Source: Verrucomicrobiia bacterium
GTDB lineage: Bacteria > Verrucomicrobiota > Verrucomicrobiia > Limisphaerales > UBA1319
Assembly: GCA_963664225.1 (NCBI GenBank)
Contig: OY760937.1
Coordinates: 5,696,001 to 5,760,000, forward strand
Length of the DNA: 64,000 nt
Reading direction: 5' to 3'
The position numbers were made by a program, and so were the translations under genes. Shown here one piece after another: positions 1 through 64,000 of the stretch. The notes beneath the pieces were generated by a model. It was not told the origin of the DNA. It did no database searches and worked only from the letters and a program-made list of their open reading frames with translations. Each line of letters begins with the position of its first letter. Within the stretch, counting starts at the first letter, position 1.

Positions 1-1
1 G

Positions 2-1408
2 GAGTGCAGGGATCGATTCCGTTATGTCATGGTGGATGAGTATCAGGATACGAATGGCTCCCAATTTGCGTTCGTGAATTATTTGACGAAAAATCATCGC
101 AACCTGTGCGTCGTGGGTGATGACGATCAGAGCATCTATGGTTGGCGCGGGGCGGAAGTGGCCAATCTGCTCGATCTGGAAAAGCATTATCCCGAAGTGA
201 AGGTGGTCAAACTGGAGGAAAATTACCGTTCCACCAACACCATTCTCGACGCCGCCAATGCGGTGATCAAGTTGAACAGCCGCCGCCGCGAAAAGAAACT
301 CTGGTCTCGAAATGGGCAGGGCGAGAAGATTCTCATATACGCATTCAAGGACGAAGAAGAAGAGGCAAAAACGATCGTGGAGGAGATTCAGTGCGATCGA
401 ATGGCGCGCTCCATTCCCTGGAGCGATCAGGCGATTCTGTTTCGCACCAATATTCAATCGCGCCCATTGGAGACAGCCCTTCGAGAGGCTGGGGTGCGTT
501 ATAATTTGATCGGCGGGCAAAGCTTCTTTGACCGGCGCGAGGTCAAGGATCTGATTGCCTACTTGAAGGTTTTCATCAATCCCAACGACGATAACAGTCT
601 GTTGCGCATCGCCAATGTGCCCCCGCGGGGCTTGAGCGATGTGACGATGGAACGGTTGCTTGAAGCCAGTCAGAAGCGTAAATGCTCGGTCTATGCTGTG
701 ACGCGGCATACGGATGTTCAGGAATCGTTCCAGGCGCGAACACGAGAGGCAATGGCTGATTTCATGCGCCTGATCGATGAGATGCGCGCGCCTTTGGAGG
801 GCGGCAAGAGCTTTTCGCTTTTGGAATGGATGGAACGGTTTCTCAAGGACACCGGCTACATCGACGATTTACGCAAATCTGAAAAGAATGTGGAAATCGC
901 GGAAAACAGGGTTCGCAATCTCAAGGATCTATTGATCTCGCTGGAGGAACGAATGGAGGAGGGTTTAACGCCCGTGAGGAGATTGGAGGAATTTCTGGAG
1001 GGCATCACGCTGGATGGAGACCGGTATGACGAGAAGGAAACCACAGGGGATGCAGTGACGTTGATCACCACCCATAGCTGCAAGGGTCTGGAGTTTCCGC
1101 GCGTGCATCTTGTGGGTGTCGAGGATGGGTTGCTGCCGCATTCGCGTTCAGCCGTCGAGGGAACGCTGGAGGAGGAGCGGCGTCTCTTCTATGTCGCGAT
1201 CACGCGGGCCAAGCGGATGTTGACGCTGAGCTTTTGCCAAAGCCGGAAAAAGTATGGGCAGTTGGCGCCCTGTCATCCATCCCGTTTTTTGAATGATTTG
1301 CCGAAGGAATTGGTGGAATGGGCGGATCCCAAATCCAATAAACTGGTCCAACCTCAAGCGGGTAAAAGCCTTTTTGCAGCCATGCGCGCGGCCGCCGGCG
1401 GGGAGTAG
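2..1408 (+). CDS. UvrD/Rep/PcrA family SF1 DNA helicase, 5' part outside the window
   Basis: Frame open from position 2. Motifs VDEYQD, VVGDDDQSIYGWRGA, LEENYRST, THSCKGLEF and EERRLFYVAITRA. Confidence 0.93.
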   Translation, partial: ECRDRFRYVMVDEYQDTNGSQFAFVNYLTKNHRNLCVVGDDDQSIYGWRGAEVANLLDLEKHYPEVKVVKLEENYRSTNTILDAANAVIKLNSRRREKKLWSRNGQGEKILIYAFKDEEEEAKTIVEEIQCDRMARSIPWSDQAILFRTNIQSRPLETALREAGVRYNLIGGQSFFDRREVKDLIAYLKVFINPNDDNSLLRIANVPPRGLSDVTMERLLEASQKRKCSVYAVTRHTDVQESFQARTREAMADFMRLIDEMRAPLEGGKSFSLLEWMERFLKDTGYIDDLRKSEKNVEIAENRVRNLKDLLISLEERMEEGLTPVRRLEEFLEGITLDGDRYDEKETTGDAVTLITTHSCKGLEFPRVHLVGVEDGLLPHSRSAVEGTLEEERRLFYVAITRAKRMLTLSFCQSRKKYGQLAPCHPSRFLNDLPKELVEWADPKSNKLVQPQAGKSLFAAMRAAAGGE

Positions 1409-1480
1409 TCCGCTGCTGAAAAACCAGCGGCTTTCTCCAGCACGTTATCAAGTCCCTGCCACTTTGGCAGGCAGCGAGTG

Positions 1481-3502
1481 TCAGGCAAATTGCAAACGTG
1501 AAGTCGGCGCCTCCGCATCCCAACCCCGGGGCGGCTTGCTGTTGATGGCGGCCACTTCCTTGATGGAAAGTTGATTACCAATCGCCTTGGCCGTTTTCAC
1601 CGGCACATCGCCCGGTTTGCAGACCTGTTGATTCACTTTCTGATACGGCGCGGCTTTGTAACGAATATAGATCTCTGCCGGGGTGTCCGGTTCGAAGAAA
1701 AGGATTTTCGATTTGGGCGGTATGCAGCAATAATCTTTGTTGAGAATGGTGCCGCCAAAGGTGAAGCGCTTGATATAGGTGGCCTCGCGATTGGTGTAGG
1801 AAAGCGTATGCACGCGATCGCGATCCGGCACGGCACAATGGATCAAGTCCTGGCCTACAAACAGTTTCTCAGGCAGTTCAATCACTTTGTAGTGTCCGTC
1901 CTTGAAGACCAAAAGCAATTTGTCAAATTCGGAGCAACTCAACTCAAATTCATCACCGCCCACTTTGTATCCCACATAACCCTTCTCACGGTCATAGGTG
2001 ACTTTGAATGACTTGAAAGCCGCGTCGCGGGCTTCGACCTCGTCGAATCGGCCGTTCTTGGTCAGACGCGGATACAATGGACCATACTTGGCCAACAAGT
2101 CTTGAAGGCGTCCGATGGCGTATTTCACGAGATTCTTGAGGTTTCGTCCCACTTGGTCGAGCTCGGCTTTGACCTTCTCCATCTCTTCGCGATGCTTGTT
2201 GATGTCGAAGAGAGAAATCCGCCGGATTCGGACACTGAGCAGGGTTTCGACGTCTGGGTCAGTCAAATCGCGGTACATTTCGGAGCGGAACGGAATGAAG
2301 CCCTCATAAACGGACGCAACGACCGCTTCATTGGTTTTGCACTGCTCGATTTTTTTGTAAATCCGGTTTTCAATGAAAATGCGAACCAGTGTTTTGAAAA
2401 AAAGTTCCTCCTGGAGTTGGTGCAACCTGTATTCGAGCTCACGCTTCAAAATGTCCAGGAGCTGGTCGGTATTCTCCCGGAGCACTTCGGAAACGGTCAA
2501 TTCCACCGGACGGTTGTTCTTGATCACGACGATGCGGCTGGAGATGGTGGATTCGCAATCCGTGAACGCATATAGGGCAGTGACGAGTTGCTCGGCGTTC
2601 ACACCCTGGGGCGCCTTGATCTCGATTTCGACCTCTTCTGCCGTAAAATCGTTGATACTGCGCACCTTTAGCTTGCCTTTGCGCGCGGCTTCTTCGATCG
2701 AACTGGTCAGCGAGTCGGTGGTCGTGGTCGGTGGAATTTCCTTGATGACCACAGTCGATTCATCTTTGACCTTGATTTTGGCGCGCACACGGATGCTGCC
2801 TTTGCCGTCCTGATATTCCCTGGCGTCCATCAACCCGCCGGTCGCAAAGTCGGGCAGAATCTTGAACGGCTGCTTTTTCAATATCGCAATTTGCGCTTCA
2901 AGCAACTCCGGGAAATTGTGGGATAGAATCTTGGAGGACAGGCCGACCGCGATGCCTTCCGTGCCCAACATCAGAAGCAGGGGCAGCTTGCATGGCAGAG
3001 TCACCGGCTCTTTGTTGCGACCGTCATAACTTGGAACGAATTCCGTCAGGTCATCGTTGAACACCTCGGTGCGCGCGAGTTCTGTCAGGCGGCACTCGAT
3101 GTAACGGGAGGCTGCCGCGGAATCGCCGGTAAAGATGTTTCCAAAGTTACCCTGGCCTTCGATCAGATATCGTTTGTTGGTTAGGACCACCAGGGCGTCA
3201 CCGATCGAGGCGTCGCCATGCGGGTGGTACTGCATGCAATGGCCGACCACATTGGCCACCTTGATGAATTTGCCGTCGTCCTTTTGATGCAGCGACCACA
3301 GGATGCGGCGCTGCACGGGCTTGAGACCGTCGGCCAGATTGGGAATGGCCCGGTCACGAATAACGTACGAGGCATATTCCAAAAAGCCGCGATCCATTCG
3401 TTTATGGAGCAATCCTTCGGCCTTGGTCGCAATGACCGCCGTATGGTGCGGATGATCCGAGGGAGATTCTGCGATGACTTGGTGCTCGTTGGTGTCAGTC
3501 AT
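1481..3502 (-). CDS. parC: DNA topoisomerase IV subunit A (short GyrA/ParC family)
   Basis: DGLKPVQRRIL, YHPHGD and catalytic AAASRYIE. 673 aa with no GyrA-box recognised. Downstream of the B subunit. Confidence 0.88.
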   Translation of the reverse strand: MTDTNEHQVIAESPSDHPHHTAVIATKAEGLLHKRMDRGFLEYASYVIRDRAIPNLADGLKPVQRRILWSLHQKDDGKFIKVANVVGHCMQYHPHGDASIGDALVVLTNKRYLIEGQGNFGNIFTGDSAAASRYIECRLTELARTEVFNDDLTEFVPSYDGRNKEPVTLPCKLPLLLMLGTEGIAVGLSSKILSHNFPELLEAQIAILKKQPFKILPDFATGGLMDAREYQDGKGSIRVRAKIKVKDESTVVIKEIPPTTTTDSLTSSIEEAARKGKLKVRSINDFTAEEVEIEIKAPQGVNAEQLVTALYAFTDCESTISSRIVVIKNNRPVELTVSEVLRENTDQLLDILKRELEYRLHQLQEELFFKTLVRIFIENRIYKKIEQCKTNEAVVASVYEGFIPFRSEMYRDLTDPDVETLLSVRIRRISLFDINKHREEMEKVKAELDQVGRNLKNLVKYAIGRLQDLLAKYGPLYPRLTKNGRFDEVEARDAAFKSFKVTYDREKGYVGYKVGGDEFELSCSEFDKLLLVFKDGHYKVIELPEKLFVGQDLIHCAVPDRDRVHTLSYTNREATYIKRFTFGGTILNKDYCCIPPKSKILFFEPDTPAEIYIRYKAAPYQKVNQQVCKPGDVPVKTAKAIGNQLSIKEVAAINSKPPRGWDAEAPTSRLQFA

Positions 3503-3531
3503 GGTTGCTAAAAAATGGAGCTAAAATGGGA

Positions 3532-5364
3532 TTAATCTTCCACAGGCACCACGAGGTTGCTCATGATGTAATCCTTGCGTTCCGGGGTGTTGCGTCCCAT
3601 GTAAAACGAAAGGATTGTGGACGTGTCCTGGACCGGTGCGTACTCCACCTGGCTGAGCCGCATCTCCGGACCGATGAATTGCTTGAATTCCTTGGGTGAG
3701 ATTTCGCCCAATCCTTTGAACCGGGTTATTTCGGGGCTTTTGCCCAGTTTTTTCACTGCGGCATCCCGTTCCGCCTCGGAATAACAGTACGTGGTTTCCT
3801 GTTTGTTGCGAACGCGGAACAAGGGAGTTTCCAATATATGCAGGTGGCCGTCACGGACGAGTTGGTCAAAAAAACGGAAGAAATAGGTGATCATCAAGTT
3901 GCGAATATGCAGGCCGTCCACATCCGCATCGGTGGCCAGAATCACTTTTTCGTAACGCAGACCCTCCAGATTGTCTTCAATGTCCAGGCTGCGCATCAAG
4001 TTATAGAGCTCGTCATTCTTATAGACAACGTCCCTTTTCAGATCCCAAACATTCAGAGGTTTGCCTTTTAATACGAAGATCGCCTGCGTGTTGACATCGC
4101 GGCAACTGACAATGGAACCGGCAGCGGACTGACCCTCTGTAATAAAGACCATCGACCCCTTGCCTTTGGCTTTGGCCTTGTCCAGGTGCGTTTTGCAATC
4201 CTTGAGCTGCGGAATGCGGATGGTGATGGCTTTGGCACGATCGCGCGCCAGTTTTTTGACCTCCTGCAATTCTTTGCGAAGCTGTTCGGTGTCCCGCACC
4301 TTGGCGATTACTTTTTCAGCGATGTCCTTATTGCGATTAAAAAACTGCAGGAGTTCCTCCCGAACCTTGTTCACTATGTCCGTGCGGATTTCCGTATTCC
4401 CGAGTTTGTTTTTCGTCTGGGATTCAAAAATGGGATCTTTCAGTCGAATGGAAATCGCTCCCACCATGCATTCGCGCACATCGTCACTGTCAAATTTTGC
4501 ATTCGCAAATTCATTGATGGCCTTGACCAGACCTTCCTTGAAGGCGCTGAGATGCGTGCCGCCGTCCGAAGTGAACTGGCCGTTCACGAAAGAGTAAAAA
4601 GTCTCGTTGTAACGGCTATTGCTGTGTGTAAAACAGAATTCCAGAACCTTGTTGGTATAGTGGAGCGGGGGATAGATTGGCTCGCTGCCGTCGGCATCCA
4701 GATCCTCCATCACCAAATCCATCAGCCCCAGCTTGGATTGGAATTCCTTGCCGTTATAGACCAGTTTGAGGCCCGCGTTGAGATAGGAATAATGTCTGAG
4801 CCGCCGTTCGACATGCGCCTCGAGATACTTGGAGTCCTTGAAAATTTCCGGGTCGGGTTCAAACCGGATAAAGGTGCCGTTGGGTTCGCCCGGACATTTG
4901 CCGCTTTTTTCGCTCTTGAGTTTGCCCTGGCGGAAGGTCGCTTCGGAAAATTCCCCATCGCGATGACTGCGGACGTAGAATTCCTTGGAGAGCGCATTGA
5001 CCGCCTTGGTGCCCACGCCGTTGAGTCCGACGCTGAATTGAAACACATCGTCGTTGTATTTGGCCCCGGTGTTAATCTTGGAGACGCAGTCGATAACCTT
5101 GCCCAATGGGATACCCCGGCCCTGATCGCGAACGGAGATCGTGTTTCCTTCGATGGTGATCTGGATTTCGCGTCCGCTGCCCATGATAAATTCGTCGATC
5201 GCGTTGTCGATGACCTCCTTTAGCAGAACATAACAACCGTCATCGTGATCCGATCCATTCCCGATGCGGCCAATATACATGCCCGTCCGCATCCGGATAT
5301 GCTCCAGAGAGGATAGCGTCTTGATCTTGCTCTCGTCGTAAACGTGTTTCTTTGAGTCGGCCAT
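3532..5364 (-). CDS. parE: DNA topoisomerase IV subunit B
   Basis: EHIRMRTGMYIG, EVIDNAIDE, GLNGVG, TOPRIM EGQSA and TDADVDG, RFKGLGE. Start placed at MADSKK (ATG 5364). Confidence 0.88.
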   Translation of the reverse strand: MADSKKHVYDESKIKTLSSLEHIRMRTGMYIGRIGNGSDHDDGCYVLLKEVIDNAIDEFIMGSGREIQITIEGNTISVRDQGRGIPLGKVIDCVSKINTGAKYNDDVFQFSVGLNGVGTKAVNALSKEFYVRSHRDGEFSEATFRQGKLKSEKSGKCPGEPNGTFIRFEPDPEIFKDSKYLEAHVERRLRHYSYLNAGLKLVYNGKEFQSKLGLMDLVMEDLDADGSEPIYPPLHYTNKVLEFCFTHSNSRYNETFYSFVNGQFTSDGGTHLSAFKEGLVKAINEFANAKFDSDDVRECMVGAISIRLKDPIFESQTKNKLGNTEIRTDIVNKVREELLQFFNRNKDIAEKVIAKVRDTEQLRKELQEVKKLARDRAKAITIRIPQLKDCKTHLDKAKAKGKGSMVFITEGQSAAGSIVSCRDVNTQAIFVLKGKPLNVWDLKRDVVYKNDELYNLMRSLDIEDNLEGLRYEKVILATDADVDGLHIRNLMITYFFRFFDQLVRDGHLHILETPLFRVRNKQETTYCYSEAERDAAVKKLGKSPEITRFKGLGEISPKEFKQFIGPEMRLSQVEYAPVQDTSTILSFYMGRNTPERKDYIMSNLVVPVED

Positions 5365-5452
5365 ATTCAATCCACAACCAATTAAGGGGACGAATATTGT
5401 GAGGAAAAATCCGGTTGCCAATAAGGAAATTAAGGAGCGTTACGAGTGAGCA

Positions 5453-5664
5453 CCGCAACCTATTGTTGATGAACAACATAGGTAATGTTTATAGACGGCT
5501 CCACTCGTGGGTTACCCACTGCCAATGGTTTATAACATGTGAACAACTTTGGATGGTTTTCCGTTCGTTTACCCTTAGAATGCATTCATAATCTCTTACT
5601 CCAGTTTCTCACAAACACACGATTAGTGGTGTACGTGTGAATAACTTTCCCCTATATGTTGTGG
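5453..5664. promoter_or_regulatory. Divergent parE/smc promoter region with DnaA-box-like and NrdR-box-like sites
   Basis: TGTGAATAA (5636-5644) fits TGTGNATAA, and TGTGAACAA (5538-5546) has one mismatch. CCCCTATATGTTGTGG (5649-5664) and an inverted relative at 5453-5468 resemble NrdR boxes. Confidence 0.45.
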
Positions 5665-5710
5665 TTTTTGCCTTTACGGGATAACGACATGGGCGCTTAA
5701 TCAGGGGGTC

Positions 5711-8700
5711 ATGTACCTGAAGAATTTAACGATTCTAGGATTTAAATCGTTTGCGGATAAAACAACCCTCAATTTTTTGCCGGGTATCACGGCGATTGTG
5801 GGGCCGAATGGCTGTGGCAAGTCCAACGTGGCCGACTGCATTCGGTGGGTCGTGGGCGAGCAATCTGCCAAGGCCTTGCGTGGAGGTGAGATGGCGGACG
5901 TGATTTTCAACGGGGCCGATTCCCGAAAACCGCTCGCCATGGCAGAGGTGTCGTTGACTATGAGCGACATCGACGAAGGCCAATTACGAGCCGCCGGTGT
6001 GGATGTTGCATTCGACGAGGTAACGGTGACACGCCGTGTATTCCGGGATGGTTCCAGCGAATACTTCATTAATAAAACACCGTGCCGGCTCAAGGACATT
6101 CAACAGCTATTCATGGGCACCGGTGTGGGGCGCGCCAGCTATAGCATCATGGCCCAAGGCCATATCACGCAGCTTTTGTCCAGCCGCCCGGAAGATCGCC
6201 GAATGGTGTTTGAGGAGGCCGCCGGGATCACGCGTTTCAAGACTCAAAAAAAGGAAGCGTTGCGGAAGCTGGAGAGCACAGAGCAGAATTTGCTGCGACT
6301 GACGGATTTGATTCGCGAGGTCAAGCGGCAGATTGGCTCGCTACAGCGCCAGGCGGGCAAGGCGCGTCGCTACAAACAATTCATGGTGGAGCTTCAGCAT
6401 TTGGACTGCCAGTTGGCGCGACATCAGTTCGACGTTTTCCAGATGGAGATCAAAGACCGCCAGACCAGCGCCGAGAAGCTGCGCATTGAGATGGAGGTTT
6501 GTTCTGAAAGCATGCTGCGCGAGGAGGACGAGATTGGGCGCTTGCGCACGCGAATGATGGAATTGGAGCAGGAGATCAGCGCCTCCCAGCAGCAGGGGCT
6601 TGAGCTAAAGGGGCGGGCGGACCAGCACGAAAGCCGAATCCATTTCAACGAGCAGCGCTTGCAGGAATTGGAAAATCAGAACGCCAAAGCCCTGGGGGAT
6701 ATTGCTCAAGGCGAGGAGCGCCGACAGGTGGCGGAGCAGGAACTGGAGTCATTAAGGGAACGGTTCACAGCCTCGATGACGGGCCTGGAGCAACTGCGCG
6801 TTGCCATGCAGGAGAAACGCGACGCATTGCTGAAGATTGAAAACGGGCTGCGCGAGCGTCAGGAGACGTTGCGCAAGGCCCAGTCCGATGCCTTTAATCT
6901 GGCGCAACAGCTCACCAGGACACGCAATGAAATCAATGCGCTCGAAATGCAGAAGCAGGGCAATGCCGGACGCCTTGAAAAACTCTCCTCTGAAAAAGTC
7001 CAGTTGGAAGAGGAGCGCATCCGCTTGGAGGCGCGGTTGACGGAGTTTGCCACGAATGTCGAGGCGGAAAAAATAACCCTACAGGCCCGCCGTGGAACGG
7101 TCGAGGAACAACAGGCGCGCCTGCGCCAGATTCAGCCGGAACTGGCCCAAATCACAAGAACGCTGGATGAGGCTCTGCGTCAACAGGCGGGACTGCGTTC
7201 CCGCATGAACGTGCTGGAGCAGTTGCAGGCGGCGCACGAGGGATTCAGCGCCGGAACGATGGCGGCCTTGAAGCAGGCTCCGCACATGCTGGGGGTCCTG
7301 GTGGATAAAATCCGGGTGCCGGATAATTATATCGCACCCATCGAAGCCGCCCTTGGGCATTATCTGCAATTGGTGTTGACCGATCAGCCCGAAACCGCCC
7401 GCCAAATTCTGGCCGATCTGCGCGCCAATCGTAAAGGTCGCGCGAGCATCGCGTCACTGGCCCTCCAAGCGAAATCTGGTTTGCCGCAAGCGTCCGAAAT
7501 CGCAGTCGAAAATTCGGCGCCTGCAACTGCAATTGAGCAGAGCGGGGTAACCGCGTCTGAGGCGACGAGTTCGGTTGATGCCACTTCCACTGCGGCTACT
7601 CCCGAAGCCGGCGAGGCTGGGCCTATAGCCGCCACGCTCACCCTCCAGACGGAAATGAGCCTGGGCGGTGCACTGGCCGGAGTCTCGGCGCTCTCCGTGA
7701 TTGAAGCGGATGAGACGGTTAAAAACCTTTTGGAACGGTTGCTTGGAAGGACATTGATCGTGTCGGATCTGGCGACCGCCACAGAGGTCTGGCGCGCTCG
7801 GAATGGCGAATGGGATGTGGTGACCGCAGACGGGGAAATGCTCAGCCGGCATGGCGTCTATACAGGCGGGTCCGCAGGCCATGGGGAAAAATCCGCAGCT
7901 TCCATTTTGGGTCGCAAGAACCAGATCACTGAATTGGAAACCCAGTTGGCCCAATTGCAGGAACAGGTCAACACCATAAGCCGCAGCAAAGGCGCATTGC
8001 AAAGCGAACAAACCGAATTGCAGGCGAGCATGCAGCAGGCGCAAAGCGAACTGCGCGTTCAGGAGGTTGAGATCGCAACGCGCCAGGGCGAATTCAGGGC
8101 TCTTGAAAATGCCGCGCGTTTGTTGCATCAAAAAATCGACACGGTGGTCTATGAAATTCAGAGTCTGGCGGAACAGGCCCAGGAGAATCAGGCCAAACGC
8201 GAGGCGCTGGGGACACAGGCGGGTGCGTTGGAAATTCGTGACCAGGAATTGCAGCAGCAGGTGAATGAAGGCAACAGTGCCCTGGAGGAACTCCGCCAGC
8301 AACGGGACACAGCCAATGGCGCACTGACGGAAACCAAGATCACACTGGCAAGCGAGGAGCAACTTTCCAATTCGCTGCGTCATCAGGTTCAGTCGCAGGA
8401 GCAGCGCATTATCGAGCTATCCCATTTGGTCGATGTTCGTCGTGAAGAAATTGAATCGATTGTGGAACGGCGAGGCCAGTTGCAGTCAGAAATCCACGAA
8501 TCACATGTGCGCGTGGATTCCCTGCGGCAGGATCGTGAATTGGTCAACACCCGCACGGCTTCACTGATCGGTCAAAAACAGGAACTCGAGACCGATATTT
8601 CGCAACGCGACGCCAACTTGAAAGAGCGGCGGCGGCGGCTTGCCGATGTCCAGCAGCAGCGCGGGGTCATCGATGTCGAACTGGCCCAAAAAACGATGTC

Positions 8701-9769
8701 TGTTCAGAACCTCCGGGAGCGTATCCAGCAAAAATACCAGTTGAATCTGGAGGATGTCCGCAGCGAATGCATCACCATCACCATGGCCGAGGAAGGCGCG
8801 CCCAAAGTGGAAACACTCACGCCTGATGAAATGGCCAATCGCGGTCTGGCAACGGATTGGGAAGCCGTGGCCGGGCAGGTGGCGGCGCTCCAGAAACGCA
8901 TTGATGAAATCGGGCCGGTCAACCTGGTGGCCATCGAGGAATACGAAGAGACGGAACAGCGTTACCAATTTCTGACGACCCAGCATGACGATCTGGCCAA
9001 GGCGAAGGAACAACTGCTCGAGGTTATCAACCGCATCAACACACAGACGCGGGAGATGTTCACGGAAACCTTCAATAAGGTCCGGGCCAACTTCCAAGTC
9101 CTGTTCACCGAGATTTTTGGCGGTGGCAAAGCCGATCTCCAACTGACCAACGAGGGCGACGTTCTGGAAAGCGGCATTGACATCATGGCCCGACCACCGG
9201 GAAAACAACTCCGCAGCATCAGCCTCCTCTCCGGTGGCGAACAAACGATGACTGCGGTGGCGCTGTTGTTCGCCATTTACCAGGTCAAACCCAGTCCGTT
9301 CTGCGTGCTGGATGAGTTGGACGCGCCACTGGATGAATCGAACATCAACCGCTTTATCGGAGTTTTAATGCGGTTTGTGCAAAACTCCCAGTTCATCATC
9401 ATCACCCATAACAAACGGACGATCGGCACGGCGGATGCGATCTACGGTGTCACCATGCAGGAACACGGCGTGAGTAAAATGGTGAGTATGAAATTTCAAA
9501 AGAATACTGGGACGCCAGCCGCCAAGCCTGCCGCGGCGAATTCGGTTGTTGAGCCTCCGGTTTATGTTCCCAGTGGGGAGCTGCCGACTGTTTCGCGGTC
9601 AGGCGGAGATTATTCCGCAGCGGAACCGGTGGCATCCATGGAAGATGCGTCAGGGGCTGTTAACAAAGTGACGCAAGGTAATGGACGCAGTGCGTCCCTG
9701 GCGCAAAAAGCCGGGGGTTCCGTAACTGCCAGCCCGCAGGATTCCATGGAGATGGCCATCGCTAAATAA
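5711..9769 (+). CDS. smc: Chromosome segregation protein SMC
   Basis: GFKSF, Walker A GPNGCGKSN, long coiled coils, hinge, LSGGE signature and Walker B LDELDAPLD. Confidence 0.97.
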   Translation: MYLKNLTILGFKSFADKTTLNFLPGITAIVGPNGCGKSNVADCIRWVVGEQSAKALRGGEMADVIFNGADSRKPLAMAEVSLTMSDIDEGQLRAAGVDVAFDEVTVTRRVFRDGSSEYFINKTPCRLKDIQQLFMGTGVGRASYSIMAQGHITQLLSSRPEDRRMVFEEAAGITRFKTQKKEALRKLESTEQNLLRLTDLIREVKRQIGSLQRQAGKARRYKQFMVELQHLDCQLARHQFDVFQMEIKDRQTSAEKLRIEMEVCSESMLREEDEIGRLRTRMMELEQEISASQQQGLELKGRADQHESRIHFNEQRLQELENQNAKALGDIAQGEERRQVAEQELESLRERFTASMTGLEQLRVAMQEKRDALLKIENGLRERQETLRKAQSDAFNLAQQLTRTRNEINALEMQKQGNAGRLEKLSSEKVQLEEERIRLEARLTEFATNVEAEKITLQARRGTVEEQQARLRQIQPELAQITRTLDEALRQQAGLRSRMNVLEQLQAAHEGFSAGTMAALKQAPHMLGVLVDKIRVPDNYIAPIEAALGHYLQLVLTDQPETARQILADLRANRKGRASIASLALQAKSGLPQASEIAVENSAPATAIEQSGVTASEATSSVDATSTAATPEAGEAGPIAATLTLQTEMSLGGALAGVSALSVIEADETVKNLLERLLGRTLIVSDLATATEVWRARNGEWDVVTADGEMLSRHGVYTGGSAGHGEKSAASILGRKNQITELETQLAQLQEQVNTISRSKGALQSEQTELQASMQQAQSELRVQEVEIATRQGEFRALENAARLLHQKIDTVVYEIQSLAEQAQENQAKREALGTQAGALEIRDQELQQQVNEGNSALEELRQQRDTANGALTETKITLASEEQLSNSLRHQVQSQEQRIIELSHLVDVRREEIESIVERRGQLQSEIHESHVRVDSLRQDRELVNTRTASLIGQKQELETDISQRDANLKERRRRLADVQQQRGVIDVELAQKTMSVQNLRERIQQKYQLNLEDVRSECITITMAEEGAPKVETLTPDEMANRGLATDWEAVAGQVAALQKRIDEIGPVNLVAIEEYEETEQRYQFLTTQHDDLAKAKEQLLEVINRINTQTREMFTETFNKVRANFQVLFTEIFGGGKADLQLTNEGDVLESGIDIMARPPGKQLRSISLLSGGEQTMTAVALLFAIYQVKPSPFCVLDELDAPLDESNINRFIGVLMRFVQNSQFIIITHNKRTIGTADAIYGVTMQEHGVSKMVSMKFQKNTGTPAAKPAAANSVVEPPVYVPSGELPTVSRSGGDYSAAEPVASMEDASGAVNKVTQGNGRSASLAQKAGGSVTASPQDSMEMAIAK

Positions 9770-9795
9770 GACGACCATTTGACAGGAGGGCAAAC

Positions 9796-9823
9796 CACCG
9801 CCCGGGGATGGCCTCGGGCGGTG
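9796..9823. terminator. GC-rich hairpin between convergent smc and DUF2961 genes
   Basis: CACCGCCCG...CGGGCGGTG inverted repeat. Confidence 0.5.
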
Positions 9824-9838
9824 ATGAATATTCTATTC

Positions 9839-11857
9839 CTATTGGATTGGCGACAGCAGCACGTAATCGACGCCGGCCATGTAGGCTTGAACCGCCTTGG
9901 GATTTGCGCCGGTGATTTCCAGTGTCAGGTTGTGCTCGCCAGCGGTCAATTGGTGCGCGCCCATGTCCAGTGCGCCGGTGGGAACGACCGATGCATCATA
10001 GAGATCGACAGGATTACCAAGTTTTTCACCGTCCAAGTGGAGCTGAACGACTCCGTAATCGCCGGCCTTGGTCATCTGCAATTTCAATTGGTAGCGGCCC
10101 GTTTTGGAGACAGGCAAAGCGAGGCTGAGTTTGTTTCCAGGCTTTCCGTTCGTCCACCACAAGTGCGCGTTTTGACTCCATTGTCCCTCGTATTGGTCGG
10201 TAGCCTGCTCCTGGGTCTGACCACCAGTGCATCCGAGGATTTTCATGCGTTCGCCTTCAATGGCGCCTGCGACCGCATAATTGGTGATGTCCGTCCAATA
10301 CCCAACACGCTCCGACATGGGCCTGGCCATATAGGGATCAGTGCCGCCGGGGGCCAGATACCAATAAACCGTGCTGGCATAAAGAGTGGGTCGGGTGTTT
10401 GGGTAATACTTTTCGATGTCGCCTTCGAAGGAGGTATGGAACGGAATGTTATCTGTGATGTGCCACCGGTTTACGGAAACATGGCCCTTATTGTTCATCG
10501 AGATGGTTTGGTTATGATAGGCATTCTCGAACAAAGTGGGATTGCACCAGGCGTAGCCAAAGTAATCCTCTGATCCGGTGCCAATGGTGGACGGGAATTT
10601 CTCCCCATCGACAAAGAATTTCTCGTCGCCCTCGCCCCACCAACCGCCTTTGGGATTCCAAACATGCAGCATCACTCCGCAGAACCGTCCCGAGCCTTTG
10701 GTTTGAAGCATGGTCCAGTCAATCTGCCTTGCCGGGTCCGCTGGCAGGAGAGCGTCCCTATGCCATTTGGCGTGGAAACGGGCCATGTTCGCAGGATTGC
10801 CAGAAATCGGGGCGTGGGTGATTTCAAAAGTGATCTCCCGGTCCTCGGTGCCATCGTTTGCGAATTGCAGCTCGGCTTCTTTGGCAAACGGCATGTACCA
10901 ATAAGAATACCACCAACCGTCAGCGCTCAGACCCAGGGGGAGAGACTGGTAAACATGGGCTCCCGCAGCAGTGCCGAAGAAGTCGCCGAACGGTGCCCAT
11001 ACGCTGGGATACGGCTCGTCATCCCAGCGAATGCGAATGGACAATTCGCGCAAGGCGTTTTTGTCATTGCTGGAGGGAGGTAATTTGACCTTTGCGCGAA
11101 TTCCGGTGATCGCTCTTTGCCCGTGCAGGTTGATGGTGGTTTTGGCTCCTCCCGCAAGAGTCAGGCTCTTGGAAACCGTGTCGGCATCGGCTCGTGGCCC
11201 GGCGGGATCGCTTCCAGGATGCACAAGAATGTCATTTGCACGATCCAGAGCGCCGAGTTCGCCGCTCGATAATGTGCGTTTAAAAGTGGGGACGACAGTG
11301 CCTGGAGGAAACGTTCCATAGGTGAATTGGAAATACTGGCCCCAATTTTTATCCGCCACCACCTTGCAGGATTTTTGAAACGGGATTGGAGTGTAATTAT
11401 TCCAGCCCATCGCCACTGTGTGAACCAGCGCCGACCGCGTAAACGGTTCGTTTTTCCCATCGAAATAGCCGATGAAGGGTAAATCGACTGCTGGCTCGGT
11501 CGCCCCATCGAGATATATCCGAACATGACCATCCTTGGGCGCCGCCGACCAGATCCGCCAGATGCAACCCGGACCTTCCATCTCGGCCATTACGATTTGA
11601 TCGCCTTCCTTGCGAATGTAACCATCCCCGTCGCCATTGGCATCCCAAGCCACATACTTGTCAGTTGCTTTGTCATATCGGCTGGCTCGGTCATAGCTGG
11701 ACCATTGCTGACAGTTCTCGCCGGGTCCGGGAAGGGTGGCGAGGCGCTCCATGCTGGTCAGTCGGCCAACCAGGTCCTGGTAAGTCAAGATTTGCTCTGA
11801 CGCCAGCGCGGATGCGCCAAGGAGTCCCAAAGTGAGAATGGAACAAAAGGTTTTCAT
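9839..11857 (-). CDS. Secreted DUF2961 / GH172-like glycoside hydrolase with C-terminal beta-sandwich
   Basis: Signal peptide, GPGCIWRIW, P.GDFFG, WWGEGDEKFFVDGE and GTGSEDYFG. Confidence 0.8.
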   Translation of the reverse strand: MKTFCSILTLGLLGASALASEQILTYQDLVGRLTSMERLATLPGPGENCQQWSSYDRASRYDKATDKYVAWDANGDGDGYIRKEGDQIVMAEMEGPGCIWRIWSAAPKDGHVRIYLDGATEPAVDLPFIGYFDGKNEPFTRSALVHTVAMGWNNYTPIPFQKSCKVVADKNWGQYFQFTYGTFPPGTVVPTFKRTLSSGELGALDRANDILVHPGSDPAGPRADADTVSKSLTLAGGAKTTINLHGQRAITGIRAKVKLPPSSNDKNALRELSIRIRWDDEPYPSVWAPFGDFFGTAAGAHVYQSLPLGLSADGWWYSYWYMPFAKEAELQFANDGTEDREITFEITHAPISGNPANMARFHAKWHRDALLPADPARQIDWTMLQTKGSGRFCGVMLHVWNPKGGWWGEGDEKFFVDGEKFPSTIGTGSEDYFGYAWCNPTLFENAYHNQTISMNNKGHVSVNRWHITDNIPFHTSFEGDIEKYYPNTRPTLYASTVYWYLAPGGTDPYMARPMSERVGYWTDITNYAVAGAIEGERMKILGCTGGQTQEQATDQYEGQWSQNAHLWWTNGKPGNKLSLALPVSKTGRYQLKLQMTKAGDYGVVQLHLDGEKLGNPVDLYDASVVPTGALDMGAHQLTAGEHNLTLEITGANPKAVQAYMAGVDYVLLSPIQ

Positions 11858-11996
11858 AGGGTATATGGTTGAAGATTATTCGGCCGCACGATTCTGTCAA
11901 TAGAATGCTGCACCCACAAAACGATCGGAACCGTGCCCCTGCGAAAGCTTGACGTGGGAACCGATGCGAAAAACAACTGAAAATTGATAACGAGGA

Positions 11997-12086
11997 TGGC
12001 GGAAGGGACAGGAATCGAACCTGCGGTAGGGTTGCCCCTACTCCTGATTTCGAGTCAGGCGCCTTAGACCACTCAGCCACCCTTCC
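11997..12086 (-). tRNA. tRNA-Ser (anticodon CGA)
   Basis: Minus strand reads GGAAGGGTGGCTGAGTGGTCTAAGGCG-CCTGA-CT-CGA-AA-TCAGG, then a long variable arm, GGTTCGATTCC, and an encoded CCA end. Confidence 0.96.
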
Positions 12087-12442
12087 CGCCGTTTATTATC
12101 AATGACTTGCTACAGTCCGAATAATGTTCCATCGGCAAATTGACATTGCTTTTTGATGCCGTTTGCCTGACATCAGGCAAAGCAGAAGAAAAGGCTGGTT
12201 GGGCCATGACTTCCTACGCCAATCCGACTCGATAGCGACCGTCGTGCAAGTATTTCGCATGTCTTCGGGTCCGGGGCAAGCTCATAGTGCAATCCTTGAA
12301 AACTAATGTGATGGCTGCCCCCAATCTTCGGTCGTCGATTCAAAGACGGCTCTGCGTTAAAAGTTTGCAGAAACCAAGTGTCTCCTGTGAATCTTCCGAA
12401 CATTTAGTGTATTGGGAAATCTCGACTGCTGCCTCAAAATTA

Positions 12443-12492
12443 AAAAGAAAACCGGCCGGAGTCCTGGTGTTGCCATGGACTCGGACCGGTTT
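12443..12492 (-). terminator. Probable intrinsic terminator of typA
   Basis: AAACCGG..GAGTCC..GGACTC..CCGGTTT hairpin followed on the minus strand by TTTCTTTTT. Confidence 0.55.
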
Positions 12493-12536
12493 GAATAGAC
12501 TGAATTGGGATTCCCGCTGGAATCCGCAATGCAAGC

Positions 12537-14366
12537 TTAGTGCTGCTCCACTTTAATGTTCCGAATTTGGGATGCGCGCTTGCGCATGGTTTCATTAAGA
12601 AGTTTTTTGCGTAGGCGAAGATTATGGGGGGTGGCCTCCACATATTCGTCCCCTCCGATGTACTCCAGCGAGCGTTCCAAAGATAATTTAAGCGGAGGCT
12701 CGAGCTGGATTCCTTTGCCATCTCCGGTGGAGCGCATGTTGCTCAGTTTCTTTGCCTTGCATGGATTGACAGGGATATCGCCTTCACGCGGGTTTTCGCC
12801 CACGATCATTCCACTATAAATTTCATCGCCCGGCTCGACCATGAGCCGTCCGCGCTCTTGAATGGCGTTGAGCGCGTAGGATGTGGCCACGCCGTTTTCC
12901 ATGCTGACCAGGGAGCCTGTTTTGCGGGATATGACTTCTCCGCGATCAGCTCCGTAGCTGTTGAATAAATGGCTCATGACACCCATGCCGCGAGTCATAT
13001 TCACCAGGTCGGTTTCAAAGCCAATCAAACCACGGGTCGGGATGAGCGCCTCGATGCTGATCTGATCAGCATGATGTGCCATATGGCTGATTTCCGCTTT
13101 GCGGTTGGAAAGGTTTTCAAGCACCGATCCCATCGCGTCTTTTGGAATTTCCAGGAACAGGTTTTCAAGGGGTTCCAGCAGGTTTCCCTGCTCATCGCGA
13201 TGGTAAATGACCTCCGGACGGGAAACGAGAACTTCGTAGCCTTCGCGCCGCATTTGCTCCACCAAAATGGCGATTTGCATTTCACCACGACCGCTGACTT
13301 CAAAGATGTTTGGCGCATCGGTCTGGGCTATTTTGATGCTGATGTTCGTGCGGATTTCCTTTTGGAGCCGCTCCCAGATATGACGCGCGGTGACCAGTTT
13401 TCCGTCCTTGCCACCCAGAGGGCCGTCGTTGACGGCAAATTCCATGTGAATGGTGGGCGGGTCGATTGGTTGGAAGGGCAGAGGGATTCGCTCCGGAGTA
13501 TCGGTCACAGTTTCACCGATGAAGACGTCATCAAAACCCGATAATCCGATGATGTCACCGGCGCCGGCGGATTGGATTTCGATACGTTGAAGCCCGTCGA
13601 AATGAAAAATGGCGGTGACCTTGCCGGTATCTTTCCGTCCGTCGCCGTGCAAACAGGCTACAGAGTCTCCCACGGCGACTTTGCCGCCGAGAATTTTGCC
13701 CAGGGCGATGCGTCCCAAATAGTCCGAGTAATCCAGGTTGGAGACCAGCAACTTAAATTCGCTGTCCGGGTCCGCCTTTGGCGGAGGGATTTGATTGATA
13801 ATGGCATCAAACAAAGGCTGAATGGTTTTGCTGGGATGCTTCAGATCGGCGGTGGCAAAACCCTCTTTGGCACTGGCGTAAATGACTGGAAAATCCAATT
13901 GGACGTCCGTGGCATTAAGGGACATGAACAATTCAAAAACCTGGTCGAGCACCTTGTGGGGGGTGGCATTTTCGCGATCAATCTTGTTGATGACCACGAT
14001 CGGCTTGGCACCCGCTTCCAGTGCCTTACGCAGGACGAATCGCGTCTGGGCCTGCGGACCGTCCACGGCATCCACAACCAAGAGAACGCCGTCGATCATG
14101 TTCAGGGCGCGTTCCACTTCACCACCGAAATCCGCATGTCCCGGGGTGTCCACAATGTTGATGTGGTAATCTTTGTATTTAAAGGCGGCGTTTTTGGCGC
14201 GGATGGTAATGCCTTTTTCGCGTTCAAGGTCCATGGAATCCATCATGCGCTCCTCTGTGGCCTGGTTGGCGCGAAAAGTTCCAGACTGTTTCATTAAACA
14301 GTCAACCAACGTGGTTTTACCGTGGTCCACGTGAGCAATGATGGCAATGTTTCGAATATGCAGCAT
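12537..14366 (-). CDS. typA: Translational GTPase TypA/BipA
   Basis: IRNIAIIAHVDHGKTT, EREKGITI, DTPGHADFGGEVER, NKID, SGRGEMQ and the TypA C-terminal domain (EYVEATPHNLRLRK). Confidence 0.96.
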   Translation of the reverse strand: MLHIRNIAIIAHVDHGKTTLVDCLMKQSGTFRANQATEERMMDSMDLEREKGITIRAKNAAFKYKDYHINIVDTPGHADFGGEVERALNMIDGVLLVVDAVDGPQAQTRFVLRKALEAGAKPIVVINKIDRENATPHKVLDQVFELFMSLNATDVQLDFPVIYASAKEGFATADLKHPSKTIQPLFDAIINQIPPPKADPDSEFKLLVSNLDYSDYLGRIALGKILGGKVAVGDSVACLHGDGRKDTGKVTAIFHFDGLQRIEIQSAGAGDIIGLSGFDDVFIGETVTDTPERIPLPFQPIDPPTIHMEFAVNDGPLGGKDGKLVTARHIWERLQKEIRTNISIKIAQTDAPNIFEVSGRGEMQIAILVEQMRREGYEVLVSRPEVIYHRDEQGNLLEPLENLFLEIPKDAMGSVLENLSNRKAEISHMAHHADQISIEALIPTRGLIGFETDLVNMTRGMGVMSHLFNSYGADRGEVISRKTGSLVSMENGVATSYALNAIQERGRLMVEPGDEIYSGMIVGENPREGDIPVNPCKAKKLSNMRSTGDGKGIQLEPPLKLSLERSLEYIGGDEYVEATPHNLRLRKKLLNETMRKRASQIRNIKVEQH

Positions 14367-14516
14367 ACAAATATCTCTCAATCGAGCCAGACATCTTGTT
14401 CAAATATAAATTATAAAGCAAGTTTTTGCGGAAAAAATCGGATGTCGCTTCAAAAAAAGGCTAAAATGAGGCAGATTTGTCCATTCCAAGCCATGGGTTT
14501 CTGCTCATGGATCAGC

Positions 14517-14557
14517 AAAAAGAGGCAACGATGAGAGATTATCTCCGTTGCCTTTTT
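14517..14557. terminator. Intrinsic terminator downstream of the GH38-like gene
   Basis: AAAAAGAGGCAACG...CGTTGCCTTTTT inverted repeat with flanking A and T tracts. Confidence 0.6.
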
Positions 14558-14633
14558 GGCGAGATGGTGACCCGTTGAGAGTGGCTCAACGCTATATAGT
14601 GAAGTAAGTCATTGCGCAGGAATTGATTATCTA

Positions 14634-17600
14634 CTAAAACTCGGCGCGTAAACTTACGAGGCTATAGCCGGGCACCTTTATTGCGCCAGTTAGAGGCTTT
14701 CCGAGCTTTTCACTGGTGTCCGTAAGATAAATGGCTTTGGGTTTTCGACCGCCCCAAGTGATGTGGGTATCGTGCGTCTTACCTGAAACGCCGAACAGGC
14801 GAACGATCAGCGCTTTGCCGTCATCGGCGGGCTTCAGGGCGGATACCAGGATGTCTGGGGAGTCCACCTGCAAGAGGGGTGCCGCGGGCCGTGAAGATTC
14901 GGAAGCGCGGACGGGAAGGAGCGCGAAACTCCGGCTCAACCCGAACCGGGCCGACTCGGCCGGGTTGGATTGGCGATGCGGCCGCAAAACGAAGCGAAAG
15001 ACCACGGGGCCATCCTGGTAGGCGCGGTAATTGGTTCCCCAGTGGTTGTTCATGGACCAGGAATAAATTTTCTGGGTGGGTTCCACTTTTTTTCGCCAGA
15101 CATCGGGATTGGTTTGGGAATTGAGGAGTGTGGCGGTGATGCCGCCCACTTCCACCAAAGGCGCGTCGAGTGTGACCCAGGTGACACCACGGTTTTTGTT
15201 TGAGACTTCGGCCCAGCGTCCGACGGTGAACCAGTTCTTGCAGGCGCTGGGCATCTGATCGAGTTCCGGGCGCATGACACCCAAAGGGATATCCAGGAGA
15301 ATCTCCCCACCAGGCACGTTGAATGGAAATGCGAAATTGACGCTCTCCTTGCCTTCTTTGGCCATGTAGCTTTTTACATCGAGACGGGCCTTATCGACGG
15401 TGTTGATGATTTCGACATGGTCCATACCGGCGACGATGCGGATTTCCCGCTGCAACATGCGGCAGCCGGGGGCTGCGGATTCCACGATGAGCGAGGCGAC
15501 CAACGGACCTTTTTCGCCAACGCGCAGTTTCACCGGTCCATTGCGCTGGAGATTGGCCGGGTCTTCGCCTATGAGATAGCGATAATCATTGAGGGATTCG
15601 CCATTGCTTGTGTCGGCGAAATTCCCATCCACGCCGTGCAAGGTTAACTCAACAATGCCGCCCGTGATTTCATCGATGCGCACCCTTACGATGCCATTAT
15701 CCAGAACCGCGCCATTCACCGTTGCGGGTTTGGAGACGGCAGGAGAACCGTTGGCCACTCGATAGCGACGGGAACCCAAGGCGGGGATTTTGCTGGCCAT
15801 GAACACCATTTCGCCGGATGCGAGCCTTTGGGACGGCACGGGTTTGCCACGATCATCGATGATGGACGATCCCAGCGTAGCCAGTTCGGGCGAAAGCATC
15901 ACCAGATCGGTGCGGGTCCATGAAAGAGTGTTGAAGACATCGAAGACCGGCTCATTCGACGGTTTTCCACCGATGGCTTGTTTTAGGAGGGCTTCAGATT
16001 GTTGAGCGGCTTGCGTGGCGTAGCTCCTTTTAATGGCCCATTGTTCCTTTGTTTCCTTGCGTTCGGGTTCGCCCACGCTGCACCAGGCACCCCAGGTATG
16101 TTCCGAATAGAGCAGAACATTGTCCCACGCGTCATTGAAAGCTGCTTTGGGGTAATCCTGAGGACGCAACATGGCAAACAGGGTTTCCGCCTGGGCAAGC
16201 CGGTCGGAACTGGTGCGATTCATGCCAGTTTCGAGGGCGCTGGAGCCAGCGCCGTCCTCCCAATATGGGGTCCAATCGCCACGGACGACAGGCAGTTTAT
16301 CTCCGTATCGTTTTTCCAGTGCCTGAAAGGCCTCGCTGGCGGAGGAGATGACAAATTTGGGCCAGGCGTATTTCGAATTCCAATCCTTGACCGCCTCGCT
16401 GATTTCCAAGTCGGGCACTGCGTTATCGCCGTGACCGCTCCAGCGCACATGGGCGATGTCATAGGTGTAGCCGCGTTTGGCCAGGCCATCACAGAAATCG
16501 TCCACGAGTTCCGGAGTCAACCGGCCATAACGGTGAGACATGGCGTAGCCCCAGAACGGAATCCAGACGAGGACCTTGGATGTTCCATCCGGCCCCATCC
16601 AATAGAAGGGTTTGTTTTCCCACTCGCGCAATATGGTGCCGATGCGGTCGCCGTAATTGGGTGCAGTGGAGAAATATTTAATGCCCGCCATGTTCATCGC
16701 GGGAACCGTTCCCCACGTATAGCCGGGGACATCGCTGATCATGGCCGAATCGATGGTTATTCCACAGCGTTGGGCCAACTCCGTGGAGAAGCGGAACAAT
16801 CGAATCAGCTCTTCAGGGCGGCAAAGGCCGGTCAGTTCATTGAGATACATTCCGCACAAGGCGACCTGTCCGCTTTTGACCGCGTCCAGGAATGCGGTCC
16901 TCTGAGTGTCGTCCATGCGACGCAGGTATAAATCTGCCGCCCAAAGAACTTCGACATTCCAGACGAAACGGGAACCTGCGGGGTAATTGGCGGTTTTCTT
17001 CGCATACTCAATTCCCTGGAGGAGGTTGTTGACCTGCTTTTTTTCGATGTCGGTCTGGATTTCGGTATAGCCGATGTCCGTATGGGAGTGGGGCAGGACA
17101 TAGACGGTGAGTTTGGGAACCGGTTTCAAATGAACCACCTTGGCGGCTTTGGACTGGCCGTTGATTTGAACGGTCATTTTCCGATCTGTTTCCGTCGATA
17201 CGGCCGGTGTGAGAAAAATGTTGGTGTGAATACCTTCCTGGATTTTTCCCAAGGGCAGCGGTGTCGATCCTTCGACGTTCAAAACGGCATCGGCCTCCGC
17301 ACCAAAATGACGTAGAACGACCCGGATGGGCTGTTGCCAGGCTCCCTCTTTTTCCACCAATCCCCGGATGGTTTGCACCTCCTGAATCAGGGTAAGATCA
17401 TAGAGATTCGATAATTCGGCACCCGACGGGGTCGCAAGGCCGACCGAGTCGTAAAGCATCCAACAGCCATTGATGATGGTTAGGGTGACCGTATTATCTC
17501 CCTCCTTTAGAACGGATGATGGGAACGGAATGGAAACCTGGGTGGGTTTTCCCTTGGTTGGATCGCCGTTAATGGAATCGTCGCCGCCGCCGCGGGGCAG

Positions 17601-18005
17601 GGCACGTTCAAATGTCTGGTCGTTGATTTGAATGCGCAGGGTTGGAGGCAGGGAGGCTTGAGTGTCCAATAGATCCAACTGAAGTCGGCATTCGCCGGGG
17701 GTGGGCAGTTTTTTCAAAACAAACAGAATCGTGAAGGGATGAGGGCGTCCACCGGCCCAGGCGTCCTGCAGACCGGGGTGGACATAGGGCCAGTCCTTCC
17801 GGGTGTCTGAAGCGCCCACAAGAAAGAATCCGTCCTGGTTAAAGCGGCTGAAACCACCGGGGGCGAGCGCAAATTCCGAGTTTTTGTGGTCGGGCTGACC
17901 CACCTGCCAAAGCCAGGCGTTATCCGCGGCGGTTGCGGAAGTGAGCGTGAGCATTGCCAGGCAGATCAGAGCGACAGCCTGGAGGAACAGGCGCGGCGCG
18001 GACAT
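14634..18005 (-). CDS. Secreted GH38 (alpha-mannosidase-like) glycoside hydrolase with N-terminal polysaccharide-lyase-type beta-sandwich
   Basis: HSHTDIGYT metal motif, ISDVPG, LLYSEHTWG and C-terminal LKPADDGKALIVRL. A signal peptide follows MSAPRLF (ATG 18005). The ORF-track extension overlaps the upstream gene. Confidence 0.75.
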   Translation of the reverse strand: MSAPRLFLQAVALICLAMLTLTSATAADNAWLWQVGQPDHKNSEFALAPGGFSRFNQDGFFLVGASDTRKDWPYVHPGLQDAWAGGRPHPFTILFVLKKLPTPGECRLQLDLLDTQASLPPTLRIQINDQTFERALPRGGGDDSINGDPTKGKPTQVSIPFPSSVLKEGDNTVTLTIINGCWMLYDSVGLATPSGAELSNLYDLTLIQEVQTIRGLVEKEGAWQQPIRVVLRHFGAEADAVLNVEGSTPLPLGKIQEGIHTNIFLTPAVSTETDRKMTVQINGQSKAAKVVHLKPVPKLTVYVLPHSHTDIGYTEIQTDIEKKQVNNLLQGIEYAKKTANYPAGSRFVWNVEVLWAADLYLRRMDDTQRTAFLDAVKSGQVALCGMYLNELTGLCRPEELIRLFRFSTELAQRCGITIDSAMISDVPGYTWGTVPAMNMAGIKYFSTAPNYGDRIGTILREWENKPFYWMGPDGTSKVLVWIPFWGYAMSHRYGRLTPELVDDFCDGLAKRGYTYDIAHVRWSGHGDNAVPDLEISEAVKDWNSKYAWPKFVISSASEAFQALEKRYGDKLPVVRGDWTPYWEDGAGSSALETGMNRTSSDRLAQAETLFAMLRPQDYPKAAFNDAWDNVLLYSEHTWGAWCSVGEPERKETKEQWAIKRSYATQAAQQSEALLKQAIGGKPSNEPVFDVFNTLSWTRTDLVMLSPELATLGSSIIDDRGKPVPSQRLASGEMVFMASKIPALGSRRYRVANGSPAVSKPATVNGAVLDNGIVRVRIDEITGGIVELTLHGVDGNFADTSNGESLNDYRYLIGEDPANLQRNGPVKLRVGEKGPLVASLIVESAAPGCRMLQREIRIVAGMDHVEIINTVDKARLDVKSYMAKEGKESVNFAFPFNVPGGEILLDIPLGVMRPELDQMPSACKNWFTVGRWAEVSNKNRGVTWVTLDAPLVEVGGITATLLNSQTNPDVWRKKVEPTQKIYSWSMNNHWGTNYRAYQDGPVVFRFVLRPHRQSNPAESARFGLSRSFALLPVRASESSRPAAPLLQVDSPDILVSALKPADDGKALIVRLFGVSGKTHDTHITWGGRKPKAIYLTDTSEKLGKPLTGAIKVPGYSLVSLRAEF

Positions 18006-18285
18006 GCGCTGAATATCGACAGGTCGATTGCGGGACAGGGCCGAAGATGGCGGGTGCGCGTGCGTTCTCATAGGTGGTGTTTCGTGGATGGAGGATAACC
18101 TGTGCGGAGGCCAGCGGGCAACTGGAATTTTAAGAAGGCGGGGGAAAAATGAGGACGCCACGAAATGAACGAAATAATTGAAATGGAAAGGTGTAATCCG
18201 CAGATGCCGCAGAGATGCGCAGATCGAACCCCAAGAACCTGGTGCGGTACTTTCTATAGAGAATTTGTCCTGCGCCCCGGTAAAA

Positions 18286-18828
18286 TTATATGCGGGAGCG
18301 TTCGGGTGTATTGGCGAGTCTGGGGAATGTTCTTTGAAGCTCCCGGATGAATTTTTCCGGATCGTCCGGTGTAACAACGACGGTGCGCGTTCGTAACTTG
18401 AGGACAACGGCACGTTTTGGGTCCGTGATATAGGCCCGGTAGCGGCCCAATTTTTCGTTTCGAAACAGGCCGCTCATGGCGAAAAGTCCGTCATTGCCCC
18501 AGATTTTCCTGGAGCGTTTGGTGACTTCAGGATCGTGGTAAACGGCTTCCAAATCGCCAAGGTCCAGAGTGTTCGACCATAAAAGGCGCTGAATGCTTAA
18601 GCGGCCCGCATCCAGAGTGTAACCGCGAATCATGAAGAAGGCGCAGCCCAGCAAAATGGCCGGGGGCACAACCAGCATGATCAATAGCACCCTGATGCTC
18701 ATGGCTGGAGAGTGTGCAGCGCGCAAGATAATGAATTGAATGGCTGGCAATATGAGCAGCAGAGAGCCGGTCAGAATGGTGAGGAGGATCACTTTTCGCC
18801 CCCACGGGGCCGAGAAAGATATATTCAT
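18286..18828 (-). CDS. Membrane protein with bacterial PH domain
   Basis: Two N-terminal TM helices, then [12 protein letters not shown] and [11 protein letters not shown], typical of bPH domains. Start overlaps the Arc gene stop. Confidence 0.7.
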
Positions 18829-19016
18829 GAGTTCTTTGGTTCTTCAGGGATTGAGGTGGAGGAGCGGGACGACCCCTTGCGGTGCTGTGTGACAGACTGC
18901 CGCAAGAGGTATTCGATCTGGCCGTTGACACTGCGCAATTCTTCCTGCGCCCAAGCCTCCAACTCCGACCAGAGCTTGGGATCGATCCGCAGCAAGAATG
19001 ACTTTCTATTTTCCAT
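18825..19016 (-). CDS. Arc/ribbon-helix-helix DNA-binding protein
   Basis: [34 protein letters not shown]. Confidence 0.85.
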
Positions 19017-19122
19017 GCCCGACGTTGTGAAAGTTCAATTCTGTATTTGTTATCAGTGATAGCCGATGTGCCGGGTGAGGGCACCAGGCCCACAGCCTGA
19101 AAGATCACTTCTGTATTCGTTC

Positions 19123-20034
19123 TCAGTGATAGAGGGTGCCGGCATTCACCACGGGGTGGACTTCGGATTCGGCGCAAAGAACGACCAGGAGGTTGCTCAC
19201 CATCGAAGCCTTGCGTTCCTCATCGAGATTGACGACGGATTTCTCCGCCAATTCGCGCAAGGCCATATCGACCATGCTGACCGCGCCGTGGACGATTTGT
19301 TTTCTGGCGGCGATGACCGCCTCGGCCTGCTGGCGGCGCAACATGGCGCTGGCAATTTCCGGTGCGTAAGCCAGATGGGTCAAACGGGCTTCCTCGACGA
19401 TCACACCCGCCTTGGCCAGACGCTCCTGCAATTCCTTGCGGAGGTTCACGGAGACCTCATCCACACCGCTGCGCAGGGTGATTTCGTTTTCTTCACCGTG
19501 GTCGTAAGCGTAGCTGCTGGCGAGGTGACGGACGGCGGATTCGCTTTGAACGCTGACGTAATCATCGTAGCGCTCCACGTCGAACATCGCCTGGGCGGTG
19601 TCCTCGATCCGCCAGACCACGACCGCGCCGATTTCGATGGGGTTGCCCCGTTTGTCGTTCACCTTCAAGGGTTGGCCATTGAGATTATGGGCGCGCAACG
19701 AAATGCGGAGTTTTCGATTGAACGGATTGGTCCAATGAAAACCGCTTTCGCGCACCGTTCCCACATAAGCGCCGAAAAGGATCAGCACACGAGCCTCATT
19801 CGGCTGCAGGGTGAAAAAGCCCGAGGACAGAATGGATAACAGGATTAATCCTGTGATGCCTCCGAACAGAGAGAGCAGATTAGGCTCGGAGTTGGTTTGG
19901 ACGGCAATGACGATCGAGTGAATGGTCAGATAGAGGCTGCCCACAATCATCAGGAAGATGATGCCTGCCATGAACCAGCCATTAATAACCCCGACTTGTC
20001 TTTCCTTGGATGCGACTTGGATTTGGTTGCTCAT
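19123..20034 (-). CDS. SPFH (band 7/stomatin/prohibitin) membrane protein
   Basis: Two TM helices, [19 protein letters not shown], and [17 protein letters not shown]. Confidence 0.92.
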
Positions 20035-20055
20035 AAAGTTAGGTAGGTATTATTT

Positions 20056-20098
20056 ATATACCATAGTGATATCATAACGCAATCACGGCAGGTGTCAA
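20056..20098 (-). promoter_or_regulatory. Sigma70-type promoter of the SPFH operon overlapped by a TGATATCA palindrome
   Basis: Minus strand TTGACA (20098-20093), 16-bp spacer, TATGAT (20076-20071). Palindrome TGATATCA at 20067-20074. Confidence 0.55.
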
Positions 20099-20248
20099 TC
20101 CCCTGAATGAAATTAATTGAAGAAAGGGGGAAGTGCGCATCAAGAGTCAGGCCTCCGGGGATGAATAAGGAAATTCGAGGAGATGAATCAAGATCAATCC
20201 CGAGACTGCCAAAAGCGATACGAAAAAAGCCTCGATGAGGCGTGCAAC

Positions 20249-22729
20249 CTATTTATCTGCAATAGGTTTAAAACCGCTAACGAGGTTCCAATAGGCGCGG
20301 TCCAGATCGTAAACATTCACGGGCGACGCGCTGTCGTCCAGGTCCGGGGCGAGGACGCCGAAGCGTTTCATTTCACGCACATAAGCGGCGGTCGGCTTGA
20401 AATCAGGCATGTCGAAGCGCCCGATTTTCTTAAGCTGGCGCTGGCCCGCCTCACACATGGCCAGGAGTTTCTGATAATCAGGATCGTTGCGATCCTTAAA
20501 GACGATGACCGGTTGTTTGTTCTGGTCGAGACAAGCGCCATAGCCGCCTTCGCTTTTTTCCAGAGGCCCGAGGAGGATGAGCGATTTCTCCGGGCGGCTC
20601 AGATTATAGACCATGTGGCGGCTGAGATTGAGGCGGGGATCGTTAAAATCCGGCCGCCAAAATGAAACATCCCGTTCGTCGGAAAGGACTCGAGGCAGAG
20701 TCCAACTTTTGATGTGACACGAGGCGCAGCGGCGATCGATGACATCGGCGGCGGCTTTGGATTCGGGCCAGTTTTTATCGGCATCGTTCTCCTGGTTTTC
20801 GTGGTAACCGCCGATCATCCCGCAACCCAATGCGGCATAAGTGCCGGGGTAGGGGGCGCCGGATTCAATCCAGTAACGCACTTTCTCGAAGTCTTCAGAC
20901 GATGCCTTAACGTCATGATGGCTACCGTTGAACTTGGTCATCAGAGGACTGGCCGTCGCGCCGATTTTTCGGGGCGCCAGATTGCTCTTGGGATCATTGC
21001 GACCATCCACAACTTGATGGCGACAAGTGAGGGTGTAATAGCTGTGGGAATACATGGGGCCGTGATCGCCAGTGAGAATAACGCGTCCGTCCCGGCGGTC
21101 ATAATCGTGGCAACGCACGCAGTAGCGATCCAGAATGGGCTGGATATCGCGAGGGAAATCAAAGACATCGGGAATGCCTGAGACGGGCGTGATGGCACTG
21201 GCTGCCCGACGCGATGCCAGGGGCATTTCGTTTTTGGAAATGGTCGGCGCCTGAGCGCGATTTTCGTGGCAGCCGACACAGCCCATGGTTTCCCCGGGCA
21301 TCACGGATAAAAAGCTCTGCATGCGTTTTATCGAGTTGCCGTGTTCATCCAGGGCGATCAGAAACAGGCTGCGCAAGGCGGGGACATCAAAATACGCGGA
21401 GCCATCGGCCTCAACGGGGACCGTGCCCAGGATTCGCTCCAAAGTGAAGGTGCCGCCATAGGAGAGCGGTTCCATGCCGCCCGTGTAATTAATGGGCTTG
21501 GGGAGGGACTCCACGACGAGCAGCTTTTTGACTTCACCGGACTTGACTCCTCCCATATTGCGGCCCGTTCGCACGTTGGACAGTAAAAGCGATCCAGTGG
21601 ATCTGGTGTAATCTACGCGCGGTTGGACCACTTTTTCCAGCGGACGTGAAGCCAAAGGGCGGGGTTCGTGGCACCAGATTTCCTTCGACGCCAAATCATT
21701 GGGGAGACGGTATAATTCCCGCACTTCACCCTGCTCGTTGACGACCACGATGCGCGAGTTTTGAGCCGCCAGAAACTGGCCCTGGCCCAAGGGGTAGGGG
21801 TCCCGGAAATCATCGGTCTTTGTAATGCGACGCGCGGAGGGAAGATCGTCCGGACCCTTCTGTGGCGAAACGATGGTCAGGGCGCCCGCATGTTCCCGCT
21901 GGCCGTGACCCGCCGAAAAAACAGACATGATGGTGTCCGTGCCGGGAATGGGTTTGGCATCGATCATGACCGTGCCGGGATGCAGGTTGCCGTAATAGAC
22001 CATTTGACCGGTGCCATCGGGATTCGAAGTCCATAGATGATGATAATCGACCTGGCTGCGATCGACATATTCCCAGCGAGTGTAAAGAATGCGACCGTCG
22101 GGCAGGGGCCATGGTGTGTTGTCCTGCTCAATATTTGCGGAAATCTGGCGAATGTTTCCCCCGGAGCGATCGCAACGGTGGAGGACGGCAACTTGAGTTA
22201 GCCAGCAATTCACCCACCGGCGGCACCGGCTGGAAACGAAGAAGATATCGCCGTCGGGTAGATAGGAGGGTTCGAAATCATCGTAGGGGCCATCGGTGAG
22301 TTGCTTCAAACCCGTGCCATCGGATTGAATTTCATAAAGGTGATAGGCGTCCGTGCCGCCTTTACGGTAGGAAAAGAGAATGGTCCGTCCGTCATAATGC
22401 ACCTGGGGATCGCGGATGGCGCCCTCGGGATCGCAGATCAGGTCGGTGGTTTTGCCTGTCGTGAGATTCAAACGGCACAGGCGCCCTTGCGCTCGAAACG
22501 CCTTGCGTTCGGTGCTGTCCGCATAATAACCAAAATTGGCATACCAGTGGCCGTCATAATTCATTTGCCGGGTGGCAAAAATGATTTCGGTTATGTTGGC
22601 GGGCAGGGCGGAATTTTCAGCGGCGGCAGCAGTCGAATGGACGCCACAGACCAATAGGAATACGCTTACGAGGGCAACGCAAAATACGGCCAAATTGCGT
22701 CTGCAGAAGCTGAGTAAGCTGTTCTTCAT
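20249..22729 (-). CDS. Secreted HzsA-related beta-propeller protein with c-type heme motifs
   Basis: Signal peptide, TolB-like propeller repeats (DGRILYTRWEY, NPDGTGQ), LGTVPVEADGSAYF middle domain, and CVGCH, CVRCH and CASCH. Confidence 0.75.
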   Translation of the reverse strand: MKNSLLSFCRRNLAVFCVALVSVFLLVCGVHSTAAAAENSALPANITEIIFATRQMNYDGHWYANFGYYADSTERKAFRAQGRLCRLNLTTGKTTDLICDPEGAIRDPQVHYDGRTILFSYRKGGTDAYHLYEIQSDGTGLKQLTDGPYDDFEPSYLPDGDIFFVSSRCRRWVNCWLTQVAVLHRCDRSGGNIRQISANIEQDNTPWPLPDGRILYTRWEYVDRSQVDYHHLWTSNPDGTGQMVYYGNLHPGTVMIDAKPIPGTDTIMSVFSAGHGQREHAGALTIVSPQKGPDDLPSARRITKTDDFRDPYPLGQGQFLAAQNSRIVVVNEQGEVRELYRLPNDLASKEIWCHEPRPLASRPLEKVVQPRVDYTRSTGSLLLSNVRTGRNMGGVKSGEVKKLLVVESLPKPINYTGGMEPLSYGGTFTLERILGTVPVEADGSAYFDVPALRSLFLIALDEHGNSIKRMQSFLSVMPGETMGCVGCHENRAQAPTISKNEMPLASRRAASAITPVSGIPDVFDFPRDIQPILDRYCVRCHDYDRRDGRVILTGDHGPMYSHSYYTLTCRHQVVDGRNDPKSNLAPRKIGATASPLMTKFNGSHHDVKASSEDFEKVRYWIESGAPYPGTYAALGCGMIGGYHENQENDADKNWPESKAAADVIDRRCASCHIKSWTLPRVLSDERDVSFWRPDFNDPRLNLSRHMVYNLSRPEKSLILLGPLEKSEGGYGACLDQNKQPVIVFKDRNDPDYQKLLAMCEAGQRQLKKIGRFDMPDFKPTAAYVREMKRFGVLAPDLDDSASPVNVYDLDRAYWNLVSGFKPIADK

Positions 22730-22797
22730 GTGAATGGTTTATTTCAGGACATTATGCCCGGGATGACAAGCCGTAAAACGATTGTATGGCACAAAAA

Positions 22798-22830
22798 AAC
22801 ACGATCCGGCGCATGAGGCCAAATCGTGTT
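22798..22830 (-). terminator. Probable terminator downstream of glgB
   Basis: AACACGAT...ATCGTGTT stem with an adjacent A tract, which is a T tract on the minus strand. Confidence 0.45.
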
Positions 22831-22910
22831 ATTCCATAATGGGCTGCATGAGCCCATGCGGTCGTTTTACTCCAAGGCGCCGAACTCCGAGCGAATGCGT
22901 TTGGGATCGT

Positions 22911-25109
22911 TTAACCTTCGCTCTTAAAAACGGAAATGCTCAAGGGTGGCAGAGTGATCGAAGCGGACCAGTTTTGGTGGTGGCAAGGAACTTCTTCCGC
23001 AGTGACACCGCCGAGGTTTCCCTGGTTGCTGCCTCCAAAAACCGAGGAATCGCTATTGAGCACTTCCCGCCAAAAACCGGGGCAGGGCAGACCGATCCGA
23101 TAATGGTGTCGTGTCACCGGGGTCAGGTTCAGAACGATCAGCAAGCGTTTGGTGCAATTCTTGTTCTGGCGCACAAAAGAAAGCACGCTGTTCTCGTGGT
23201 CCGTGCAATCCAGCCAATAAAAACCGACAGTGTCATAGTCCGCCTCCCAAATGGCGGACTCGTTTTTGTAGAGTGCGTTAAGATCTTGTAGAAATTTCTG
23301 TGTTCCCTTATGGAACGGGCCCGCTTCCAAAAGAGGCCAGTCAATGCTGGCATTTGGATTCCACTCGGAGCTCTGGCCGATTTCGTCGCCCATGAAGACC
23401 AGCTTTTTACCGGGAAACAGCCATTGATACCCCAACAAGAGACGTAGATTGGCGAATTTTTGCCAATCGTCACCCGGCATTTTGCCAATCAGGGAACCTT
23501 TGCCATGGACAATTTCGTCGTGCGACAAGGGCAGGACGAAATTCTCGTGGTAGTGGTAGAGCATTGCGAACGTGAGATCGTTCTGATGAAATTTCCGAAA
23601 GACGGGATCCAGGCTGAAATAGCGGAGGGTGTCGTGCATCCATCCCATGTTCCATTTCAAGGTGAATCCAAGACCGCCGAGGTATGGGGGTCGGCTCACC
23701 TGAGGCCATGCGGTGGATTCCTCAGCGATCATCATCACACCCGGATGCTCGGTTTGCACCAGGTGATTGACGTGTTTCAGAAAAGCCACTGCCTCGAGGT
23801 TCTCCCGACCGCCGTATTGATTGGGGATCCACTCGCCAGGATTGCGGGAATAATCCAGATAAAGCATAGAGGCGACGGCGTCCACGCGCAAACCATCGAT
23901 ATGAAAGCGTTCACACCAAAAGAGGGCGTTTGCGGTGAGAAAGTTGCGTACTTCATTTCTGCCGTAATTGAATATAAGGGTGCCCCAGTCCTGATGAGCG
24001 CCCTGGCGGGGATCCTCGTGTTCGAAAAGCGCTGTGCCATCAAAACGCGCCAGGGCCCAGGTATCCCTTGGGAAATGGGCCGGCACCCAATCAATCAGAA
24101 CTCCAATGCCGGCTTCGTGGAAGGCGTTGACCAGGTATTGGAAATCGTCCGGCGTTCCGTAGCGGGATGTAGGGGCGAAAAAACCGGTGACCTGGTAGCC
24201 CCAGGAAGGGAAGTAGGCGTGCTCGGCTACAGGCAGGAATTCGACATGCGTGAATCCCATTTTTCGGACGTAATCGACCATGGGTTGCGCAATTTCGCGA
24301 AAGCTGGGGGATTCGCCCATGCTTTTCTTCATCCAGGAACCAAGATGAACCTCGTAAATGCTGATGGCGGAGGATAGCGGTTTCCATTCCTGCCTGCGCT
24401 TCAGCCAGGCTCCGTCGGTCCATGCGAATTTGGAATTGTCCCAAACGACGGAAGCGGTTTTCGGCGGGATTTCAAAGAGGAATCCGAAGGGATCGGTCTT
24501 GAGCATCAGTTGGTCATGCGCATCCTTGATCTCAAATTTATAACAGGCACCGGCCGTAACGCCTGGAATAAATATTTCCCAAATTCCCGAGGATCCCACC
24601 AGACGCATGGGATGGACGCGGCCATCCCAGTTATTAAAAATTCCCACAACGCTGACCCGTTTGGCATTGGGAGCCCAGACAGCAAAGCTTGCACCATGAA
24701 CGCCATCGATAACCCGCAAATGAGCGCCCAGTTTGTCATGAATGAGGTGCTCGTTGCCTTGGGCAAAAAGATACAAGTCGGTTTCGCCCAAAGTGGGCAG
24801 GAAAGAGAACGGATCACGAAATTGCCGTGTCTGGCCCTGTTCGTCGGTGACGATCAGGTCATAGGCGTAAACGCGCTTGGAATCCTGGCAAACACCTTCG
24901 AACAGGCCGGTTTTGTGAATTCTCTTGAGCTTGAAGCGTGGCTTCGAGGATTCATGCACGGGAACCACTTCCACTTGCGCCGCACCCGGTTGCATGGATC
25001 GCACAACGATACCGGAACCATCCCCCAGAGGATGCATGCCAAGGAGTTGATGCGGGGATTGATGCCGCACTTGAACCAGACTATCCCGTTCCTGCGCAGT
25101 TAAAAGCAT
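22911..25109 (-). CDS. glgB: 1,4-alpha-glucan branching enzyme
   Basis: FAVWAPNA, IYEVHLGSW, SWGYQ, DWVPAHF, DGLRVDAVASM, AEEST and LSHDE. Start placed at MLLTAQE. Confidence 0.96.
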   Translation of the reverse strand: MLLTAQERDSLVQVRHQSPHQLLGMHPLGDGSGIVVRSMQPGAAQVEVVPVHESSKPRFKLKRIHKTGLFEGVCQDSKRVYAYDLIVTDEQGQTRQFRDPFSFLPTLGETDLYLFAQGNEHLIHDKLGAHLRVIDGVHGASFAVWAPNAKRVSVVGIFNNWDGRVHPMRLVGSSGIWEIFIPGVTAGACYKFEIKDAHDQLMLKTDPFGFLFEIPPKTASVVWDNSKFAWTDGAWLKRRQEWKPLSSAISIYEVHLGSWMKKSMGESPSFREIAQPMVDYVRKMGFTHVEFLPVAEHAYFPSWGYQVTGFFAPTSRYGTPDDFQYLVNAFHEAGIGVLIDWVPAHFPRDTWALARFDGTALFEHEDPRQGAHQDWGTLIFNYGRNEVRNFLTANALFWCERFHIDGLRVDAVASMLYLDYSRNPGEWIPNQYGGRENLEAVAFLKHVNHLVQTEHPGVMMIAEESTAWPQVSRPPYLGGLGFTLKWNMGWMHDTLRYFSLDPVFRKFHQNDLTFAMLYHYHENFVLPLSHDEIVHGKGSLIGKMPGDDWQKFANLRLLLGYQWLFPGKKLVFMGDEIGQSSEWNPNASIDWPLLEAGPFHKGTQKFLQDLNALYKNESAIWEADYDTVGFYWLDCTDHENSVLSFVRQNKNCTKRLLIVLNLTPVTRHHYRIGLPCPGFWREVLNSDSSVFGGSNQGNLGGVTAEEVPCHHQNWSASITLPPLSISVFKSEG

Positions 25110-25358
25110 ACTTTTTATTATGCCAGCAAAATTTAAAAAAGCACGAAAAAACGGCCTGGATCGATTATCTTCCTGTATAGAACACGGGAAAGGCCCGCCG
25201 CATTGGCCAATAAAACGATTTTTGCGATATTTTGATCCCAAAGTTTCTTCGTTCATGGGATCGTTGATCAAATCCTATCCATCGGTGGCTCCACATAACT
25301 TGAATGGTCTGAACGTTTTTTGTTTGAAAAATGCGCGTTTGAAATGCAGCGTTCACGC

Positions 25359-26486
25359 ATGATGAATTTGAACCTGACCGCCCTGGCTGCGGAATTTAAT
25401 AAAAGGGCTGGCGAATTATCCGGGATGCGTGTGACTGCGGGTTTCGACGGTTTTGTCGATGAAATCATCTCGGTGGTTCAAGAGCGAAAGGGGCTTGACC
25501 AGTGGACCGCGATGTCCGACATCACCAGTTTTGGAAATTGGATCAAGGCGGCTGCGGGCCGGAGCAGCCTGCGTGAAATTATTGTCCACCGGGCCGATCC
25601 GGGAGGATGCACTGTAAACATGGGAGACGGCCTTGCCGCTCTGGGGATCCAGATAGACGCCTTCGCGACACTGGGCCAGCCGACGCATGGTGCGTTCGCG
25701 GATTTTGCAGCCAAATGTCATAGCTGCCATTCCTGGGGCAGGGAACCTGGACGAACGCTTGCCTTTGAATTCGCCGATGGAAAATTGATGTTCAGCGCCG
25801 TGACCCAATTGGCCGAATTCGATCCCGACATGCTGGATAAGGTTCTGGCGGATGGAACTTATCTGCGCGCCTGCCAGCAGGCCCGACTGGTGGCCTTGAC
25901 CGATTGGACGCTCTACCCGCACATGACCGCTTGCTGGCGCAAGCTTCAAACTGAAGTTTATGGCAAGCTGACACACCGCCCATTTTATTATCTGGATCTA
26001 GTGGATCCAACGAGCCGGTCTGAAGCGGACATTCGGGCCATGATCGAAGCGATACCTGGCTTTGAAAGAAGCGGTGCCACCGTTTTGGGGCTTAATGGAA
26101 ATGAGGCAAACGTGCTTTCACGCCTCCTGGACCTGCCCGAAGTGCATGAGGACGCACAAGCCATCCGGGACCAGGCAGAACGATTGAGGAAGAAACTGGG
26201 TATCAGCCAGGTGGTGATCCATTGCATGAAAGTGGCCGCTCGCGCTGATCAGGAGGCCGCGGTGGTTGTTCAGGGGCCTTTCTGCGCGAAACCTAAAAAG
26301 AGCACCGGCGCGGGAGATCGATTCAATGCGGGCTACTGTTCCGGATTGCTTCTGAATCTATCCCCGATCGATTGCCTTCTTTTGGGATCGGCTTGCTCGG
26401 GCTTTTTTGTGCGCAACGCGCGCAGCGCGTCCGCAGCCGAACTCGGAAAATTCATGGAATCATGGGCCGAAGGGAAGGTGGATTGA
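25359..26486 (+). CDS. PfkB family carbohydrate kinase
   Basis: GFDGFVD, NGNEA and STGAGDRFNAG. Confidence 0.85.
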   Translation: MMNLNLTALAAEFNKRAGELSGMRVTAGFDGFVDEIISVVQERKGLDQWTAMSDITSFGNWIKAAAGRSSLREIIVHRADPGGCTVNMGDGLAALGIQIDAFATLGQPTHGAFADFAAKCHSCHSWGREPGRTLAFEFADGKLMFSAVTQLAEFDPDMLDKVLADGTYLRACQQARLVALTDWTLYPHMTACWRKLQTEVYGKLTHRPFYYLDLVDPTSRSEADIRAMIEAIPGFERSGATVLGLNGNEANVLSRLLDLPEVHEDAQAIRDQAERLRKKLGISQVVIHCMKVAARADQEAAVVVQGPFCAKPKKSTGAGDRFNAGYCSGLLLNLSPIDCLLLGSACSGFFVRNARSASAAELGKFMESWAEGKVD

Positions 26487-26513
26487 GCAAAGGCTCTCCC
26501 TTTTTATGACAGC

Positions 26514-26542
26514 AAAAAAGCCCGGTTAAACCGGGCTTTTTT
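26514..26542. terminator. Bidirectional intrinsic terminator
   Basis: AAAAAAGCCCGGTTAAACCGGGCTTTTTT between convergent genes. Confidence 0.85.
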
Positions 26543-26564
26543 CGTTCAGACAAAACATTGACCC

Positions 26565-28043
26565 TTATTGGGCGCCGTGGCAGGAGAAGCAATCCGGATC
26601 GGTTCCTTCAGATGCGGTATCCGGATGAGCGAACTTAAAGCCCGCCGAATTGAATTTCTTAAGTTCGTCCCCGCTGCCCTGGGCGATGATGATATGGCAA
26701 TCATTGCATCCGCTGGCTTCGACTTTGCGTTTGCCGTCGGCGGCGATATGCTTTCCATCGTGGCATCGGAAACATCCAGGCCAGGTCTTGTGGCCGATGT
26801 TATCAGGATAGGAACGCCAATCGGCCTTCATTTCCGGGAAGATGCTGTTGCGGGAGATTTGTTGAGCCTCGCTGATCACCGATTCAATGCGTTTTTCGTT
26901 GGGATAAGCTTTTCGCAATGTGATGGCGATGTATTCCATGGCCGCAGACTCCGTTGCGTTGGTATGGCTCAGGATGGCCACAAGATTGGACTTAATGAGA
27001 GGAATTCCCGCGTCAATCCGGCTCGTGCTTATGGCCAGATCGACGGAATCCTGAGGCGCACGGAATTGATGCGCCGGGCGGTTGTGGCAATCGAGGCAAT
27101 CCATCGTGTGAGTTTTGTATTTGGAGGGATCGTCCTTGAAATCCGCCGTGCGAAATTCGGTGACGACACCTTTGGGATCCGTCATTCGGATCCATTGGAT
27201 GGACTGCTTGTTGTCATTGGTGGAAATGAATTCCACCTTGTTGCCGATGTTCATGTGCCAGTGAATGCCGCCCACAGGGCCGTGGGTGGGATCCCCGCCG
27301 CCCACGTTCATGAGGAGGCGAAAAGTGGCGGGAGTGTTGGTCTCATCGGAAAGGTAATGGGCATAATTGCGATCCAGGCTTCCCACGAATTTCTTGGGCC
27401 AGTGGCACTGCTCGCAAGTTTCCTGTGCGGGACGGAGGTTATGAGGAGTGCCGATGGGACGATCGAAATTATTGCGGATAGTCCCCACCAATTGATTCAC
27501 ACCGTTGAGCTTGGCCTTTACAAAGGAAACAGCGCCGGGACCGACATGACACTCGGTGCAGCCAACCCTGGCATGGGGAGAATTCAGATAGGTGGTGTGT
27601 TCAGGCTTCATCGGTTCATGGCAGGTCTGACCGCAAAAGGCGACCGATTCCGCAAAATGATAGGACTCATAGCTTCCCACCGCCGAAACAAGCAGAAATA
27701 CCGCGCTGCAGATGGCAAAAATGACCAGATTGCGCCGATCGCGGGCCTTCGAAAAATCGATTGTAATGAGTGGCATCTCGGCGTTGGCCGCATTCTTGAT
27801 GATCCGGCGGCGCTGTAAAAACCAGCCCACCAGGATAAGAAAAACGCCAAAGGCCAGAAAGCCGGGGGCCACTATGAAGGTTAGAATGCCAAGGTACGGA
27901 TTGGGATCTTTAGCCAGAAGATCGATGAAGAATAACAGGATAAAACTGAATAAACTCCCAATTGCAACGACTAAACCAATAAGGCTTAACCAGTTACGAA
28001 AAGCCGAAACGTGCGTGCTTGTTTTAGATGTGGTATCACTCAT
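26565..28043 (-). CDS. NapC/NirT family membrane-anchored multiheme cytochrome c
   Basis: Three TM helices. Heme motifs FCGQTCH, CTECH, CEQCH, CLDCH, CFRCH, CNDCH and CFSCH. Confidence 0.85.
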   Translation of the reverse strand: MSDTTSKTSTHVSAFRNWLSLIGLVVAIGSLFSFILLFFIDLLAKDPNPYLGILTFIVAPGFLAFGVFLILVGWFLQRRRIIKNAANAEMPLITIDFSKARDRRNLVIFAICSAVFLLVSAVGSYESYHFAESVAFCGQTCHEPMKPEHTTYLNSPHARVGCTECHVGPGAVSFVKAKLNGVNQLVGTIRNNFDRPIGTPHNLRPAQETCEQCHWPKKFVGSLDRNYAHYLSDETNTPATFRLLMNVGGGDPTHGPVGGIHWHMNIGNKVEFISTNDNKQSIQWIRMTDPKGVVTEFRTADFKDDPSKYKTHTMDCLDCHNRPAHQFRAPQDSVDLAISTSRIDAGIPLIKSNLVAILSHTNATESAAMEYIAITLRKAYPNEKRIESVISEAQQISRNSIFPEMKADWRSYPDNIGHKTWPGCFRCHDGKHIAADGKRKVEASGCNDCHIIIAQGSGDELKKFNSAGFKFAHPDTASEGTDPDCFSCHGAQ

Positions 28044-28292
28044 ATTGCGAATGAGGGTTATTTTCCCGAAATAAGGACCAACGTAAAGGCCAAAATACCG
28101 GGATTATTCATCCGCTGCTTTTACCTGGAAGTATCTCTCATGGATTGGAGTCCCCGGAGCTTGATTTGTCATTGTGGCCGCAAATTGAGCCAAACAACGT
28201 GAAAGCAGAGTTCTGAGGTCAAAGGATTTATGTCAGACTTGCCGACTGGTTTTTCTTGGCCAGCCTTCTTAAATTTGAAAGTATCTGATCCC

Positions 28293-30290
28293 ATGAGATG
28301 TAATTCAAATCCGGCGTGTGGACATTCAATTGTATCGGGGGGGCTGGCCGTTATTTCCAGTAAAATAGGGCTATTAGCCCTCGTATTGGCCGGGTTGGCA
28401 GGCCTCTGTTCACTGGCAGAGGCGGCAAATGAAAGTCCCGAGCCAGTGCTTCAAGCAGGCGGAAGAGATCATTCAGTCCGTCCACAGGCAATTTACACAT
28501 TTGATGCGCACAGTTTGCGGCGGTTCGATGCCACAAAACCGGCTGAAATTGCAAAAATATGGGATTCCTGCCATGTGCTGACTGCGATTCAAGGTCTGGC
28601 CAATCGTGAACGTCCACAACTTTACGTTTTTTATTGCGAGGAATTCGGGGTGGATACGGATCACTTTTGGTTTGATTGGTTTCGCGGAGAGGACGGGTGG
28701 TTGGCCGGGGCTGGAGTCAAGCCATTGCGCAATTTAGCCGAAACCGTTCGGGCCTTCCGGAATGTTGTGAATGGATTGGTTGTTTATGATCCAGCCGTTC
28801 CCGCAACCGCCAATGTGGCCTCCACGGCCGCCGGGTGTGCAAGTTTGATCCCGGTGCGTTACGATCCGACGCCCGGCAGCATCTATACGCTGTTGACCGG
28901 GGAATTGAAACTTCCTGTGAAATTGTGGCTGATCAATCCGGACGGCACATCGAAATTCACCGGCAAGGGCGTTTTGCCGGATTTTGATGTGCCATCGAGT
29001 GGCAGCGCCAAGACGGATGCCTACCGGTGGGCGATCCGGCGATTCCTCCAACCCGGCCAGTGCGATGCGCGGTATGCGGCTTATTATATCGATTCGTATT
29101 GGATGAAGATGGCCCGCAACGGCGGTCCTGATTTGCATACACTCTCCAATCACGACTATTTCATCAGCCGGAAGGCCTTCTTTTTTGACCTGTCGCCATG
29201 GGGCGATGAGCTTCCGAATGACGATCCGAATCAACCCATGGGCCTCGATCGGAAGGTATTTCTGGAGGTTCTAAATGCGCTATACCTGGCCGCCAATGGG
29301 GAGATCATCAAGGTGGGAGGATTCCCTCCCTGGCCCTACAAATATACAAACCACGGCCAGGTTGGTGGAAAACATGAGGGCGTGCCCACGGAATGGGAAT
29401 TTGGGAGGATAATCTCACAATTCAACGGATACATGGAGGCCGATGCCGCAGGATTGTCCGCCATCGCCAATGCCTCCTTTGCGCGGCATTATCCGCTGGC
29501 GGAGCGCTATGCCCAGCCCAATGCCAGGCCTTCATTTGAGACCTGGAGAAAGCGCGGTTATCTCACCACTTCAGGCAAGGTGGCTCCGAAGCTATATCTG
29601 GGATATTACGTGGGTGACTACGACGCGCCATCCTGGCTTTATAAAGCGGTGCCAGCCTTTTTCAAGGATCCCACCCGGGGCTCGGTGCCGCTGGGGTGGG
29701 CATTTGATCCGAACCTATCCGATCGCGCGCCGCAAGCATTGGTATATGCCTACCGATATGCCACGACCAATGACTATTTCATCGCGGGCGATTCGGGCGC
29801 CGGTTATCTGAATGTGCGGGGTCTGACCGAAAGACCTGACTCAGGGTTGCCCCCGGGTCTTCAGGCGTGGGTGAATCACTGCAAAAAGTATTATGCGTTG
29901 TGGGATATGAGTATCACCGGCTTTGTGCTCGATGGCTCTGCGGGAGCCGCCACGGCGAGTGATTTTGCCGCTTATCGCACTTTCAGCCCGAACGGAGCGG
30001 GCACTCATTTCGAAGCGGGACCAAGCCTTAAATCCGGGCTGCCGACATGTCGGGAAACGGATCTGCCTGATTCACCCGAGGCTGCGGTCGAAGCGATTCG
30101 GAGCCAGGCTTCCAAATTAAATGGCGAACCCGGTTTTCTTTGGGCCAGGACGATCCTTCGTTCGCCAAAATACTATTTGGATATCGCCAAAATATTGGAG
30201 GAAAAATACCCGGACCTCGCGGTGGAAGTGGTGGATCCCTACACCTTTTTCGGCCTGATCAAGCGGCATTTCCAGCAAAAAGGCCAATAA
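28293..30290 (+). CDS. GxGYxYP-like putative glycoside hydrolase, secreted
   Basis: IQGLANR, GLVVYDP, YVGDYD, PLGWAF and GDSGAGYLN. Hydrophobic N-terminal segment. Start uncertain (28230 or 28293). Confidence 0.6.
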   Translation: MRCNSNPACGHSIVSGGLAVISSKIGLLALVLAGLAGLCSLAEAANESPEPVLQAGGRDHSVRPQAIYTFDAHSLRRFDATKPAEIAKIWDSCHVLTAIQGLANRERPQLYVFYCEEFGVDTDHFWFDWFRGEDGWLAGAGVKPLRNLAETVRAFRNVVNGLVVYDPAVPATANVASTAAGCASLIPVRYDPTPGSIYTLLTGELKLPVKLWLINPDGTSKFTGKGVLPDFDVPSSGSAKTDAYRWAIRRFLQPGQCDARYAAYYIDSYWMKMARNGGPDLHTLSNHDYFISRKAFFFDLSPWGDELPNDDPNQPMGLDRKVFLEVLNALYLAANGEIIKVGGFPPWPYKYTNHGQVGGKHEGVPTEWEFGRIISQFNGYMEADAAGLSAIANASFARHYPLAERYAQPNARPSFETWRKRGYLTTSGKVAPKLYLGYYVGDYDAPSWLYKAVPAFFKDPTRGSVPLGWAFDPNLSDRAPQALVYAYRYATTNDYFIAGDSGAGYLNVRGLTERPDSGLPPGLQAWVNHCKKYYALWDMSITGFVLDGSAGAATASDFAAYRTFSPNGAGTHFEAGPSLKSGLPTCRETDLPDSPEAAVEAIRSQASKLNGEPGFLWARTILRSPKYYLDIAKILEEKYPDLAVEVVDPYTFFGLIKRHFQQKGQ

Positions 30291-30300
30291 AAGCACCTGG

Positions 30301-30328
30301 GAGCCTGTTCGACGCCCGGACAGGCTCT
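30301..30328. terminator. Hairpin between convergent genes
   Basis: GAGCCTGT...ACAGGCTC. Confidence 0.45.
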
Positions 30329-30356
30329 CTAAATGGGACGGGAGGTCAGCAGACGA

Positions 30357-31781
30357 TCAGGCCTGGAGTTTTTTTGCCAGGATGTCGCCAACGAGATTGG
30401 GATTGGCTTTTCCCTTGCTGAGTTTCATCACCTGGCCTTTTAGAAAGTTCAGAGCCGCGATTTTCCCGGCTTTATAATCCGCCGCGCTGCGCGGATTGGC
30501 TGCGATGGCCTCATCGCAGAATTGTTCGATGGCTCCGGTGTCGCTGACCTGGAGGAGTCCTTTCTTCTCCACAATCTCGCGCGGATTGGCGCCTGAGGCA
30601 AACATCTCGGTGAATACGTCTTGCGCAATTTTACTGCTGATTTTGCCTGAATCCACCAAATCGATCAGTTCCAGAATGGCATCGGGGGCGAATTTCACAT
30701 CCCCCAGACCGGCGTTGGATTCGGTGAGTTTTGCGCGCAGATTGTTGATGATCCAGTTTGCGGCAGCCTTTGGATTTTTTGCGCGGCCCGCGAGCTTTTC
30801 GAAATAATCGCACAGCGGCACATCGTTGACGAAGGTTTCCGCATCGGAGGCCGGCAATTGATATTGGCGTTCCAATCGGCGCTTTTTTGCCAGCGGCAGT
30901 TCGACCACCAACGTGCGCACTTCAGCCTTCCATTGTTCCGTGGGGGCAAAAGGCATCAAGTCCGGCTCAGGGAAATAGCGGTAATCATGAGCCTGCTCCT
31001 TGGTGCGCATCGTCTCGGTGATGCCGCCGATGTCATCCCAACGGCGGGTTTCCTGATATAATTTGCCTCCCTTGGTCAAAACGTCGATCTGACGGGGAAT
31101 TTCATATTCCAGGGCTTTGCGAACCCCGCTGAAACTGTTCATGTTCTTGATCTCGATCTTCATCCCCAAAGCCGTCTGGCCCTTGGGGCGAACACTGATG
31201 TTGACGTCGCAACGGACCATGCCCTTTTCCATGTCGCAATCGCTCACGCCTCCATAGATAAGGATGTCCTTCAGAGCATTGAGATAATCACACGCCATCT
31301 GGGGGGAGGTGATATCCGGTTCGGTGACGATTTCCAGGAGCGGGACACCCGCGCGGTTGAAATCCAGCCCGCTATTACGGTCAAAATGAAAACTCTTGCC
31401 CACATCCTCTTCGAGGTGCGCGCGTGTGATGCGGACCCGTCCAATCGTTCCCTCGGTTTCAAACTCGACCATGCCGGCGGAAGTGGAGGGTCTGTCGTAC
31501 TGGGTGATCTGGTAATTCTTTGGCATGTCCGGATAGAAATAATTCTTCCGGTCAAATTTGGCGTAATCGCAAATGGAGCAGTTCAACAAATAGCCCGCCA
31601 GGGCGGTCCGGCGCAGGGCTTCTTCATTGGCCACGGGCAAAACGCCTGGAAGCCCCAGACAAACGGGGCACACGTTGGTGTTGGGCGCAGCGCCATATTC
31701 ATTGGCGCAACCGCACCACATCTTGGATTTGGTTTTTAACTGGACATGCGTTTCCAGCCCGATGACAGCTTCGTATTCCAT
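30357..31781 (-). CDS. gatB: Asp-tRNA(Asn)/Glu-tRNA(Gln) amidotransferase subunit B
   Basis: VIGLETHVQL, CPVCLGLPG, FDRKNYFYPD, HLEED, RCDVNIS and DYRYFPEPD. Confidence 0.97.
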   Translation of the reverse strand: MEYEAVIGLETHVQLKTKSKMWCGCANEYGAAPNTNVCPVCLGLPGVLPVANEEALRRTALAGYLLNCSICDYAKFDRKNYFYPDMPKNYQITQYDRPSTSAGMVEFETEGTIGRVRITRAHLEEDVGKSFHFDRNSGLDFNRAGVPLLEIVTEPDITSPQMACDYLNALKDILIYGGVSDCDMEKGMVRCDVNISVRPKGQTALGMKIEIKNMNSFSGVRKALEYEIPRQIDVLTKGGKLYQETRRWDDIGGITETMRTKEQAHDYRYFPEPDLMPFAPTEQWKAEVRTLVVELPLAKKRRLERQYQLPASDAETFVNDVPLCDYFEKLAGRAKNPKAAANWIINNLRAKLTESNAGLGDVKFAPDAILELIDLVDSGKISSKIAQDVFTEMFASGANPREIVEKKGLLQVSDTGAIEQFCDEAIAANPRSAADYKAGKIAALNFLKGQVMKLSKGKANPNLVGDILAKKLQA

Positions 31782-31938
31782 AATGACCTGAACCCATCAT
31801 GGCAGAAAGCACGCGACACGAAAACCTCTATTTCACATAAATGGCGAGCTGGCTTGAAAACACTTGCGAAGCCTTTTTTTGAATGCGCGATTTTTTATGG
31901 TGTCAGAAATGCTCGATTATGCGATTCTAATCATTGAT

Positions 31939-34311
31939 ATGATGCTCCACTCCGGTCATGCCGTTTTACGGAATTTCCTGTGCCTGACGGGAATCGCTGC
32001 TGCAATGCAAGTGTCCGCCGGTGTTCAATTGAATGAGTTCCTGGCAAGGAACGCCGGAATCGCGGTTGATTCCAAAGGTCGATCCCCTGATTTTGTCGAG
32101 TTGGTCAATACAGACGCCGTGGATGTCAACCTTGGTGGGTTCCGGATGAGCATTGACAGCGCCGATCCCACCCAGTGGGTGTTTCCCGTCGGCACCAAAA
32201 TCGCGGCGGGCGGTTTTCTGACGGTTTGGTGCGATGACACACGCCGGGCATCGAGTGTTTTTGAAGCCGACTTAAACATCGGGCGTTCACTTGGAAAGAA
32301 CAGTGGCGGGATTTATTTATTTGATCCTTCAGCAAACCTGCTGGAATCCGTTTCCTATGGATTCCAGGTTAGTGATCTTTCGATCGGCAAGTCGGGGGGA
32401 CAATGGCGTCTGCTGGCATCGCCCACACCCGGCGCCGTGAACGCCCAACCGGTGTCGTTGGGTAACCCTGTGGATTTGAGAATCAATGAATGGCTGGCCA
32501 GTGCAACCGCAGGGTCCGACTGGTTTGAATTGTACAATAAATCCACACTAACCTCCGAATTAAGCGGTTTATTATTGGTTGACGATCCCGCCGGCAAACA
32601 AACCATTTATTCGATTCCGGCCCTGTGTTTCATCGGCGCAAACGACTGGGTAAAATTCGATGCGGACAAGTTGACCAACAGCGGACCGGACCATGTGAGC
32701 TTTGGATTGAGCGTCAAAGGGGGGACTCTGGCCTTGTGGACCGCGGACAGGCAGGTCATCGACCAGGTGACTTTTGGCGCGCAGATAGTGGATGTGTCCG
32801 AGGGTCGGCTGCCAGACGGGGGGACCACCATTGTGAGCTTTCCCAAAACTCCAACTCCAGGCGCGGATAATTATTTGCCGCTGACGCACATTTTGATCAA
32901 CGAAGTGCTGGCTCATACCGATCCGCCATTGGAAGACGCCGTGGAGCTTTATAATCCCAACGCGACCAATGTGGACGTGGGTGGGTGGTTTCTGGCCAAC
33001 AAGGCCTCGAACCTCAAGCGATACCGGATTCCTGATAACACCGTGATTCCGGCCGGAGGATATCACGTGCTCTATGAATATGAATTCATCGGAACGGATC
33101 GTTTTACGTTTAATTCAGCCCATGGTGACAAGGTCTATTTATCGACAGGCGATCAAGCGGGCAATTTGACAGGATACCGCGTTTCCCAGTCGTTTGGGCC
33201 GTCGTTTAACAGCGTATCATTTGGCCGGTATATCACCAGTGTCGGTACCGATTTTGTCCCGATGAGCCGTCGCACCTTTGGCCACGATTACCCGGTCTCG
33301 CTTGAGGATTTTCGACAGGGTGGGGGAGCGACCAACGCAACGCCTGTTGTCGAGCCGGTGGTGATCAATGAAATCATGTATCATCCGCCGGATCTTGGAG
33401 GCACAAACGCCATCGATAATGTTGGGGATGAGTTCATGGAGCTATACAATTATTCCCCATACGCAATTTCCCTCTATGACGTGCTCAATCCCGGCAACAC
33501 CTGGAAGGTTGGGGGAGATGTTTCGTTTGTTTTCCCCGTCCAAAAGTCCATTCCGGCGCGGGGCTATTTGATTCTGGTCAGTTTCGATCCGGTCAACGAC
33601 GCGGGGGCGCTGGCGAGTTTTAAGGCGCGTTACCCATTGGATCCGCGCGTTCAGTTGTTCGGACCTTACAGCGGAAAATTGAGCAACAGTTCAGGCGCGG
33701 TGGAATTATACCGGCCGGACAACCCTCAATTGCCTCCCCATCCGGATGCAGGTTTTGTGCCGTATGTCATGATTGAGCGCATCCAATATGGGGACTCGGC
33801 CCCCTGGCCCGTGGAGGCAGACGGAAGTGGGGCGTCCCTGCAAAGGAAAAGCCCGACTGAATACGGAAATGATCCGGTCAATTGGCGCGCTGGAGTGCCA
33901 ACTCCTGGAATCGCCAATGAAACCAATTCCGTCGATTCGGACGGGGACGGAATGCCGGATGTTTGGGAAACCGCATTTGGATTCAATCCGCACGATCCAG
34001 GGGATGCCATTCTTGATGCGGACGGGGATGGAATGAATAATCTGCAGGAATATCTGGCGGGAACAGATCCCACTGACCCCAAGAGTGTGCTCAAACTCAG
34101 CGCAACGCGCGACATTGGCGGCGGGGTTCTTTTGGGGTTCAAGGTCGTTCCTGGAAGAAGCTATTCGGTGGAATATTTGGAGGCGGGAGTCAGCGGATGG
34201 CAGCTCTATAAAGATTTCACGGCGGGCCCGGACATTAAAACGGCTGCAATGGCCGATTCCGCGACTAACCAAATGAGGTGGTACCGGGTGCGAACTCCAC
34301 AGTTGCCGTGA
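31939..34311 (+). CDS. Secreted lamin-tail-domain repeat protein
   Basis: Four INE..A/Y...D.(V/F)EL.N modules, a DSDGDG Ca-binding-like repeat and a C-terminal WYRV tail. Start uncertain. Confidence 0.8.
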   Translation: MMLHSGHAVLRNFLCLTGIAAAMQVSAGVQLNEFLARNAGIAVDSKGRSPDFVELVNTDAVDVNLGGFRMSIDSADPTQWVFPVGTKIAAGGFLTVWCDDTRRASSVFEADLNIGRSLGKNSGGIYLFDPSANLLESVSYGFQVSDLSIGKSGGQWRLLASPTPGAVNAQPVSLGNPVDLRINEWLASATAGSDWFELYNKSTLTSELSGLLLVDDPAGKQTIYSIPALCFIGANDWVKFDADKLTNSGPDHVSFGLSVKGGTLALWTADRQVIDQVTFGAQIVDVSEGRLPDGGTTIVSFPKTPTPGADNYLPLTHILINEVLAHTDPPLEDAVELYNPNATNVDVGGWFLANKASNLKRYRIPDNTVIPAGGYHVLYEYEFIGTDRFTFNSAHGDKVYLSTGDQAGNLTGYRVSQSFGPSFNSVSFGRYITSVGTDFVPMSRRTFGHDYPVSLEDFRQGGGATNATPVVEPVVINEIMYHPPDLGGTNAIDNVGDEFMELYNYSPYAISLYDVLNPGNTWKVGGDVSFVFPVQKSIPARGYLILVSFDPVNDAGALASFKARYPLDPRVQLFGPYSGKLSNSSGAVELYRPDNPQLPPHPDAGFVPYVMIERIQYGDSAPWPVEADGSGASLQRKSPTEYGNDPVNWRAGVPTPGIANETNSVDSDGDGMPDVWETAFGFNPHDPGDAILDADGDGMNNLQEYLAGTDPTDPKSVLKLSATRDIGGGVLLGFKVVPGRSYSVEYLEAGVSGWQLYKDFTAGPDIKTAAMADSATNQMRWYRVRTPQLP

Positions 34312-34511
34312 ACAAATGGCGGTGGAGCGGGGTCAAATAGGGTGGCGGGCATCTATTCGCTTGTGTTGCAATTATGTGAAGGTTTTTTCTTGAAAATCGC
34401 AACCGAAATCGCGATTGTTCCACGGTTACGCACATTTGTGGATATCACCGGTCACTTTTTGTCCAAACTGTTGGGTTAAAGTTGGTAACCATTGAGTTCT
34501 GTTTAATCATT

Positions 34512-37500
34512 ATGAAGCTTCTTACGATTAAAAGTTGGATCATGTTGGTATGGCTCACCGTTGCTGGAGCCCTGGCCATGGCACAGGATGTGAGGATTAC
34601 CGAATTCATGGCCAGCAAACATAGCACACTGCCTGACAAGGATGGCGATTATTCGGACTGGATCGAGCTTTATAACGCAGGGACCGCTGATGCGAACATC
34701 GAAGGCTGGTATCTGACCGATTCAGCAAGCCTTCTGACGGAATGGAGGTTCCCTTCGACTGTGATTCCCGCCAACGGTTTTCTGATTGTATTTGCCTCCG
34801 GCAAGGATTTGGCTGTTTCAGGGGCTGAATTGCACACCAATTTCAAACTGGCGTCTGAAGGGGGCTTCCTGGCACTTGTCAAACCAGACGGGCTGACCAT
34901 TGCCTCCGGTTTTATTCCCGGTTACCCAAAACAATACCGGGATATTTCCTATGGAATTGGCCAGGATGTCGTAACCAATGTGTTGCTGACGACAGGTGCG
35001 ACGTCAAAATTGTTTGTACCCACCAATTCCACCCTGGGGCTGAACTGGGTTCAATCCGTCTTTGACGACTCGAAATGGACCACGGGAGCCACTGGAATCG
35101 GATATGAAACGGTCACTCCCGGTTTTGCGGTCAAAAACATCAAGGCAATCATCCAAATCGGCGGTCTTGCGGATGCCGAGGCGATCATTGCCAATTCCGG
35201 TCTGCAAACGATTGTGTATTCCGAAAATGCGCCGGTCATCAATTATGCGAATACAGGACAGGGTGACCGTTATGCGGGGAATGTCACTTATCCAGGGTTT
35301 AGGATGGGTGTTGAAATCGATAACTTTGTCGTGGAAGCAACGGCGACAATCACCATCCCCACCCCCGGTATTTACACCTTTGGGGTCAACAGCGACGACG
35401 GTTTCAGCCTGACCATCGGAACTTTTGCGATGTCGTTTCCGGGGATGCGAGGGCCTGCAGACACCTTGGGATCGTTCAATTTTACAAATGCGGGCACTTT
35501 CCCCCTCCGGTTGGTGGCTTTTCAAGGCGGGGGCGGGGCTGAAGTGGAGCTTTTTGCCGCCAAGGGCAATTACAGCGCATGGAACAAGACGAACTTTGCC
35601 TTGGTGGGCGATATAGCCAGCGGAGGTTTGGCCGTAACCGCTCCGGTTATCGGAATGGGTAGTCCCACAGGATACCATCCGCAGATGAAAACCGACGTGC
35701 AGAAAGCGATGTACGGCAAAAACGCATCGCTATACGTCCGAACTCCTTTTGTAGTCACCAACGTCTCCGAGGTCGGCAGTTTGACGTTGCGGATGAAATA
35801 TGACGACGGCTTTATCGCTTATCTTAATGGCCAGGAAGTGGCGCGCCGAAATGCTCCCGCAGTGGCTCAGTGGAAATCCACAGCAACCAATACGCATGGT
35901 CTGCCGGGTTCGCTTGTTTTTGAGGACATCATCCTGACCAACCGCCTGAGCCTGTTGAAAGCCGGGACCAACATACTGGCCTTCCAGGGATTGAACATCG
36001 CCACAAATGACACCACTTTTTTCATTTGTCCCGAACTGGTTGATTACCGGGTGATCGCTGTCACCAACCATTATTTTTCCGCGCCTTCACCTGGCCGCGC
36101 GAACACTGCGGGTTTTTACGCCTATGTCCCGGACACCAAATTCAGTGTGGACCGCGGCTTTTATGACACCCCATTCAATGTTGCCATTACCTGCGCAATG
36201 ACCAATGCGGTGATTCGATATACGACTAATGGGACACTCCCTTCATTGGATAACGGATTTGTCTATACGGCACCCTTGCGGATCATCGGCACAACGGTTC
36301 TTCGCACGGCGGCTTTTGCGCCATGGTTTGAACCCTCACCGGCGGATACGCAGTCTTACATTTTCCTATCGGATGTCATCCGGCAGTCACCCAATGGCCA
36401 GACCCCCACGGGATGGCCTTCGACTTGGGGGGCCAATGTCGTGGATTACGGAATGGATCCAAATGTCGTAAACAGCCCACTTTACAGCAGCACAATCAAG
36501 AACGACTTGCAGAGCATTCCCACGTTTTCGATTGTCATGAATCTGCCTGATTTGTTTGATGCATCGACCGGAATTTACGCGAATGCCGAACAGCATGGCA
36601 ATGACTGGGAAAAACCGGCCTCGGTGGAACTGATTTATCCCGATGGGACCAAGGGCTTCCAAGTCAACGCGGGTATCCGTATTCGCGGCGGCTACAGCCG
36701 CAGTTCAAACAATCCCAAACATGGATTCCGCCTCTTTTTCAGGCAGGAATATGGGGCAAATCGTCTGGTTTATCCCTTCTTTGGCAAGGACGGCACCGAT
36801 ACTTTTGAGGGCTTCGACCTAAGAACCGCTCAAAACTATTCATGGAGTTTCGAAGGCAATCCAAACTGCATCTTCATCCGTGATCAGTTTTGCCGGGATA
36901 CTCAAATCGCGATGGAAGAGCCGGGCTCAAGGGGCAAATTCTATCATCTCTACATTAATGGGGAATATTGGGGGCTGTTTGATATCGATGAACGTCCGGA
37001 GGCCTCATTTGGCGAAACCTATCTGGGCGGGAACAAGGACAATTACGATGTCATCAAGGTGCAAACCGGGCCTTACACCATTTACGCCACGGATGGCAAC
37101 ATGGATGCCTGGACGAGACTTTATAATGCTTGCACCAACGCGGCGCCGCTCACCAATAACGCGGCCTATTTCAAGCTTCAGGGCAGAAATTCCGATGGCT
37201 CGGTGAATCCTTCCTATGAAAACCTGATCGACACCACCAATCTGGTGGACTACATGCTTTTGATCCTTTACAGCGGGAATTTCGATGCGCCTATTTCCGC
37301 CTTTTTGGATGAAATTCGACCAAACAATTTTTATGCGTTGCGCGAGCGCACCGGCGCAAGCGGCGGTTTCAAATTTGTCAGCCATGACTCCGAACATGTG
37401 CTCATAGACAAGTGGTGGGGAACGGTGCCAACCAACGCACTGTATGTGGATCGCAACGGTCCGTTTCCAGCGGGAGATGATTCCGTGCTGTATAGCAATC

Positions 37501-40199
37501 CGCAATGGATCTACCAGCGCCTCCTGACCAACGCTGAGTTTCGCGTCCTGGTCAGTGATCGGGCGCAAAAACAATTCCTCAATGGCGGTCCTTTGAGCGC
37601 TGCGGCCTGCATCGCGCGCTTCACGGAGCGCAAGAACGAGATCGATCGGGCTGTAGTGGGTGAATCGGCACGTTGGGGAGACGCAAAGAGGCCGGGCAAT
37701 GCGCTGACGCGCGACAACGATTGGCTGCCCGCAATAAACAACTTGTTGAACAATTATCTGCCATACCGGTCTGACGTCATCCTGGATCAGCTCAGATCCC
37801 GTGGTTTGTTTCCTTATATAACGGCGCCTGTCTTAAGTCAGCAAGGCAGCAATGTGGTATCCGGTTTTTCGTTGGTCATGAATGGTTCCGGTGGAACGGT
37901 GTATTACACGACTGACGGGTCCGATCCGCGATTGATCGGTGGCGCCATGTCTTCCAAGGCCATACCCTATCGCAATCCCGTTGTGATCAACCAAAACACA
38001 ACGATTAAATCCCGTGTTTGGAATGGCATCGAATGGAGCCCCCTAAATGAGGCCGAATTTACCGTGATTCAAACTTTTGCGGAATTATTGCCAACGGAAA
38101 TCATGTATCACCCGCCGAGTCACGGGGTGGTGAACGCCGACGAGTTCGAGTTTGTCGAGTTAAAGAACACGTCAACCAAGGTTCTGGATTTGAGTGGAGT
38201 GCATTTTACCAGTGGAATTGATTTTGTGTTCACCAATGGTACAACGCTCAACCCAGGCCAATTTGTGGTTCTGGCAAGCAATCCGGATGCGTTCGCGAGC
38301 AATTATCCGGGCGTGCATGTGGACGGCGCTTACACAAAACGCCTGGCAAACAACTCGGACAAACTCACTTTGGTCCACGCTGTTGGGACAAAGATTTTTT
38401 CTGTGGCATACCAATCTGGTGCGCCATGGCCCGCAACGGCTGATGGCATGGGCTATTCATTGGTTCCGCTGATTTCTGATGTTGGCGCCGACTGGGATAA
38501 TCCGGCAAATTGGCGGGCCAGCACGGAAATAGGAGGATCGCCTGGGATGGATGATCCAGCGCGGAAAACTCTTCCAGTTGTCATCAATGAATTGCTCACC
38601 AATAGCGATCCGCCCCAGACAGATGCCATTGAGTTATATAATCCGAACGAGTCCTCGGTAAACATAGGTAATTGGTTTCTCACGGACACCAAGAGCACGC
38701 CTGCGAAATTCAAAATTCCGGCTAACACAATATTGGCTCCAGGCGCATTCAAAGTGTTTACGGAAACGAATTTTAATCCGATACCAGGGCAGGATCCGAG
38801 CTTTTCACTCAGTTCACGGGGCGAATCAGCCTATTTGTTTGCAGCCGATTCGACGGGTCATTTGACCGGTTACTGCGATGGGGTTGAGTTTGGCGCGGCG
38901 GCGGTGGGAGTCACATTTGGCAGATACACAAATCAAGCGGGATGGGTTTATTTCCCGGCTCAATTGACCAATTCGCTTGGAACGATCAATTCAGGGCCCC
39001 GCGTGGGGCCTGTGGTGATCAATGAAATTAATTACCATCCTTTGCCGGGTCAGGCCGGTTTTGTGGAATTGAAAAACATAACGTCGGAAAACGTCGCCCT
39101 GTACGATCCAGCCAATACCACAAATACCTGGAAATTGAACGGGACGGGTTTTGATTTTCCGGCTGGAGTTGAAATTCCGGCAGGTGGTTTGGCGCTCGTT
39201 GTCGAAGGCAGTCCTGCGGCGTTCCGCACGAGCAATAATGTTCCTGCAAATGTGGCGATTTACGGTCCGCTCAATGGTGGATTGCAGAATGGCGGTGAAT
39301 TACTGGAGCTGCAACGCCCAGGCCCACCCGAACCCGGCACCAATGGAACCGTCTTTGTGCCTTATATCGCAGTGGATACAGTGCATTACAACAACCGTCT
39401 ACCCTGGCCCCAGGCAGCGGATGGGCAGGGTGCCTCGTTGGAGCGTCTGGTGGTATCGGCCTTTGGCGATGATCCATTCAATTGGGTGGCCAGCGAAGGG
39501 GCGCCGACGCCTGGAATCTCTGTCAACCACACCCCCGAGGTGAATACGGGCGGAAATGTAACTCTCTACGTTCCGTCCCTGCCACTAACCGTAAAACTGA
39601 ATGGCACTGCAATCGATGACGGGCTGCCCAATCCGCCGGGGAAAATGGACTTCGAATGGAGCTTGATCGCCGGACCGAACTTGGTGAGTTTTTCAGCGCC
39701 ATTGGAGTTGAATACCACGGTGACCTTCACATCGTTTGGCAGTTATACGCTTCAGTTGGCCGCCACTGACGGTGAACGAGTTGGATCGAAGGAAGTAACG
39801 TATGACATTCAAGGGGAGAGTATTGCAGAATGGCAGCAACGTTATTTCTCCACGGTTGAGCTGGCTAATCCGGAGATCAGCGGTCTGAGCGCCGATCCCG
39901 ATCATGATGGGGCGAGTAACGAACAAGAATACCGATCCGGCACAAATCCCCGAAATGCGGAGAGCGTCTTGAGAATTGGCCTGAAAACTGCTAATAATCA
40001 ATCGACCCTGTTGCATTTTGTGGCGACGGCGGGCCGGACTTATTCAGTGATGTATTGTGACGGTCTGGAAACGCGATTGTGGCATAAGATTGCCGATGTT
40101 TCTGCTGAAACAAGAGACCGGGACGTTGACGTCGCAGATAATGGGTCACGAGTTGGCGCTCAGCGATATTACCGGTTGGTGACGCCAGCGCAGCCTTAG
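34512..40199 (+). CDS. Giant secreted protein with lamin-tail domains, PA14-like, chitobiase-like, CotH kinase-like and PKD-like domains
   Basis: Signal peptide (AMA-Q), LTD modules, VNSDDG (PA14-like), IRYTTNGT and YYTTDGSDP. CotH-like motifs RIRGGYSR, LYINGEYWGL..IDER, NNFY and HDSEH. C-terminal YYRLV tail. Confidence 0.8.
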   Translation: MKLLTIKSWIMLVWLTVAGALAMAQDVRITEFMASKHSTLPDKDGDYSDWIELYNAGTADANIEGWYLTDSASLLTEWRFPSTVIPANGFLIVFASGKDLAVSGAELHTNFKLASEGGFLALVKPDGLTIASGFIPGYPKQYRDISYGIGQDVVTNVLLTTGATSKLFVPTNSTLGLNWVQSVFDDSKWTTGATGIGYETVTPGFAVKNIKAIIQIGGLADAEAIIANSGLQTIVYSENAPVINYANTGQGDRYAGNVTYPGFRMGVEIDNFVVEATATITIPTPGIYTFGVNSDDGFSLTIGTFAMSFPGMRGPADTLGSFNFTNAGTFPLRLVAFQGGGGAEVELFAAKGNYSAWNKTNFALVGDIASGGLAVTAPVIGMGSPTGYHPQMKTDVQKAMYGKNASLYVRTPFVVTNVSEVGSLTLRMKYDDGFIAYLNGQEVARRNAPAVAQWKSTATNTHGLPGSLVFEDIILTNRLSLLKAGTNILAFQGLNIATNDTTFFICPELVDYRVIAVTNHYFSAPSPGRANTAGFYAYVPDTKFSVDRGFYDTPFNVAITCAMTNAVIRYTTNGTLPSLDNGFVYTAPLRIIGTTVLRTAAFAPWFEPSPADTQSYIFLSDVIRQSPNGQTPTGWPSTWGANVVDYGMDPNVVNSPLYSSTIKNDLQSIPTFSIVMNLPDLFDASTGIYANAEQHGNDWEKPASVELIYPDGTKGFQVNAGIRIRGGYSRSSNNPKHGFRLFFRQEYGANRLVYPFFGKDGTDTFEGFDLRTAQNYSWSFEGNPNCIFIRDQFCRDTQIAMEEPGSRGKFYHLYINGEYWGLFDIDERPEASFGETYLGGNKDNYDVIKVQTGPYTIYATDGNMDAWTRLYNACTNAAPLTNNAAYFKLQGRNSDGSVNPSYENLIDTTNLVDYMLLILYSGNFDAPISAFLDEIRPNNFYALRERTGASGGFKFVSHDSEHVLIDKWWGTVPTNALYVDRNGPFPAGDDSVLYSNPQWIYQRLLTNAEFRVLVSDRAQKQFLNGGPLSAAACIARFTERKNEIDRAVVGESARWGDAKRPGNALTRDNDWLPAINNLLNNYLPYRSDVILDQLRSRGLFPYITAPVLSQQGSNVVSGFSLVMNGSGGTVYYTTDGSDPRLIGGAMSSKAIPYRNPVVINQNTTIKSRVWNGIEWSPLNEAEFTVIQTFAELLPTEIMYHPPSHGVVNADEFEFVELKNTSTKVLDLSGVHFTSGIDFVFTNGTTLNPGQFVVLASNPDAFASNYPGVHVDGAYTKRLANNSDKLTLVHAVGTKIFSVAYQSGAPWPATADGMGYSLVPLISDVGADWDNPANWRASTEIGGSPGMDDPARKTLPVVINELLTNSDPPQTDAIELYNPNESSVNIGNWFLTDTKSTPAKFKIPANTILAPGAFKVFTETNFNPIPGQDPSFSLSSRGESAYLFAADSTGHLTGYCDGVEFGAAAVGVTFGRYTNQAGWVYFPAQLTNSLGTINSGPRVGPVVINEINYHPLPGQAGFVELKNITSENVALYDPANTTNTWKLNGTGFDFPAGVEIPAGGLALVVEGSPAAFRTSNNVPANVAIYGPLNGGLQNGGELLELQRPGPPEPGTNGTVFVPYIAVDTVHYNNRLPWPQAADGQGASLERLVVSAFGDDPFNWVASEGAPTPGISVNHTPEVNTGGNVTLYVPSLPLTVKLNGTAIDDGLPNPPGKMDFEWSLIAGPNLVSFSAPLELNTTVTFTSFGSYTLQLAATDGERVGSKEVTYDIQGESIAEWQQRYFSTVELANPEISGLSADPDHDGASNEQEYRSGTNPRNAESVLRIGLKTANNQSTLLHFVATAGRTYSVMYCDGLETRLWHKIADVSAETRDRDVDVADNGSRVGAQRYYRLVTPAQP

Positions 40200-40216
40200 A
40201 ATTGTTCCTCCGCGAT

Positions 40217-40256
40217 GCGCCCGGCCAGCATTAGGATGCTCCGGGCGCTTTTTATT
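40217..40256 (+). terminator. Intrinsic terminator
   Basis: GCGCCCGG..AGCAT..ATGCT-CCGGGCGC followed by TTTTT. Confidence 0.75.
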
Positions 40257-40478
40257 AAGCGTGATGATGGGTTCTGTAATTGGGAAGGTGCTTGCGTGTT
40301 TCTGGTTAAAAATGCGTGAAGAGCATCCTTCCCTGGTAACGATACTTGCCATAACAATGCGATTTGCTTTTACTGTCGGTCGTTCCAATGCAACGACGTT
40401 GAGGGTCGTAAATCGAATGCAAGCACCGTTTTGGATGGAATTTGAGAGTGCAGGGTTAAAAATCACAGATTTTATTGT

Positions 40479-42803
40479 ATGAGGTTGATGAAAAATGCGG
40501 CATTTGCGGCCTGGTTGGGAATATTGGCGTGCATGACGATTCATGCAGCGGCAGCGCCTGTATTTATAAATGAAGTGCTCGCCAGCAATGTCACTTATCC
40601 CGATGCCACAGGCAATACGCCCGACTGGGTCGAATTATACAATCCATCGACCAATGATGTGAATTTGGGGGGAATGAGCCTTTCGAACGATCCGATCCGG
40701 CCGCGGATGTGGGTTTTGCCTGAGGGTGCCATTGTGCGCGCAGGACGTTACCTCGTCATTTATTTTGACGGGAGCATGCCCGCGTCCTCACGCAATACAG
40801 GCTTCAGCCTAAGCGCCACGGGGGATGGAGTTTATTTTTACGATGCGAACAGCCAGTTGGTGGATTCTGTTGTCTTTGGAATTCAAATTCCTGATTATTC
40901 CATTGGACGTCTTCAAAATATTTCCAATCCCTGGCAATTGATGAGGCCCACCTTTGAAGCAGCCAACGAATCGGTGCCGATGGGAAGTCGCGCGTTGCTA
41001 CGGGTCAACGAATGGATGGCGGATCCTTCATCCGGGAAAAAGTGGTTCGAGCTTTATAATGGAGACACCATGCCTGTGGAAATGAGCGGGCTTTATCTAT
41101 CGAACAGCCTGAACAAAAATCCGTATAAGTTCAAAATACCGGCCTTGTCGTTTATTGGAACGGGATCGCAAGGTTATCAAAAGTTTCTTTCCGATGACAC
41201 CGCCTCAACCAGTCCTGATCGTGTTAATTTCAAGATTTCAAAATCGGGCGATGACATTGGAATATTCACCGAGTCCGGCGTGGCGATCAATGCGGTGACC
41301 TATGGCGCCCAGATCACGGATGTTTCCGAGGGACGATTGCCTGATGGCGCACCGAATATTGTCAAGTTTTACACCACACCCACTCCGAGCGCGAGCAACT
41401 ACCTGCCTTTGAATAATGTGGTGATCAACGAAATTCTGACGCACACCGATCCGCCGCTGCAGGATTCATTGGAACTGTTCAATACAACAGCAACGGATGT
41501 TCCCATCGGAGGCTGGTTTATCAGTGACAGTCCTTCGAATTTCAAGAAGTTCAAAATACCGGCGGGAACGGTCATCAAAGCGTTTGGTTTCCAGGTTTTC
41601 TACGAAGATCAGTTTACCAACACCGCGAGTCCCTTTAATTTCAATTCTTCGGAGGGGGATTCGGCCATACTTTCCGCCGTTGATTCCGTGGGGAACCTGA
41701 CAGGCTACCGCGCTGAAGTGAATTTCGGAGCGGCATTCAACGGTGTTTCCTTTGGGCGATATGTCAACAGCGCGGGAGCGATCCAATATCCGTCCCAAAA
41801 TGCTGTGACCCTCGGTTCCACAAATGCAGGCCCCCGCATGAGTCCGGTCGTCATCAATGAAGTCATGTTCAATCCACCAGCAGTGTTGAGCACCAACGAT
41901 AATACGCAGGACGAATATGTGGAATTGTTCAACATGACGAGTCAGCCAGCGCCACTTTATAATCCGTTGGAATCAACCAATGCATGGCGTATTCGAGGCG
42001 GTATTACTTATGATTTTCCCACGAATGTCACGATTCCTGCGGGAGGATATTTGCTTTTGGTCAATTTCGATCCCTCGACCAATGCGCCCGTCTTGGCCCT
42101 GTTCCGACAAAATTACGGTGTAAATACCAACATTCAATTATTTGGACCGTATCAGGGTAAACTGGGAAATTCAGGCGACTCCATCAAACTGGAATCACCG
42201 GATGCGGTGCAGGGCATTGGGCATATCAATGAAGGATTTGTGCCCTATGTCACAGTGGATTTGGCGGAATATTCGAGCGTGGGCCCATGGCCGACAGGGG
42301 CCAGCGCCAGTGGATGGTCCATCCAAAAAAAGAATCCTTTCCAATATGGTAATGATCCAACCAATTGGTTTGCCGGGGCGCCAACCGCGGGAAGTCTGAA
42401 TATCGGTGGAGCGGTGGACTTGGACGGTGATGGTCTTCCCAACGATTGGGAATTGGCTTATCAGTTTGATCCCATGAATCCAGCCGATGCCCGGCAGGAC
42501 GCTGACGCTGACGGGGTGTCGAATTTAAACGAGTATCTCTCCGGGACTGATCCGCGAAATAGTGCCAGCGCTTTGCGGCTTTCCGGTGTTGAACACAAAG
42601 CTGACGGTTTGCACATAACATTTGCAGGGATTGCCGGGCGCACCTATACGGTCCAGTTTTGCGATGGCATTATTGGGGGGACCTGGTCGGATCTTCAGAA
42701 GATTGGACCGCTGTCTGCGGCTCAGACGGTGGACATCACCGATCCTCTGGCGCCGCAATCTCAGGGACGTTATTACCGTGTGGTTTGCAGACTGGGGCCA
42801 TAA
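40479..42803 (+). CDS. Secreted lamin-tail-domain repeat protein, paralog of 31939-34311
   Basis: Same four-module layout. Shares SEGRLPDG, INE.L.HTDPPL, GFVPYV, YGNDP.NW, DGDG.P..WE and YYRV. Confidence 0.82.
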   Translation: MRLMKNAAFAAWLGILACMTIHAAAAPVFINEVLASNVTYPDATGNTPDWVELYNPSTNDVNLGGMSLSNDPIRPRMWVLPEGAIVRAGRYLVIYFDGSMPASSRNTGFSLSATGDGVYFYDANSQLVDSVVFGIQIPDYSIGRLQNISNPWQLMRPTFEAANESVPMGSRALLRVNEWMADPSSGKKWFELYNGDTMPVEMSGLYLSNSLNKNPYKFKIPALSFIGTGSQGYQKFLSDDTASTSPDRVNFKISKSGDDIGIFTESGVAINAVTYGAQITDVSEGRLPDGAPNIVKFYTTPTPSASNYLPLNNVVINEILTHTDPPLQDSLELFNTTATDVPIGGWFISDSPSNFKKFKIPAGTVIKAFGFQVFYEDQFTNTASPFNFNSSEGDSAILSAVDSVGNLTGYRAEVNFGAAFNGVSFGRYVNSAGAIQYPSQNAVTLGSTNAGPRMSPVVINEVMFNPPAVLSTNDNTQDEYVELFNMTSQPAPLYNPLESTNAWRIRGGITYDFPTNVTIPAGGYLLLVNFDPSTNAPVLALFRQNYGVNTNIQLFGPYQGKLGNSGDSIKLESPDAVQGIGHINEGFVPYVTVDLAEYSSVGPWPTGASASGWSIQKKNPFQYGNDPTNWFAGAPTAGSLNIGGAVDLDGDGLPNDWELAYQFDPMNPADARQDADADGVSNLNEYLSGTDPRNSASALRLSGVEHKADGLHITFAGIAGRTYTVQFCDGIIGGTWSDLQKIGPLSAAQTVDITDPLAPQSQGRYYRVVCRLGP

Positions 42804-42970
42804 GCATTTGAATTTTTCCATCAGGGAGTAATTAACAAAAGCGCTTTTTCCTGCTCTTGACGTCCAGGAAAAACAGGGCAGATTAAGACCATTCCCAATA
42901 GACTGGTTTGGAAAACGGTCATGTATTTTGTGCCATCTGATGCTGATACCATCGGCAGATAGCTTTGTAA

Positions 42971-44989
42971 ATGATAACCGATGCGATACGACAATGGTTG
43001 CCTGACTGTCTGCGACACGGGCCTTTAAGGCGCGGGAGTGCTTCGGCCACCGCGCATGAGGATTCCGAGTATCACCATTTCTTTGAAGACGCAGACGACA
43101 TCATTTTCACGCTGGATTTGCAGGGTCGCTTCACTTCAATCAACAAGGCGGTGGAGCGCATAACCGGCTATGCCAAAAAGGAGATTCTGTGCCTTGAATT
43201 GGGATCGCTGGTGGCCCCTGAACATGCAGCATTAAACGATGCGTTGTGGCGGAAGCGTCTGGCCGGGGAGAATGTGCCTCCTTTCTGCGTGGAGTTTGCA
43301 TGCAAAAACGGGGACCGCCGGTCTGTTGAAATCAGCCATTGGCTGATTCGCAAGAATGGTTTGCCAACGGCGGTTCACGGCATTGCCCGGGATTTCACAT
43401 ATCGCAAACAGTCGGAAGACGCGCTGAGGAACAGCGAGAAGAGGTTCAAGGATTTGGCGGATCTGCTTCCCCAAACCGTTTACGAATGCGACCTGGAAGG
43501 CCGGTTCACATTCATCAATAAAGCCAGCTTTAAAATGTTCGGCTATTCGCCGGAAGATTTCACTCCGGACCTCAATGTTTTTCAAATGCTCCATCCTGAC
43601 GAATTGGAGCGGGCCAGGACGAATCTGAAACTTCTGTTTGAGGGCAAAGGCAGGGAGGGAAATGAATACACCGCAAAACGGAAGGATGGTTCTTATTTCC
43701 CAGCGCTCATATTTCCATCGCTTATTTACCGCGACAACAAGCCGATTGGATTTCGCGGGCTTCTTATCGATCTGACTGAGCAACGAAATCTTGAAGCCCA
43801 ATTGCGACAATCCCAAAAAATGGAATGCATTGGCCAGCTGGCCGCCGGCGTGGCACATGATTTTAACAACATATTGACCATTGTTCATGGGCATGCCAGC
43901 ACGATGGCCTCCAGGCAAGGTCTGCCTCCATCCATGGCTGAGTCTCTGGGCCAGATTGTTTCCGCAAGCCGCAGGGCAACGGATTTGATCCGTCAACTGC
44001 TGTCGTTCGGCCGCAAGCAGATCATGAAACCTTCGGCTATGGATCTCAATAAGCTGGCCACAGGCTTGGCCAACTTATTGCCGCGGTTGCTTGGAGAACA
44101 TATCGCATTGAAGATCGAGTGCGCGCAACGGCTTCCCATGATCCGCGCAGATATCACAATGATTGAGCAGGTGCTGATGAACCTGGCGGTCAACGCCCGC
44201 GATGCCATGCCCTCAGGAGGCCAACTGTCCATTTCCACTGCGTTGTGCAATTTTGAGACTGATGAGACGCCAGGTCATCCAGAGGCCAGGGCAGGGCGTT
44301 TCGTCCGTTTAACTGTGGCAGACAATGGATGCGGCATGTCCAAGGCCACGTTGGATCGAATCTTCGAGCCGTTTTTTACCACCAAAGAGTCGGGCAAGGG
44401 TTCCGGACTGGGACTGGCAACCGTATATGGAATCGTCAAACAGCATTCTGGCTGGATAGAGGTCAGTAGCGAGATAAACGAAGGAACAACTTTCGACGTG
44501 TATTTGCCCGCTTGCATCATTTCCACTCAATCGGAACCTGCGCGCGAAGGCGACGCTGAATTCCAAATGATCCGCGGAGCTGGTGAATCCATCCTGGTTG
44601 TTGAGGATGAACCGGCCGTTCGGCAGATGGTGATCGGACTTTTGCAATCCTGTGGCTATCATGTTTTCGAGGCGATGGATGGTCCGTCGGCTCTCGATAT
44701 ATGGGAACGCGAACGCGGTCGTTTCGATCTCCTATTCACTGACATGGTGATGCCCGGCGGAATGTCTGGCAGGGATTTGGCCATCCGTCTCAGATCCATT
44801 AACCCGGAATTAAAGGTGGTTTTCACGAGCGGCTTCAGCGAGGAACTGCTGAATTTGCCGCCGGGTTGGTTGGGAACGGATCTCTTCATAGCAAAACCTT
44901 TCCAACCGGTGTCTCTCTCCCAGGTAATTCAAAAAGGCTTGGGAAACAGTCTAAAGACCGCAGTGGTGGCGGCGAATCACCTGAGTTGA
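42971..44989 (+). CDS. Cytoplasmic hybrid sensor kinase (two PAS, HisKA, HATPase, receiver)
   Basis: GVAHDFNNIL, NLAVNARDAM, DNGCGM, FEPFFTTK, GSGLGL, and receiver VVEDE...TDMVMP...KPF. Confidence 0.92.
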   Translation: MITDAIRQWLPDCLRHGPLRRGSASATAHEDSEYHHFFEDADDIIFTLDLQGRFTSINKAVERITGYAKKEILCLELGSLVAPEHAALNDALWRKRLAGENVPPFCVEFACKNGDRRSVEISHWLIRKNGLPTAVHGIARDFTYRKQSEDALRNSEKRFKDLADLLPQTVYECDLEGRFTFINKASFKMFGYSPEDFTPDLNVFQMLHPDELERARTNLKLLFEGKGREGNEYTAKRKDGSYFPALIFPSLIYRDNKPIGFRGLLIDLTEQRNLEAQLRQSQKMECIGQLAAGVAHDFNNILTIVHGHASTMASRQGLPPSMAESLGQIVSASRRATDLIRQLLSFGRKQIMKPSAMDLNKLATGLANLLPRLLGEHIALKIECAQRLPMIRADITMIEQVLMNLAVNARDAMPSGGQLSISTALCNFETDETPGHPEARAGRFVRLTVADNGCGMSKATLDRIFEPFFTTKESGKGSGLGLATVYGIVKQHSGWIEVSSEINEGTTFDVYLPACIISTQSEPAREGDAEFQMIRGAGESILVVEDEPAVRQMVIGLLQSCGYHVFEAMDGPSALDIWERERGRFDLLFTDMVMPGGMSGRDLAIRLRSINPELKVVFTSGFSEELLNLPPGWLGTDLFIAKPFQPVSLSQVIQKGLGNSLKTAVVAANHLS

Positions 44990-45055
44990 CGCATCCGGGC
45001 GCAATTGCTGTTTATATTTACGGTTTCAAATTGTTGGAATATAATCCTCCCTACG

Positions 45056-46744
45056 ATGCCGGGTCCCATGGTCCATGCGGTTTTACGACGCATTCGTCCT
45101 CTAATCAGCGGACGAAATGCGCTGGCCTTGTTTTCCGGCATACTGCTGGCCTGTGCATTTCCGAATATCGGCATTGCCGGATTGGGATGGGTTGCACCCG
45201 GTCTATTGGTTTTGGCGGCATCGGGCGCTTCCCGGCGGGAGTCTTTTGTTTGTGGGTATCTTTCCGGCCTGTGCTTTTTTTTGATTTCCCTGAACTGGCT
45301 GTTGAGCATCCCATTTCCTGCGGGCGCCATCACAGGATGGCTTTTGCTGAGCGCCTTTTTGGCGCTCTATCCCGCATTGTGGATTAGTTTGTGCATTCAG
45401 TGGATGCCAACCGTTCCAGACCAGACTTCCCAACGTGAAAGATTCGGACTGTTTCAAAAGGCCATCCAACTGCAAGACTGGCCCAGAAGGGCCTTGTGGG
45501 CCATACAGTGCGCGGCAGCCTGGACCGCATTGGAATTCCTGCGTGGCTGGTTTCTGAGCGGTTTCCCCTGGAATAATCTATCGGCTTCACAATACCAGAT
45601 CATCCCGCTGATTCAATTGGCCTCAGTCACCGGCACATCAGGGATTTCATTTCTCATGGTTTGGTGCTCTTGCGCCTTTGTCAGCGCAGTCCTTTTGATC
45701 ATTGAAACACCACGGCGGTGGGGGCGGCTGGCGAGCGAACTGGCCGCACCGATGTCGATCTTTGCAGTCGTGTTTTCCATGGGCGTTTCCAAAGTGATGA
45801 CCCCTGAGACACCGGGCCGCGCTTTAAAAATCGCGCTCGTTCAGCCCAGCATTCCGCAAACGCTGATCTGGGATTCTCGTGAGACGACCAACCGTTTTCT
45901 GAAGCTTATAGAGCTTTCCGAATCCGCGATGGCCTCCAAACCGGATTTGTTAATCTGGCCGGAAGCCGCAGTCCCAAATTTGTTGCGATATGACATGGAT
46001 TTGACTTATCCGGCCATAACGAATCTGGTGCGCAAGCACAACATCTGGCTGGTGTTGGGTGCAGACGACGCCGAACGGGATCAGTCCGCCAAATTCAGAG
46101 AGGATTACAATTACTTCAACAGCAGTTTCCTTGTCAGTCCCATGGGCGAGTTACTTGGGCAATATCGCAAACAACATCTGGTCATGTTTGGCGAATATGT
46201 GCCTTTCTCAAAGAAATTTCCGTTCTTAAAGCGTCTGGCACCCATTGGCGATGGCTTTAGACCGGGGGATCATGCGGTGACTTTCTCCATACCTCCATTG
46301 AAGATCAAAACCTCGGTCTTGATCTGTTTTGAGGATATTTTTCCGGGACTGGCCCGAAAGGCGACCGATGACGATATCGATTTTCTTATAAACCTGACCA
46401 ACAACGGATGGTTCGGTGAGGGTTTCGCACAATGGCAACACGCCGCGAGCGCCGTTTTTCGCGCTGTGGAGAACGGACTTCCCCTTGTCCGCTGCGCGAA
46501 TAATGGCCTGACCTGCTGGGTGGACTCGTGTGGGCGCCTCCATGAGGTCTATTTTGACCATTCAGCCGACATCTATAAGGCGGGCGTCAAGATTGTGGAC
46601 CTTCCTTTGCCTCCGCTTGGGATTCAAAGGACTTCCACGTTTTATCATATTCATGGCGAATGGTTTGCGTGGGGTTGCAGTGCGCTGACGTTGACGAGTC
46701 TGGCCCCTTTATTGTTTCAACGAAAAACAGCCTTATCGTTATAA
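45056..46744 (+). CDS. lnt: Apolipoprotein N-acyltransferase
   Basis: Multi-TM N-terminus, GFPW, IWPEAA, YRKQHLVMFGEYVP, LICFED, TNNGWFG and RAVEN. Start uncertain. Confidence 0.92.
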   Translation: MPGPMVHAVLRRIRPLISGRNALALFSGILLACAFPNIGIAGLGWVAPGLLVLAASGASRRESFVCGYLSGLCFFLISLNWLLSIPFPAGAITGWLLLSAFLALYPALWISLCIQWMPTVPDQTSQRERFGLFQKAIQLQDWPRRALWAIQCAAAWTALEFLRGWFLSGFPWNNLSASQYQIIPLIQLASVTGTSGISFLMVWCSCAFVSAVLLIIETPRRWGRLASELAAPMSIFAVVFSMGVSKVMTPETPGRALKIALVQPSIPQTLIWDSRETTNRFLKLIELSESAMASKPDLLIWPEAAVPNLLRYDMDLTYPAITNLVRKHNIWLVLGADDAERDQSAKFREDYNYFNSSFLVSPMGELLGQYRKQHLVMFGEYVPFSKKFPFLKRLAPIGDGFRPGDHAVTFSIPPLKIKTSVLICFEDIFPGLARKATDDDIDFLINLTNNGWFGEGFAQWQHAASAVFRAVENGLPLVRCANNGLTCWVDSCGRLHEVYFDHSADIYKAGVKIVDLPLPPLGIQRTSTFYHIHGEWFAWGCSALTLTSLAPLLFQRKTALSL

Positions 46745-46925
46745 ATTCGTGGAAAATCCAGCAGACTGGACTCTGTTCAACCTGGTGGTTAAAATTGCGG
46801 TTGTTCAATTTTCCCTTTTCTTAAAACCGCATAACGGTATTGTGTAAGTATTGAAGTCGTGTGCATTGGCACACCAATAGGGAGCGCCCATTAGGATGCA
46901 ACCCCGTTAGAAATGGTTAGGATAC

Positions 46926-48716
46926 ATGGATATCGCGCACATTAGAAATTTTTGCATTATTGCTCATATCGATCACGGCAAAACAACTTTGTCGGATCGA
47001 CTCCTTTTCCGCACAGGCACCATCACTGCGCGAGATATGAAGGAGCAATTACTCGATTCGATGGATCTGGAACAGGAACGCGGCATTACCATCAAGTCCC
47101 ATCCGGTCACCATGTCCTACACGGCAAGAAACGGGGAGACGTATGAGCTGAATCTCATCGACACCCCGGGACATGTGGACTTCACCTACGAAGTCTCGCG
47201 CAGCCTTAGTGCGTGTGAAGGGGCATTGCTCATTATCGATGCGGCGCAGGGAGTTGAGGCTCAGACCGTGGCCAATTTGCATTTGGCCATGAAGCGGAAT
47301 CTGGAAATCATACCCGTCATCAATAAAATTGATCTTCCTCACGCCAATGTGGCCCAAACCAAATTACAGTTGGAGGAGATTCTCTCGATACCAGCCGAAA
47401 ACGCGATCCTCGCCAGCGCGAAGGAAGGAATTGGCATCGAAGAGATATTGGAGGCAGTGGTGAATCGCATTCCGCCACCAAAACCCACTAACACGGGCAG
47501 TCTGCAGGCTCTGGGATTTGACTGCTTTTTCGACACTTTCAAGGGAGTGGTCAATTTGGTGCGCATTTTCAATGGAGAATTGAAAGCGGGCATGCATATC
47601 CAGCTTTACCATTCCAGGAAAACGGTTGAGGTCAAAGAAGTGGGCAGCTTCAATCCCAAGCCTTACGTGCGGGAAAAGCTCACCGTCGGCGAAACGGGAT
47701 ATTTTACAGCAAACATCAAGAGCCCGCTGGATGTGAAAATGGGGGATACACTCACAGATCCCCGCAATCCATCGCCACCGCTGGATGGTTTTAAGGAAAT
47801 CCAGCCAATGGTTTATAGCGGTATTTATCCGATTAATACCGCGGATTACGAGCGGCTGAAGACCAGCCTCTCGAAACTGCAGTTGAACGATCCTGCGTTT
47901 GTTTATCAGTCCGAGAGTTCAGTCGCGCTTGGCTTTGGTTTTCGTTGTGGCTTCCTTGGCTTGCTGCATTTGGAAATTGTGCAGGAACGGCTTCGCCGGG
48001 AATACAATATGGACATCATCGCCACTTATCCCAGCGTGGTCTATCGGGTGACCATGACCGGAGGCGATGTCAAAGAGATCGACAATCCGGCATTCATGCC
48101 CGAGCCCAATTATATCGAGAAGATTGAAGAGCCGATGGTCAAAGCATTCGTGATTTGTCCCAACGACAATATCGGCGACATGATGGCGTTAATCTCGGAG
48201 AAACGCGGTATCATCGCCCACACGGAAACATTGGATACGTTGCGTGTAATGCTCACCGCCAGCATTCCATTGAATGAAATCCTGATTGATTTTCATGATC
48301 GCATTAAAAGCATGACCCACGGTTATGGCTCAATGGATTATGAACTGGATGGCTACAAGGAAGATAACCTGGTGAAGTTGGAAATCCTGGTCAACACCGA
48401 GCCTGTCGATGCTTTTTCCTGCATTGTGCATCGTGAAAAAGCAGAGGGCAGGGGACGTGCCCTCTCAGCTAAACTGAAGGATGTCATTCCACAGCAACAG
48501 TTTGTTGTTGCAATTCAGGCGGCCATTGGGGGCAAAATCATCGCGCGGGAAACCGTGCGCGCCTACCGAAAAGACGTTACCGCCAAGTGCTACGGCGGCG
48601 ATGTATCCCGCAAACGCAAATTGCTGGAGAAACAAAAAGAAGGTAAAAAGCGGATGAAAGCCATTGGATCCGTGGATATTCCACAGGAAGCATTTATTGC
48701 GGTCCTTAAGGCATAA
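46926..48716 (+). CDS. lepA: Elongation factor 4
   Basis: IRNFCIIAHIDHGKTTL, GFRCGFLGLLH and KCYGGDVSRKRKLLEKQKEGK. Confidence 0.98.
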   Translation: MDIAHIRNFCIIAHIDHGKTTLSDRLLFRTGTITARDMKEQLLDSMDLEQERGITIKSHPVTMSYTARNGETYELNLIDTPGHVDFTYEVSRSLSACEGALLIIDAAQGVEAQTVANLHLAMKRNLEIIPVINKIDLPHANVAQTKLQLEEILSIPAENAILASAKEGIGIEEILEAVVNRIPPPKPTNTGSLQALGFDCFFDTFKGVVNLVRIFNGELKAGMHIQLYHSRKTVEVKEVGSFNPKPYVREKLTVGETGYFTANIKSPLDVKMGDTLTDPRNPSPPLDGFKEIQPMVYSGIYPINTADYERLKTSLSKLQLNDPAFVYQSESSVALGFGFRCGFLGLLHLEIVQERLRREYNMDIIATYPSVVYRVTMTGGDVKEIDNPAFMPEPNYIEKIEEPMVKAFVICPNDNIGDMMALISEKRGIIAHTETLDTLRVMLTASIPLNEILIDFHDRIKSMTHGYGSMDYELDGYKEDNLVKLEILVNTEPVDAFSCIVHREKAEGRGRALSAKLKDVIPQQQFVVAIQAAIGGKIIARETVRAYRKDVTAKCYGGDVSRKRKLLEKQKEGKKRMKAIGSVDIPQEAFIAVLKA

Positions 48717-48725
48717 GGTATTGAT

Positions 48726-49901
48726 ATGACATTGAGGTGGTTCTTTTCCAAAACGGTTCGCCAAACGTCCGAAATGGTTAACCAGGTGCGCAAACTTTTA
48801 TCCGCACAAATGGATATTCTTTCGCCTCAAGCCATCAAGAACATCACCGGAGCCTTGGATGATACCCGCAACGCCCTGAAATCTGGGGCTGATACGGAGA
48901 CTCTGAAAGCGAAGATGGCCGCTCTGGAGGAGATGGCCAATAAGTGGCTCAAACCGTATCCCAATCCAGCATGGCGCGAGAATGTCGAAGTCATCCTTGT
49001 TGCCGTGGCCATTGCATTGAGCATTCGGACGTTCTTCCTCCAGCCAATGAAGATTCCCACAGGTTCCATGCAACCAACCTTGTATGGAATCACTTACGAG
49101 AACCTTAAGGACGAGAAAGATGCAGTCATCCCCACAGGCGTCAATCGCTGGGTGGACTCCATTTTCAAAGGAACGTCTTATTATCGCTATACCGCCAGTG
49201 AGGACGGAGCATTTCGCCTCCTGGATGAGAATCCAGTCAATGTGTTGCCGTTAATCACAAAACAACGGTTTTCCGTTGGCAGCCAGATGTTTACTGCGTG
49301 GATGCCTGGGGATCAGCTCTTTCGCCGGGCTGGATTGGTCAACGGCCAGACCTTTCAAAAAGGTGAAGACATTCTCAATATGAAGGTCACCAGTGGCGAC
49401 CATCTTTTTGTAAACAGAGTGGTGTATAACTTTCGGCCACCAAAACGGGGTGAAATCGTCATTTTTGAGACGCGAGGAATCGATAATTTGCCTCAGGACA
49501 CCTATTACATTAAACGATTGGTGGCCATCGGAGGCGATCAGGTTCAAATCGGTGATGATCAACATCTTAGGATCAACGGTACGCGTCTGACCGCAGCAAC
49601 GCCGCATTTTGAAAATCTCTATACATTCGGACCGGATTATAAGGAAAATCACTATTTTGGCCACGTGAACCAAAGCGTTGGAAGTAAATTTGCGCGTGCT
49701 GGAACCATGATGGCGCCGAAGTTTCCGGATGGTAATGCGGAATTGACCGTGAGATCCAATCATTGCCTGGTCATGGGTGACAACACCATGAATAGCTACG
49801 ACTCACGCTACTGGGGCGATTTTTCACAAGAAAACATCATCGGTAGATCGAGCTTTGTGTACTGGCCAATCAGCGTTCGATTTGGATGGGGCCAGCAGTA
49901 A
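48726..49901 (+). CDS. lepB: Signal peptidase I
   Basis: IPTGSMQPTL (Ser), YIKRL (Lys) and MGDNTMNSYDSRYWG. Directly follows lepA. Confidence 0.94.
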   Translation: MTLRWFFSKTVRQTSEMVNQVRKLLSAQMDILSPQAIKNITGALDDTRNALKSGADTETLKAKMAALEEMANKWLKPYPNPAWRENVEVILVAVAIALSIRTFFLQPMKIPTGSMQPTLYGITYENLKDEKDAVIPTGVNRWVDSIFKGTSYYRYTASEDGAFRLLDENPVNVLPLITKQRFSVGSQMFTAWMPGDQLFRRAGLVNGQTFQKGEDILNMKVTSGDHLFVNRVVYNFRPPKRGEIVIFETRGIDNLPQDTYYIKRLVAIGGDQVQIGDDQHLRINGTRLTAATPHFENLYTFGPDYKENHYFGHVNQSVGSKFARAGTMMAPKFPDGNAELTVRSNHCLVMGDNTMNSYDSRYWGDFSQENIIGRSSFVYWPISVRFGWGQQ

Positions 49902-49934
49902 AGAGCGTATTCGGAAGCAAACAGCAAACCATGC

Positions 49935-50287
49935 TGCGCATTGATCCATAAATCCGCGCGATTATTGATGTCTGACGTCCAAAAGAGAACAAAAATCCGA
50001 CCGTGATGGCTTTGACATCCTAACTGGCATAAATGCGGAGGCTTCCAGCTTAAAGTGACCCGTTGGCATCACTTTGCAGGGTGTCTCCAAGAGCCAGTAA
50101 ATGGGAAGCCCGCATTGTGCGCGATTCGTGTATGCCTAAATCCAAAGGACTTGACTTTGCGCGGAATTATCAGTAAATTAAATTACGTTGCGCCTTGATC
50201 CATAATTCCGCGCGAATTTTGATGTCTGATGTCCGAAGGTGAACAAGCAGCCGACCGCGATGGATGTAAATGAGAAGCCCCGCATTT
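49935..50287. repeat. Array of direct and inverted repeats at the island boundary
   Basis: 75-bp direct repeat at 49935-50009 and 50189-50263 with 12 mismatches. GCGCGGAATTAT (50159-50170) is inverted against 50202-50213. GAAGCC(C)CGCATT-like motifs near 50105 and 50273, inverted near 50031. Confidence 0.85.
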
Positions 50288-50326
50288 CGCGGGTTAATCA
50301 AAACTTTCAATGCTGGCCTGCCTTCG

Positions 50327-51943
50327 TCAGGGCTCTGGCTCTGCTAATCGTGCTTCCACAAATTCAGGTTGTGGCTCTGACCTAGGCGAAGCACAATTTG
50401 AATCGTTCTCTCTGTCATTTAAATCGTTAGAAGGTTTTCCACCCTCGTTTGAATTGGCCTTGGGATCTGATCGACGTTCCGCTTTAGGCGCCTTTACAAC
50501 GGAGGATTGCGGAGCGGTCTCAGCTATCTGCGTTTCGATCCTACCCTTACTTGGGTAAAACTCGTTAATAATTTTTCTGACCAAGGGCATCGTTACGGTG
50601 GTTTCAGACTGTTTTGCCTCATCGCGCGCTAGTTTTGCAATGTTTTCAAAGGTCTTGAGGAAGCTCTCGGCCGTGAGCGCACAAAAAGCGATATCGAGTT
50701 TATCTGCCGTATCAGCGATTTCAGGCAAATAAAACTCCACGAGATTAAGGAGGTCGGACTCAGGCAGTTTATCGGGCAGGTCGAACTCCACCCAACGGCC
50801 TTTGTGTTGTTGCATCGGATAGTGGGTCACGCGTTCAAATTTGGTGACGTCGCCGTGAGTTCCATCAAACCAATCTGGCGTAACTGCTATGACGACCGGC
50901 AGATTACGGTCGAAGAGTTGTTTCCGGACCCAATCGAGCCGGGGAGGGGAGGAATCCTTTTTAGGGGAACGCGGAATCAGAAAATGGCCCTCATCGAAGA
51001 TCAGGAAAAGTCCACTTTGCTTAACTACCTCAAAAATTTGCTGCCGTAGATTTTGGTACCCTGAGACGTGCGCTGTATGAATGCCAAGTGCTTCTGCGAC
51101 CGCGATCAAGAAGCCAAGCATGTCGTTAGAATCAGGTACAGTTATCAATCTAGCCCTCCCAGGCCACATTAAGGAATATGCTTCGAGACTTTCCGACTTT
51201 CCAAATCTGGATCCACCGCGCAACAATATCATCATGTTCGTGCGGAAGGCGATGCCGAGTATTCGGAAAACCTGCTTAGTCACGACCGTCATGACGACAC
51301 GACTCTGTTTGATCTTGTCAGCTCGGCAGTCCATGAATTTAAGGATGGCCTCAATTGCATTTTCAAAATACCACGGTCCATCGCAGTCCGGCAAATTGCT
51401 GTTGCTTTCAAATCCTTGGTCAAAATCCAAACATAATGCAGCCAGGTATTCTGGAAGTATTTCTAAGGCGACGTCTCTGCATGCGTTTCGAAAATATTCG
51501 AAGTCCATGTGGCTCGTTGCCATTTCAAGTAGTTCCCGGGGAAACAATGCCCAACTGCTCAGATGATCCATGGAGGCTTGATTATTAAAAAAGACCATTC
51601 CGGTGTCCGGATTGACGATCGACGGTCGCGCCCACTGCGCCATCTCGCTCCAGACTTGCATTCGCTCGTCAACGCCCCAATTCCGCTTGCCAAATTGGCG
51701 CATGCTAACAGTGCCGATTCTATCATAATAATCCCGAACTAAATCTGCGGAAAGCAATTTCAAACCGCCTGTCTCCATGGACATCCCTTGTATAGACCAG
51801 AGCAATTCAAGCAGACGCGGATTCGCCTGCATCTGCCTGTACAATTTTGGAGACTTGTAAGATCTTATCGCAGCAACTTTTTGGGCTAATTGTAATGGGT
51901 CGATGCTTGTGGCGACTGCAGTCTCTATCAGTAGATTTCGCAT
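50327..51943 (-). CDS. MuB/TnsC-like AAA+ ATPase with N-terminal extension
   Basis: Walker A GGSRFGKS and Walker B LIFDEGH. Downstream of the transposase. Confidence 0.72.
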   Translation of the reverse strand: MRNLLIETAVATSIDPLQLAQKVAAIRSYKSPKLYRQMQANPRLLELLWSIQGMSMETGGLKLLSADLVRDYYDRIGTVSMRQFGKRNWGVDERMQVWSEMAQWARPSIVNPDTGMVFFNNQASMDHLSSWALFPRELLEMATSHMDFEYFRNACRDVALEILPEYLAALCLDFDQGFESNSNLPDCDGPWYFENAIEAILKFMDCRADKIKQSRVVMTVVTKQVFRILGIAFRTNMMILLRGGSRFGKSESLEAYSLMWPGRARLITVPDSNDMLGFLIAVAEALGIHTAHVSGYQNLRQQIFEVVKQSGLFLIFDEGHFLIPRSPKKDSSPPRLDWVRKQLFDRNLPVVIAVTPDWFDGTHGDVTKFERVTHYPMQQHKGRWVEFDLPDKLPESDLLNLVEFYLPEIADTADKLDIAFCALTAESFLKTFENIAKLARDEAKQSETTVTMPLVRKIINEFYPSKGRIETQIAETAPQSSVVKAPKAERRSDPKANSNEGGKPSNDLNDRENDSNCASPRSEPQPEFVEARLAEPEP

Positions 51944-52055
51944 ACACCCAATCTTTAACGGGACGATTCACTCAAACTATTATTTCCGAAGTGGCATTAG
52001 AAGGTAACGATCGGGATAGATAGAACCTGTCAAACTGCAGATCGTTTGTGGTTCC

Positions 52056-54563
52056 TTAAGTGTTTTCCAAACCATGTTGCGATTCAGATTTCGTTTGGCG
52101 CAGTTTGTCAGCTTTCTTGCGCATGTCGATCGCTTGTTCTGCACGGGATGGGTACCGCTTAACAGTTTCTTGTGGAACATGTGCCTTCGTAGCTTCGGTT
52201 TGCAACTTGCGTAAGCGGTTATCGGCCTCCTTCTTTTCGTTATTGAATATTTCATTCTCTCGGTTGTGGAATTCCCCAAACTTCTTCTCTTCCTCAGTAT
52301 ATTCCGCGTCTCGGACAACAGTGGAAATTACCTCCGGTTTCAATTCGCTGAAGATTCCCTTTGCGTAAGCTCTGTGTGCTTTTTTAAGTTGTCTGATGGC
52401 ATCAAGCTGCTCTGGCAAAGCAGTCATCGCGGAGGCTTCAACCTCTTGCACAGAAAAGTATTCCTTGTGCTGCCTGTCATAAACCGTGAGTAATTCTGGT
52501 AGTTCGATATTGTAAAATGCCAAAACTGGTCTCCCGATAATTCGACCCGTGTGCCCGTTGTAATAGAGATGTGGAATTCCTCGAACCTTTATCAATATCC
52601 CCTCTTGCCGCACAGTGACGTATTTTCGGTGAGTGGAGAGAATGTAGCGAGCCTCATTAGGCAGCTTTTTGAGAGTGCTCGTCCGGAATTCATTAGCCCA
52701 TGCCTCAGATGGTGAATATCCATCGAGCATTTTACCGTTTTGGGGATCGCGGGCGAAATCATTGAGCACTGACGTAATTCTGCTTACCCAATCTGTCATG
52801 GTCGGGAATTGCATCACCGCATCAAGCTCCCCTCTGCGGGCTCTTGCAAGAAGGTCCTGCATCCTTTCATAACAATCGGTCTGTTCGTTAAAACCAACAA
52901 AACCAGGGATGGCCTTCATCTTGTTTTGCAGGATGAGTAACAGGCCCTCGATTGGTTTGGCGCGTGGTGTTGTTGCGTGGCGCACTTCAAGTTGCATTCC
53001 AACGCCACGAAGTCCACTTTCAGTTTCACGCCAGGGAACGGGCATCCCGCGGCGTCGATCACCGCTGACCAAGCGCGAGGCCCAGACTCCTTGCTCAAAA
53101 TAATAACCCATGCGCGGTAGTCCGACCTTATCGTGGACCTTCAGGGCAAGATTCCGAATGTGTTCGCCATTGTATTTTCCCGGAATCAGCAGGAACTCAA
53201 GGGGATAGCCGGTGCGCAGGTCGTTCATCAGAAGACATTCACCCCTCATAATTCCCCATCCTCCGTCTGCCAATCGCACCCGGAAATAGTGATTCCAAGT
53301 CACATCGTCCGCACAAAACCAATCTCCAGGTCTGACGCCAGACCAATCTCGCGGGGTATAGGGACCTCGCATCGTGGCCTCCCACGGGCCGTGCAGGAGT
53401 GGCAAGCACATCTCAACATCGGGAGTAATTTTATCCCTCACGGACAGCGGCACATTGCTCTTGTCATCGCGCGGAGCGAATCTATATCGCTTGCAGAATT
53501 CATCGCTCAATTCTCCGCGCTCGCGGAGTTCCCGGTACGCAAGCGATTCATTCCCGCTCAGTTCGATGGCACGGTTCCGGATCTTCTTGAGATCTGCTGT
53601 GAAATCTGATTTGCAGAAGTTACCGGACGTTAGGCAACGCCGATCCTGCAGAGCTTCCGGATTGCGATTGCCCTCTCGCCACTGAATAATTTTCTCTTCA
53701 AATCGCCGCCTGAGGCTCTTGGCTGAGCCGCACAGCGTGCCAGGCGGAAATGCTTTTGACAGGTAGCACAGCAAAGATGCCTTGATACGGTGCCGTTTGC
53801 GATTGCCTTTTGGCGAATCCGTGAGTGCATCGCTTAGTTTCTCATAGTGCCTGAATACGGCGCTCCACAAGTATTTCTTTTCCTCTGGTGTGGGTTTTTG
53901 ACGGTCCTCAGTCGACTCGATTATTTCATCGAGATCTCTATGAATGTACTCCATCTCACGAACGAGCCGCGACGACTTCTGGGTATAAAAAGCCCGATCG
54001 TCAAGGTATATCTCCGGTGCTATCCAATTTTCCGCCCCGCCATCCCGGTCGATTGAGCGATCGATCAACCGCCGCCAGTGTCGATTGGAAATTGTGTAAC
54101 CCATATGCTTTTGGAAATTCTCCAAGCCGAGTTGCTCAATCTGACTCGCGGGAGCGGTCGAGGCATACCAACCGTTTAATGTTGGTGCCAAGGCCTTCTG
54201 GAGTTTTAGCGCTTTCTCCCGCCAGAACGGTTGCAATTGGGCCCACGCCACTGGTGGAACCCACGGCTCTCTCGGCATGCTCGCAATGTATCGAATTCCA
54301 TCCTCATATTTGCGTTCTACCCCTCGACGCGTCACCCGCAATTGCCAGTCCAATGGAAGCGTTTGAAAGGCCCAAGCCGCTGTTTCCTTTCCTTGGACCG
54401 TGACATTTTTGGTTGGGACGACACGCTCCAAGCCGTAATAGACTGCGCGTCGGGTTATGCCTGTTGCGCGAGAAATCTGCACGACAGTGAACAAATTGTA
54501 GGCCTCAGCTGGTTCGCTCATTTTCTTTTTTGGACTGTGTATGGCCCCGATCCGGGCGTTCAT
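52056..54563 (-). CDS. MuA/TnsB-like DDE transposase
   Basis: N-terminal HTH (TVVQISRATGITRRAV), PGDWFCADD, DLRTGYP, PRAKPIEG, and a C-terminal TVRQEGI beta-barrel-like segment. Confidence 0.78.
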   Translation of the reverse strand: MNARIGAIHSPKKKMSEPAEAYNLFTVVQISRATGITRRAVYYGLERVVPTKNVTVQGKETAAWAFQTLPLDWQLRVTRRGVERKYEDGIRYIASMPREPWVPPVAWAQLQPFWREKALKLQKALAPTLNGWYASTAPASQIEQLGLENFQKHMGYTISNRHWRRLIDRSIDRDGGAENWIAPEIYLDDRAFYTQKSSRLVREMEYIHRDLDEIIESTEDRQKPTPEEKKYLWSAVFRHYEKLSDALTDSPKGNRKRHRIKASLLCYLSKAFPPGTLCGSAKSLRRRFEEKIIQWREGNRNPEALQDRRCLTSGNFCKSDFTADLKKIRNRAIELSGNESLAYRELRERGELSDEFCKRYRFAPRDDKSNVPLSVRDKITPDVEMCLPLLHGPWEATMRGPYTPRDWSGVRPGDWFCADDVTWNHYFRVRLADGGWGIMRGECLLMNDLRTGYPLEFLLIPGKYNGEHIRNLALKVHDKVGLPRMGYYFEQGVWASRLVSGDRRRGMPVPWRETESGLRGVGMQLEVRHATTPRAKPIEGLLLILQNKMKAIPGFVGFNEQTDCYERMQDLLARARRGELDAVMQFPTMTDWVSRITSVLNDFARDPQNGKMLDGYSPSEAWANEFRTSTLKKLPNEARYILSTHRKYVTVRQEGILIKVRGIPHLYYNGHTGRIIGRPVLAFYNIELPELLTVYDRQHKEYFSVQEVEASAMTALPEQLDAIRQLKKAHRAYAKGIFSELKPEVISTVVRDAEYTEEEKKFGEFHNRENEIFNNEKKEADNRLRKLQTEATKAHVPQETVKRYPSRAEQAIDMRKKADKLRQTKSESQHGLENT

Positions 54564-55048
54564 TTGATTCTAATTGAGCAGATTGGAGGGTCGGCGCGCG
54601 ATCCCCGATTTCTGCCGCGTCCAGACAAGATAATCCAATTCTTGTGTCATTTGGTATATGATGCACATAAAACGATGATGGGAGCCCACAACAGTTCCAG
54701 CAGTTCACCACGCGCTGGAAGAGGGTCGCGATGGATCGTTGGGTCGCAATCTTTTAAAGATTGCTGCATCTTTAAGTGGCTTTTTCTGGTTCATGATTAC
54801 ATTGGCAGCTTCCGTCGGCTGTTTGCCCTGCGATGAAATACGCCGTCGATTGAGGGGTGCCGGGTCAGCTTTGCTTGTATGGGCGCGACTGCGTGGAGCC
54901 GACATAAATCTCCGAAAACTGCGCAAATTGAGCCGCGCGGGAAATCATGCCACCGAGTTGGCGAATCCCCTTCGGGGCGTTTCGGCTTTGCTTCCATATG
55001 GCGGATGTGGTATGGTATAATGCAATAGATACAGCGAAATACAAAATA

Positions 55049-55441
55049 ATGCAAATTAAAAATGACTTTTTTCAAACGATTCGGCTGTTAAGGGTTCAGC
55101 GAGGGTTGTCGCAAGTCGAATTCGCTCGTTTTTTGGGCGTTACCCCGGCTGCGGTATGCAATTGGGAAAAGGGGCTCAGTAGCCCAGCCGAAAAACGGCT
55201 GGCGGCGATTGCTCAAAAATTGGGAGTGCCCGTCGAGTCGCTGCTTTCCATGTCGGTCGGTAACGGTCCGGGGAAAGTTCAGGAGATTCCACCGTGTTCT
55301 TCGCCGTTCCTGATTGCGTCAACCGTCGATGACCGGGGCAAGCGCCAAAAGCAGGCGCGCATGCTGGAGAAATTACTCACTCAGTTCACGGGCCTTGAAT
55401 TTCGGATCGATAATCCCGCGATTGGATCAGGGAAACGGTGA
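55049..55441 (+). CDS. XRE-family HTH repressor
   Basis: IRLLRVQRGLSQVEFARFLGVTPAAVCNWEKG...P...IAQKLGV. Divergent from the transposase. Confidence 0.85.
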   Translation: MQIKNDFFQTIRLLRVQRGLSQVEFARFLGVTPAAVCNWEKGLSSPAEKRLAAIAQKLGVPVESLLSMSVGNGPGKVQEIPPCSSPFLIASTVDDRGKRQKQARMLEKLLTQFTGLEFRIDNPAIGSGKR

Positions 55442-56052
55442 CCCAGGCAAACGATCACTTTCGTTGATTGTGGGAATTCCTTTTCCACAACGAGACCCGC
55501 TGGTTTCGTCCTCCCTTTCAGCATCATCAGGGCTGCTTTAACCCGGGCTGGTGAATGTTCTGGGCCCAGAGGGATTGTGGAAAACGGATGGATCTGAGAC
55601 GGCTGAGAGACGTTGGCCGTGATGAGGAATGTGGTGATTGCTCTTCTGTTGGTGTGGCCGATGATGTGAAACTTCGGTAACGTTTCAATGCGTGATAACG
55701 CGCATATTCGCGAATCCTGGATTATTCATCGATCGCCTTCTGGTCGCAAAGTCGTTGTTCTTCTTGCGCCTTTTTGGTTAATTCATCTTCTTTCATAAGT
55801 TCTTGTTTGGCATAACAATACAGCGTGATTACATGTGTGGTTTCCAGTAGAAAATGTGGTAGCGCAAGTGGTTCCACAGTGGTGTGTGGGCCGAATTTCT
55901 GAGCCACCGCCCTAAGAGTGGACAATCCGACGCCATGTTCAGAAGCAACGGCACGCCGTGTCAATTCACTCTGGTGATAGCGAAGGATCCGTTGGGCACG
56001 TTGTTCACATGTGGTTTGCGGAAATCGATTTGAGGATCCAGTTCTGTGGTTC

Positions 56053-56115
56053 ACGCCCCCCATTTAACCACTTCAGCCTGATCGTTGCCTATTAGCCACT
56101 TGGTCTGGCGGATAC
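56053..56115. repeat. Copy 1 of a ~63-bp imperfect direct repeat (copy 2 at 57726-57787)
   Basis: Shared exact core ATTTAACCACTTCAGCCTGA and end CGGATAC. Confidence 0.8.
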
Positions 56116-56478
56116 GTTGTATGTGTCCACACACATGCCGCAACGTCACCCCTGCACGCAGCCGCATATTGACCGAGGCGCTAGAGTGGTGGATTATATT
56201 TTCATGCGCGAAAAAACGCCTAACGGAAAAAGAACAGGTTCTGAAATTCATTTCATAGAATCAGAAACTGGCTGGTTTCTCAGGTCATATCTCAAAGGAA
56301 ACGGCAGCTTACGAGCCTGATAGAATGCCAAGGGTTTGTGTTTAATAAAGACTCACCTTATCTTGGATTTGTGGTAGTTGTCAAATCTACCCATCAACAC
56401 ATTCAGCACTTGTGCAAAATAATCGATATTGCATAATATTTCAACCGCCCAAAGCAGCGCATCAGGAATATCTCTCGT

Positions 56479-56607
56479 GCTGATTTGCAGGAAGTGTATG
56501 ACACTGAGCGGCACCTGCTCTACGTTGCCTGTACCCGGGCAAGAGACCATTTGCTGGTCACGAGCGTTGAGCCTCCGTCAGGATTTCTCGATGACATGCG
56601 GACGTGA
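56479..56607 (+). pseudogene. C-terminal fragment of a UvrD-like SF1 helicase
   Basis: Translates as ADLQEVYDTERHLLYVACTRARDHLLVTSVEPPSGFLDDMRT* (helicase motif VI), with no upstream body. Confidence 0.75.
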
Positions 56608-57391
56608 TCAGGTCGTTGGAGCCGGTGGAATCTGCATAACCCGGGTTGAATCGAATCAGCTGTCAGCGCCACACCACAAACACAGGAAGCAAAAACAAGA
56701 GGCAGAAGGGATTCGGCTTCGGAAGTCCACTGCCCTATTATGCGTTTTTTTGTGCCGGAATTGGGGATGCACCATTTCCAATAAAATAGCACGTGCCTTC
56801 CCAACTTGCGCTCTTCAATATTGCCTCGGCATTGGTCCGGTTTGGGATGATCACCGAAATGGGAATCTGGAGATCAAATGGAACTGATGGCACGTCGAAC
56901 TTCAGGAAGCATGTGCCGCCCCACTCTGATTGGAGTGCAGGATTTTCGGCGGGCAGAGTCTATAGGATCATACGGACATCTTGAGCAACGCCGCCTTGAG
57001 GCATAATTTGGGCGTCAAGTTCCTCGACCAAAACATTGAAGCTGAGTCATGGTTGAGGCCATTCCTTGGTAGTTTTTTCCCAGTTCTTGTCGATCTGTGC
57101 GGCAATCCTTTTCAACCAATGACGGACAAGCGCAGGAAGCTTCAGATTTGCCATGTGCCTTTTGATCGCATAGCTATGTCCGTCGTCACCGATACGCCCC
57201 GGAGCGCGGTCGTATCTATAATTGCTCATTACTCCCTGATTTCCCTCGTCTGGCCCCCATCTGTAGGGGACCTATGACTATTTGGACAAGGTTGGTCCAT
57301 AAATAAATATGCGCGTCGAAGTTCAAACCGTCGGAAACGCGTATTCAGCGATAAATCCCCCTGTCGCGCCTCGAGCGGTGCAGTTGTGGTG

Positions 57392-57570
57392 GATGAAACC
57401 TATCCCATGCTCACAAAAAGGGCCAAAAAGTAGGCGTCCGTGATTCTTTTTATGGATGATGCCGGGTTCCAGTCTGATCCGCCTCAGGGACAGACCCATG
57501 GATTGAAGGAGAAACCCCGATCGACAAGACCTCGGATCAACGACTACGTGGACAGTTTGCAGGGGAGATT
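57392..57570 (+). pseudogene. IS630-family transposase remnant
   Basis: ETYPMLTKRAKK*ASVILFMDDAGFQSDPPQGQTHGLK resembles the IS630 F.DEAG..SD...G.T.G.KG block. Internal stop and deletions. Confidence 0.55.
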
Positions 57571-57571
57571 C

Positions 57572-57631
57572 GTCCCCGGAGTGAAAAAATGGCGGCTACG
57601 ACTTTCAAAAAAATAAGTCTATAATTAGGAA
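57572..57631. repeat. Copy 1 of a ~60-bp degenerate direct repeat (copy 2 at 62666-62729)
   Basis: GTCCCCGGAGTGAAAAAATGGC...ATAAGTCTATAATTAGGAA. Confidence 0.65.
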
Positions 57632-57725
57632 TGATATGTGAATGAAAGAACGATTGTAAAATGCAACATGCACATATAATTGGTTAGAATCATATGACCT
57701 AAGAAGAATGATTGTCGTTGAACAA

Positions 57726-57787
57726 ACGCCCCCAATTTAACCACTTCAGCCTGACCATTACCTATTGCCGCATCTCCTGACGGATAC
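57726..57787. repeat. Copy 2 of the ~63-bp direct repeat
   Basis: Matches 56053-56115 at about 52 of 63 positions. Abuts the metallopeptidase stop codon. Confidence 0.8.
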
Positions 57788-57788
57788 A

Positions 57789-58625
57789 CTAAATTGTCCG
57801 TGGTTCTAATAATGTGAGAACACCTCGGCTCCGCAGGCGAATAGCCGATTCCATGAATATTTCGTCAAATTGGCTGCCTTCGGCGACACCTGTAAACCAG
57901 GCGCTGGCAACCGTTCCGTTCTGATGCACCCTTCCCAACGTCAGGGTGTTATCAAGCATCGCTAGGCCCGTGGCTGAATCAGCGGGTATCACTTCATTGG
58001 TCAACTTCTTAACCCATTGATACCCTCGTGACTTCAGTTCTGGGGAAATATCCCACCAGGGTTTGCCAGCATCGCGAAACATAACTATGGCACAGGGTGT
58101 TTTGCTTATGGCGGTGAAACGCAGAGCTGCACTCTGAATGGAAACGCTAAACGTGCTGGCAATATCGACTATGCCTCGCAGCCCAGGTGAAACCTCCGTC
58201 AGTGCTTTGCGGAATTCCTGGCCAGGCATCAGAAGATTTGCAGAGAAGAGATTTGCCTCCACCTCTATAGGACTGTCCGCTGGATGTTCCGTAAAGGAAA
58301 AATGCGGTGGCAGGCCTGCCAAGAGTGCATTGCGGTGTTCATCGATGAAAAGGTGGCCCAGTTCGTGGGCAACTGTAAAACGAGCCCGAGGAGAGTTACA
58401 GGGCTGTCCCCGGGTCGTGTTGCAGTATATGTGAAATTTGGAACTTCTATGTTCCAACAACCCGTCAAAGGCGTTTCCATAGTCGCCATAAGAGAGGGTT
58501 ACACCAGATGCATTGACAATTGCATCCAAAAAAACTTGACGTTCTCTGGAATGGGTTTGCCAAACGTCCTCTGCCAACTCCGAGATGAATATATGACGTT
58601 CCCGAGGTAGGTCAATAAGCGCCAT
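57789..58625 (-). CDS. ImmA/IrrE (CapP-like) zinc metallopeptidase
   Basis: RARFTVAHELGH, EVEANLFSANLLMP, FSVS..SAALR and a C-terminal GAF-like region. Start MALIDL overlaps the upstream stop. Confidence 0.9.
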   Translation of the reverse strand: MALIDLPRERHIFISELAEDVWQTHSRERQVFLDAIVNASGVTLSYGDYGNAFDGLLEHRSSKFHIYCNTTRGQPCNSPRARFTVAHELGHLFIDEHRNALLAGLPPHFSFTEHPADSPIEVEANLFSANLLMPGQEFRKALTEVSPGLRGIVDIASTFSVSIQSAALRFTAISKTPCAIVMFRDAGKPWWDISPELKSRGYQWVKKLTNEVIPADSATGLAMLDNTLTLGRVHQNGTVASAWFTGVAEGSQFDEIFMESAIRLRSRGVLTLLEPRTI

Positions 58626-59013
58626 TGTTGATTTGTTCCTTTGCCCTGGCCCGATCCGCATCCATACGCTTACGGATTTCCTCGGTAATTTCGCCGCCGT
58701 TCCTAGCGGCCATGGCGAGTTTTTCGAGATCCTGCTCAACTTGAAGTGAACTAATTTTAGAACCAATTCTCGTCGTGGTCGGAAATTCCACAATATTCTC
58801 CTCGCTCTGGCGCAGGAGTTGGCGAAACTTCTCGGTGTCCGGGGTTGGGACTCCATTCATGTCTATGCTAGCCTTCAGTGAGGCGACATCTTCCGTGATA
58901 CGCGGAAAGAGATAACCATCATCCCGAAGTGCAGCATACACAGCTGCTTCGAACTCAGCGTCCGAAAGCTCTTTCGGCTGTTCACTATTCGAGTGGGTCT
59001 TCATATGTTGCAT
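58612..59013 (-). CDS. Small hypothetical protein, putative anti-sigma and peptidase substrate
   Basis: 133 aa between the sigma factor and the peptidase, overlapping the peptidase start. Contains GYLFP.T..DV and LAMAARNG. Confidence 0.65.
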   Translation of the reverse strand: MQHMKTHSNSEQPKELSDAEFEAAVYAALRDDGYLFPRITEDVASLKASIDMNGVPTPDTEKFRQLLRQSEENIVEFPTTTRIGSKISSLQVEQDLEKLAMAARNGGEITEEIRKRMDADRARAKEQINNGAY

Positions 59014-59034
59014 TATGTTAAATTATTTATGTTA

Positions 59035-59745
59035 TTAAGCGTGTGTTTGGATGAATGCTTTAGCTTGGTCTCTAAGACGCTTGCGACGAACCCGAAGACT
59101 GGACTCGGTTAATCCGTATTCTCTACAAATGCCCTCACGGATATCGTCATCAATTACCGATTCCCCATTTTCGGGATCCCAGAACTCAGCTGTGACCGTC
59201 AGAATTTCCCGGTCCTTTGGAGACAAAGTTTCCAGGAATCTTAGAACCGCAGCTTTTCGGCTGGTCGGGACTTGCTCTGCCGTCGCCTGACGTTTCTCCT
59301 CTATATTTTCCAGCCACTCGGTGTCCTCGTCCGAGCACCGCACGGCTGGACGTCTATTTTCCGCACGCAGGCTGTCCAAAAACAGGTTTTTCATTATCCG
59401 GAACAACCAAGCCAGCACTTGTGCGGTGCTCTGGCTTGGATCGGTGCACACAAAATGTTCGGCCTCCCGGTAAGCCTTAAGAAACGCAGCGTTCACAAAA
59501 CTCTCTGCCGATTCCCCGAATGTCTCTTGGCGGTATTTGATGCACCAAGCCAGCAAAAAGCGGGCATGGCGCCGGTGTAGCTCTTCACAAGCCTTAAGGG
59601 CCAATTCCTCATCGGTGTCCTTAAATGCCATGTACGTGACCAGTCCGTCGTCAGACTCGCGCTCGAGTTCGGGGTGAGAGCAAGTCACCAATCCGGTGAC
59701 GGGTTCCGGTTCTTCCAATATGTTGTTTTGGGCGACGTCTTCCAT
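59035..59745 (-). CDS. ECF-like sigma-70 family factor
   Basis: Region 2-like ACEELHRRH...AFLKAY...AWLFRIMKNLFLDSLR. Region 4-like LETLSPKDREIL...ICREYGLTESSLRVRRKRL. Confidence 0.8.
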   Translation of the reverse strand: MEDVAQNNILEEPEPVTGLVTCSHPELERESDDGLVTYMAFKDTDEELALKACEELHRRHARFLLAWCIKYRQETFGESAESFVNAAFLKAYREAEHFVCTDPSQSTAQVLAWLFRIMKNLFLDSLRAENRRPAVRCSDEDTEWLENIEEKRQATAEQVPTSRKAAVLRFLETLSPKDREILTVTAEFWDPENGESVIDDDIREGICREYGLTESSLRVRRKRLRDQAKAFIQTHA

Positions 59746-59897
59746 CAAGATTATAACGTTTGGCCGTTACATTGTGCTTATATGGTCATTACTTCTTCTC
59801 TTATACGTCACCTCCTGAGCCATGAAACGCTAAATCGTTATGACGGTGAAGGAGGAGCAAAGAGCTTCCGAGACAACCTAACGAAAGACCAAATATT

Positions 59898-60278
59898 ATG
59901 AAAGAAAATGGAAGATCGCCAGAGGCGGCTGAAGTGGTGGAAAAAGACCTCAAGAAAATTGGTGAACCTGTGGAAGAAATCGAAAAACTAGAAGAAGAGG
60001 TCGATCTTGAATCGTACGCCAAGGCTGGGAAACAGCCACCGAGGGCAAAGCGGTATCGCATCCGTGTGGATGACCGCTACTTTGTGGTACACCAGGCGTG
60101 CATGAAAGGCATTGAAATCTTGGTTCTGGCAGGAAAAACGCCACCAGAGAGCTTCATTTTAACCCAAAAGTCCAAAGGTGGTGCTTTGCACACGATTGAA
60201 CTGGGCGATATCGTCGACTTCACCAAATCCGGGATTGAACGTTTCAATACACTGCCCCGCCAGGTCCAAGAGGGTTAA
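59898..60278 (+). CDS. Ubiquitin-like (multiubiquitin-domain type) protein ending in Gly
   Basis: YRIRVDD...GIEILVLAGK...IVDF...GIERF beta-grasp pattern, C-terminus QEG, and an acidic helical N-terminus. Confidence 0.8.
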   Translation: MKENGRSPEAAEVVEKDLKKIGEPVEEIEKLEEEVDLESYAKAGKQPPRAKRYRIRVDDRYFVVHQACMKGIEILVLAGKTPPESFILTQKSKGGALHTIELGDIVDFTKSGIERFNTLPRQVQEG

Positions 60279-60281
60279 TCT

Positions 60282-60671
60282 ATGCGCCGCGAATTTACTC
60301 TGCCGGAGGACGACGTTGAGCACCTAGATACGCTTGGCGTGAATTGGGAGACGCTCCGTGATCCCAGCGGGCAATGGCTTCTGCTCCATGGGTTTGCGTT
60401 TCCATCGGGCTACAATCACCCGAATGGGTCCGTTGCCATACAGATCCCGGGAAACTATCCGGTTTCTCCGCTGGACATGGCATATTTCTTTCCTCACCTT
60501 CAGCGTCTGGATGGGCAACCGCTCCGGCAGACAGAATGCATGATGCAGGTGGATGGCAAATCTTGGCAGCGATGGTCCCGACATTACACTTGGGTGCCTG
60601 GGCAGCACAACCTCGGCACTCACATCGTTCTAACGCGCCATTGGCTGGAGCAGGGCGTGGGGAGAGGATGA
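60282..60671 (+). CDS. Prokaryotic E2/UBC-fold protein (E2 family E type)
   Basis: LPEDD..L...WE, FPSGYN, IPGNYP..PLDMAYF.P and WQRWSRH..W.PG. Confidence 0.78.
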   Translation: MRREFTLPEDDVEHLDTLGVNWETLRDPSGQWLLLHGFAFPSGYNHPNGSVAIQIPGNYPVSPLDMAYFFPHLQRLDGQPLRQTECMMQVDGKSWQRWSRHYTWVPGQHNLGTHIVLTRHWLEQGVGRG

Positions 60672-62053
60672 AAACTCCCATGATGACTACCTTAAGAATG
60701 ACGGAGGAACAACGGTGTCAACTCCAGCGGCACCTTTTTCCCGGCGACGGTCAGGAAATGGTAGCACTCGCCCTGTGCGGTTCCAGTCTCGCGACTGACC
60801 GACAAGCGTACTGCGTCCATGAAATTATCGAAATTCCGAGGGATGCCTGCACTTTACGGACTGCCGTAACTGTTCAGTGGGATGTGCATGTCTTAATTCC
60901 GGTGCTGGAAAAGGCCCTGAAGCGGGGGTTGTGGGTGCTGAAAATTCATTCCCACCCGGGAAATTACGAGCGATTTTCTCCACAAGACGACCAAACGGAT
61001 ACAGATCTGGCGAAGGGAATCGGGTCTATTTTGGATCGTGAATCCTGCCTTATCAGCGCGTTTATGATGCCGGCAGGCAAGATTTATGGCCGCATAGTCA
61101 ACACAACTGCGGGCTTCACCGCAATTGATCAAATAATGGTGGTGGGTGACACGGTGTCTTTCATGCACGTGAATTTGCTTAATTTGGGGAATGACAAGGA
61201 TCTGCGCACCAGGCAGGCGTTCGGCGATGGAACAACCAATCTGCTGCGGTCGCTTTCGGTAGGCGTGGTTGGGTGTTCAGGGACGGGAAGCTGGGTCGTC
61301 GAACTTCTAGGAAGGTTGGGCGTTGGTCGGCTTATATTAGTGGATCCGGATACAATTGAGAAAAAGAACCTCAACCGGATTGTAAATTCGACCGCAAAAG
61401 ACCTCGATCGGCCCAAAGTGCACGTTTTGGCCGATTCAGTTCGGGCAGTGGGATTTGGAACCATCGTCGAAACTCACGCTAAAGAAATAGCTTGCGCCGG
61501 GGTCGTTAAGGCTCTGGCTTCTTGCGATTTCCTTTTTGGGTGCATGGATTCAGCTGATGGCCGGGAAACCTTAAACCGCATTGCGACCTATTACTTGCTC
61601 CCTTATGTGGATATTGGTGTGCGTTTGGATGCGGATGGACATGGCGGCGTTGAGCAAATATGCTGTGCCCTTCACTATCTTCTCCCAGGCGGCTCGAGTT
61701 TGTTATCTCGTGGTGTGATCACAGCGAAACAGGTTGAGGCGCAGTCGTTACAGCGCACCAACCCGGAACAATATGACTCCCGGCATAACGAGGGATACGT
61801 AAAAGGTGTGGCGGTGGACCGTCCAGCAGTAGTCAGTATCAATGGGTTTATCGCAACCCACGCTGTCAACGAGATGTTAGCGCGCCTGCACCCCTTCCGG
61901 CGGGATTCCAACGAGGAATTTCGTTATCAACTGTTCTCGCTCTGTGATGGCGCCTGGCTACGGCAGTCAGACGGTCCGCCCTGCCAATTTCTGTCCCGCT
62001 ATGTTGGACGTGGCGATGCTCAACCGCTGCTTGGAAATCCCGCATTATCATGA
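60668..62053 (+). CDS. JAB/MPN peptidase - ThiF/E1 adenylyltransferase fusion
   Basis: JAB motif E...KIHSHP...FSPQDD..D. E1 motifs VGVVGCSGTGS, LVDPD...KNLNR, K and FGCMD. The ATG at 60668 overlaps the E2 stop (ATGA). Confidence 0.88.
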   Translation: MKTPMMTTLRMTEEQRCQLQRHLFPGDGQEMVALALCGSSLATDRQAYCVHEIIEIPRDACTLRTAVTVQWDVHVLIPVLEKALKRGLWVLKIHSHPGNYERFSPQDDQTDTDLAKGIGSILDRESCLISAFMMPAGKIYGRIVNTTAGFTAIDQIMVVGDTVSFMHVNLLNLGNDKDLRTRQAFGDGTTNLLRSLSVGVVGCSGTGSWVVELLGRLGVGRLILVDPDTIEKKNLNRIVNSTAKDLDRPKVHVLADSVRAVGFGTIVETHAKEIACAGVVKALASCDFLFGCMDSADGRETLNRIATYYLLPYVDIGVRLDADGHGGVEQICCALHYLLPGGSSLLSRGVITAKQVEAQSLQRTNPEQYDSRHNEGYVKGVAVDRPAVVSINGFIATHAVNEMLARLHPFRRDSNEEFRYQLFSLCDGAWLRQSDGPPCQFLSRYVGRGDAQPLLGNPALS

Positions 62054-62424
62054 AACGGACTTTCAGAGGTTGGCTTGCTGATTGGCTGCGCTCAAATCGA
62101 AATGAACCAGTGCGCTTTCGGACAGAACGAACGGATCGGATGCTGAGGTCGTTTCAGCCTAATATCATTTACCAGATTGGCGACGAAGATTGTAGTTGGG
62201 CTGCCGCCTTGCGTTGTCCCTGCGGTTGTGGAGACGTTATCCAACTGAGTCTTGTCAGGGATGCCAGCCCGTCGTGGCGAATACAGCAGCGCCGGAATGG
62301 GGAGGTAACCTTGTTGCCGTCGGTATGGAGAACCGTTGGTTGTCGAAGCCACTTTATTATTTATCGCAGTCGCGTTGTTTGGTGCTCGGATGAATCGCCC
62401 GCGATCGACCAGTGGCGGTGGTGA
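62050..62424 (+). CDS. DUF6527-like Cys/His-rich protein
   Basis: CPCGCG...L.L...W...VTLLPSVW...GCRSHFII...V.WC. ATGA overlap with the E1 gene. Confidence 0.75.
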   Translation: MKRTFRGWLADWLRSNRNEPVRFRTERTDRMLRSFQPNIIYQIGDEDCSWAAALRCPCGCGDVIQLSLVRDASPSWRIQQRRNGEVTLLPSVWRTVGCRSHFIIYRSRVVWCSDESPAIDQWRW

Positions 62425-62665
62425 GAAAAGGCCCTTAATTGACCAAATAGCCCCTTTTAAGCCTTTTCCACTATGAAAACATTTCGAGAAATTCAAATAG
62501 CCGCTAACATCGCTAATGGTGACAAGTTCGGGGTGGCCATTGAGGCGGTCTTGTCGAACGGCTGGACCCGATTCGAGCAAGCGTCCCATTGATTCGACAT
62601 GTGGCAGGTACGTTTATTTTGTCTGCGAGACGAGTGATTACCGGCCAAAGGATTTGCTGGCACTT

Positions 62666-62729
62666 GTCCCCGGAGTTAAAGAATGGCAATTAACGGTTTT
62701 TCACAAAAGCATAAGTCTCTAATTATGAA
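62666..62729. repeat. Copy 2 of the ~60-bp degenerate direct repeat
   Basis: GTCCCCGGAGTTAAAGAATGGC...ATAAGTCTCTAATTATGAA. The first 22 bp match copy 1 at 20 positions. Confidence 0.65.
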
Positions 62730-63089
62730 CGGAATACAGATGACGGAAAGGTCATCAAACGTAACTGGGCAAAATGATTGGCGGTGACGAGCGTGAACTT
62801 CCCGCCAAACATTCGTTGCAATGCAATTTCCCGCCACGTTTTCAGGTTGATTTTGCTGCATCTTGCCCCTGCAAAGAAAGCGTGGCGGTGCTTAGATTTC
62901 GAATTCAGTTGATCGCTCTTGGCCAACAGGTCGGCTTTGGCACGCGGCAGCATCGAACGTTTGTCGGCTTCATTCCGGGATTTGATCGCCCATTTCGGCA
63001 CGCCGTATTTGAGCCAGTTGTTCTTCTGAAAGGAATTCAGCATCTGAATACCCGTCGACATACACCTGAAGAGGCTCACGGAGTTCAAT

Positions 63090-63319
63090 ACCACCACCAC
63101 ATGACTCCACAGACTGAAGGTTCTGGCCATCTTATCAACGTAGGCTTCCCGCGCTATTCTCGTGGAAACCAAAAACTCAGGAACGAAGTTGCAAATCTGC
63201 CCTAACAGATTCAATTTCGAACCGGCTGGAATGCTTTTGTTTTTTTTCACCCCTGCCGTGTGGCAGGTTAACTCAGAACGTTCCAGCCTTTTTCATTTAT
63301 TCCCTATGGGATGGCTGTG
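63090..63319 (-). pseudogene. IS4-family remnant: candidate left end plus transposase N-terminus (DUF4372-like)
   Basis: LLGQICNFVPEFLV..IARE..VDKMARTFSLWSHVV, after which the resemblance ends. Candidate end CACAGCCATCCCATA at 63319-63305. Confidence 0.55.
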
Positions 63320-64000
63320 GAAGAACAATGCAAATTGCTGTCGATAGGGATAATTTGCCTGATTGATATTATCGTGGCGGAAACCTCGCGCATGTATGGC
63401 TTCATAGCGGGTTGCAATGGCATCCCGGATGATATCGTTAGGAGTTTACGAGAAGAAGATTGGAGTGATGTTAGAGTTGAAACCGGCAGAAGGCTTTTTG
63501 ACCAGGTCTCGAGAGATTGGGAGATGGAAAAACAAAGTTGAGTTATTCCAGATCACGCTCTTTTGGAATTATTTGCAAAACCTGACGATTCAAGCGACAA
63601 CATAGGAACCAACAAAATGCAAAACCTTGTTTAGCTCTGCCTGCTCAATCCTGGAGCAAACTTCGTGCAATAGATTCGTTTTTGCATTCAAGATTGAGGT
63701 TTTCATGTATTGGATTCTTTCATAGACTGGACGACGAGAACCTCGCGCAGCCAAACGGCGTCCAAAACCCTATCCCCGATTTAAAACCCCGCCACCTATT
63801 TCGTGAAGATGGCCAGTTTAGCCACAGCAATTAGCGGGTATGAAATTTCGATCTATTCAGAGCTTAACATTTCCGAATTAACTACTTGCTGACTTGCTAC
63901 TGCGGCCTTTAGCGTCAGGGCCATGATTCAATTTACCGGAAAACACGCCTTGCACCCGACTTTATTCATTGAGTGTTATGAGGCTTTGATTGATGGACAA

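Follow-up and report, generated by a model that had tools for sequence, protein, structure and literature searches.

We found that a Verrucomicrobiia genome carries, within a window of 64,000 nucleotides (the whole stretch of contig OY760937.1 that was analysed), a Type I Bub operon (Ubl, E2, JAB-E1 and DUF6527 genes) placed head-to-head with three minus-strand genes that encode a sigma factor, a 133-aa protein and a CapP/IrrE-type metallopeptidase (Table 1). Taken as a whole, the best explanation, which we regard as reasonably probable, is that these seven genes are a single mobile cassette, in which the Bub operon is provided with a built-in, protease-gated sigma switch. All three minus-strand genes were confirmed as open reading frames. 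The first-pass annotation of this DNA had described an operon of a sigma gene, a gene for a 133-aa protein and a gene for a peptidase with the sequence HELGH, facing a Ubl operon across about 150 bp. This layout is present, with a gap of 152 bp (59746-59897), and it recurs in relatives.

Table 1. Positions of the genes, protein segments and DNA motifs of the cassette in the window
Feature	Position	Strand	Details
CapP/IrrE-type Zn metallopeptidase	57789..58625	-	278 aa; Pfam, PADLOC and PDB matches
CapH-like adaptor, putative anti-sigma	58612..59013	-	133 aa; PADLOC capH, alignments A1/A4, complex prediction
LAMAARNG motif of the small protein	58696-58719 (residues 99-106); R104 at 58702-58704	-	family conservation
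Predicted sigma-binding part of the small protein	58801-58971 (residues 15-71)	-	complex prediction
ECF-like sigma-70 family factor	59035..59745	-	236 aa in the called protein, from ATG at 59745; in-frame TTG at 59748
Motif copy facing the sigma gene, TGTAACG-GCCAAA-CGTTAT	59753..59771	-	C of CGTT (59758) 13 nt upstream of the first base of the ATG (59745)
Motif copy facing the Bub operon, TGAAACG-CTAAAT-CGTTAT	59823..59841	+	an equal offset of 13 nt leads to A59849, which is 49 nt upstream of the BubA ATG
BubA, ubiquitin-like, Multi_ubiq	59898..60278	+	126 aa; Pfam PF14452, E 4.4e-12
BubB, E2-like, Prok-E2_E	60282..60671	+	129 aa; Pfam PF14462, E 4.1e-33
BubCD, JAB peptidase fused to ThiF/E1 adenylyltransferase	60668..62053	+	461 aa from ATG at 60668; ThiF E 1.4e-27, Prok-JAB E 5.2e-4; PADLOC E1-E2 models
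BubE, DUF6527	62050..62424	+	124 aa; Pfam PF20137, E 1e-19

The cassette measures 4.6 kb and has sharp borders, nucleotide similarity to relatives being restricted to the part from 57802 to 62422. When the gene neighbourhoods of the small-protein family were viewed in Verrucomicrobiota and close metagenome relatives, the cassette was found again in nine metagenome or MAG loci and in four places in related genomes, and the flanks differed every time. The sigma gene and the small gene were neighbours in all nine metagenome or MAG loci. The peptidase gene came next after the small gene in eight of them, the ninth contig stopping inside the small gene, and the divergent Bub genes were found in six, the remaining three contigs stopping before that point. 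Furthermore, the complete seven-gene set was present in the four loci of related genomes, and the peptidase gene directly followed the small gene in all six loci examined from related genomes. In each locus that was seen whole, the sigma, small-protein and peptidase genes were together. Our results show that the arrangement of this triad beside the Bub operon is not due to chance. Since none of the seven real flanking proteins had a homologue in 12 related loci, the sigma factor is the sole protein moving together with the Bub operon that is predicted to bind DNA sequence-specifically. The nearest gene with an XRE helix-turn-helix (HTH), at 54947-55441, lies outside the cassette and likewise had no homologue in the 12 related loci. 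The view of the first-pass annotation that the module has no XRE repressor thus stands as far as Pfam is concerned, with the caveat that the small protein itself is a weak match of the PADLOC capH model (E 2.9e-6). To view the family beyond Verrucomicrobiota, genome contigs were searched, which gave a single MAG locus. Plasmid sequences searched by tblastn, with the small protein of the window, P0105 or the sigma factor as the query, gave nothing relevant, and a scan of viral contigs with the small-protein alignment A1 gave no match.

The Type I Bub set of the cassette is complete, and all of its Pfam matches passed the cut-offs except that of Prok-JAB (20.3 bits against a cut-off of 25). The gene set is the same as that of the published Type I Bub (6E/DUF6527) operons (Ye et al. 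2024/2026; Gong et al. 2025), in the sub-type with separate Ubl and E2 genes, which is listed for Verrucomicrobium sp. 3C (Ye et al. Table S1). According to a preprint (Ye 2024), the DUF6527 (BubE) family is a Ser-His protease, and CapH+CapP is associated with 168 of 544 Bub operons.

The longest open reading frame of the peptidase runs from 57789 to 58856 (355 aa), of which the first 77 codons coincide with part of the small gene. Translation probably begins at the ATG at 58625, which gives a protein of 278 aa and overlaps the stop codon of the small gene (58612-58614) by 14 nt. The protein matches Pfam Peptidase_M78 (E 2.7e-12), PADLOC capP (E 3.5e-43, covering profile positions 5-239 of 242) and, in the PDB, CapP 7t5t (E 3.1e-9) and IrrE 3dte (E 7.9e-5). 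Judged by the coverage of the PADLOC profile, it resembles CapP over the full length, that is, over the peptidase domain, the HTH-like linker and the GAF domain. The HELGH sequence is at residues 87-91 (58353-58367; H87-E88-L-G-H91), and E121 aligns with the Glu in the IEAQAD segment of CapP 7t5t; by this alignment, E121 is probably the third Zn ligand. The segment from H91 to E121 contains no Cys, and thus the peptidase has no cysteine-switch loop, a feature that occurs in only 33% of CapPs and does not define them. A relative with 35% identity, P0218, was modelled with a pLDDT of 81.6, and its fold is best matched by CapP 7t5t (TM by target 0.66), then by IrrE and PprI. In this naturally fused protein of 408 aa, the small protein, including its conserved C-terminal motif, is joined in frame to a capP-type peptidase (PADLOC capP E 1.8e-44). 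For the E. coli CapP, a preprint (Lau 2022) describes activation by ssDNA and cleavage of the adjacent partner.

The small protein belongs to a family of 381 representatives. Its length would be 130 aa if translation started at M4, a residue shared by all 18 sequences of alignment A1. In the protein of the window, no Pfam family was detected at E<=0.01, HTH families included, and an HTH was absent from 79 of 81 scanned representatives. The C-terminal half is characterised by a near-invariant sequence, E-N-L-A-x-A-A-R-(N/E)-G...I..E....M..DR; the motif [LMF][AS]x[AV]A[RK]xG was found in 128 of 149 representatives, and in its logo of 116 sequences, Ala occupies P1 in all and Arg occupies P1' in 114. 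As a sequence, LAxAAR(N/E)G recalls the Arg-dependent cleavage site of CapH. In E. coli CapH, according to the same preprint, CapP cuts between F82 and R83, and the R83A variant is uncleavable (Lau 2022). The small protein may be a CapH derivative that lost the HTH, not a wholly new partner, because the PADLOC capH model matches it, if weakly. Among seven other representatives, the match was inconsistent (four at E<=0.01), and a relative, P0141, matched across its full length (E 7.6e-9). This model is unspecific, with matches in 13 of 14 control genomes, and over 101 relatives it returned mostly generic XRE proteins. Comparison of the family by hhalign with one canonical HTH CapH-like protein, taken from an HTH and peptidase gene pair (L031), gave no significant match (probability 0.25%, E 0.24). 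A PDB profile search with alignment A1 gave nothing below E 0.11, and no usable match was obtained in the ESM Atlas. Folded alone, the small protein was poorly ordered (mean pLDDT 58.7), which would agree with folding upon binding to its partner.

The sigma factor consists of regions 2 and 4 only and has the size of ECF factors, with an N-terminal extension of about 45 residues, region 2 at about residues 50-130 and region 4 at about 165-235. It matches Pfam Sigma70_r2 (E 1.5e-7) and NCBIfam TIGR02937 (sigma70-ECF; E 4e-12, residues 53-230); a separate Pfam match for region 4 was absent at E<=0.01, and no equivalog model matched at its cut-off. In alignment A2, W114, L115, I118, N121 and D125, as well as S217-L225, are conserved, the first five being residues which we take to be typical of core binding and promoter melting in ECF sigma factors. 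The first-pass annotation had suggested a multimer prediction of the sigma factor with the small protein as a check, and the result was positive: the ipSAE was 0.85 in each of three runs, against 0.02 for the best of three controls. Of the solved complexes, 116 of 157 attained this mark, as did 2 of 215 mismatched pairs; this calibration is only approximate here, since the alignments (A2 and A1) were our own. At least 68% of the contacts were shared between the runs, and the pLDDT of the partner was at least 61. In the predicted interface, residues 15-71 of the small protein contact residues 47-120 and 150-234 of the sigma factor, including the conserved helix of region 2 (109-120). The small protein is thus predicted to bind between regions 2 and 4 in the fashion of an anti-sigma factor. 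Since it has no sequence relative in the PDB, the score is unlikely to be the mere recall of a solved pair.

The intergenic DNA contains two oppositely oriented copies of TGWAACG-N6-CGTT. Both keep the same asymmetric ends, with the TG side distal to the gene, and each copy points to its own gene. In 12 of 13 loci, CGTT lies 12-13 nt ahead of the start codon of the sigma gene, and the oppositely oriented pair was found in 12 loci, including those of clades whose sigma factor is only 33% identical to that of the window. In the 5.78-Mb genome, three copies were observed, two of them here, with about 0.7 expected by chance and none found for the reversed control; the third (G000:C1:3957767), which lies about 60 nt before the nearest co-oriented open reading frame, is probably a chance occurrence. 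The distance from TGWAAC, which resembles the -35 element of ECF promoters, to CGTT, which resembles the -10 element, is 7 nt, and both are conserved, including the AAC and CGT submotifs of ECF promoters. Sigma-70-family holoenzymes require 16-17 nt between their elements, and therefore the motif is not a canonical ECF promoter. With a spacer of 17 nt, the sequence opposite TGWAAC is xTGA(A/T)G. The AACG-N6-CGTT core is an imperfect palindrome, as the operators of dimeric repressors are. It is conceivable, if unlikely, that the sigma factor reads a compact promoter, with TGWAACG and CGTT one helical turn apart at about -24/-12, from which its own mRNA would be leaderless, and that it is gated by a CapH-derived anti-sigma factor destroyed by an ssDNA-sensing protease. 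If this were true, it would represent a promoter architecture new for ECF-like sigma factors, together with a previously undescribed class of anti-sigma factor that is soluble and addressed by a protease; we know of this promoter geometry otherwise only for sigma-54. A promoter of the host sigma-54 was itself considered, the spacing being suggestive, and was rejected, since the DNA lacks the GG and GC doublets and there is no gene for an activator ATPase. A TATAAT-like box between the two motif copies was also rejected as a conserved part, being present in the close clade and missing from L017-L020. In the 5' UTR of bubA, a short GC stem was seen by eye in most loci; its RNAalifold consensus was weak (4 pairs, -0.64 kcal/mol).

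On the strength of the complex prediction and of conservation, release of the sigma factor by a protease is a plausible mechanism, within an explanation that, as a whole, we think has somewhat the better chance of being right. At rest, the N-terminal half of the 133-aa protein (residues from about 15 to 71) would be wedged between sigma regions 2 and 4, as predicted, hiding the surfaces that bind core RNA polymerase and leaving free the C-terminal half with the near-invariant Arg motif. This motif may be the recognition site of the CapP-type peptidase, the cut probably falling on the N-terminal side of the invariant Arg (A103|R104). The peptidase would be activated by ssDNA that arises from DNA damage or phage replication, as E. 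coli CapP and Deinococcus IrrE/PprI suggest by analogy. Cleavage would inactivate or destabilise the small protein, and the new end (...LAMAA) might, as a speculation, act as a ClpXP-type degron, for which RseA provides a precedent. In the model, the putative cleavage motif is outside the predicted sigma interface, and a cut there would not by itself explain the release of the sigma factor. The freed sigma factor would act on two divergent promoters, each with one copy of TGWAACG-N6-CGTT; one of them may drive the operon of sigma factor, adaptor and peptidase, apparently as a leaderless mRNA and with positive feedback, and the other may drive bubA-E. As the outcome, a damage switch of the CapH+CapP type would be rewired from de-repression to activation. 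The idea of the first-pass annotation that the peptidase releases a dedicated sigma factor is partly supported by the predicted anti-sigma-like binding, the co-inheritance of the triad with the Ubl operon, the P0218 fusion, the Arg motif and the sigma factor being the one predicted sequence-specific DNA binder in a cassette with two conserved, oriented intergenic motifs, and the Ubl operon itself turned out to be of an already published Bub type.

In another possible explanation, the small protein has remained a repressor of the CapH type, which would dimerise through its C-terminal helices and bind both imperfect palindromes, silencing the two divergent promoters until cleavage by CapP relieves the repression, with the sigma factor as an added downstream amplifier. 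The core of both conserved sites is in fact an inverted repeat whose half-sites are spaced by one helical turn, the capH model matches the window protein and, over its full length, P0141, the C-terminal motif with the invariant Arg recalls the cleavage helix of CapH, and the tables of the Corbett laboratory name such proteins CapH (row of Verrucomicrobium sp. 3C). However, the absence of a Pfam HTH from the window protein and nearly all scanned relatives, the poor model of the small protein alone and the confident predicted placement of its N-terminal half between sigma regions 2 and 4 argue against a repressor, and a symmetric operator has no need of the same asymmetric, gene-directed ends at both sites. 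We consider this explanation quite unlikely.

The 7-nt spacing and the dyad symmetry would suit a dimeric binder better than a holoenzyme, and the cassette encodes no other DNA-binding protein. The sigma-like protein may be a free DNA-binding regulator instead of a subunit of RNA polymerase, for example with two region-4 HTHs on the two half-sites, and the small protein would then block DNA binding until the peptidase removes it. Nevertheless, region 2 keeps the five residues that are typical of core binding and promoter melting in ECF factors, and the TIGR02937 match spans both regions; we know of no precedent for a sigma-like protein in such a role, and we regard it as very unlikely here. 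It is also highly improbable, in our estimation, that the sigma/anti-sigma pair is real and the peptidase responds to a different substrate or signal (a Bub component or a host repressor, for example), the anti-sigma factor being released in another way. The position of the conserved motif outside the predicted sigma interface would agree with this, as would a plasmid locus (L049) in which a Pfam-supported sigma factor and a partner adjoin a Bub operon without the peptidase. However, the overlap of the two genes, their co-occurrence in every wholly seen locus, the natural fusion and the near-invariant Arg motif all speak for the small protein as the substrate.

To our knowledge, CapH+CapP, CapW and CapK+CapS, the controllers described so far that respond to damage and govern immune and stress operons in bacteria, all act by lifting repression. 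If a protease instead frees a sigma factor, as we favour for this cassette, the response would be self-amplifying and all-or-none, and the cargo operon would be freed from host promoters, which would be useful to a cassette that travels from genome to genome. Engineering would also gain a portable, compact and orthogonal sigma/anti-sigma/protease switch, and a function would be defined for a Pfam-less family of 381 representative clusters. The triad provides a handle on when Bub operons switch on.

As in CapH+CapP (Lau et al. 2022), DdrO/IrrE and ImmR/ImmA, a peptidase of this kind is present, here a full-length member of the CapP family. Furthermore, as in CapH+CapP, the small partner gene is immediately upstream of the peptidase gene, with which it overlaps, a defence-type operon runs in the opposite direction from the pair, and the partner has a conserved Arg in a putatively helical C-terminal motif. 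Unlike CapH, the partner has no detectable HTH and its predicted target is the co-encoded sigma factor, not DNA; the logic would be activation through the released sigma factor, not de-repression. One passing sentence of the preprint states that 24 CBASS systems with capH and capP also have a predicted sigma70-family sigma factor (Lau 2022). The presence of CapH+CapP by Bub operons and of a sigma factor beside capH/capP is known already; what is new is the anti-sigma reading of the CapH-like partner, of which we found no description in the literature.

In RseA-sigmaE and RsiW-sigmaW, an ECF sigma factor is freed from its anti-sigma factor by regulated proteolysis. The present system is similar in that a group-IV-like sigma factor is probably co-transcribed with a partner predicted to lie between regions 2 and 4, that proteolysis of the partner is the proposed means of release, and that the sigma factor probably activates its own operon. 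In contrast to RseA and RsiW, the partner is a soluble protein that lacks a transmembrane segment, a zinc-binding anti-sigma motif and any likeness in sequence to known anti-sigma domains; the protease is a cytoplasmic enzyme of the M78/IrrE type from the same operon, and the spacing of the candidate promoter is -24/-12-like. CapK+CapS (EMBO J 2026) is likewise a Bub-associated, DNA-damage-responsive pair made of sigma-control parts, there an anti-sigma kinase and a STAS antagonist. However, CapS is itself a DNA-binding repressor, no sigma factor takes part, and the switch is phosphorylation, not proteolysis. Compared with the Type I Bub systems in Table S1 of Ye et al., the operon itself shows no difference, whereas the regulator here includes a sigma gene, which the table does not list; the table contains no 'sigma' entry, and between Ubl and the regulator pair it skips one gene number.

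The first-pass annotation had described a sigma factor gene, a 133-aa gene and a HELGH peptidase gene as a triad placed head-to-head with a Ubl operon. Gene calls, Pfam and PADLOC bear out this arrangement, with starts slightly corrected (see the table). The three genes of the triad are closely packed, with a gap of 21 nt between the sigma gene and the 133-aa gene, and the peptidase gene overlaps the stop of the latter by 14 nt. The start of the peptidase was taken as the internal ATG at 58625, because the mechanically listed 355-aa open reading frame passes through the small gene. Against NCBIfam, the sigma factor matched TIGR02937 ("sigma70-ECF", 4e-12, residues 53-230) and no equivalog model at its cut-off, and the 133-aa small protein matched no family in Pfam. 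The closest solved relatives of the peptidase are CapP (7t5t) and IrrE. The Bub gene set agrees with the Type I definition in the preprint of Ye et al.

Genes and DNA elements discussed in the text
Location	Coordinates	Strand	Feature	Domains or match
Window	34482-42803		Two very large secreted-type proteins	Lamin-tail, CotH, PA14, Fn3-associated domains
Window	46926-49901		lepA and signal peptidase, followed by the accessory stretch
Window	50327-55441		538-aa, 835-aa and 164-aa proteins of the accessory stretch	AAA_22; no Pfam family; XRE HTH
Window	57789-59748	-	Triad
Window	59035-59745	-	Sigma-70-family gene, first of triad	Pfam Sigma70_r2, 1.5e-7
Window	58612-59013	-	133-aa small gene
Window	57789-58625	-	HELGH peptidase, 278 aa, third of triad	PADLOC capP over whole length, 3.5e-43
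Window	59746-59897		Intergenic DNA with two motif copies	TGWAACG-N6-CGTT
Window	59777-59822		About 28 extra bases between the motif copies	Second TATAAG box
Window	59898-62424	+	Complete Type I Bub operon, opposite triad across 152 bp	Multi_ubiq Ubl, Prok-E2_E, JAB-ThiF fusion, DUF6527 (Pfam)
Window	62723-63250		Transposase-like fragment, far side of cassette	DUF4372
Same genome	G000:C1:3957767-3957785		Third exact motif copy, intergenic
L022 (G168)	7239-14371		Remote triad and neighbors
L052, Pontibacter actiniarum plasmid NZ_CP021236.1	2132-3928		Triad beside Bub operon	M78, 6.6e-16 (peptidase)
L049, Abditibacteriota plasmid AP024153.1	2556-3775		Sigma gene and neighbors, divergent from a different Bub operon	Sigma70_r2, 6.3e-10
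L048, Mesorhizobium plasmid NZ_AP023255.1	1688-4194		Three genes divergent from Bub operon
L048	4195-4325		Intergenic DNA	Two inverted GCTGTC-N15-CGTCAGCAT copies

The seven genes form one cassette. Among nine related loci from one MAG and metagenomes, the sigma gene adjoins the small gene in all nine, and the peptidase gene comes next in eight, the ninth contig stopping within the small gene. Divergent Bub genes are present in six (five complete, one cut at the contig end), and the remaining three contigs stop short of the Bub side. A profile search found the small protein in 6 of 401 Verrucomicrobiota genomes, the window's own included. Six places in other genomes were examined (L017-L022): four (L017-L020) have all seven genes, L021 has the triad adjoining a BubAB-fusion variant, and in L022 the genes after a remote triad are a ThiF-containing set of a different type and a serine recombinase. 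At the nucleotide level, the window is similar to its relatives from 57802 to 62422 and not beyond, and no homologues of the seven real flanking proteins of the window were found in 12 related loci. Elsewhere, the cassette is flanked by restriction enzymes, NERD/STAND proteins, DUF932, transposases and the like. In L017-L020, the identity to the window is about 33% for the sigma factor, 37-42% for the small protein and 43-46% for the peptidase, and 69-71% for BubA and 57-63% for BubB; the cargo thus diverges much more slowly than the regulators, while the DNA motif is kept. The triad proteins of L022 have 250, 123 and 277 aa; two small unknown genes, a 352-aa ThiF protein and the serine recombinase follow on the same strand, SWIB and FRG genes lie upstream, and the cargo is not recognisable as a Bub operon. 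In the window, the cassette lies within an accessory stretch, which may be a Mu/Tn7-like element together with the fragment on the far side; none of these genes (AAA_22, 835-aa, XRE HTH, DUF4372) accompanies the cassette elsewhere. The two very large proteins are ordinary for the phylum and unrelated to the cassette.

The close family of the small protein is narrow (38 clusters, mainly metagenomic), and an exhaustive profile search at E<=1e-3 yielded 381 representatives, of which almost all have 100-130 aa and match end to end. Conservation across the family falls in two blocks. The N-terminal one is E..L..ALR..G.L.P.T.EE....E, to which the close clade adds GVPTPD..KF..LL. The C-terminal one, E-N-L-A-x-A-A-R-(N/E)-G-..-I-..-E-....-M-..-D-R-..-A-E, can be recognised in 128 of 149 representatives, and its logo has Ala before the Arg in all 116 sequences and the Arg itself in 114 of them. 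A Pfam scan found no HTH in 79 of 81 representatives. Of the two others, P0126 (a variant also represented by P0229, both metagenomic) keeps the N-terminal sigma-binding-like block and carries an XRE HTH (HTH_19, 9.6e-8) in place of the C-terminal LAxAAR tail, which suggests modular swapping between CapH-type and anti-sigma-type partners. The second (P0218, 408 aa) is an in-frame fusion of the small protein with a capP-type peptidase.

The model of the small protein by itself is a chain of five helices with poor order (mean pLDDT 58.7). When the small protein was entered with the sigma factor for complex prediction, each as an alignment, in three runs with three controls, the score was 0.85 in all three runs and 0.02 in the best control, so that the model supports the binding put forward in the first-pass annotation. 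Of 157 solved complexes, 116 reached the mark for this score, as did 2 of 215 mismatched pairs; these counts apply only approximately here, as our own alignments were used. Contact agreement between runs was at least 68% and partner pLDDT at least 61. Predicted contacts involve residues 15-71 of the small protein and, in the sigma factor, region 2 (47-120) and region 4 (150-234), including the conserved helix 109-120, which is the binder of the beta-prime coiled coil in sigma factors. In the model, this interface is a classic anti-sigma arrangement, with the C-terminal motif of the small protein (99-121) outside it.

The small protein is linked to the peptidase by gene overlap, by co-inheritance in every whole locus, by the fusion that occurs naturally and by the near-invariant Arg motif. 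According to the Lau (2022) preprint, the site at which E. coli CapP cleaves CapH lies between F82 and R83, within helix 1 of the CapH C-terminal domain, and the R83A mutation prevents cleavage. By analogy, we propose that the peptidase would cut the small protein between A103 and R104. There is a weak indication of homology between the motif and the C-terminal domain of CapH: the PADLOC capH model matched the window's small protein at 2.9e-6, one relative at 7.6e-9 and only four of seven other representatives at E<=0.01, this model is unspecific, and one canonical HTH CapH-like protein, compared with the family by profile, gave no significant match. Since the candidate cleavage site is outside the sigma interface, release of the sigma factor would need an extra step. 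We speculate that the new ...LAMAA end might act as a ClpXP-type degron, of which RseA provides an example.

In the alignment of the intergenic DNA, little is conserved apart from two 18-20-bp elements, TG(A/T)AACG-N6-CGTT(A/T)TG, mutually inverted and each aimed at the gene it precedes. They are kept in the L017-L020 clade though its sigma factor is so divergent, and degenerate forms remain in L021 and L022. Genome-wide, the pattern occurs three times, twice in this intergenic region (about 0.7 expected by chance; reversed control, 0); the third copy, at another distance to the next gene, is probably due to chance. Compared with the closest relatives, the extra bases between the window's two copies look like a local duplication or insertion.

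Hallmarks of ECF promoters are TGAAAC/TGTAAC at -35 and CGT at -10. However, the two are separated here by 7 nt, which resembles -24/-12 spacing. Were the spacer the canonical 17 nt, the sequence opposite TGWAAC would be GTGAAG on the Bub side (exact in five loci) and xTGATG, with the start codon within, on the sigma side. In 12 of 13 loci, the sigma start codon (ATG or GTG) comes 12-13 nt after the C of CGTT, and the first sigma codons are coding, since synonymous positions vary; if CGTT is the -10 element, the sigma operon mRNA would therefore be leaderless. In 11 loci, the equal offset on the Bub side coincides with a purine that has (A)AGG after it, 40-49 nt upstream of bubA. As an imperfect palindrome, the AACG-N6-CGTT core also resembles an operator. 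We favor sigma-dependent promoters, because the sigma factor is the only predicted DNA-binding protein carried with the cassette.

Our first-pass annotation had further proposed that the peptidase frees the sigma factor by cutting the small protein. The predicted anti-sigma interface, the candidate cleavage motif, the fusion and the promoter-like elements speak for this mechanism, whereas the spacing of the elements does not fit. From modelling, sequence and analogy, such peptidase-gated sigma/anti-sigma control is the best-supported reading, and we consider it moderately probable. The controller belongs with the CapH+CapP kind, as a variant and not as a separate kind of system. In the Lau (2022) preprint, a predicted sigma70-family factor accompanies capH and capP in 24 CBASS systems. 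In the preprint of Ye et al., CapH+CapP lie beside 168 of 544 Bub operons. The word "sigma" is absent from its Table S1. In the row of Verrucomicrobium sp. 3C, the numbering jumps over one gene between Ubl and the CapP/CapH pair, and in the part of the table examined the jump is exactly one for 16 of the 36 rows that list both regulators, which hints, as a lead only, at intervening genes. A full-text literature search found no paper on a CapH-like partner as an anti-sigma factor and none on the HTH-less family; the only paper found with CapH, CapP and "anti-sigma" together was the work on CapK/CapS, the mechanism of which differs.

Other Bub operons also have sigma-like or peptidase genes nearby. 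The triad of L052, with umuDC adjacent, consists of 200-aa and 140-aa hypothetical proteins, which did not match the profiles of the window's sigma factor and small protein, and an ImmA/IrrE peptidase. In L049, a 200-aa sigma factor is followed by a 204-aa protein and PcrA helicase, and M78 peptidase is absent; control of Bub operons by sigma-type regulators may have more than one origin. The 197-, 131- and 478-aa proteins of L048 matched no Pfam family, and the first looks sigma-like by eye. By sequence, the inverted pair in the L048 intergenic DNA corresponds to putative canonically spaced ECF-like promoters, one toward each operon.

Follow-up and report, generated by a model that had tools for sequence, protein, structure and literature searches.

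The closest described relatives of the locus considered here are the operons of the Bub (bacterial ubiquitination-like) family, formerly 6E.1/DUF6527, whose characterisation we owe to Ye, Gong, Chambers and Corbett and whose enzymology has been known since 2024 (bioRxiv 10.1101/2024.11.21.623953). According to this preprint the pathway proceeds through oxyester intermediates on a tyrosine of the E1 and a serine of the E2, BubE is a Ser-His protease, and the DUF6527 protein is BubE itself, a component common to all Bub operons. Crystal structures of Bub proteins from Citrobacter sp. RHBSTW-00271 are available in the PDB (9ea4, 9ea8, 9eae, 9eav). Both preprints describing the family give a fused BubAB as the product of Type I operons.

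In the window, that is, the whole stretch of 64,000 nucleotides that was analysed, the ORF listing places four intact, coupled ORFs on the plus strand between positions 59898 and 62424: bubA (59898-60278, 126 aa, with a C-terminus ending in QEG followed by TAA), bubB (60282-60671, 129 aa), bubCD (60668-62053, 461 aa), and bubE (62050-62424, 124 aa). Three nucleotides (TCT) separate bubA from bubB, and the bubB/bubCD and bubCD/bubE junctions are ATGA overlaps. Pfam recognises Multi_ubiq in bubA (4.4e-12), Prok-E2_E in bubB (4.1e-33), DUF6527 in bubE (1e-19), and ThiF in bubCD (9.2e-28); the Prok-JAB match of bubCD (4.3e-4, 20.6 bits) lies under the 25-bit cut-off and the JAB call therefore rests on the alignment of BubCD. 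The original prediction of four tightly coupled and intact genes encoding a ubiquitin-like protein (Ubl), an E2 fold, a JAB-E1 fusion, and a DUF6527 protein is thus borne out by the ORFs, by the Pfam and PDB comparisons, and by the presence of every published catalytic residue; the CD-NTase that it reported as missing has no ORF in the locus. Its description of a poorly characterised DUF6527-containing variant has to be abandoned, since DUF6527 is BubE and both the enzymology and the structures of Bub are already published. By sequence comparison, the four genes are a Type I Bub operon, a member of an already described family, and it is highly probable that the locus as a whole is a complete Type I Bub operon with a Citrobacter-like pathway and a divergent sigma/CapH-like/CapP switch. 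The PADLOC v2.0 library is devoid of Bub models, so that its silence says nothing against this assignment; on the four operon proteins it returned weak Cap2-type E1 matches and nothing for the other three proteins. The operon is in this respect one more example of a family with solved chemistry.

The individual proteins match their Citrobacter counterparts closely. In the AF2 model of BubA (pLDDT 79.7, core >90) residues ~50-126 form one beta-grasp domain preceded by a disordered, acidic N-terminal tail; the best Foldseek matches of this model are 8u38 (8e-5), Citrobacter BubA 9ea8_B (1.7e-4, TM 0.82 on target), and 9cd2, so that the predicted fold is a beta-grasp closest to the solved BubA and BilA structures, as had been anticipated for the Ubl. 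BubB matches Citrobacter BubB 9eae_C over residues 2-127 (E 8.2e-27) and is cysteine-free; its D65, S99, and H101 correspond to D299, S333, and H335 of the Citrobacter protein, and the family alignment keeps S99 and H101 in 81/81 sequences and D65 in 80/81 and has no conserved Cys column. BubCD matches Citrobacter BubCD 9ea4_A over its full length (residues 9-460, E 2.4e-68), with a JAB/JAMM peptidase at residues ~1-170 fused to the E1 adenylation domain. Its JAMM residues E30, H94, H96, S104, and D107 are found in 80/81 sequences, the adenylation arginine R237 and the crossover-loop tyrosine Y377 in 81/81, and all of them are invariant in alignment A1; the stretch aligned to the Citrobacter crossover loop contains no Cys. 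The only row with non-canonical JAMM residues is L078, a locus assignable neither to the fused nor to the unfused class and probably affected by a gene-call or alignment problem. In BubE, the residue roles assigned by Ye et al. (bioRxiv 10.1101/2024.11.21.623953) correspond to a C4 zinc site (C56, C58, C60, C98), with S91 and H101 as the Ser-His dyad, all six being kept in 80/80 sequences; the fourth protein noticed at the outset as Cys-rich therefore owes this character to the zinc ligands of BubE.

From homology to the Citrobacter system we infer the enzymatic activity of the operon. BubCD would adenylate the C-terminal Gly126 of BubA and then hold BubA on Tyr377 as an oxyester; BubA would pass to Ser99 of BubB, with the assistance of His101 and Asp65, and BubB would transfer it onto lysines of target proteins. 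BubE would act as a zinc-stabilised Ser91-His101 protease in the removal of the tag.

The operon lies in an accessory setting. A search of 40 related genomes detected BubCD in one (30% identity), and of 9 genomes of the same family none had it, a patchy distribution that agrees with the accessory status originally proposed. The neighbours had been called decayed, which is correct only further out: the three upstream minus-strand genes (sigma, 133-aa protein, and CapP) are intact, while the region from 55.4 to 57.8 kb has no ORF >152 aa and includes a 40-aa UvrD_C-like remnant, and past 62.4 kb the ORF listing of the window has only fragments. The window also presents a Mu-like transposase context, to be taken as a lead only. 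A survey of homolog neighbourhoods, as had been suggested, found restriction, helicase, and mobile-element genes in the flanks of Bub loci elsewhere and sulfur-carrier or other sulfur-transfer/cofactor genes in 0/104 ORFs scanned.

As to the biological role, the domains uphold the protein-conjugation part of the predicted "protein-tagging defence system", but defence is not established. Ye et al. (bioRxiv 10.1101/2024.11.21.623953) report that E. coli gained no phage protection from any Bub operon, and a 2026 EMBO J paper still describes such protection as undemonstrated. The operon may have an antiphage role or serve in a stress response. The latter reading, in which host proteins are tagged in a DNA-damage or general stress response and phages are not the target, is a serious contender that falls a little short of an even chance: Ye et al. 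raise this option themselves, and according to Lau et al. (bioRxiv 10.1101/2022.04.27.489752) regulators of the CapP type are responsive to ssDNA and to damaged DNA. The patchy distribution, the Mu-like transposase context of the window (a lead only), and the restriction and mobile-element neighbours found elsewhere, which fit a defence island, speak against it, none of them decisively.

Upstream of bubA, three genes are located on the minus strand, an intact regulator operon that the original prediction had passed over. The first, transcribed divergently from bubA, encodes an ECF-type sigma factor (59035-59745; Sigma70_r2 1.5e-7; TIGR02937 46.1 bits against a 42.9-bit cut-off, residues 52-229) whose true start may be further downstream. 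It is followed by a 133-aa protein in the CapH position (58612-59013), matched only by the PADLOC capH profile (2.9e-6), and by a metallopeptidase of the CapP type (M78, ImmA/IrrE) carrying a HELGH motif (57789-58625; PADLOC capP 7.1e-43, Peptidase_M78 2.7e-12), which in the PDB matches CapP 7t5t (3.1e-9) and IrrE (7.9e-5). The longest capP ORF reaches 58856; homologs begin at the Met at 58625 and have lengths of ~280 aa. The arrangement is conserved, with homologs of sigma, small protein, and CapP all found beside Bub in 20/79 other loci (phmmer E <= 1e-3). The 133-aa protein has no Pfam or NCBIfam match, and no HTH family was detected in it; AF2 predicts five helices, a fold search with the model (pTM 0.24) found no match, and the ESM Atlas gave no usable one. 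In the modelled complex with the sigma factor (score 0.84, best control 0.00) its residues 15-71 face sigma regions 2 and 4, which suggests a candidate anti-sigma factor open to cleavage by CapP.

Two promoter-like elements, both conserved, occupy the intergenic region. The element facing bubA (59823-59852, plus strand) consists of a TGAAAC box followed by CGTT and then by GGTGAAGG, and its mirror copy (59740-59771, minus strand) faces the sigma operon; the mirrored pair is found in 17/24 sigma-to-bubA intergenic regions examined, an analysis from which one locus, L021, was left out owing to a wrong Ubl call. The conserved boxes AAC and CGT were considered as the -35 and -10 of an ECF promoter, a reading that was rejected because only 7 nt separate them.

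DNA damage or phage infection probably turns on Bub expression through these divergent genes. In the mechanism that we propose, the protein in the CapH position would have exchanged the DNA-binding domain for an anti-sigma domain and would hold the ECF sigma factor inactive; CapP, activated by ssDNA, would cleave it, and the freed sigma factor would fire the two mirrored promoters, that of its own operon and that of bubA. The 133-aa protein could instead be an ordinary divergent CapH repressor binding at the ACG-N6-CGT palindromes, in which case the sigma factor would be an accessory or an unrelated passenger. The end-to-end match of the capH profile is in keeping with such a repressor, the palindromic core within the conserved intergenic elements would suit a dimer, and Lau et al. 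(bioRxiv 10.1101/2022.04.27.489752) list 24 CBASS systems with CapH+CapP alongside a sigma-70-family gene and propose no different mechanism. This repressor is nevertheless unlikely. The HTH is found in 0/14 sigma-linked small proteins, against HTH_3 at the same position in 5/7 sigma-less loci; the family profile of the 133-aa protein finds no CapH in the PDB, only EF-hand noise (E ~0.01); the complex model places the protein on the sigma factor; and the intergenic elements are directional and mirrored, not simple palindromes. In the searchable literature, the sigma-linked cassette is the subject of one sentence only.

One feature in which the operon departs from the published description is the organisation of bubA and bubB: the BubAB fusion, stated as a trait of all Type I operons, is absent here and the two genes are separate. 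Among 80 classified Type I operons, 40 have separate bubA and bubB, and in 30 of these 40 the Ubl ORF stops exactly after the Gly, in several different frame arrangements; E125 and G126 of BubA are invariant in 26/26 unfused Ubls. On a quick tree of BubCD the fused and unfused states interleave, with at least 4 changes, and the present operon belongs to a clade of 14, all unfused (SH-aLRT 98, same quick tree). Because half of the orthologous operons are unfused, the states interleave on the tree, and processing yields the same two proteins, the BubAB fusion is treated as a descriptive, non-defining trait of Type I Bub. It is very improbable that the operon is a decaying relic in which a nonsense mutation, the TAA between bubA and bubB, has split a former BubAB fusion; bubA and bubB do share one reading frame, with the TAA and one codon between them, and the DNA nearby is degraded, but the processing glycine is the very last codon before the stop, the supported clade contains only unfused operons, most unfused Ubl ORFs end at the Gly in more than one frame arrangement, and the catalytic residues are all intact.

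With separate genes, BubA is translated already ending in Gly and therefore needs no cleavage by the JAB domain. The JAMM set is intact in 40/40 unfused operons, as it is in 40/40 fused ones, and the JAB domain must therefore do more than mature the fusion; most likely it has another job in unfused operons, trimming or deconjugation, and the JAB of BubCD would there serve for deconjugation or editing in place of maturation. That the Ubl and the E2 are made apart in half of the Type I operons sampled, with a perfect JAB active site nonetheless retained, is a testable point. Taken jointly, a CapP-gated anti-sigma switch of Bub and a JAB working as deconjugase or editing enzyme in unfused operons form a reading that we hold to be evenly poised between right and wrong.

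That the operon is a Bil or CBASS Cap2/Cap3 module, or belongs to a sulfur-carrier or cofactor pathway of the ThiF/MoeB type, has a negligible probability. In its favour are the ThiF-family similarity and the weak NCBIfam ThiF/MoeB and PADLOC E1-E2 matches (NCBIfam only sub-threshold, with ThiF at 69.3 against a cut-off of 275), while the E2, the JAB domain, and DUF6527 are present, no CD-NTase is found in the locus, the catalytic Cys is absent from the E1 loop and from the E2, and the flanks of Bub loci are free of sulfur/cofactor genes in the ORFs scanned. As single candidates, ThiF/MoeB sulfur-carrier activation was rejected for want of an equivalog-level match and of sulfur-transfer neighbours, and Type II CBASS Cap2/Cap3 for want of a CD-NTase ORF, with only weak E1-domain matches.

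In comparison with known systems, the Type I Bub of Citrobacter sp. RHBSTW-00271 (BubAB, BubCD, BubE) shares with the present operon the domain set, the gene order, and the published catalytic residues. It differs in that its BubAB is a fusion cut by the JAB domain, whereas bubA and bubB are separate here, and in that its BubA has three beta-grasp domains, against one and a disordered acidic tail; the regulator of the present operon is sigma-based, unlike that of Citrobacter. Type II Bub (BubA, BubBD, BubE; e.g. E. coli ZDHYS365) has in common the multi-ubiquitin-family Ubl, the cysteine-free E1 and E2, and BubE, but its E2 is fused to the E1, typically without JAB, in contrast to the JAB-E1 fusion and free E2 found here. 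Bil (bacterial ISG15-like) and Type II CBASS Cap2/Cap3 share the logic of ubiquitin-like conjugation and a JAB peptidase; they use cysteine thioesters, with a separate multi-domain E1 in Bil and a conjugated CD-NTase in CBASS, features that are both missing from the present operon. With CapH+CapP, as described by Lau et al., the divergent genes share a CapP-type M78 peptidase and a small protein encoded just upstream of it, divergent from an immune-type operon; CapH has an N-terminal HTH, whereas the small protein here is without a detectable HTH and is modelled on an ECF sigma factor, which would imply activation by release of the sigma factor and not by loss of a repressor. If this is true, the sigma/small protein/CapP cassette would be a form of the CapH+CapP DNA-damage switch that acts positively, by sigma release.

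The four forward-strand genes bubA (59898-60278), bubB (60282-60671), bubCD (60668-62053) and bubE (62050-62424) match the Pfam families Multi_ubiq (4.4e-12), Prok-E2_E (4.1e-33), ThiF (9.2e-28) and DUF6527 (1e-19), respectively; the JAB part of BubCD matches Prok-JAB at 4.3e-4 and 20.6 bits, sub-threshold against the 25-bit cut-off. The ORF coordinates agree with the predicted junctions, a 3-bp gap followed by two ATGA overlaps; bubA ends in ...QEG before a TAA and shares one frame with bubB, a stop and one codon lying between them. Such operons, previously named "6E/DUF6527", are renamed Bub in the available text of two Corbett laboratory papers (10.1101/2024.11.21.623953, 10.1101/2024.11.21.623966), and the window BubCD (residues 9-460) and BubB (residues 2-127) align with their solved Citrobacter counterparts at E 2.4e-68 and 8.2e-27. 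By sequence, BubA gives weak matches to solved Bub and Bil ubiquitin-like proteins (Ubls; E 0.012-0.5); its AlphaFold2 model, based on an alignment of 26 Ubls from operons with separate bubA and bubB (unfused), is a beta-grasp (pLDDT 79.7, core >90) for which Foldseek ranks 8u38 (8e-5), Citrobacter BubA 9ea8_B (1.7e-4, target TM 0.82) and 9cd2 highest. The model thus confirms the fold claimed in the original prediction, while the description of a poorly characterised DUF6527 variant has to be abandoned: the operon, the one DUF6527 locus of its genome, is an ordinary, intact member of the Bub family described in 2024.

The published catalytic residues were transferred to the window proteins via the BubCD and BubB alignments. 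In BubCD, Citrobacter E28, H91, H93 and D104 correspond to E30, H94, H96 and D107, R227 to R237 and Y370 to Y377, so that the JAB-E1 fusion does possess the intact motifs attributed to it; in BubB, D299, S333 and H335 correspond to D65, S99 and H101, and in BubE, C57, C59, C61, C99, S92 and H102 to C56, C58, C60, C98, S91 and H101. Conservation was evaluated on the window plus 80 loci from one-genome-per-species contigs, all 80 matching all four Bub proteins: BubB S99 and H101 and BubCD R237 and Y377 are kept in 81/81, BubB D65 and the JAMM set in 80/81, and the BubE residues in 80/80. No conserved Cys column is found in the 81-row BubB sample, nor any Cys in the part of the window BubCD that pairs with the crossover loop of Citrobacter in the alignment. 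The JAMM exception is locus L078, from a Geobacteraceae MAG, whose aligned positions read STEAE and not EHHSD, which may point to a variant with a dead JAB or to an artefact of the gene call or alignment. Since the published catalytic residues are all present, the window operon is equipped for the published oxyester mechanism and, judging from its sequence, is probably active.

The neighbourhoods of Bub were surveyed in 78 loci by taking, on either flank, the closest ORF with a length of 150 aa or more; 104 of the resulting 145 ORFs were scanned, the other 41 being regulators already identified, ORFs antisense to regulators or near-identical sister loci. Pfam matches at E <= 1e-8 were obtained for 37/104 and include eight mobile-element genes (integrases, resolvases, DDE transposase, TniQ, TrwC relaxase), eight genes of restriction or helicase type (type I R subunits, DEAD+MZB, SNF2, UvrD), zeta toxin and dCTP-deaminase-like genes, and a few housekeeping genes. 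None of the 37 is a sulfur-carrier or cofactor gene, and the sulfur-transfer or cofactor setting that would have spoken against defence is therefore not found among the scanned ORFs. Two Bacteroidota loci are flanked by a dCTP-deaminase-like gene (L077:7697-8278) and a cytidine-deaminase/HATPase_c_4 gene (L075:4691-6148); the dCTP-deaminase-like and cytidine-deaminase families are known from antiphage nucleotide-depletion systems. The proposed antiphage function stands only in part: restriction and mobile-element neighbours elsewhere favour it, but phage protection was found for no Bub operon by its authors, as far as the available text goes (10.1101/2024.11.21.623953), and the accessible part of a 2026 EMBO J paper repeats this. 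Genomic context suggests that the Bub operon may be a defence system; a role in DNA damage or stress response is equally plausible.

BubCD is present in 1/40 related genomes searched (a match in the same taxonomic order, with 30% identity) and in 0/9 genomes of the same family, whose completeness is 75-98%. The neighbours were predicted to be decayed, which is correct farther upstream but not for the directly upstream minus-strand genes, encoding a sigma factor, a 133-aa protein and CapP, all intact. Beyond these regulators follow degraded DNA, an HTH_3 gene (54947-55441), an 835-aa ORF, an AAA_22 ATPase and then lepA and lepB. The ~2.3 kb between the HTH_3 gene and capP (55441-57789) has no ORF >152 aa and looks like degraded genes; a 40-aa ORF (56485-56607) is similar to the final part of a UvrD-type helicase (UvrD_C_2 3e-5, below cut-off). 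The 835-aa ORF (52056-54563, minus strand) has no match in Pfam, NCBIfam or PADLOC, and ESM Atlas links it to Mu-type transposases as no more than a lead (score 0.98); the ATPase after it scores 26.2 bits, slightly under cut-off. The two (50327-54563, minus strand) are possibly a MuA/MuB-like transposition pair directly after lepA-lepB. On the 3' side of bubE (62425-64000) there are only short overlapping ORFs; ORF 62723-63250 (minus strand) has a weak match to DUF4372, a transposase N-terminal domain (E 0.009, below cut-off).

The 236-aa ECF sigma factor (59035-59745, minus strand) matches Sigma70_r2 (1.5e-7) and TIGR02937 (46.1 bits against a 42.9-bit cut-off); its first ~50 residues are unconserved and the ECF profile begins at residue 52. 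The M78 protein (57789-58625, minus strand) is CapP (PADLOC 7.1e-43; PDB CapP 7t5t, 3.1e-9), and the 133-aa protein between them (58612-59013, minus strand) has no Pfam or NCBIfam match and a weak PADLOC match to capH (2.9e-6). Of 79 other loci searched by phmmer with the window proteins, 31 have sigma beside Bub, 23 have the small protein, 33 the peptidase and 20 all three; a Sigma70_r2 protein is the next gene upstream in 4/4 distant loci tested. Sigma-linked and sigma-less loci are cleanly separated: Pfam matches at E <= 0.01 are absent from all 14 sigma-linked small proteins, whereas HTH_3 occurs in the protein at this position in 5/7 sigma-less loci.

Promoter-like elements, recognised by a conserved intergenic pattern, face bubA (59823-59852, plus strand) and, as its mirror, the sigma operon (59740-59771, minus strand). 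The element consists of three boxes, first TG(T/A/G)AAC, then, after 7 nt, an invariant CGTT, and finally GGTGA(A/T)G, with a first-to-last spacing of 17 nt; one clade uses a variant. Among 24 sigma-to-bubA regions, each <400 nt (locus L021 was dropped), exactly two ACG-N6-CGT cores occur in 14, and a looser pattern gives a mirrored directional pair, one facing each operon, in 17, a single element in 1 and none in 6. In the sigma-to-bubA region of the window (59746-59897) CGTT lies centrally in the 17-nt spacer of each element, forming with the first box the palindromic ACG-N6-CGT core. The ATG assumed for sigma belongs to the GTGATG box conserved in the minus-facing element; the true start may therefore be a conserved Met near residue 39. 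The two mirrored copies would fit an autoregulated sigma that also drives bubA.

The palindromic core with its CGTT box could suit a dimeric reader, and this is the strongest argument for the rival view, in which the small protein has kept DNA binding, as a dimer at this site. Complex prediction instead supports binding of the small protein to sigma, with a score of 0.84 against 0.00 for the best of three controls, at least 74% of contacts shared between runs and partner pLDDT of at least 62; the mark used is reached by 116/157 solved complexes and 2/215 mismatched pairs and is a rough guide here, as our own alignments were used. The pass may also partly reflect likeness, because sigma/anti-sigma complexes have already been solved. 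The modelled contacts join small-protein residues 15-71 to sigma residues 46-122 and 145-233, so that regions 2 and 4 are both touched; anti-sigma domains bind sigma in such a way. Modelled alone, the small protein has three helices in its N-terminal part, followed by a disordered linker (78-86) and, at the C-terminal side, a helical pair containing the only invariant motif of the family (~A102-R104). In canonical CapH, the C-terminal two-helix domain is cut by CapP, according to the available text of a 2026 preprint on CapP; together with the modelled sigma binding, this leads us to read the small protein as a putative CapP-cleavable anti-sigma factor. No description of such a mechanism was found in the literature searched: the word sigma is absent from the available text of that preprint, and the accessible part of Lau et al. 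(10.1101/2022.04.27.489752) mentions in one sentence 24 CBASS systems in which a gene of the sigma-70 family accompanies capH and capP.

Type I operons are said, in the available text of the two Bub papers (10.1101/2024.11.21.623953, 10.1101/2024.11.21.623966), to encode a fused BubAB cut by the JAB domain after a conserved glycine; the window stop codon falls exactly at this point. The 80 classified operons (79 loci and the window; L078 failed the filter) divide evenly into 40 fused and 40 unfused ones. The unfused Ubl ORFs stop exactly at the Gly in 30/40, carry 1-6 extra residues in 9 and are unclear in 1; bubA and bubB share a frame in 8/40, the remainder overlapping in different frames. 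On a quick maximum-likelihood BubCD tree of 80 rows the label changes five times, with supported branches forcing at least four, and the window's clade comprises 14 operons, all unfused (SH-aLRT 98); the split is therefore a recurrent, stable architecture, and its interpretation as a lesion is rejected on these grounds. JAMM residues are intact in 40/40 unfused and 40/40 fused operons; to judge by this conservation, the JAB of unfused operons must be kept for some other job, probably trimming or deconjugation. By itself the operon is of modest interest, and its value lies in comparison with the described systems, to which it adds an unfused layout that is frequent and conserves the JAB site, and a putative sigma-based CapP switch.
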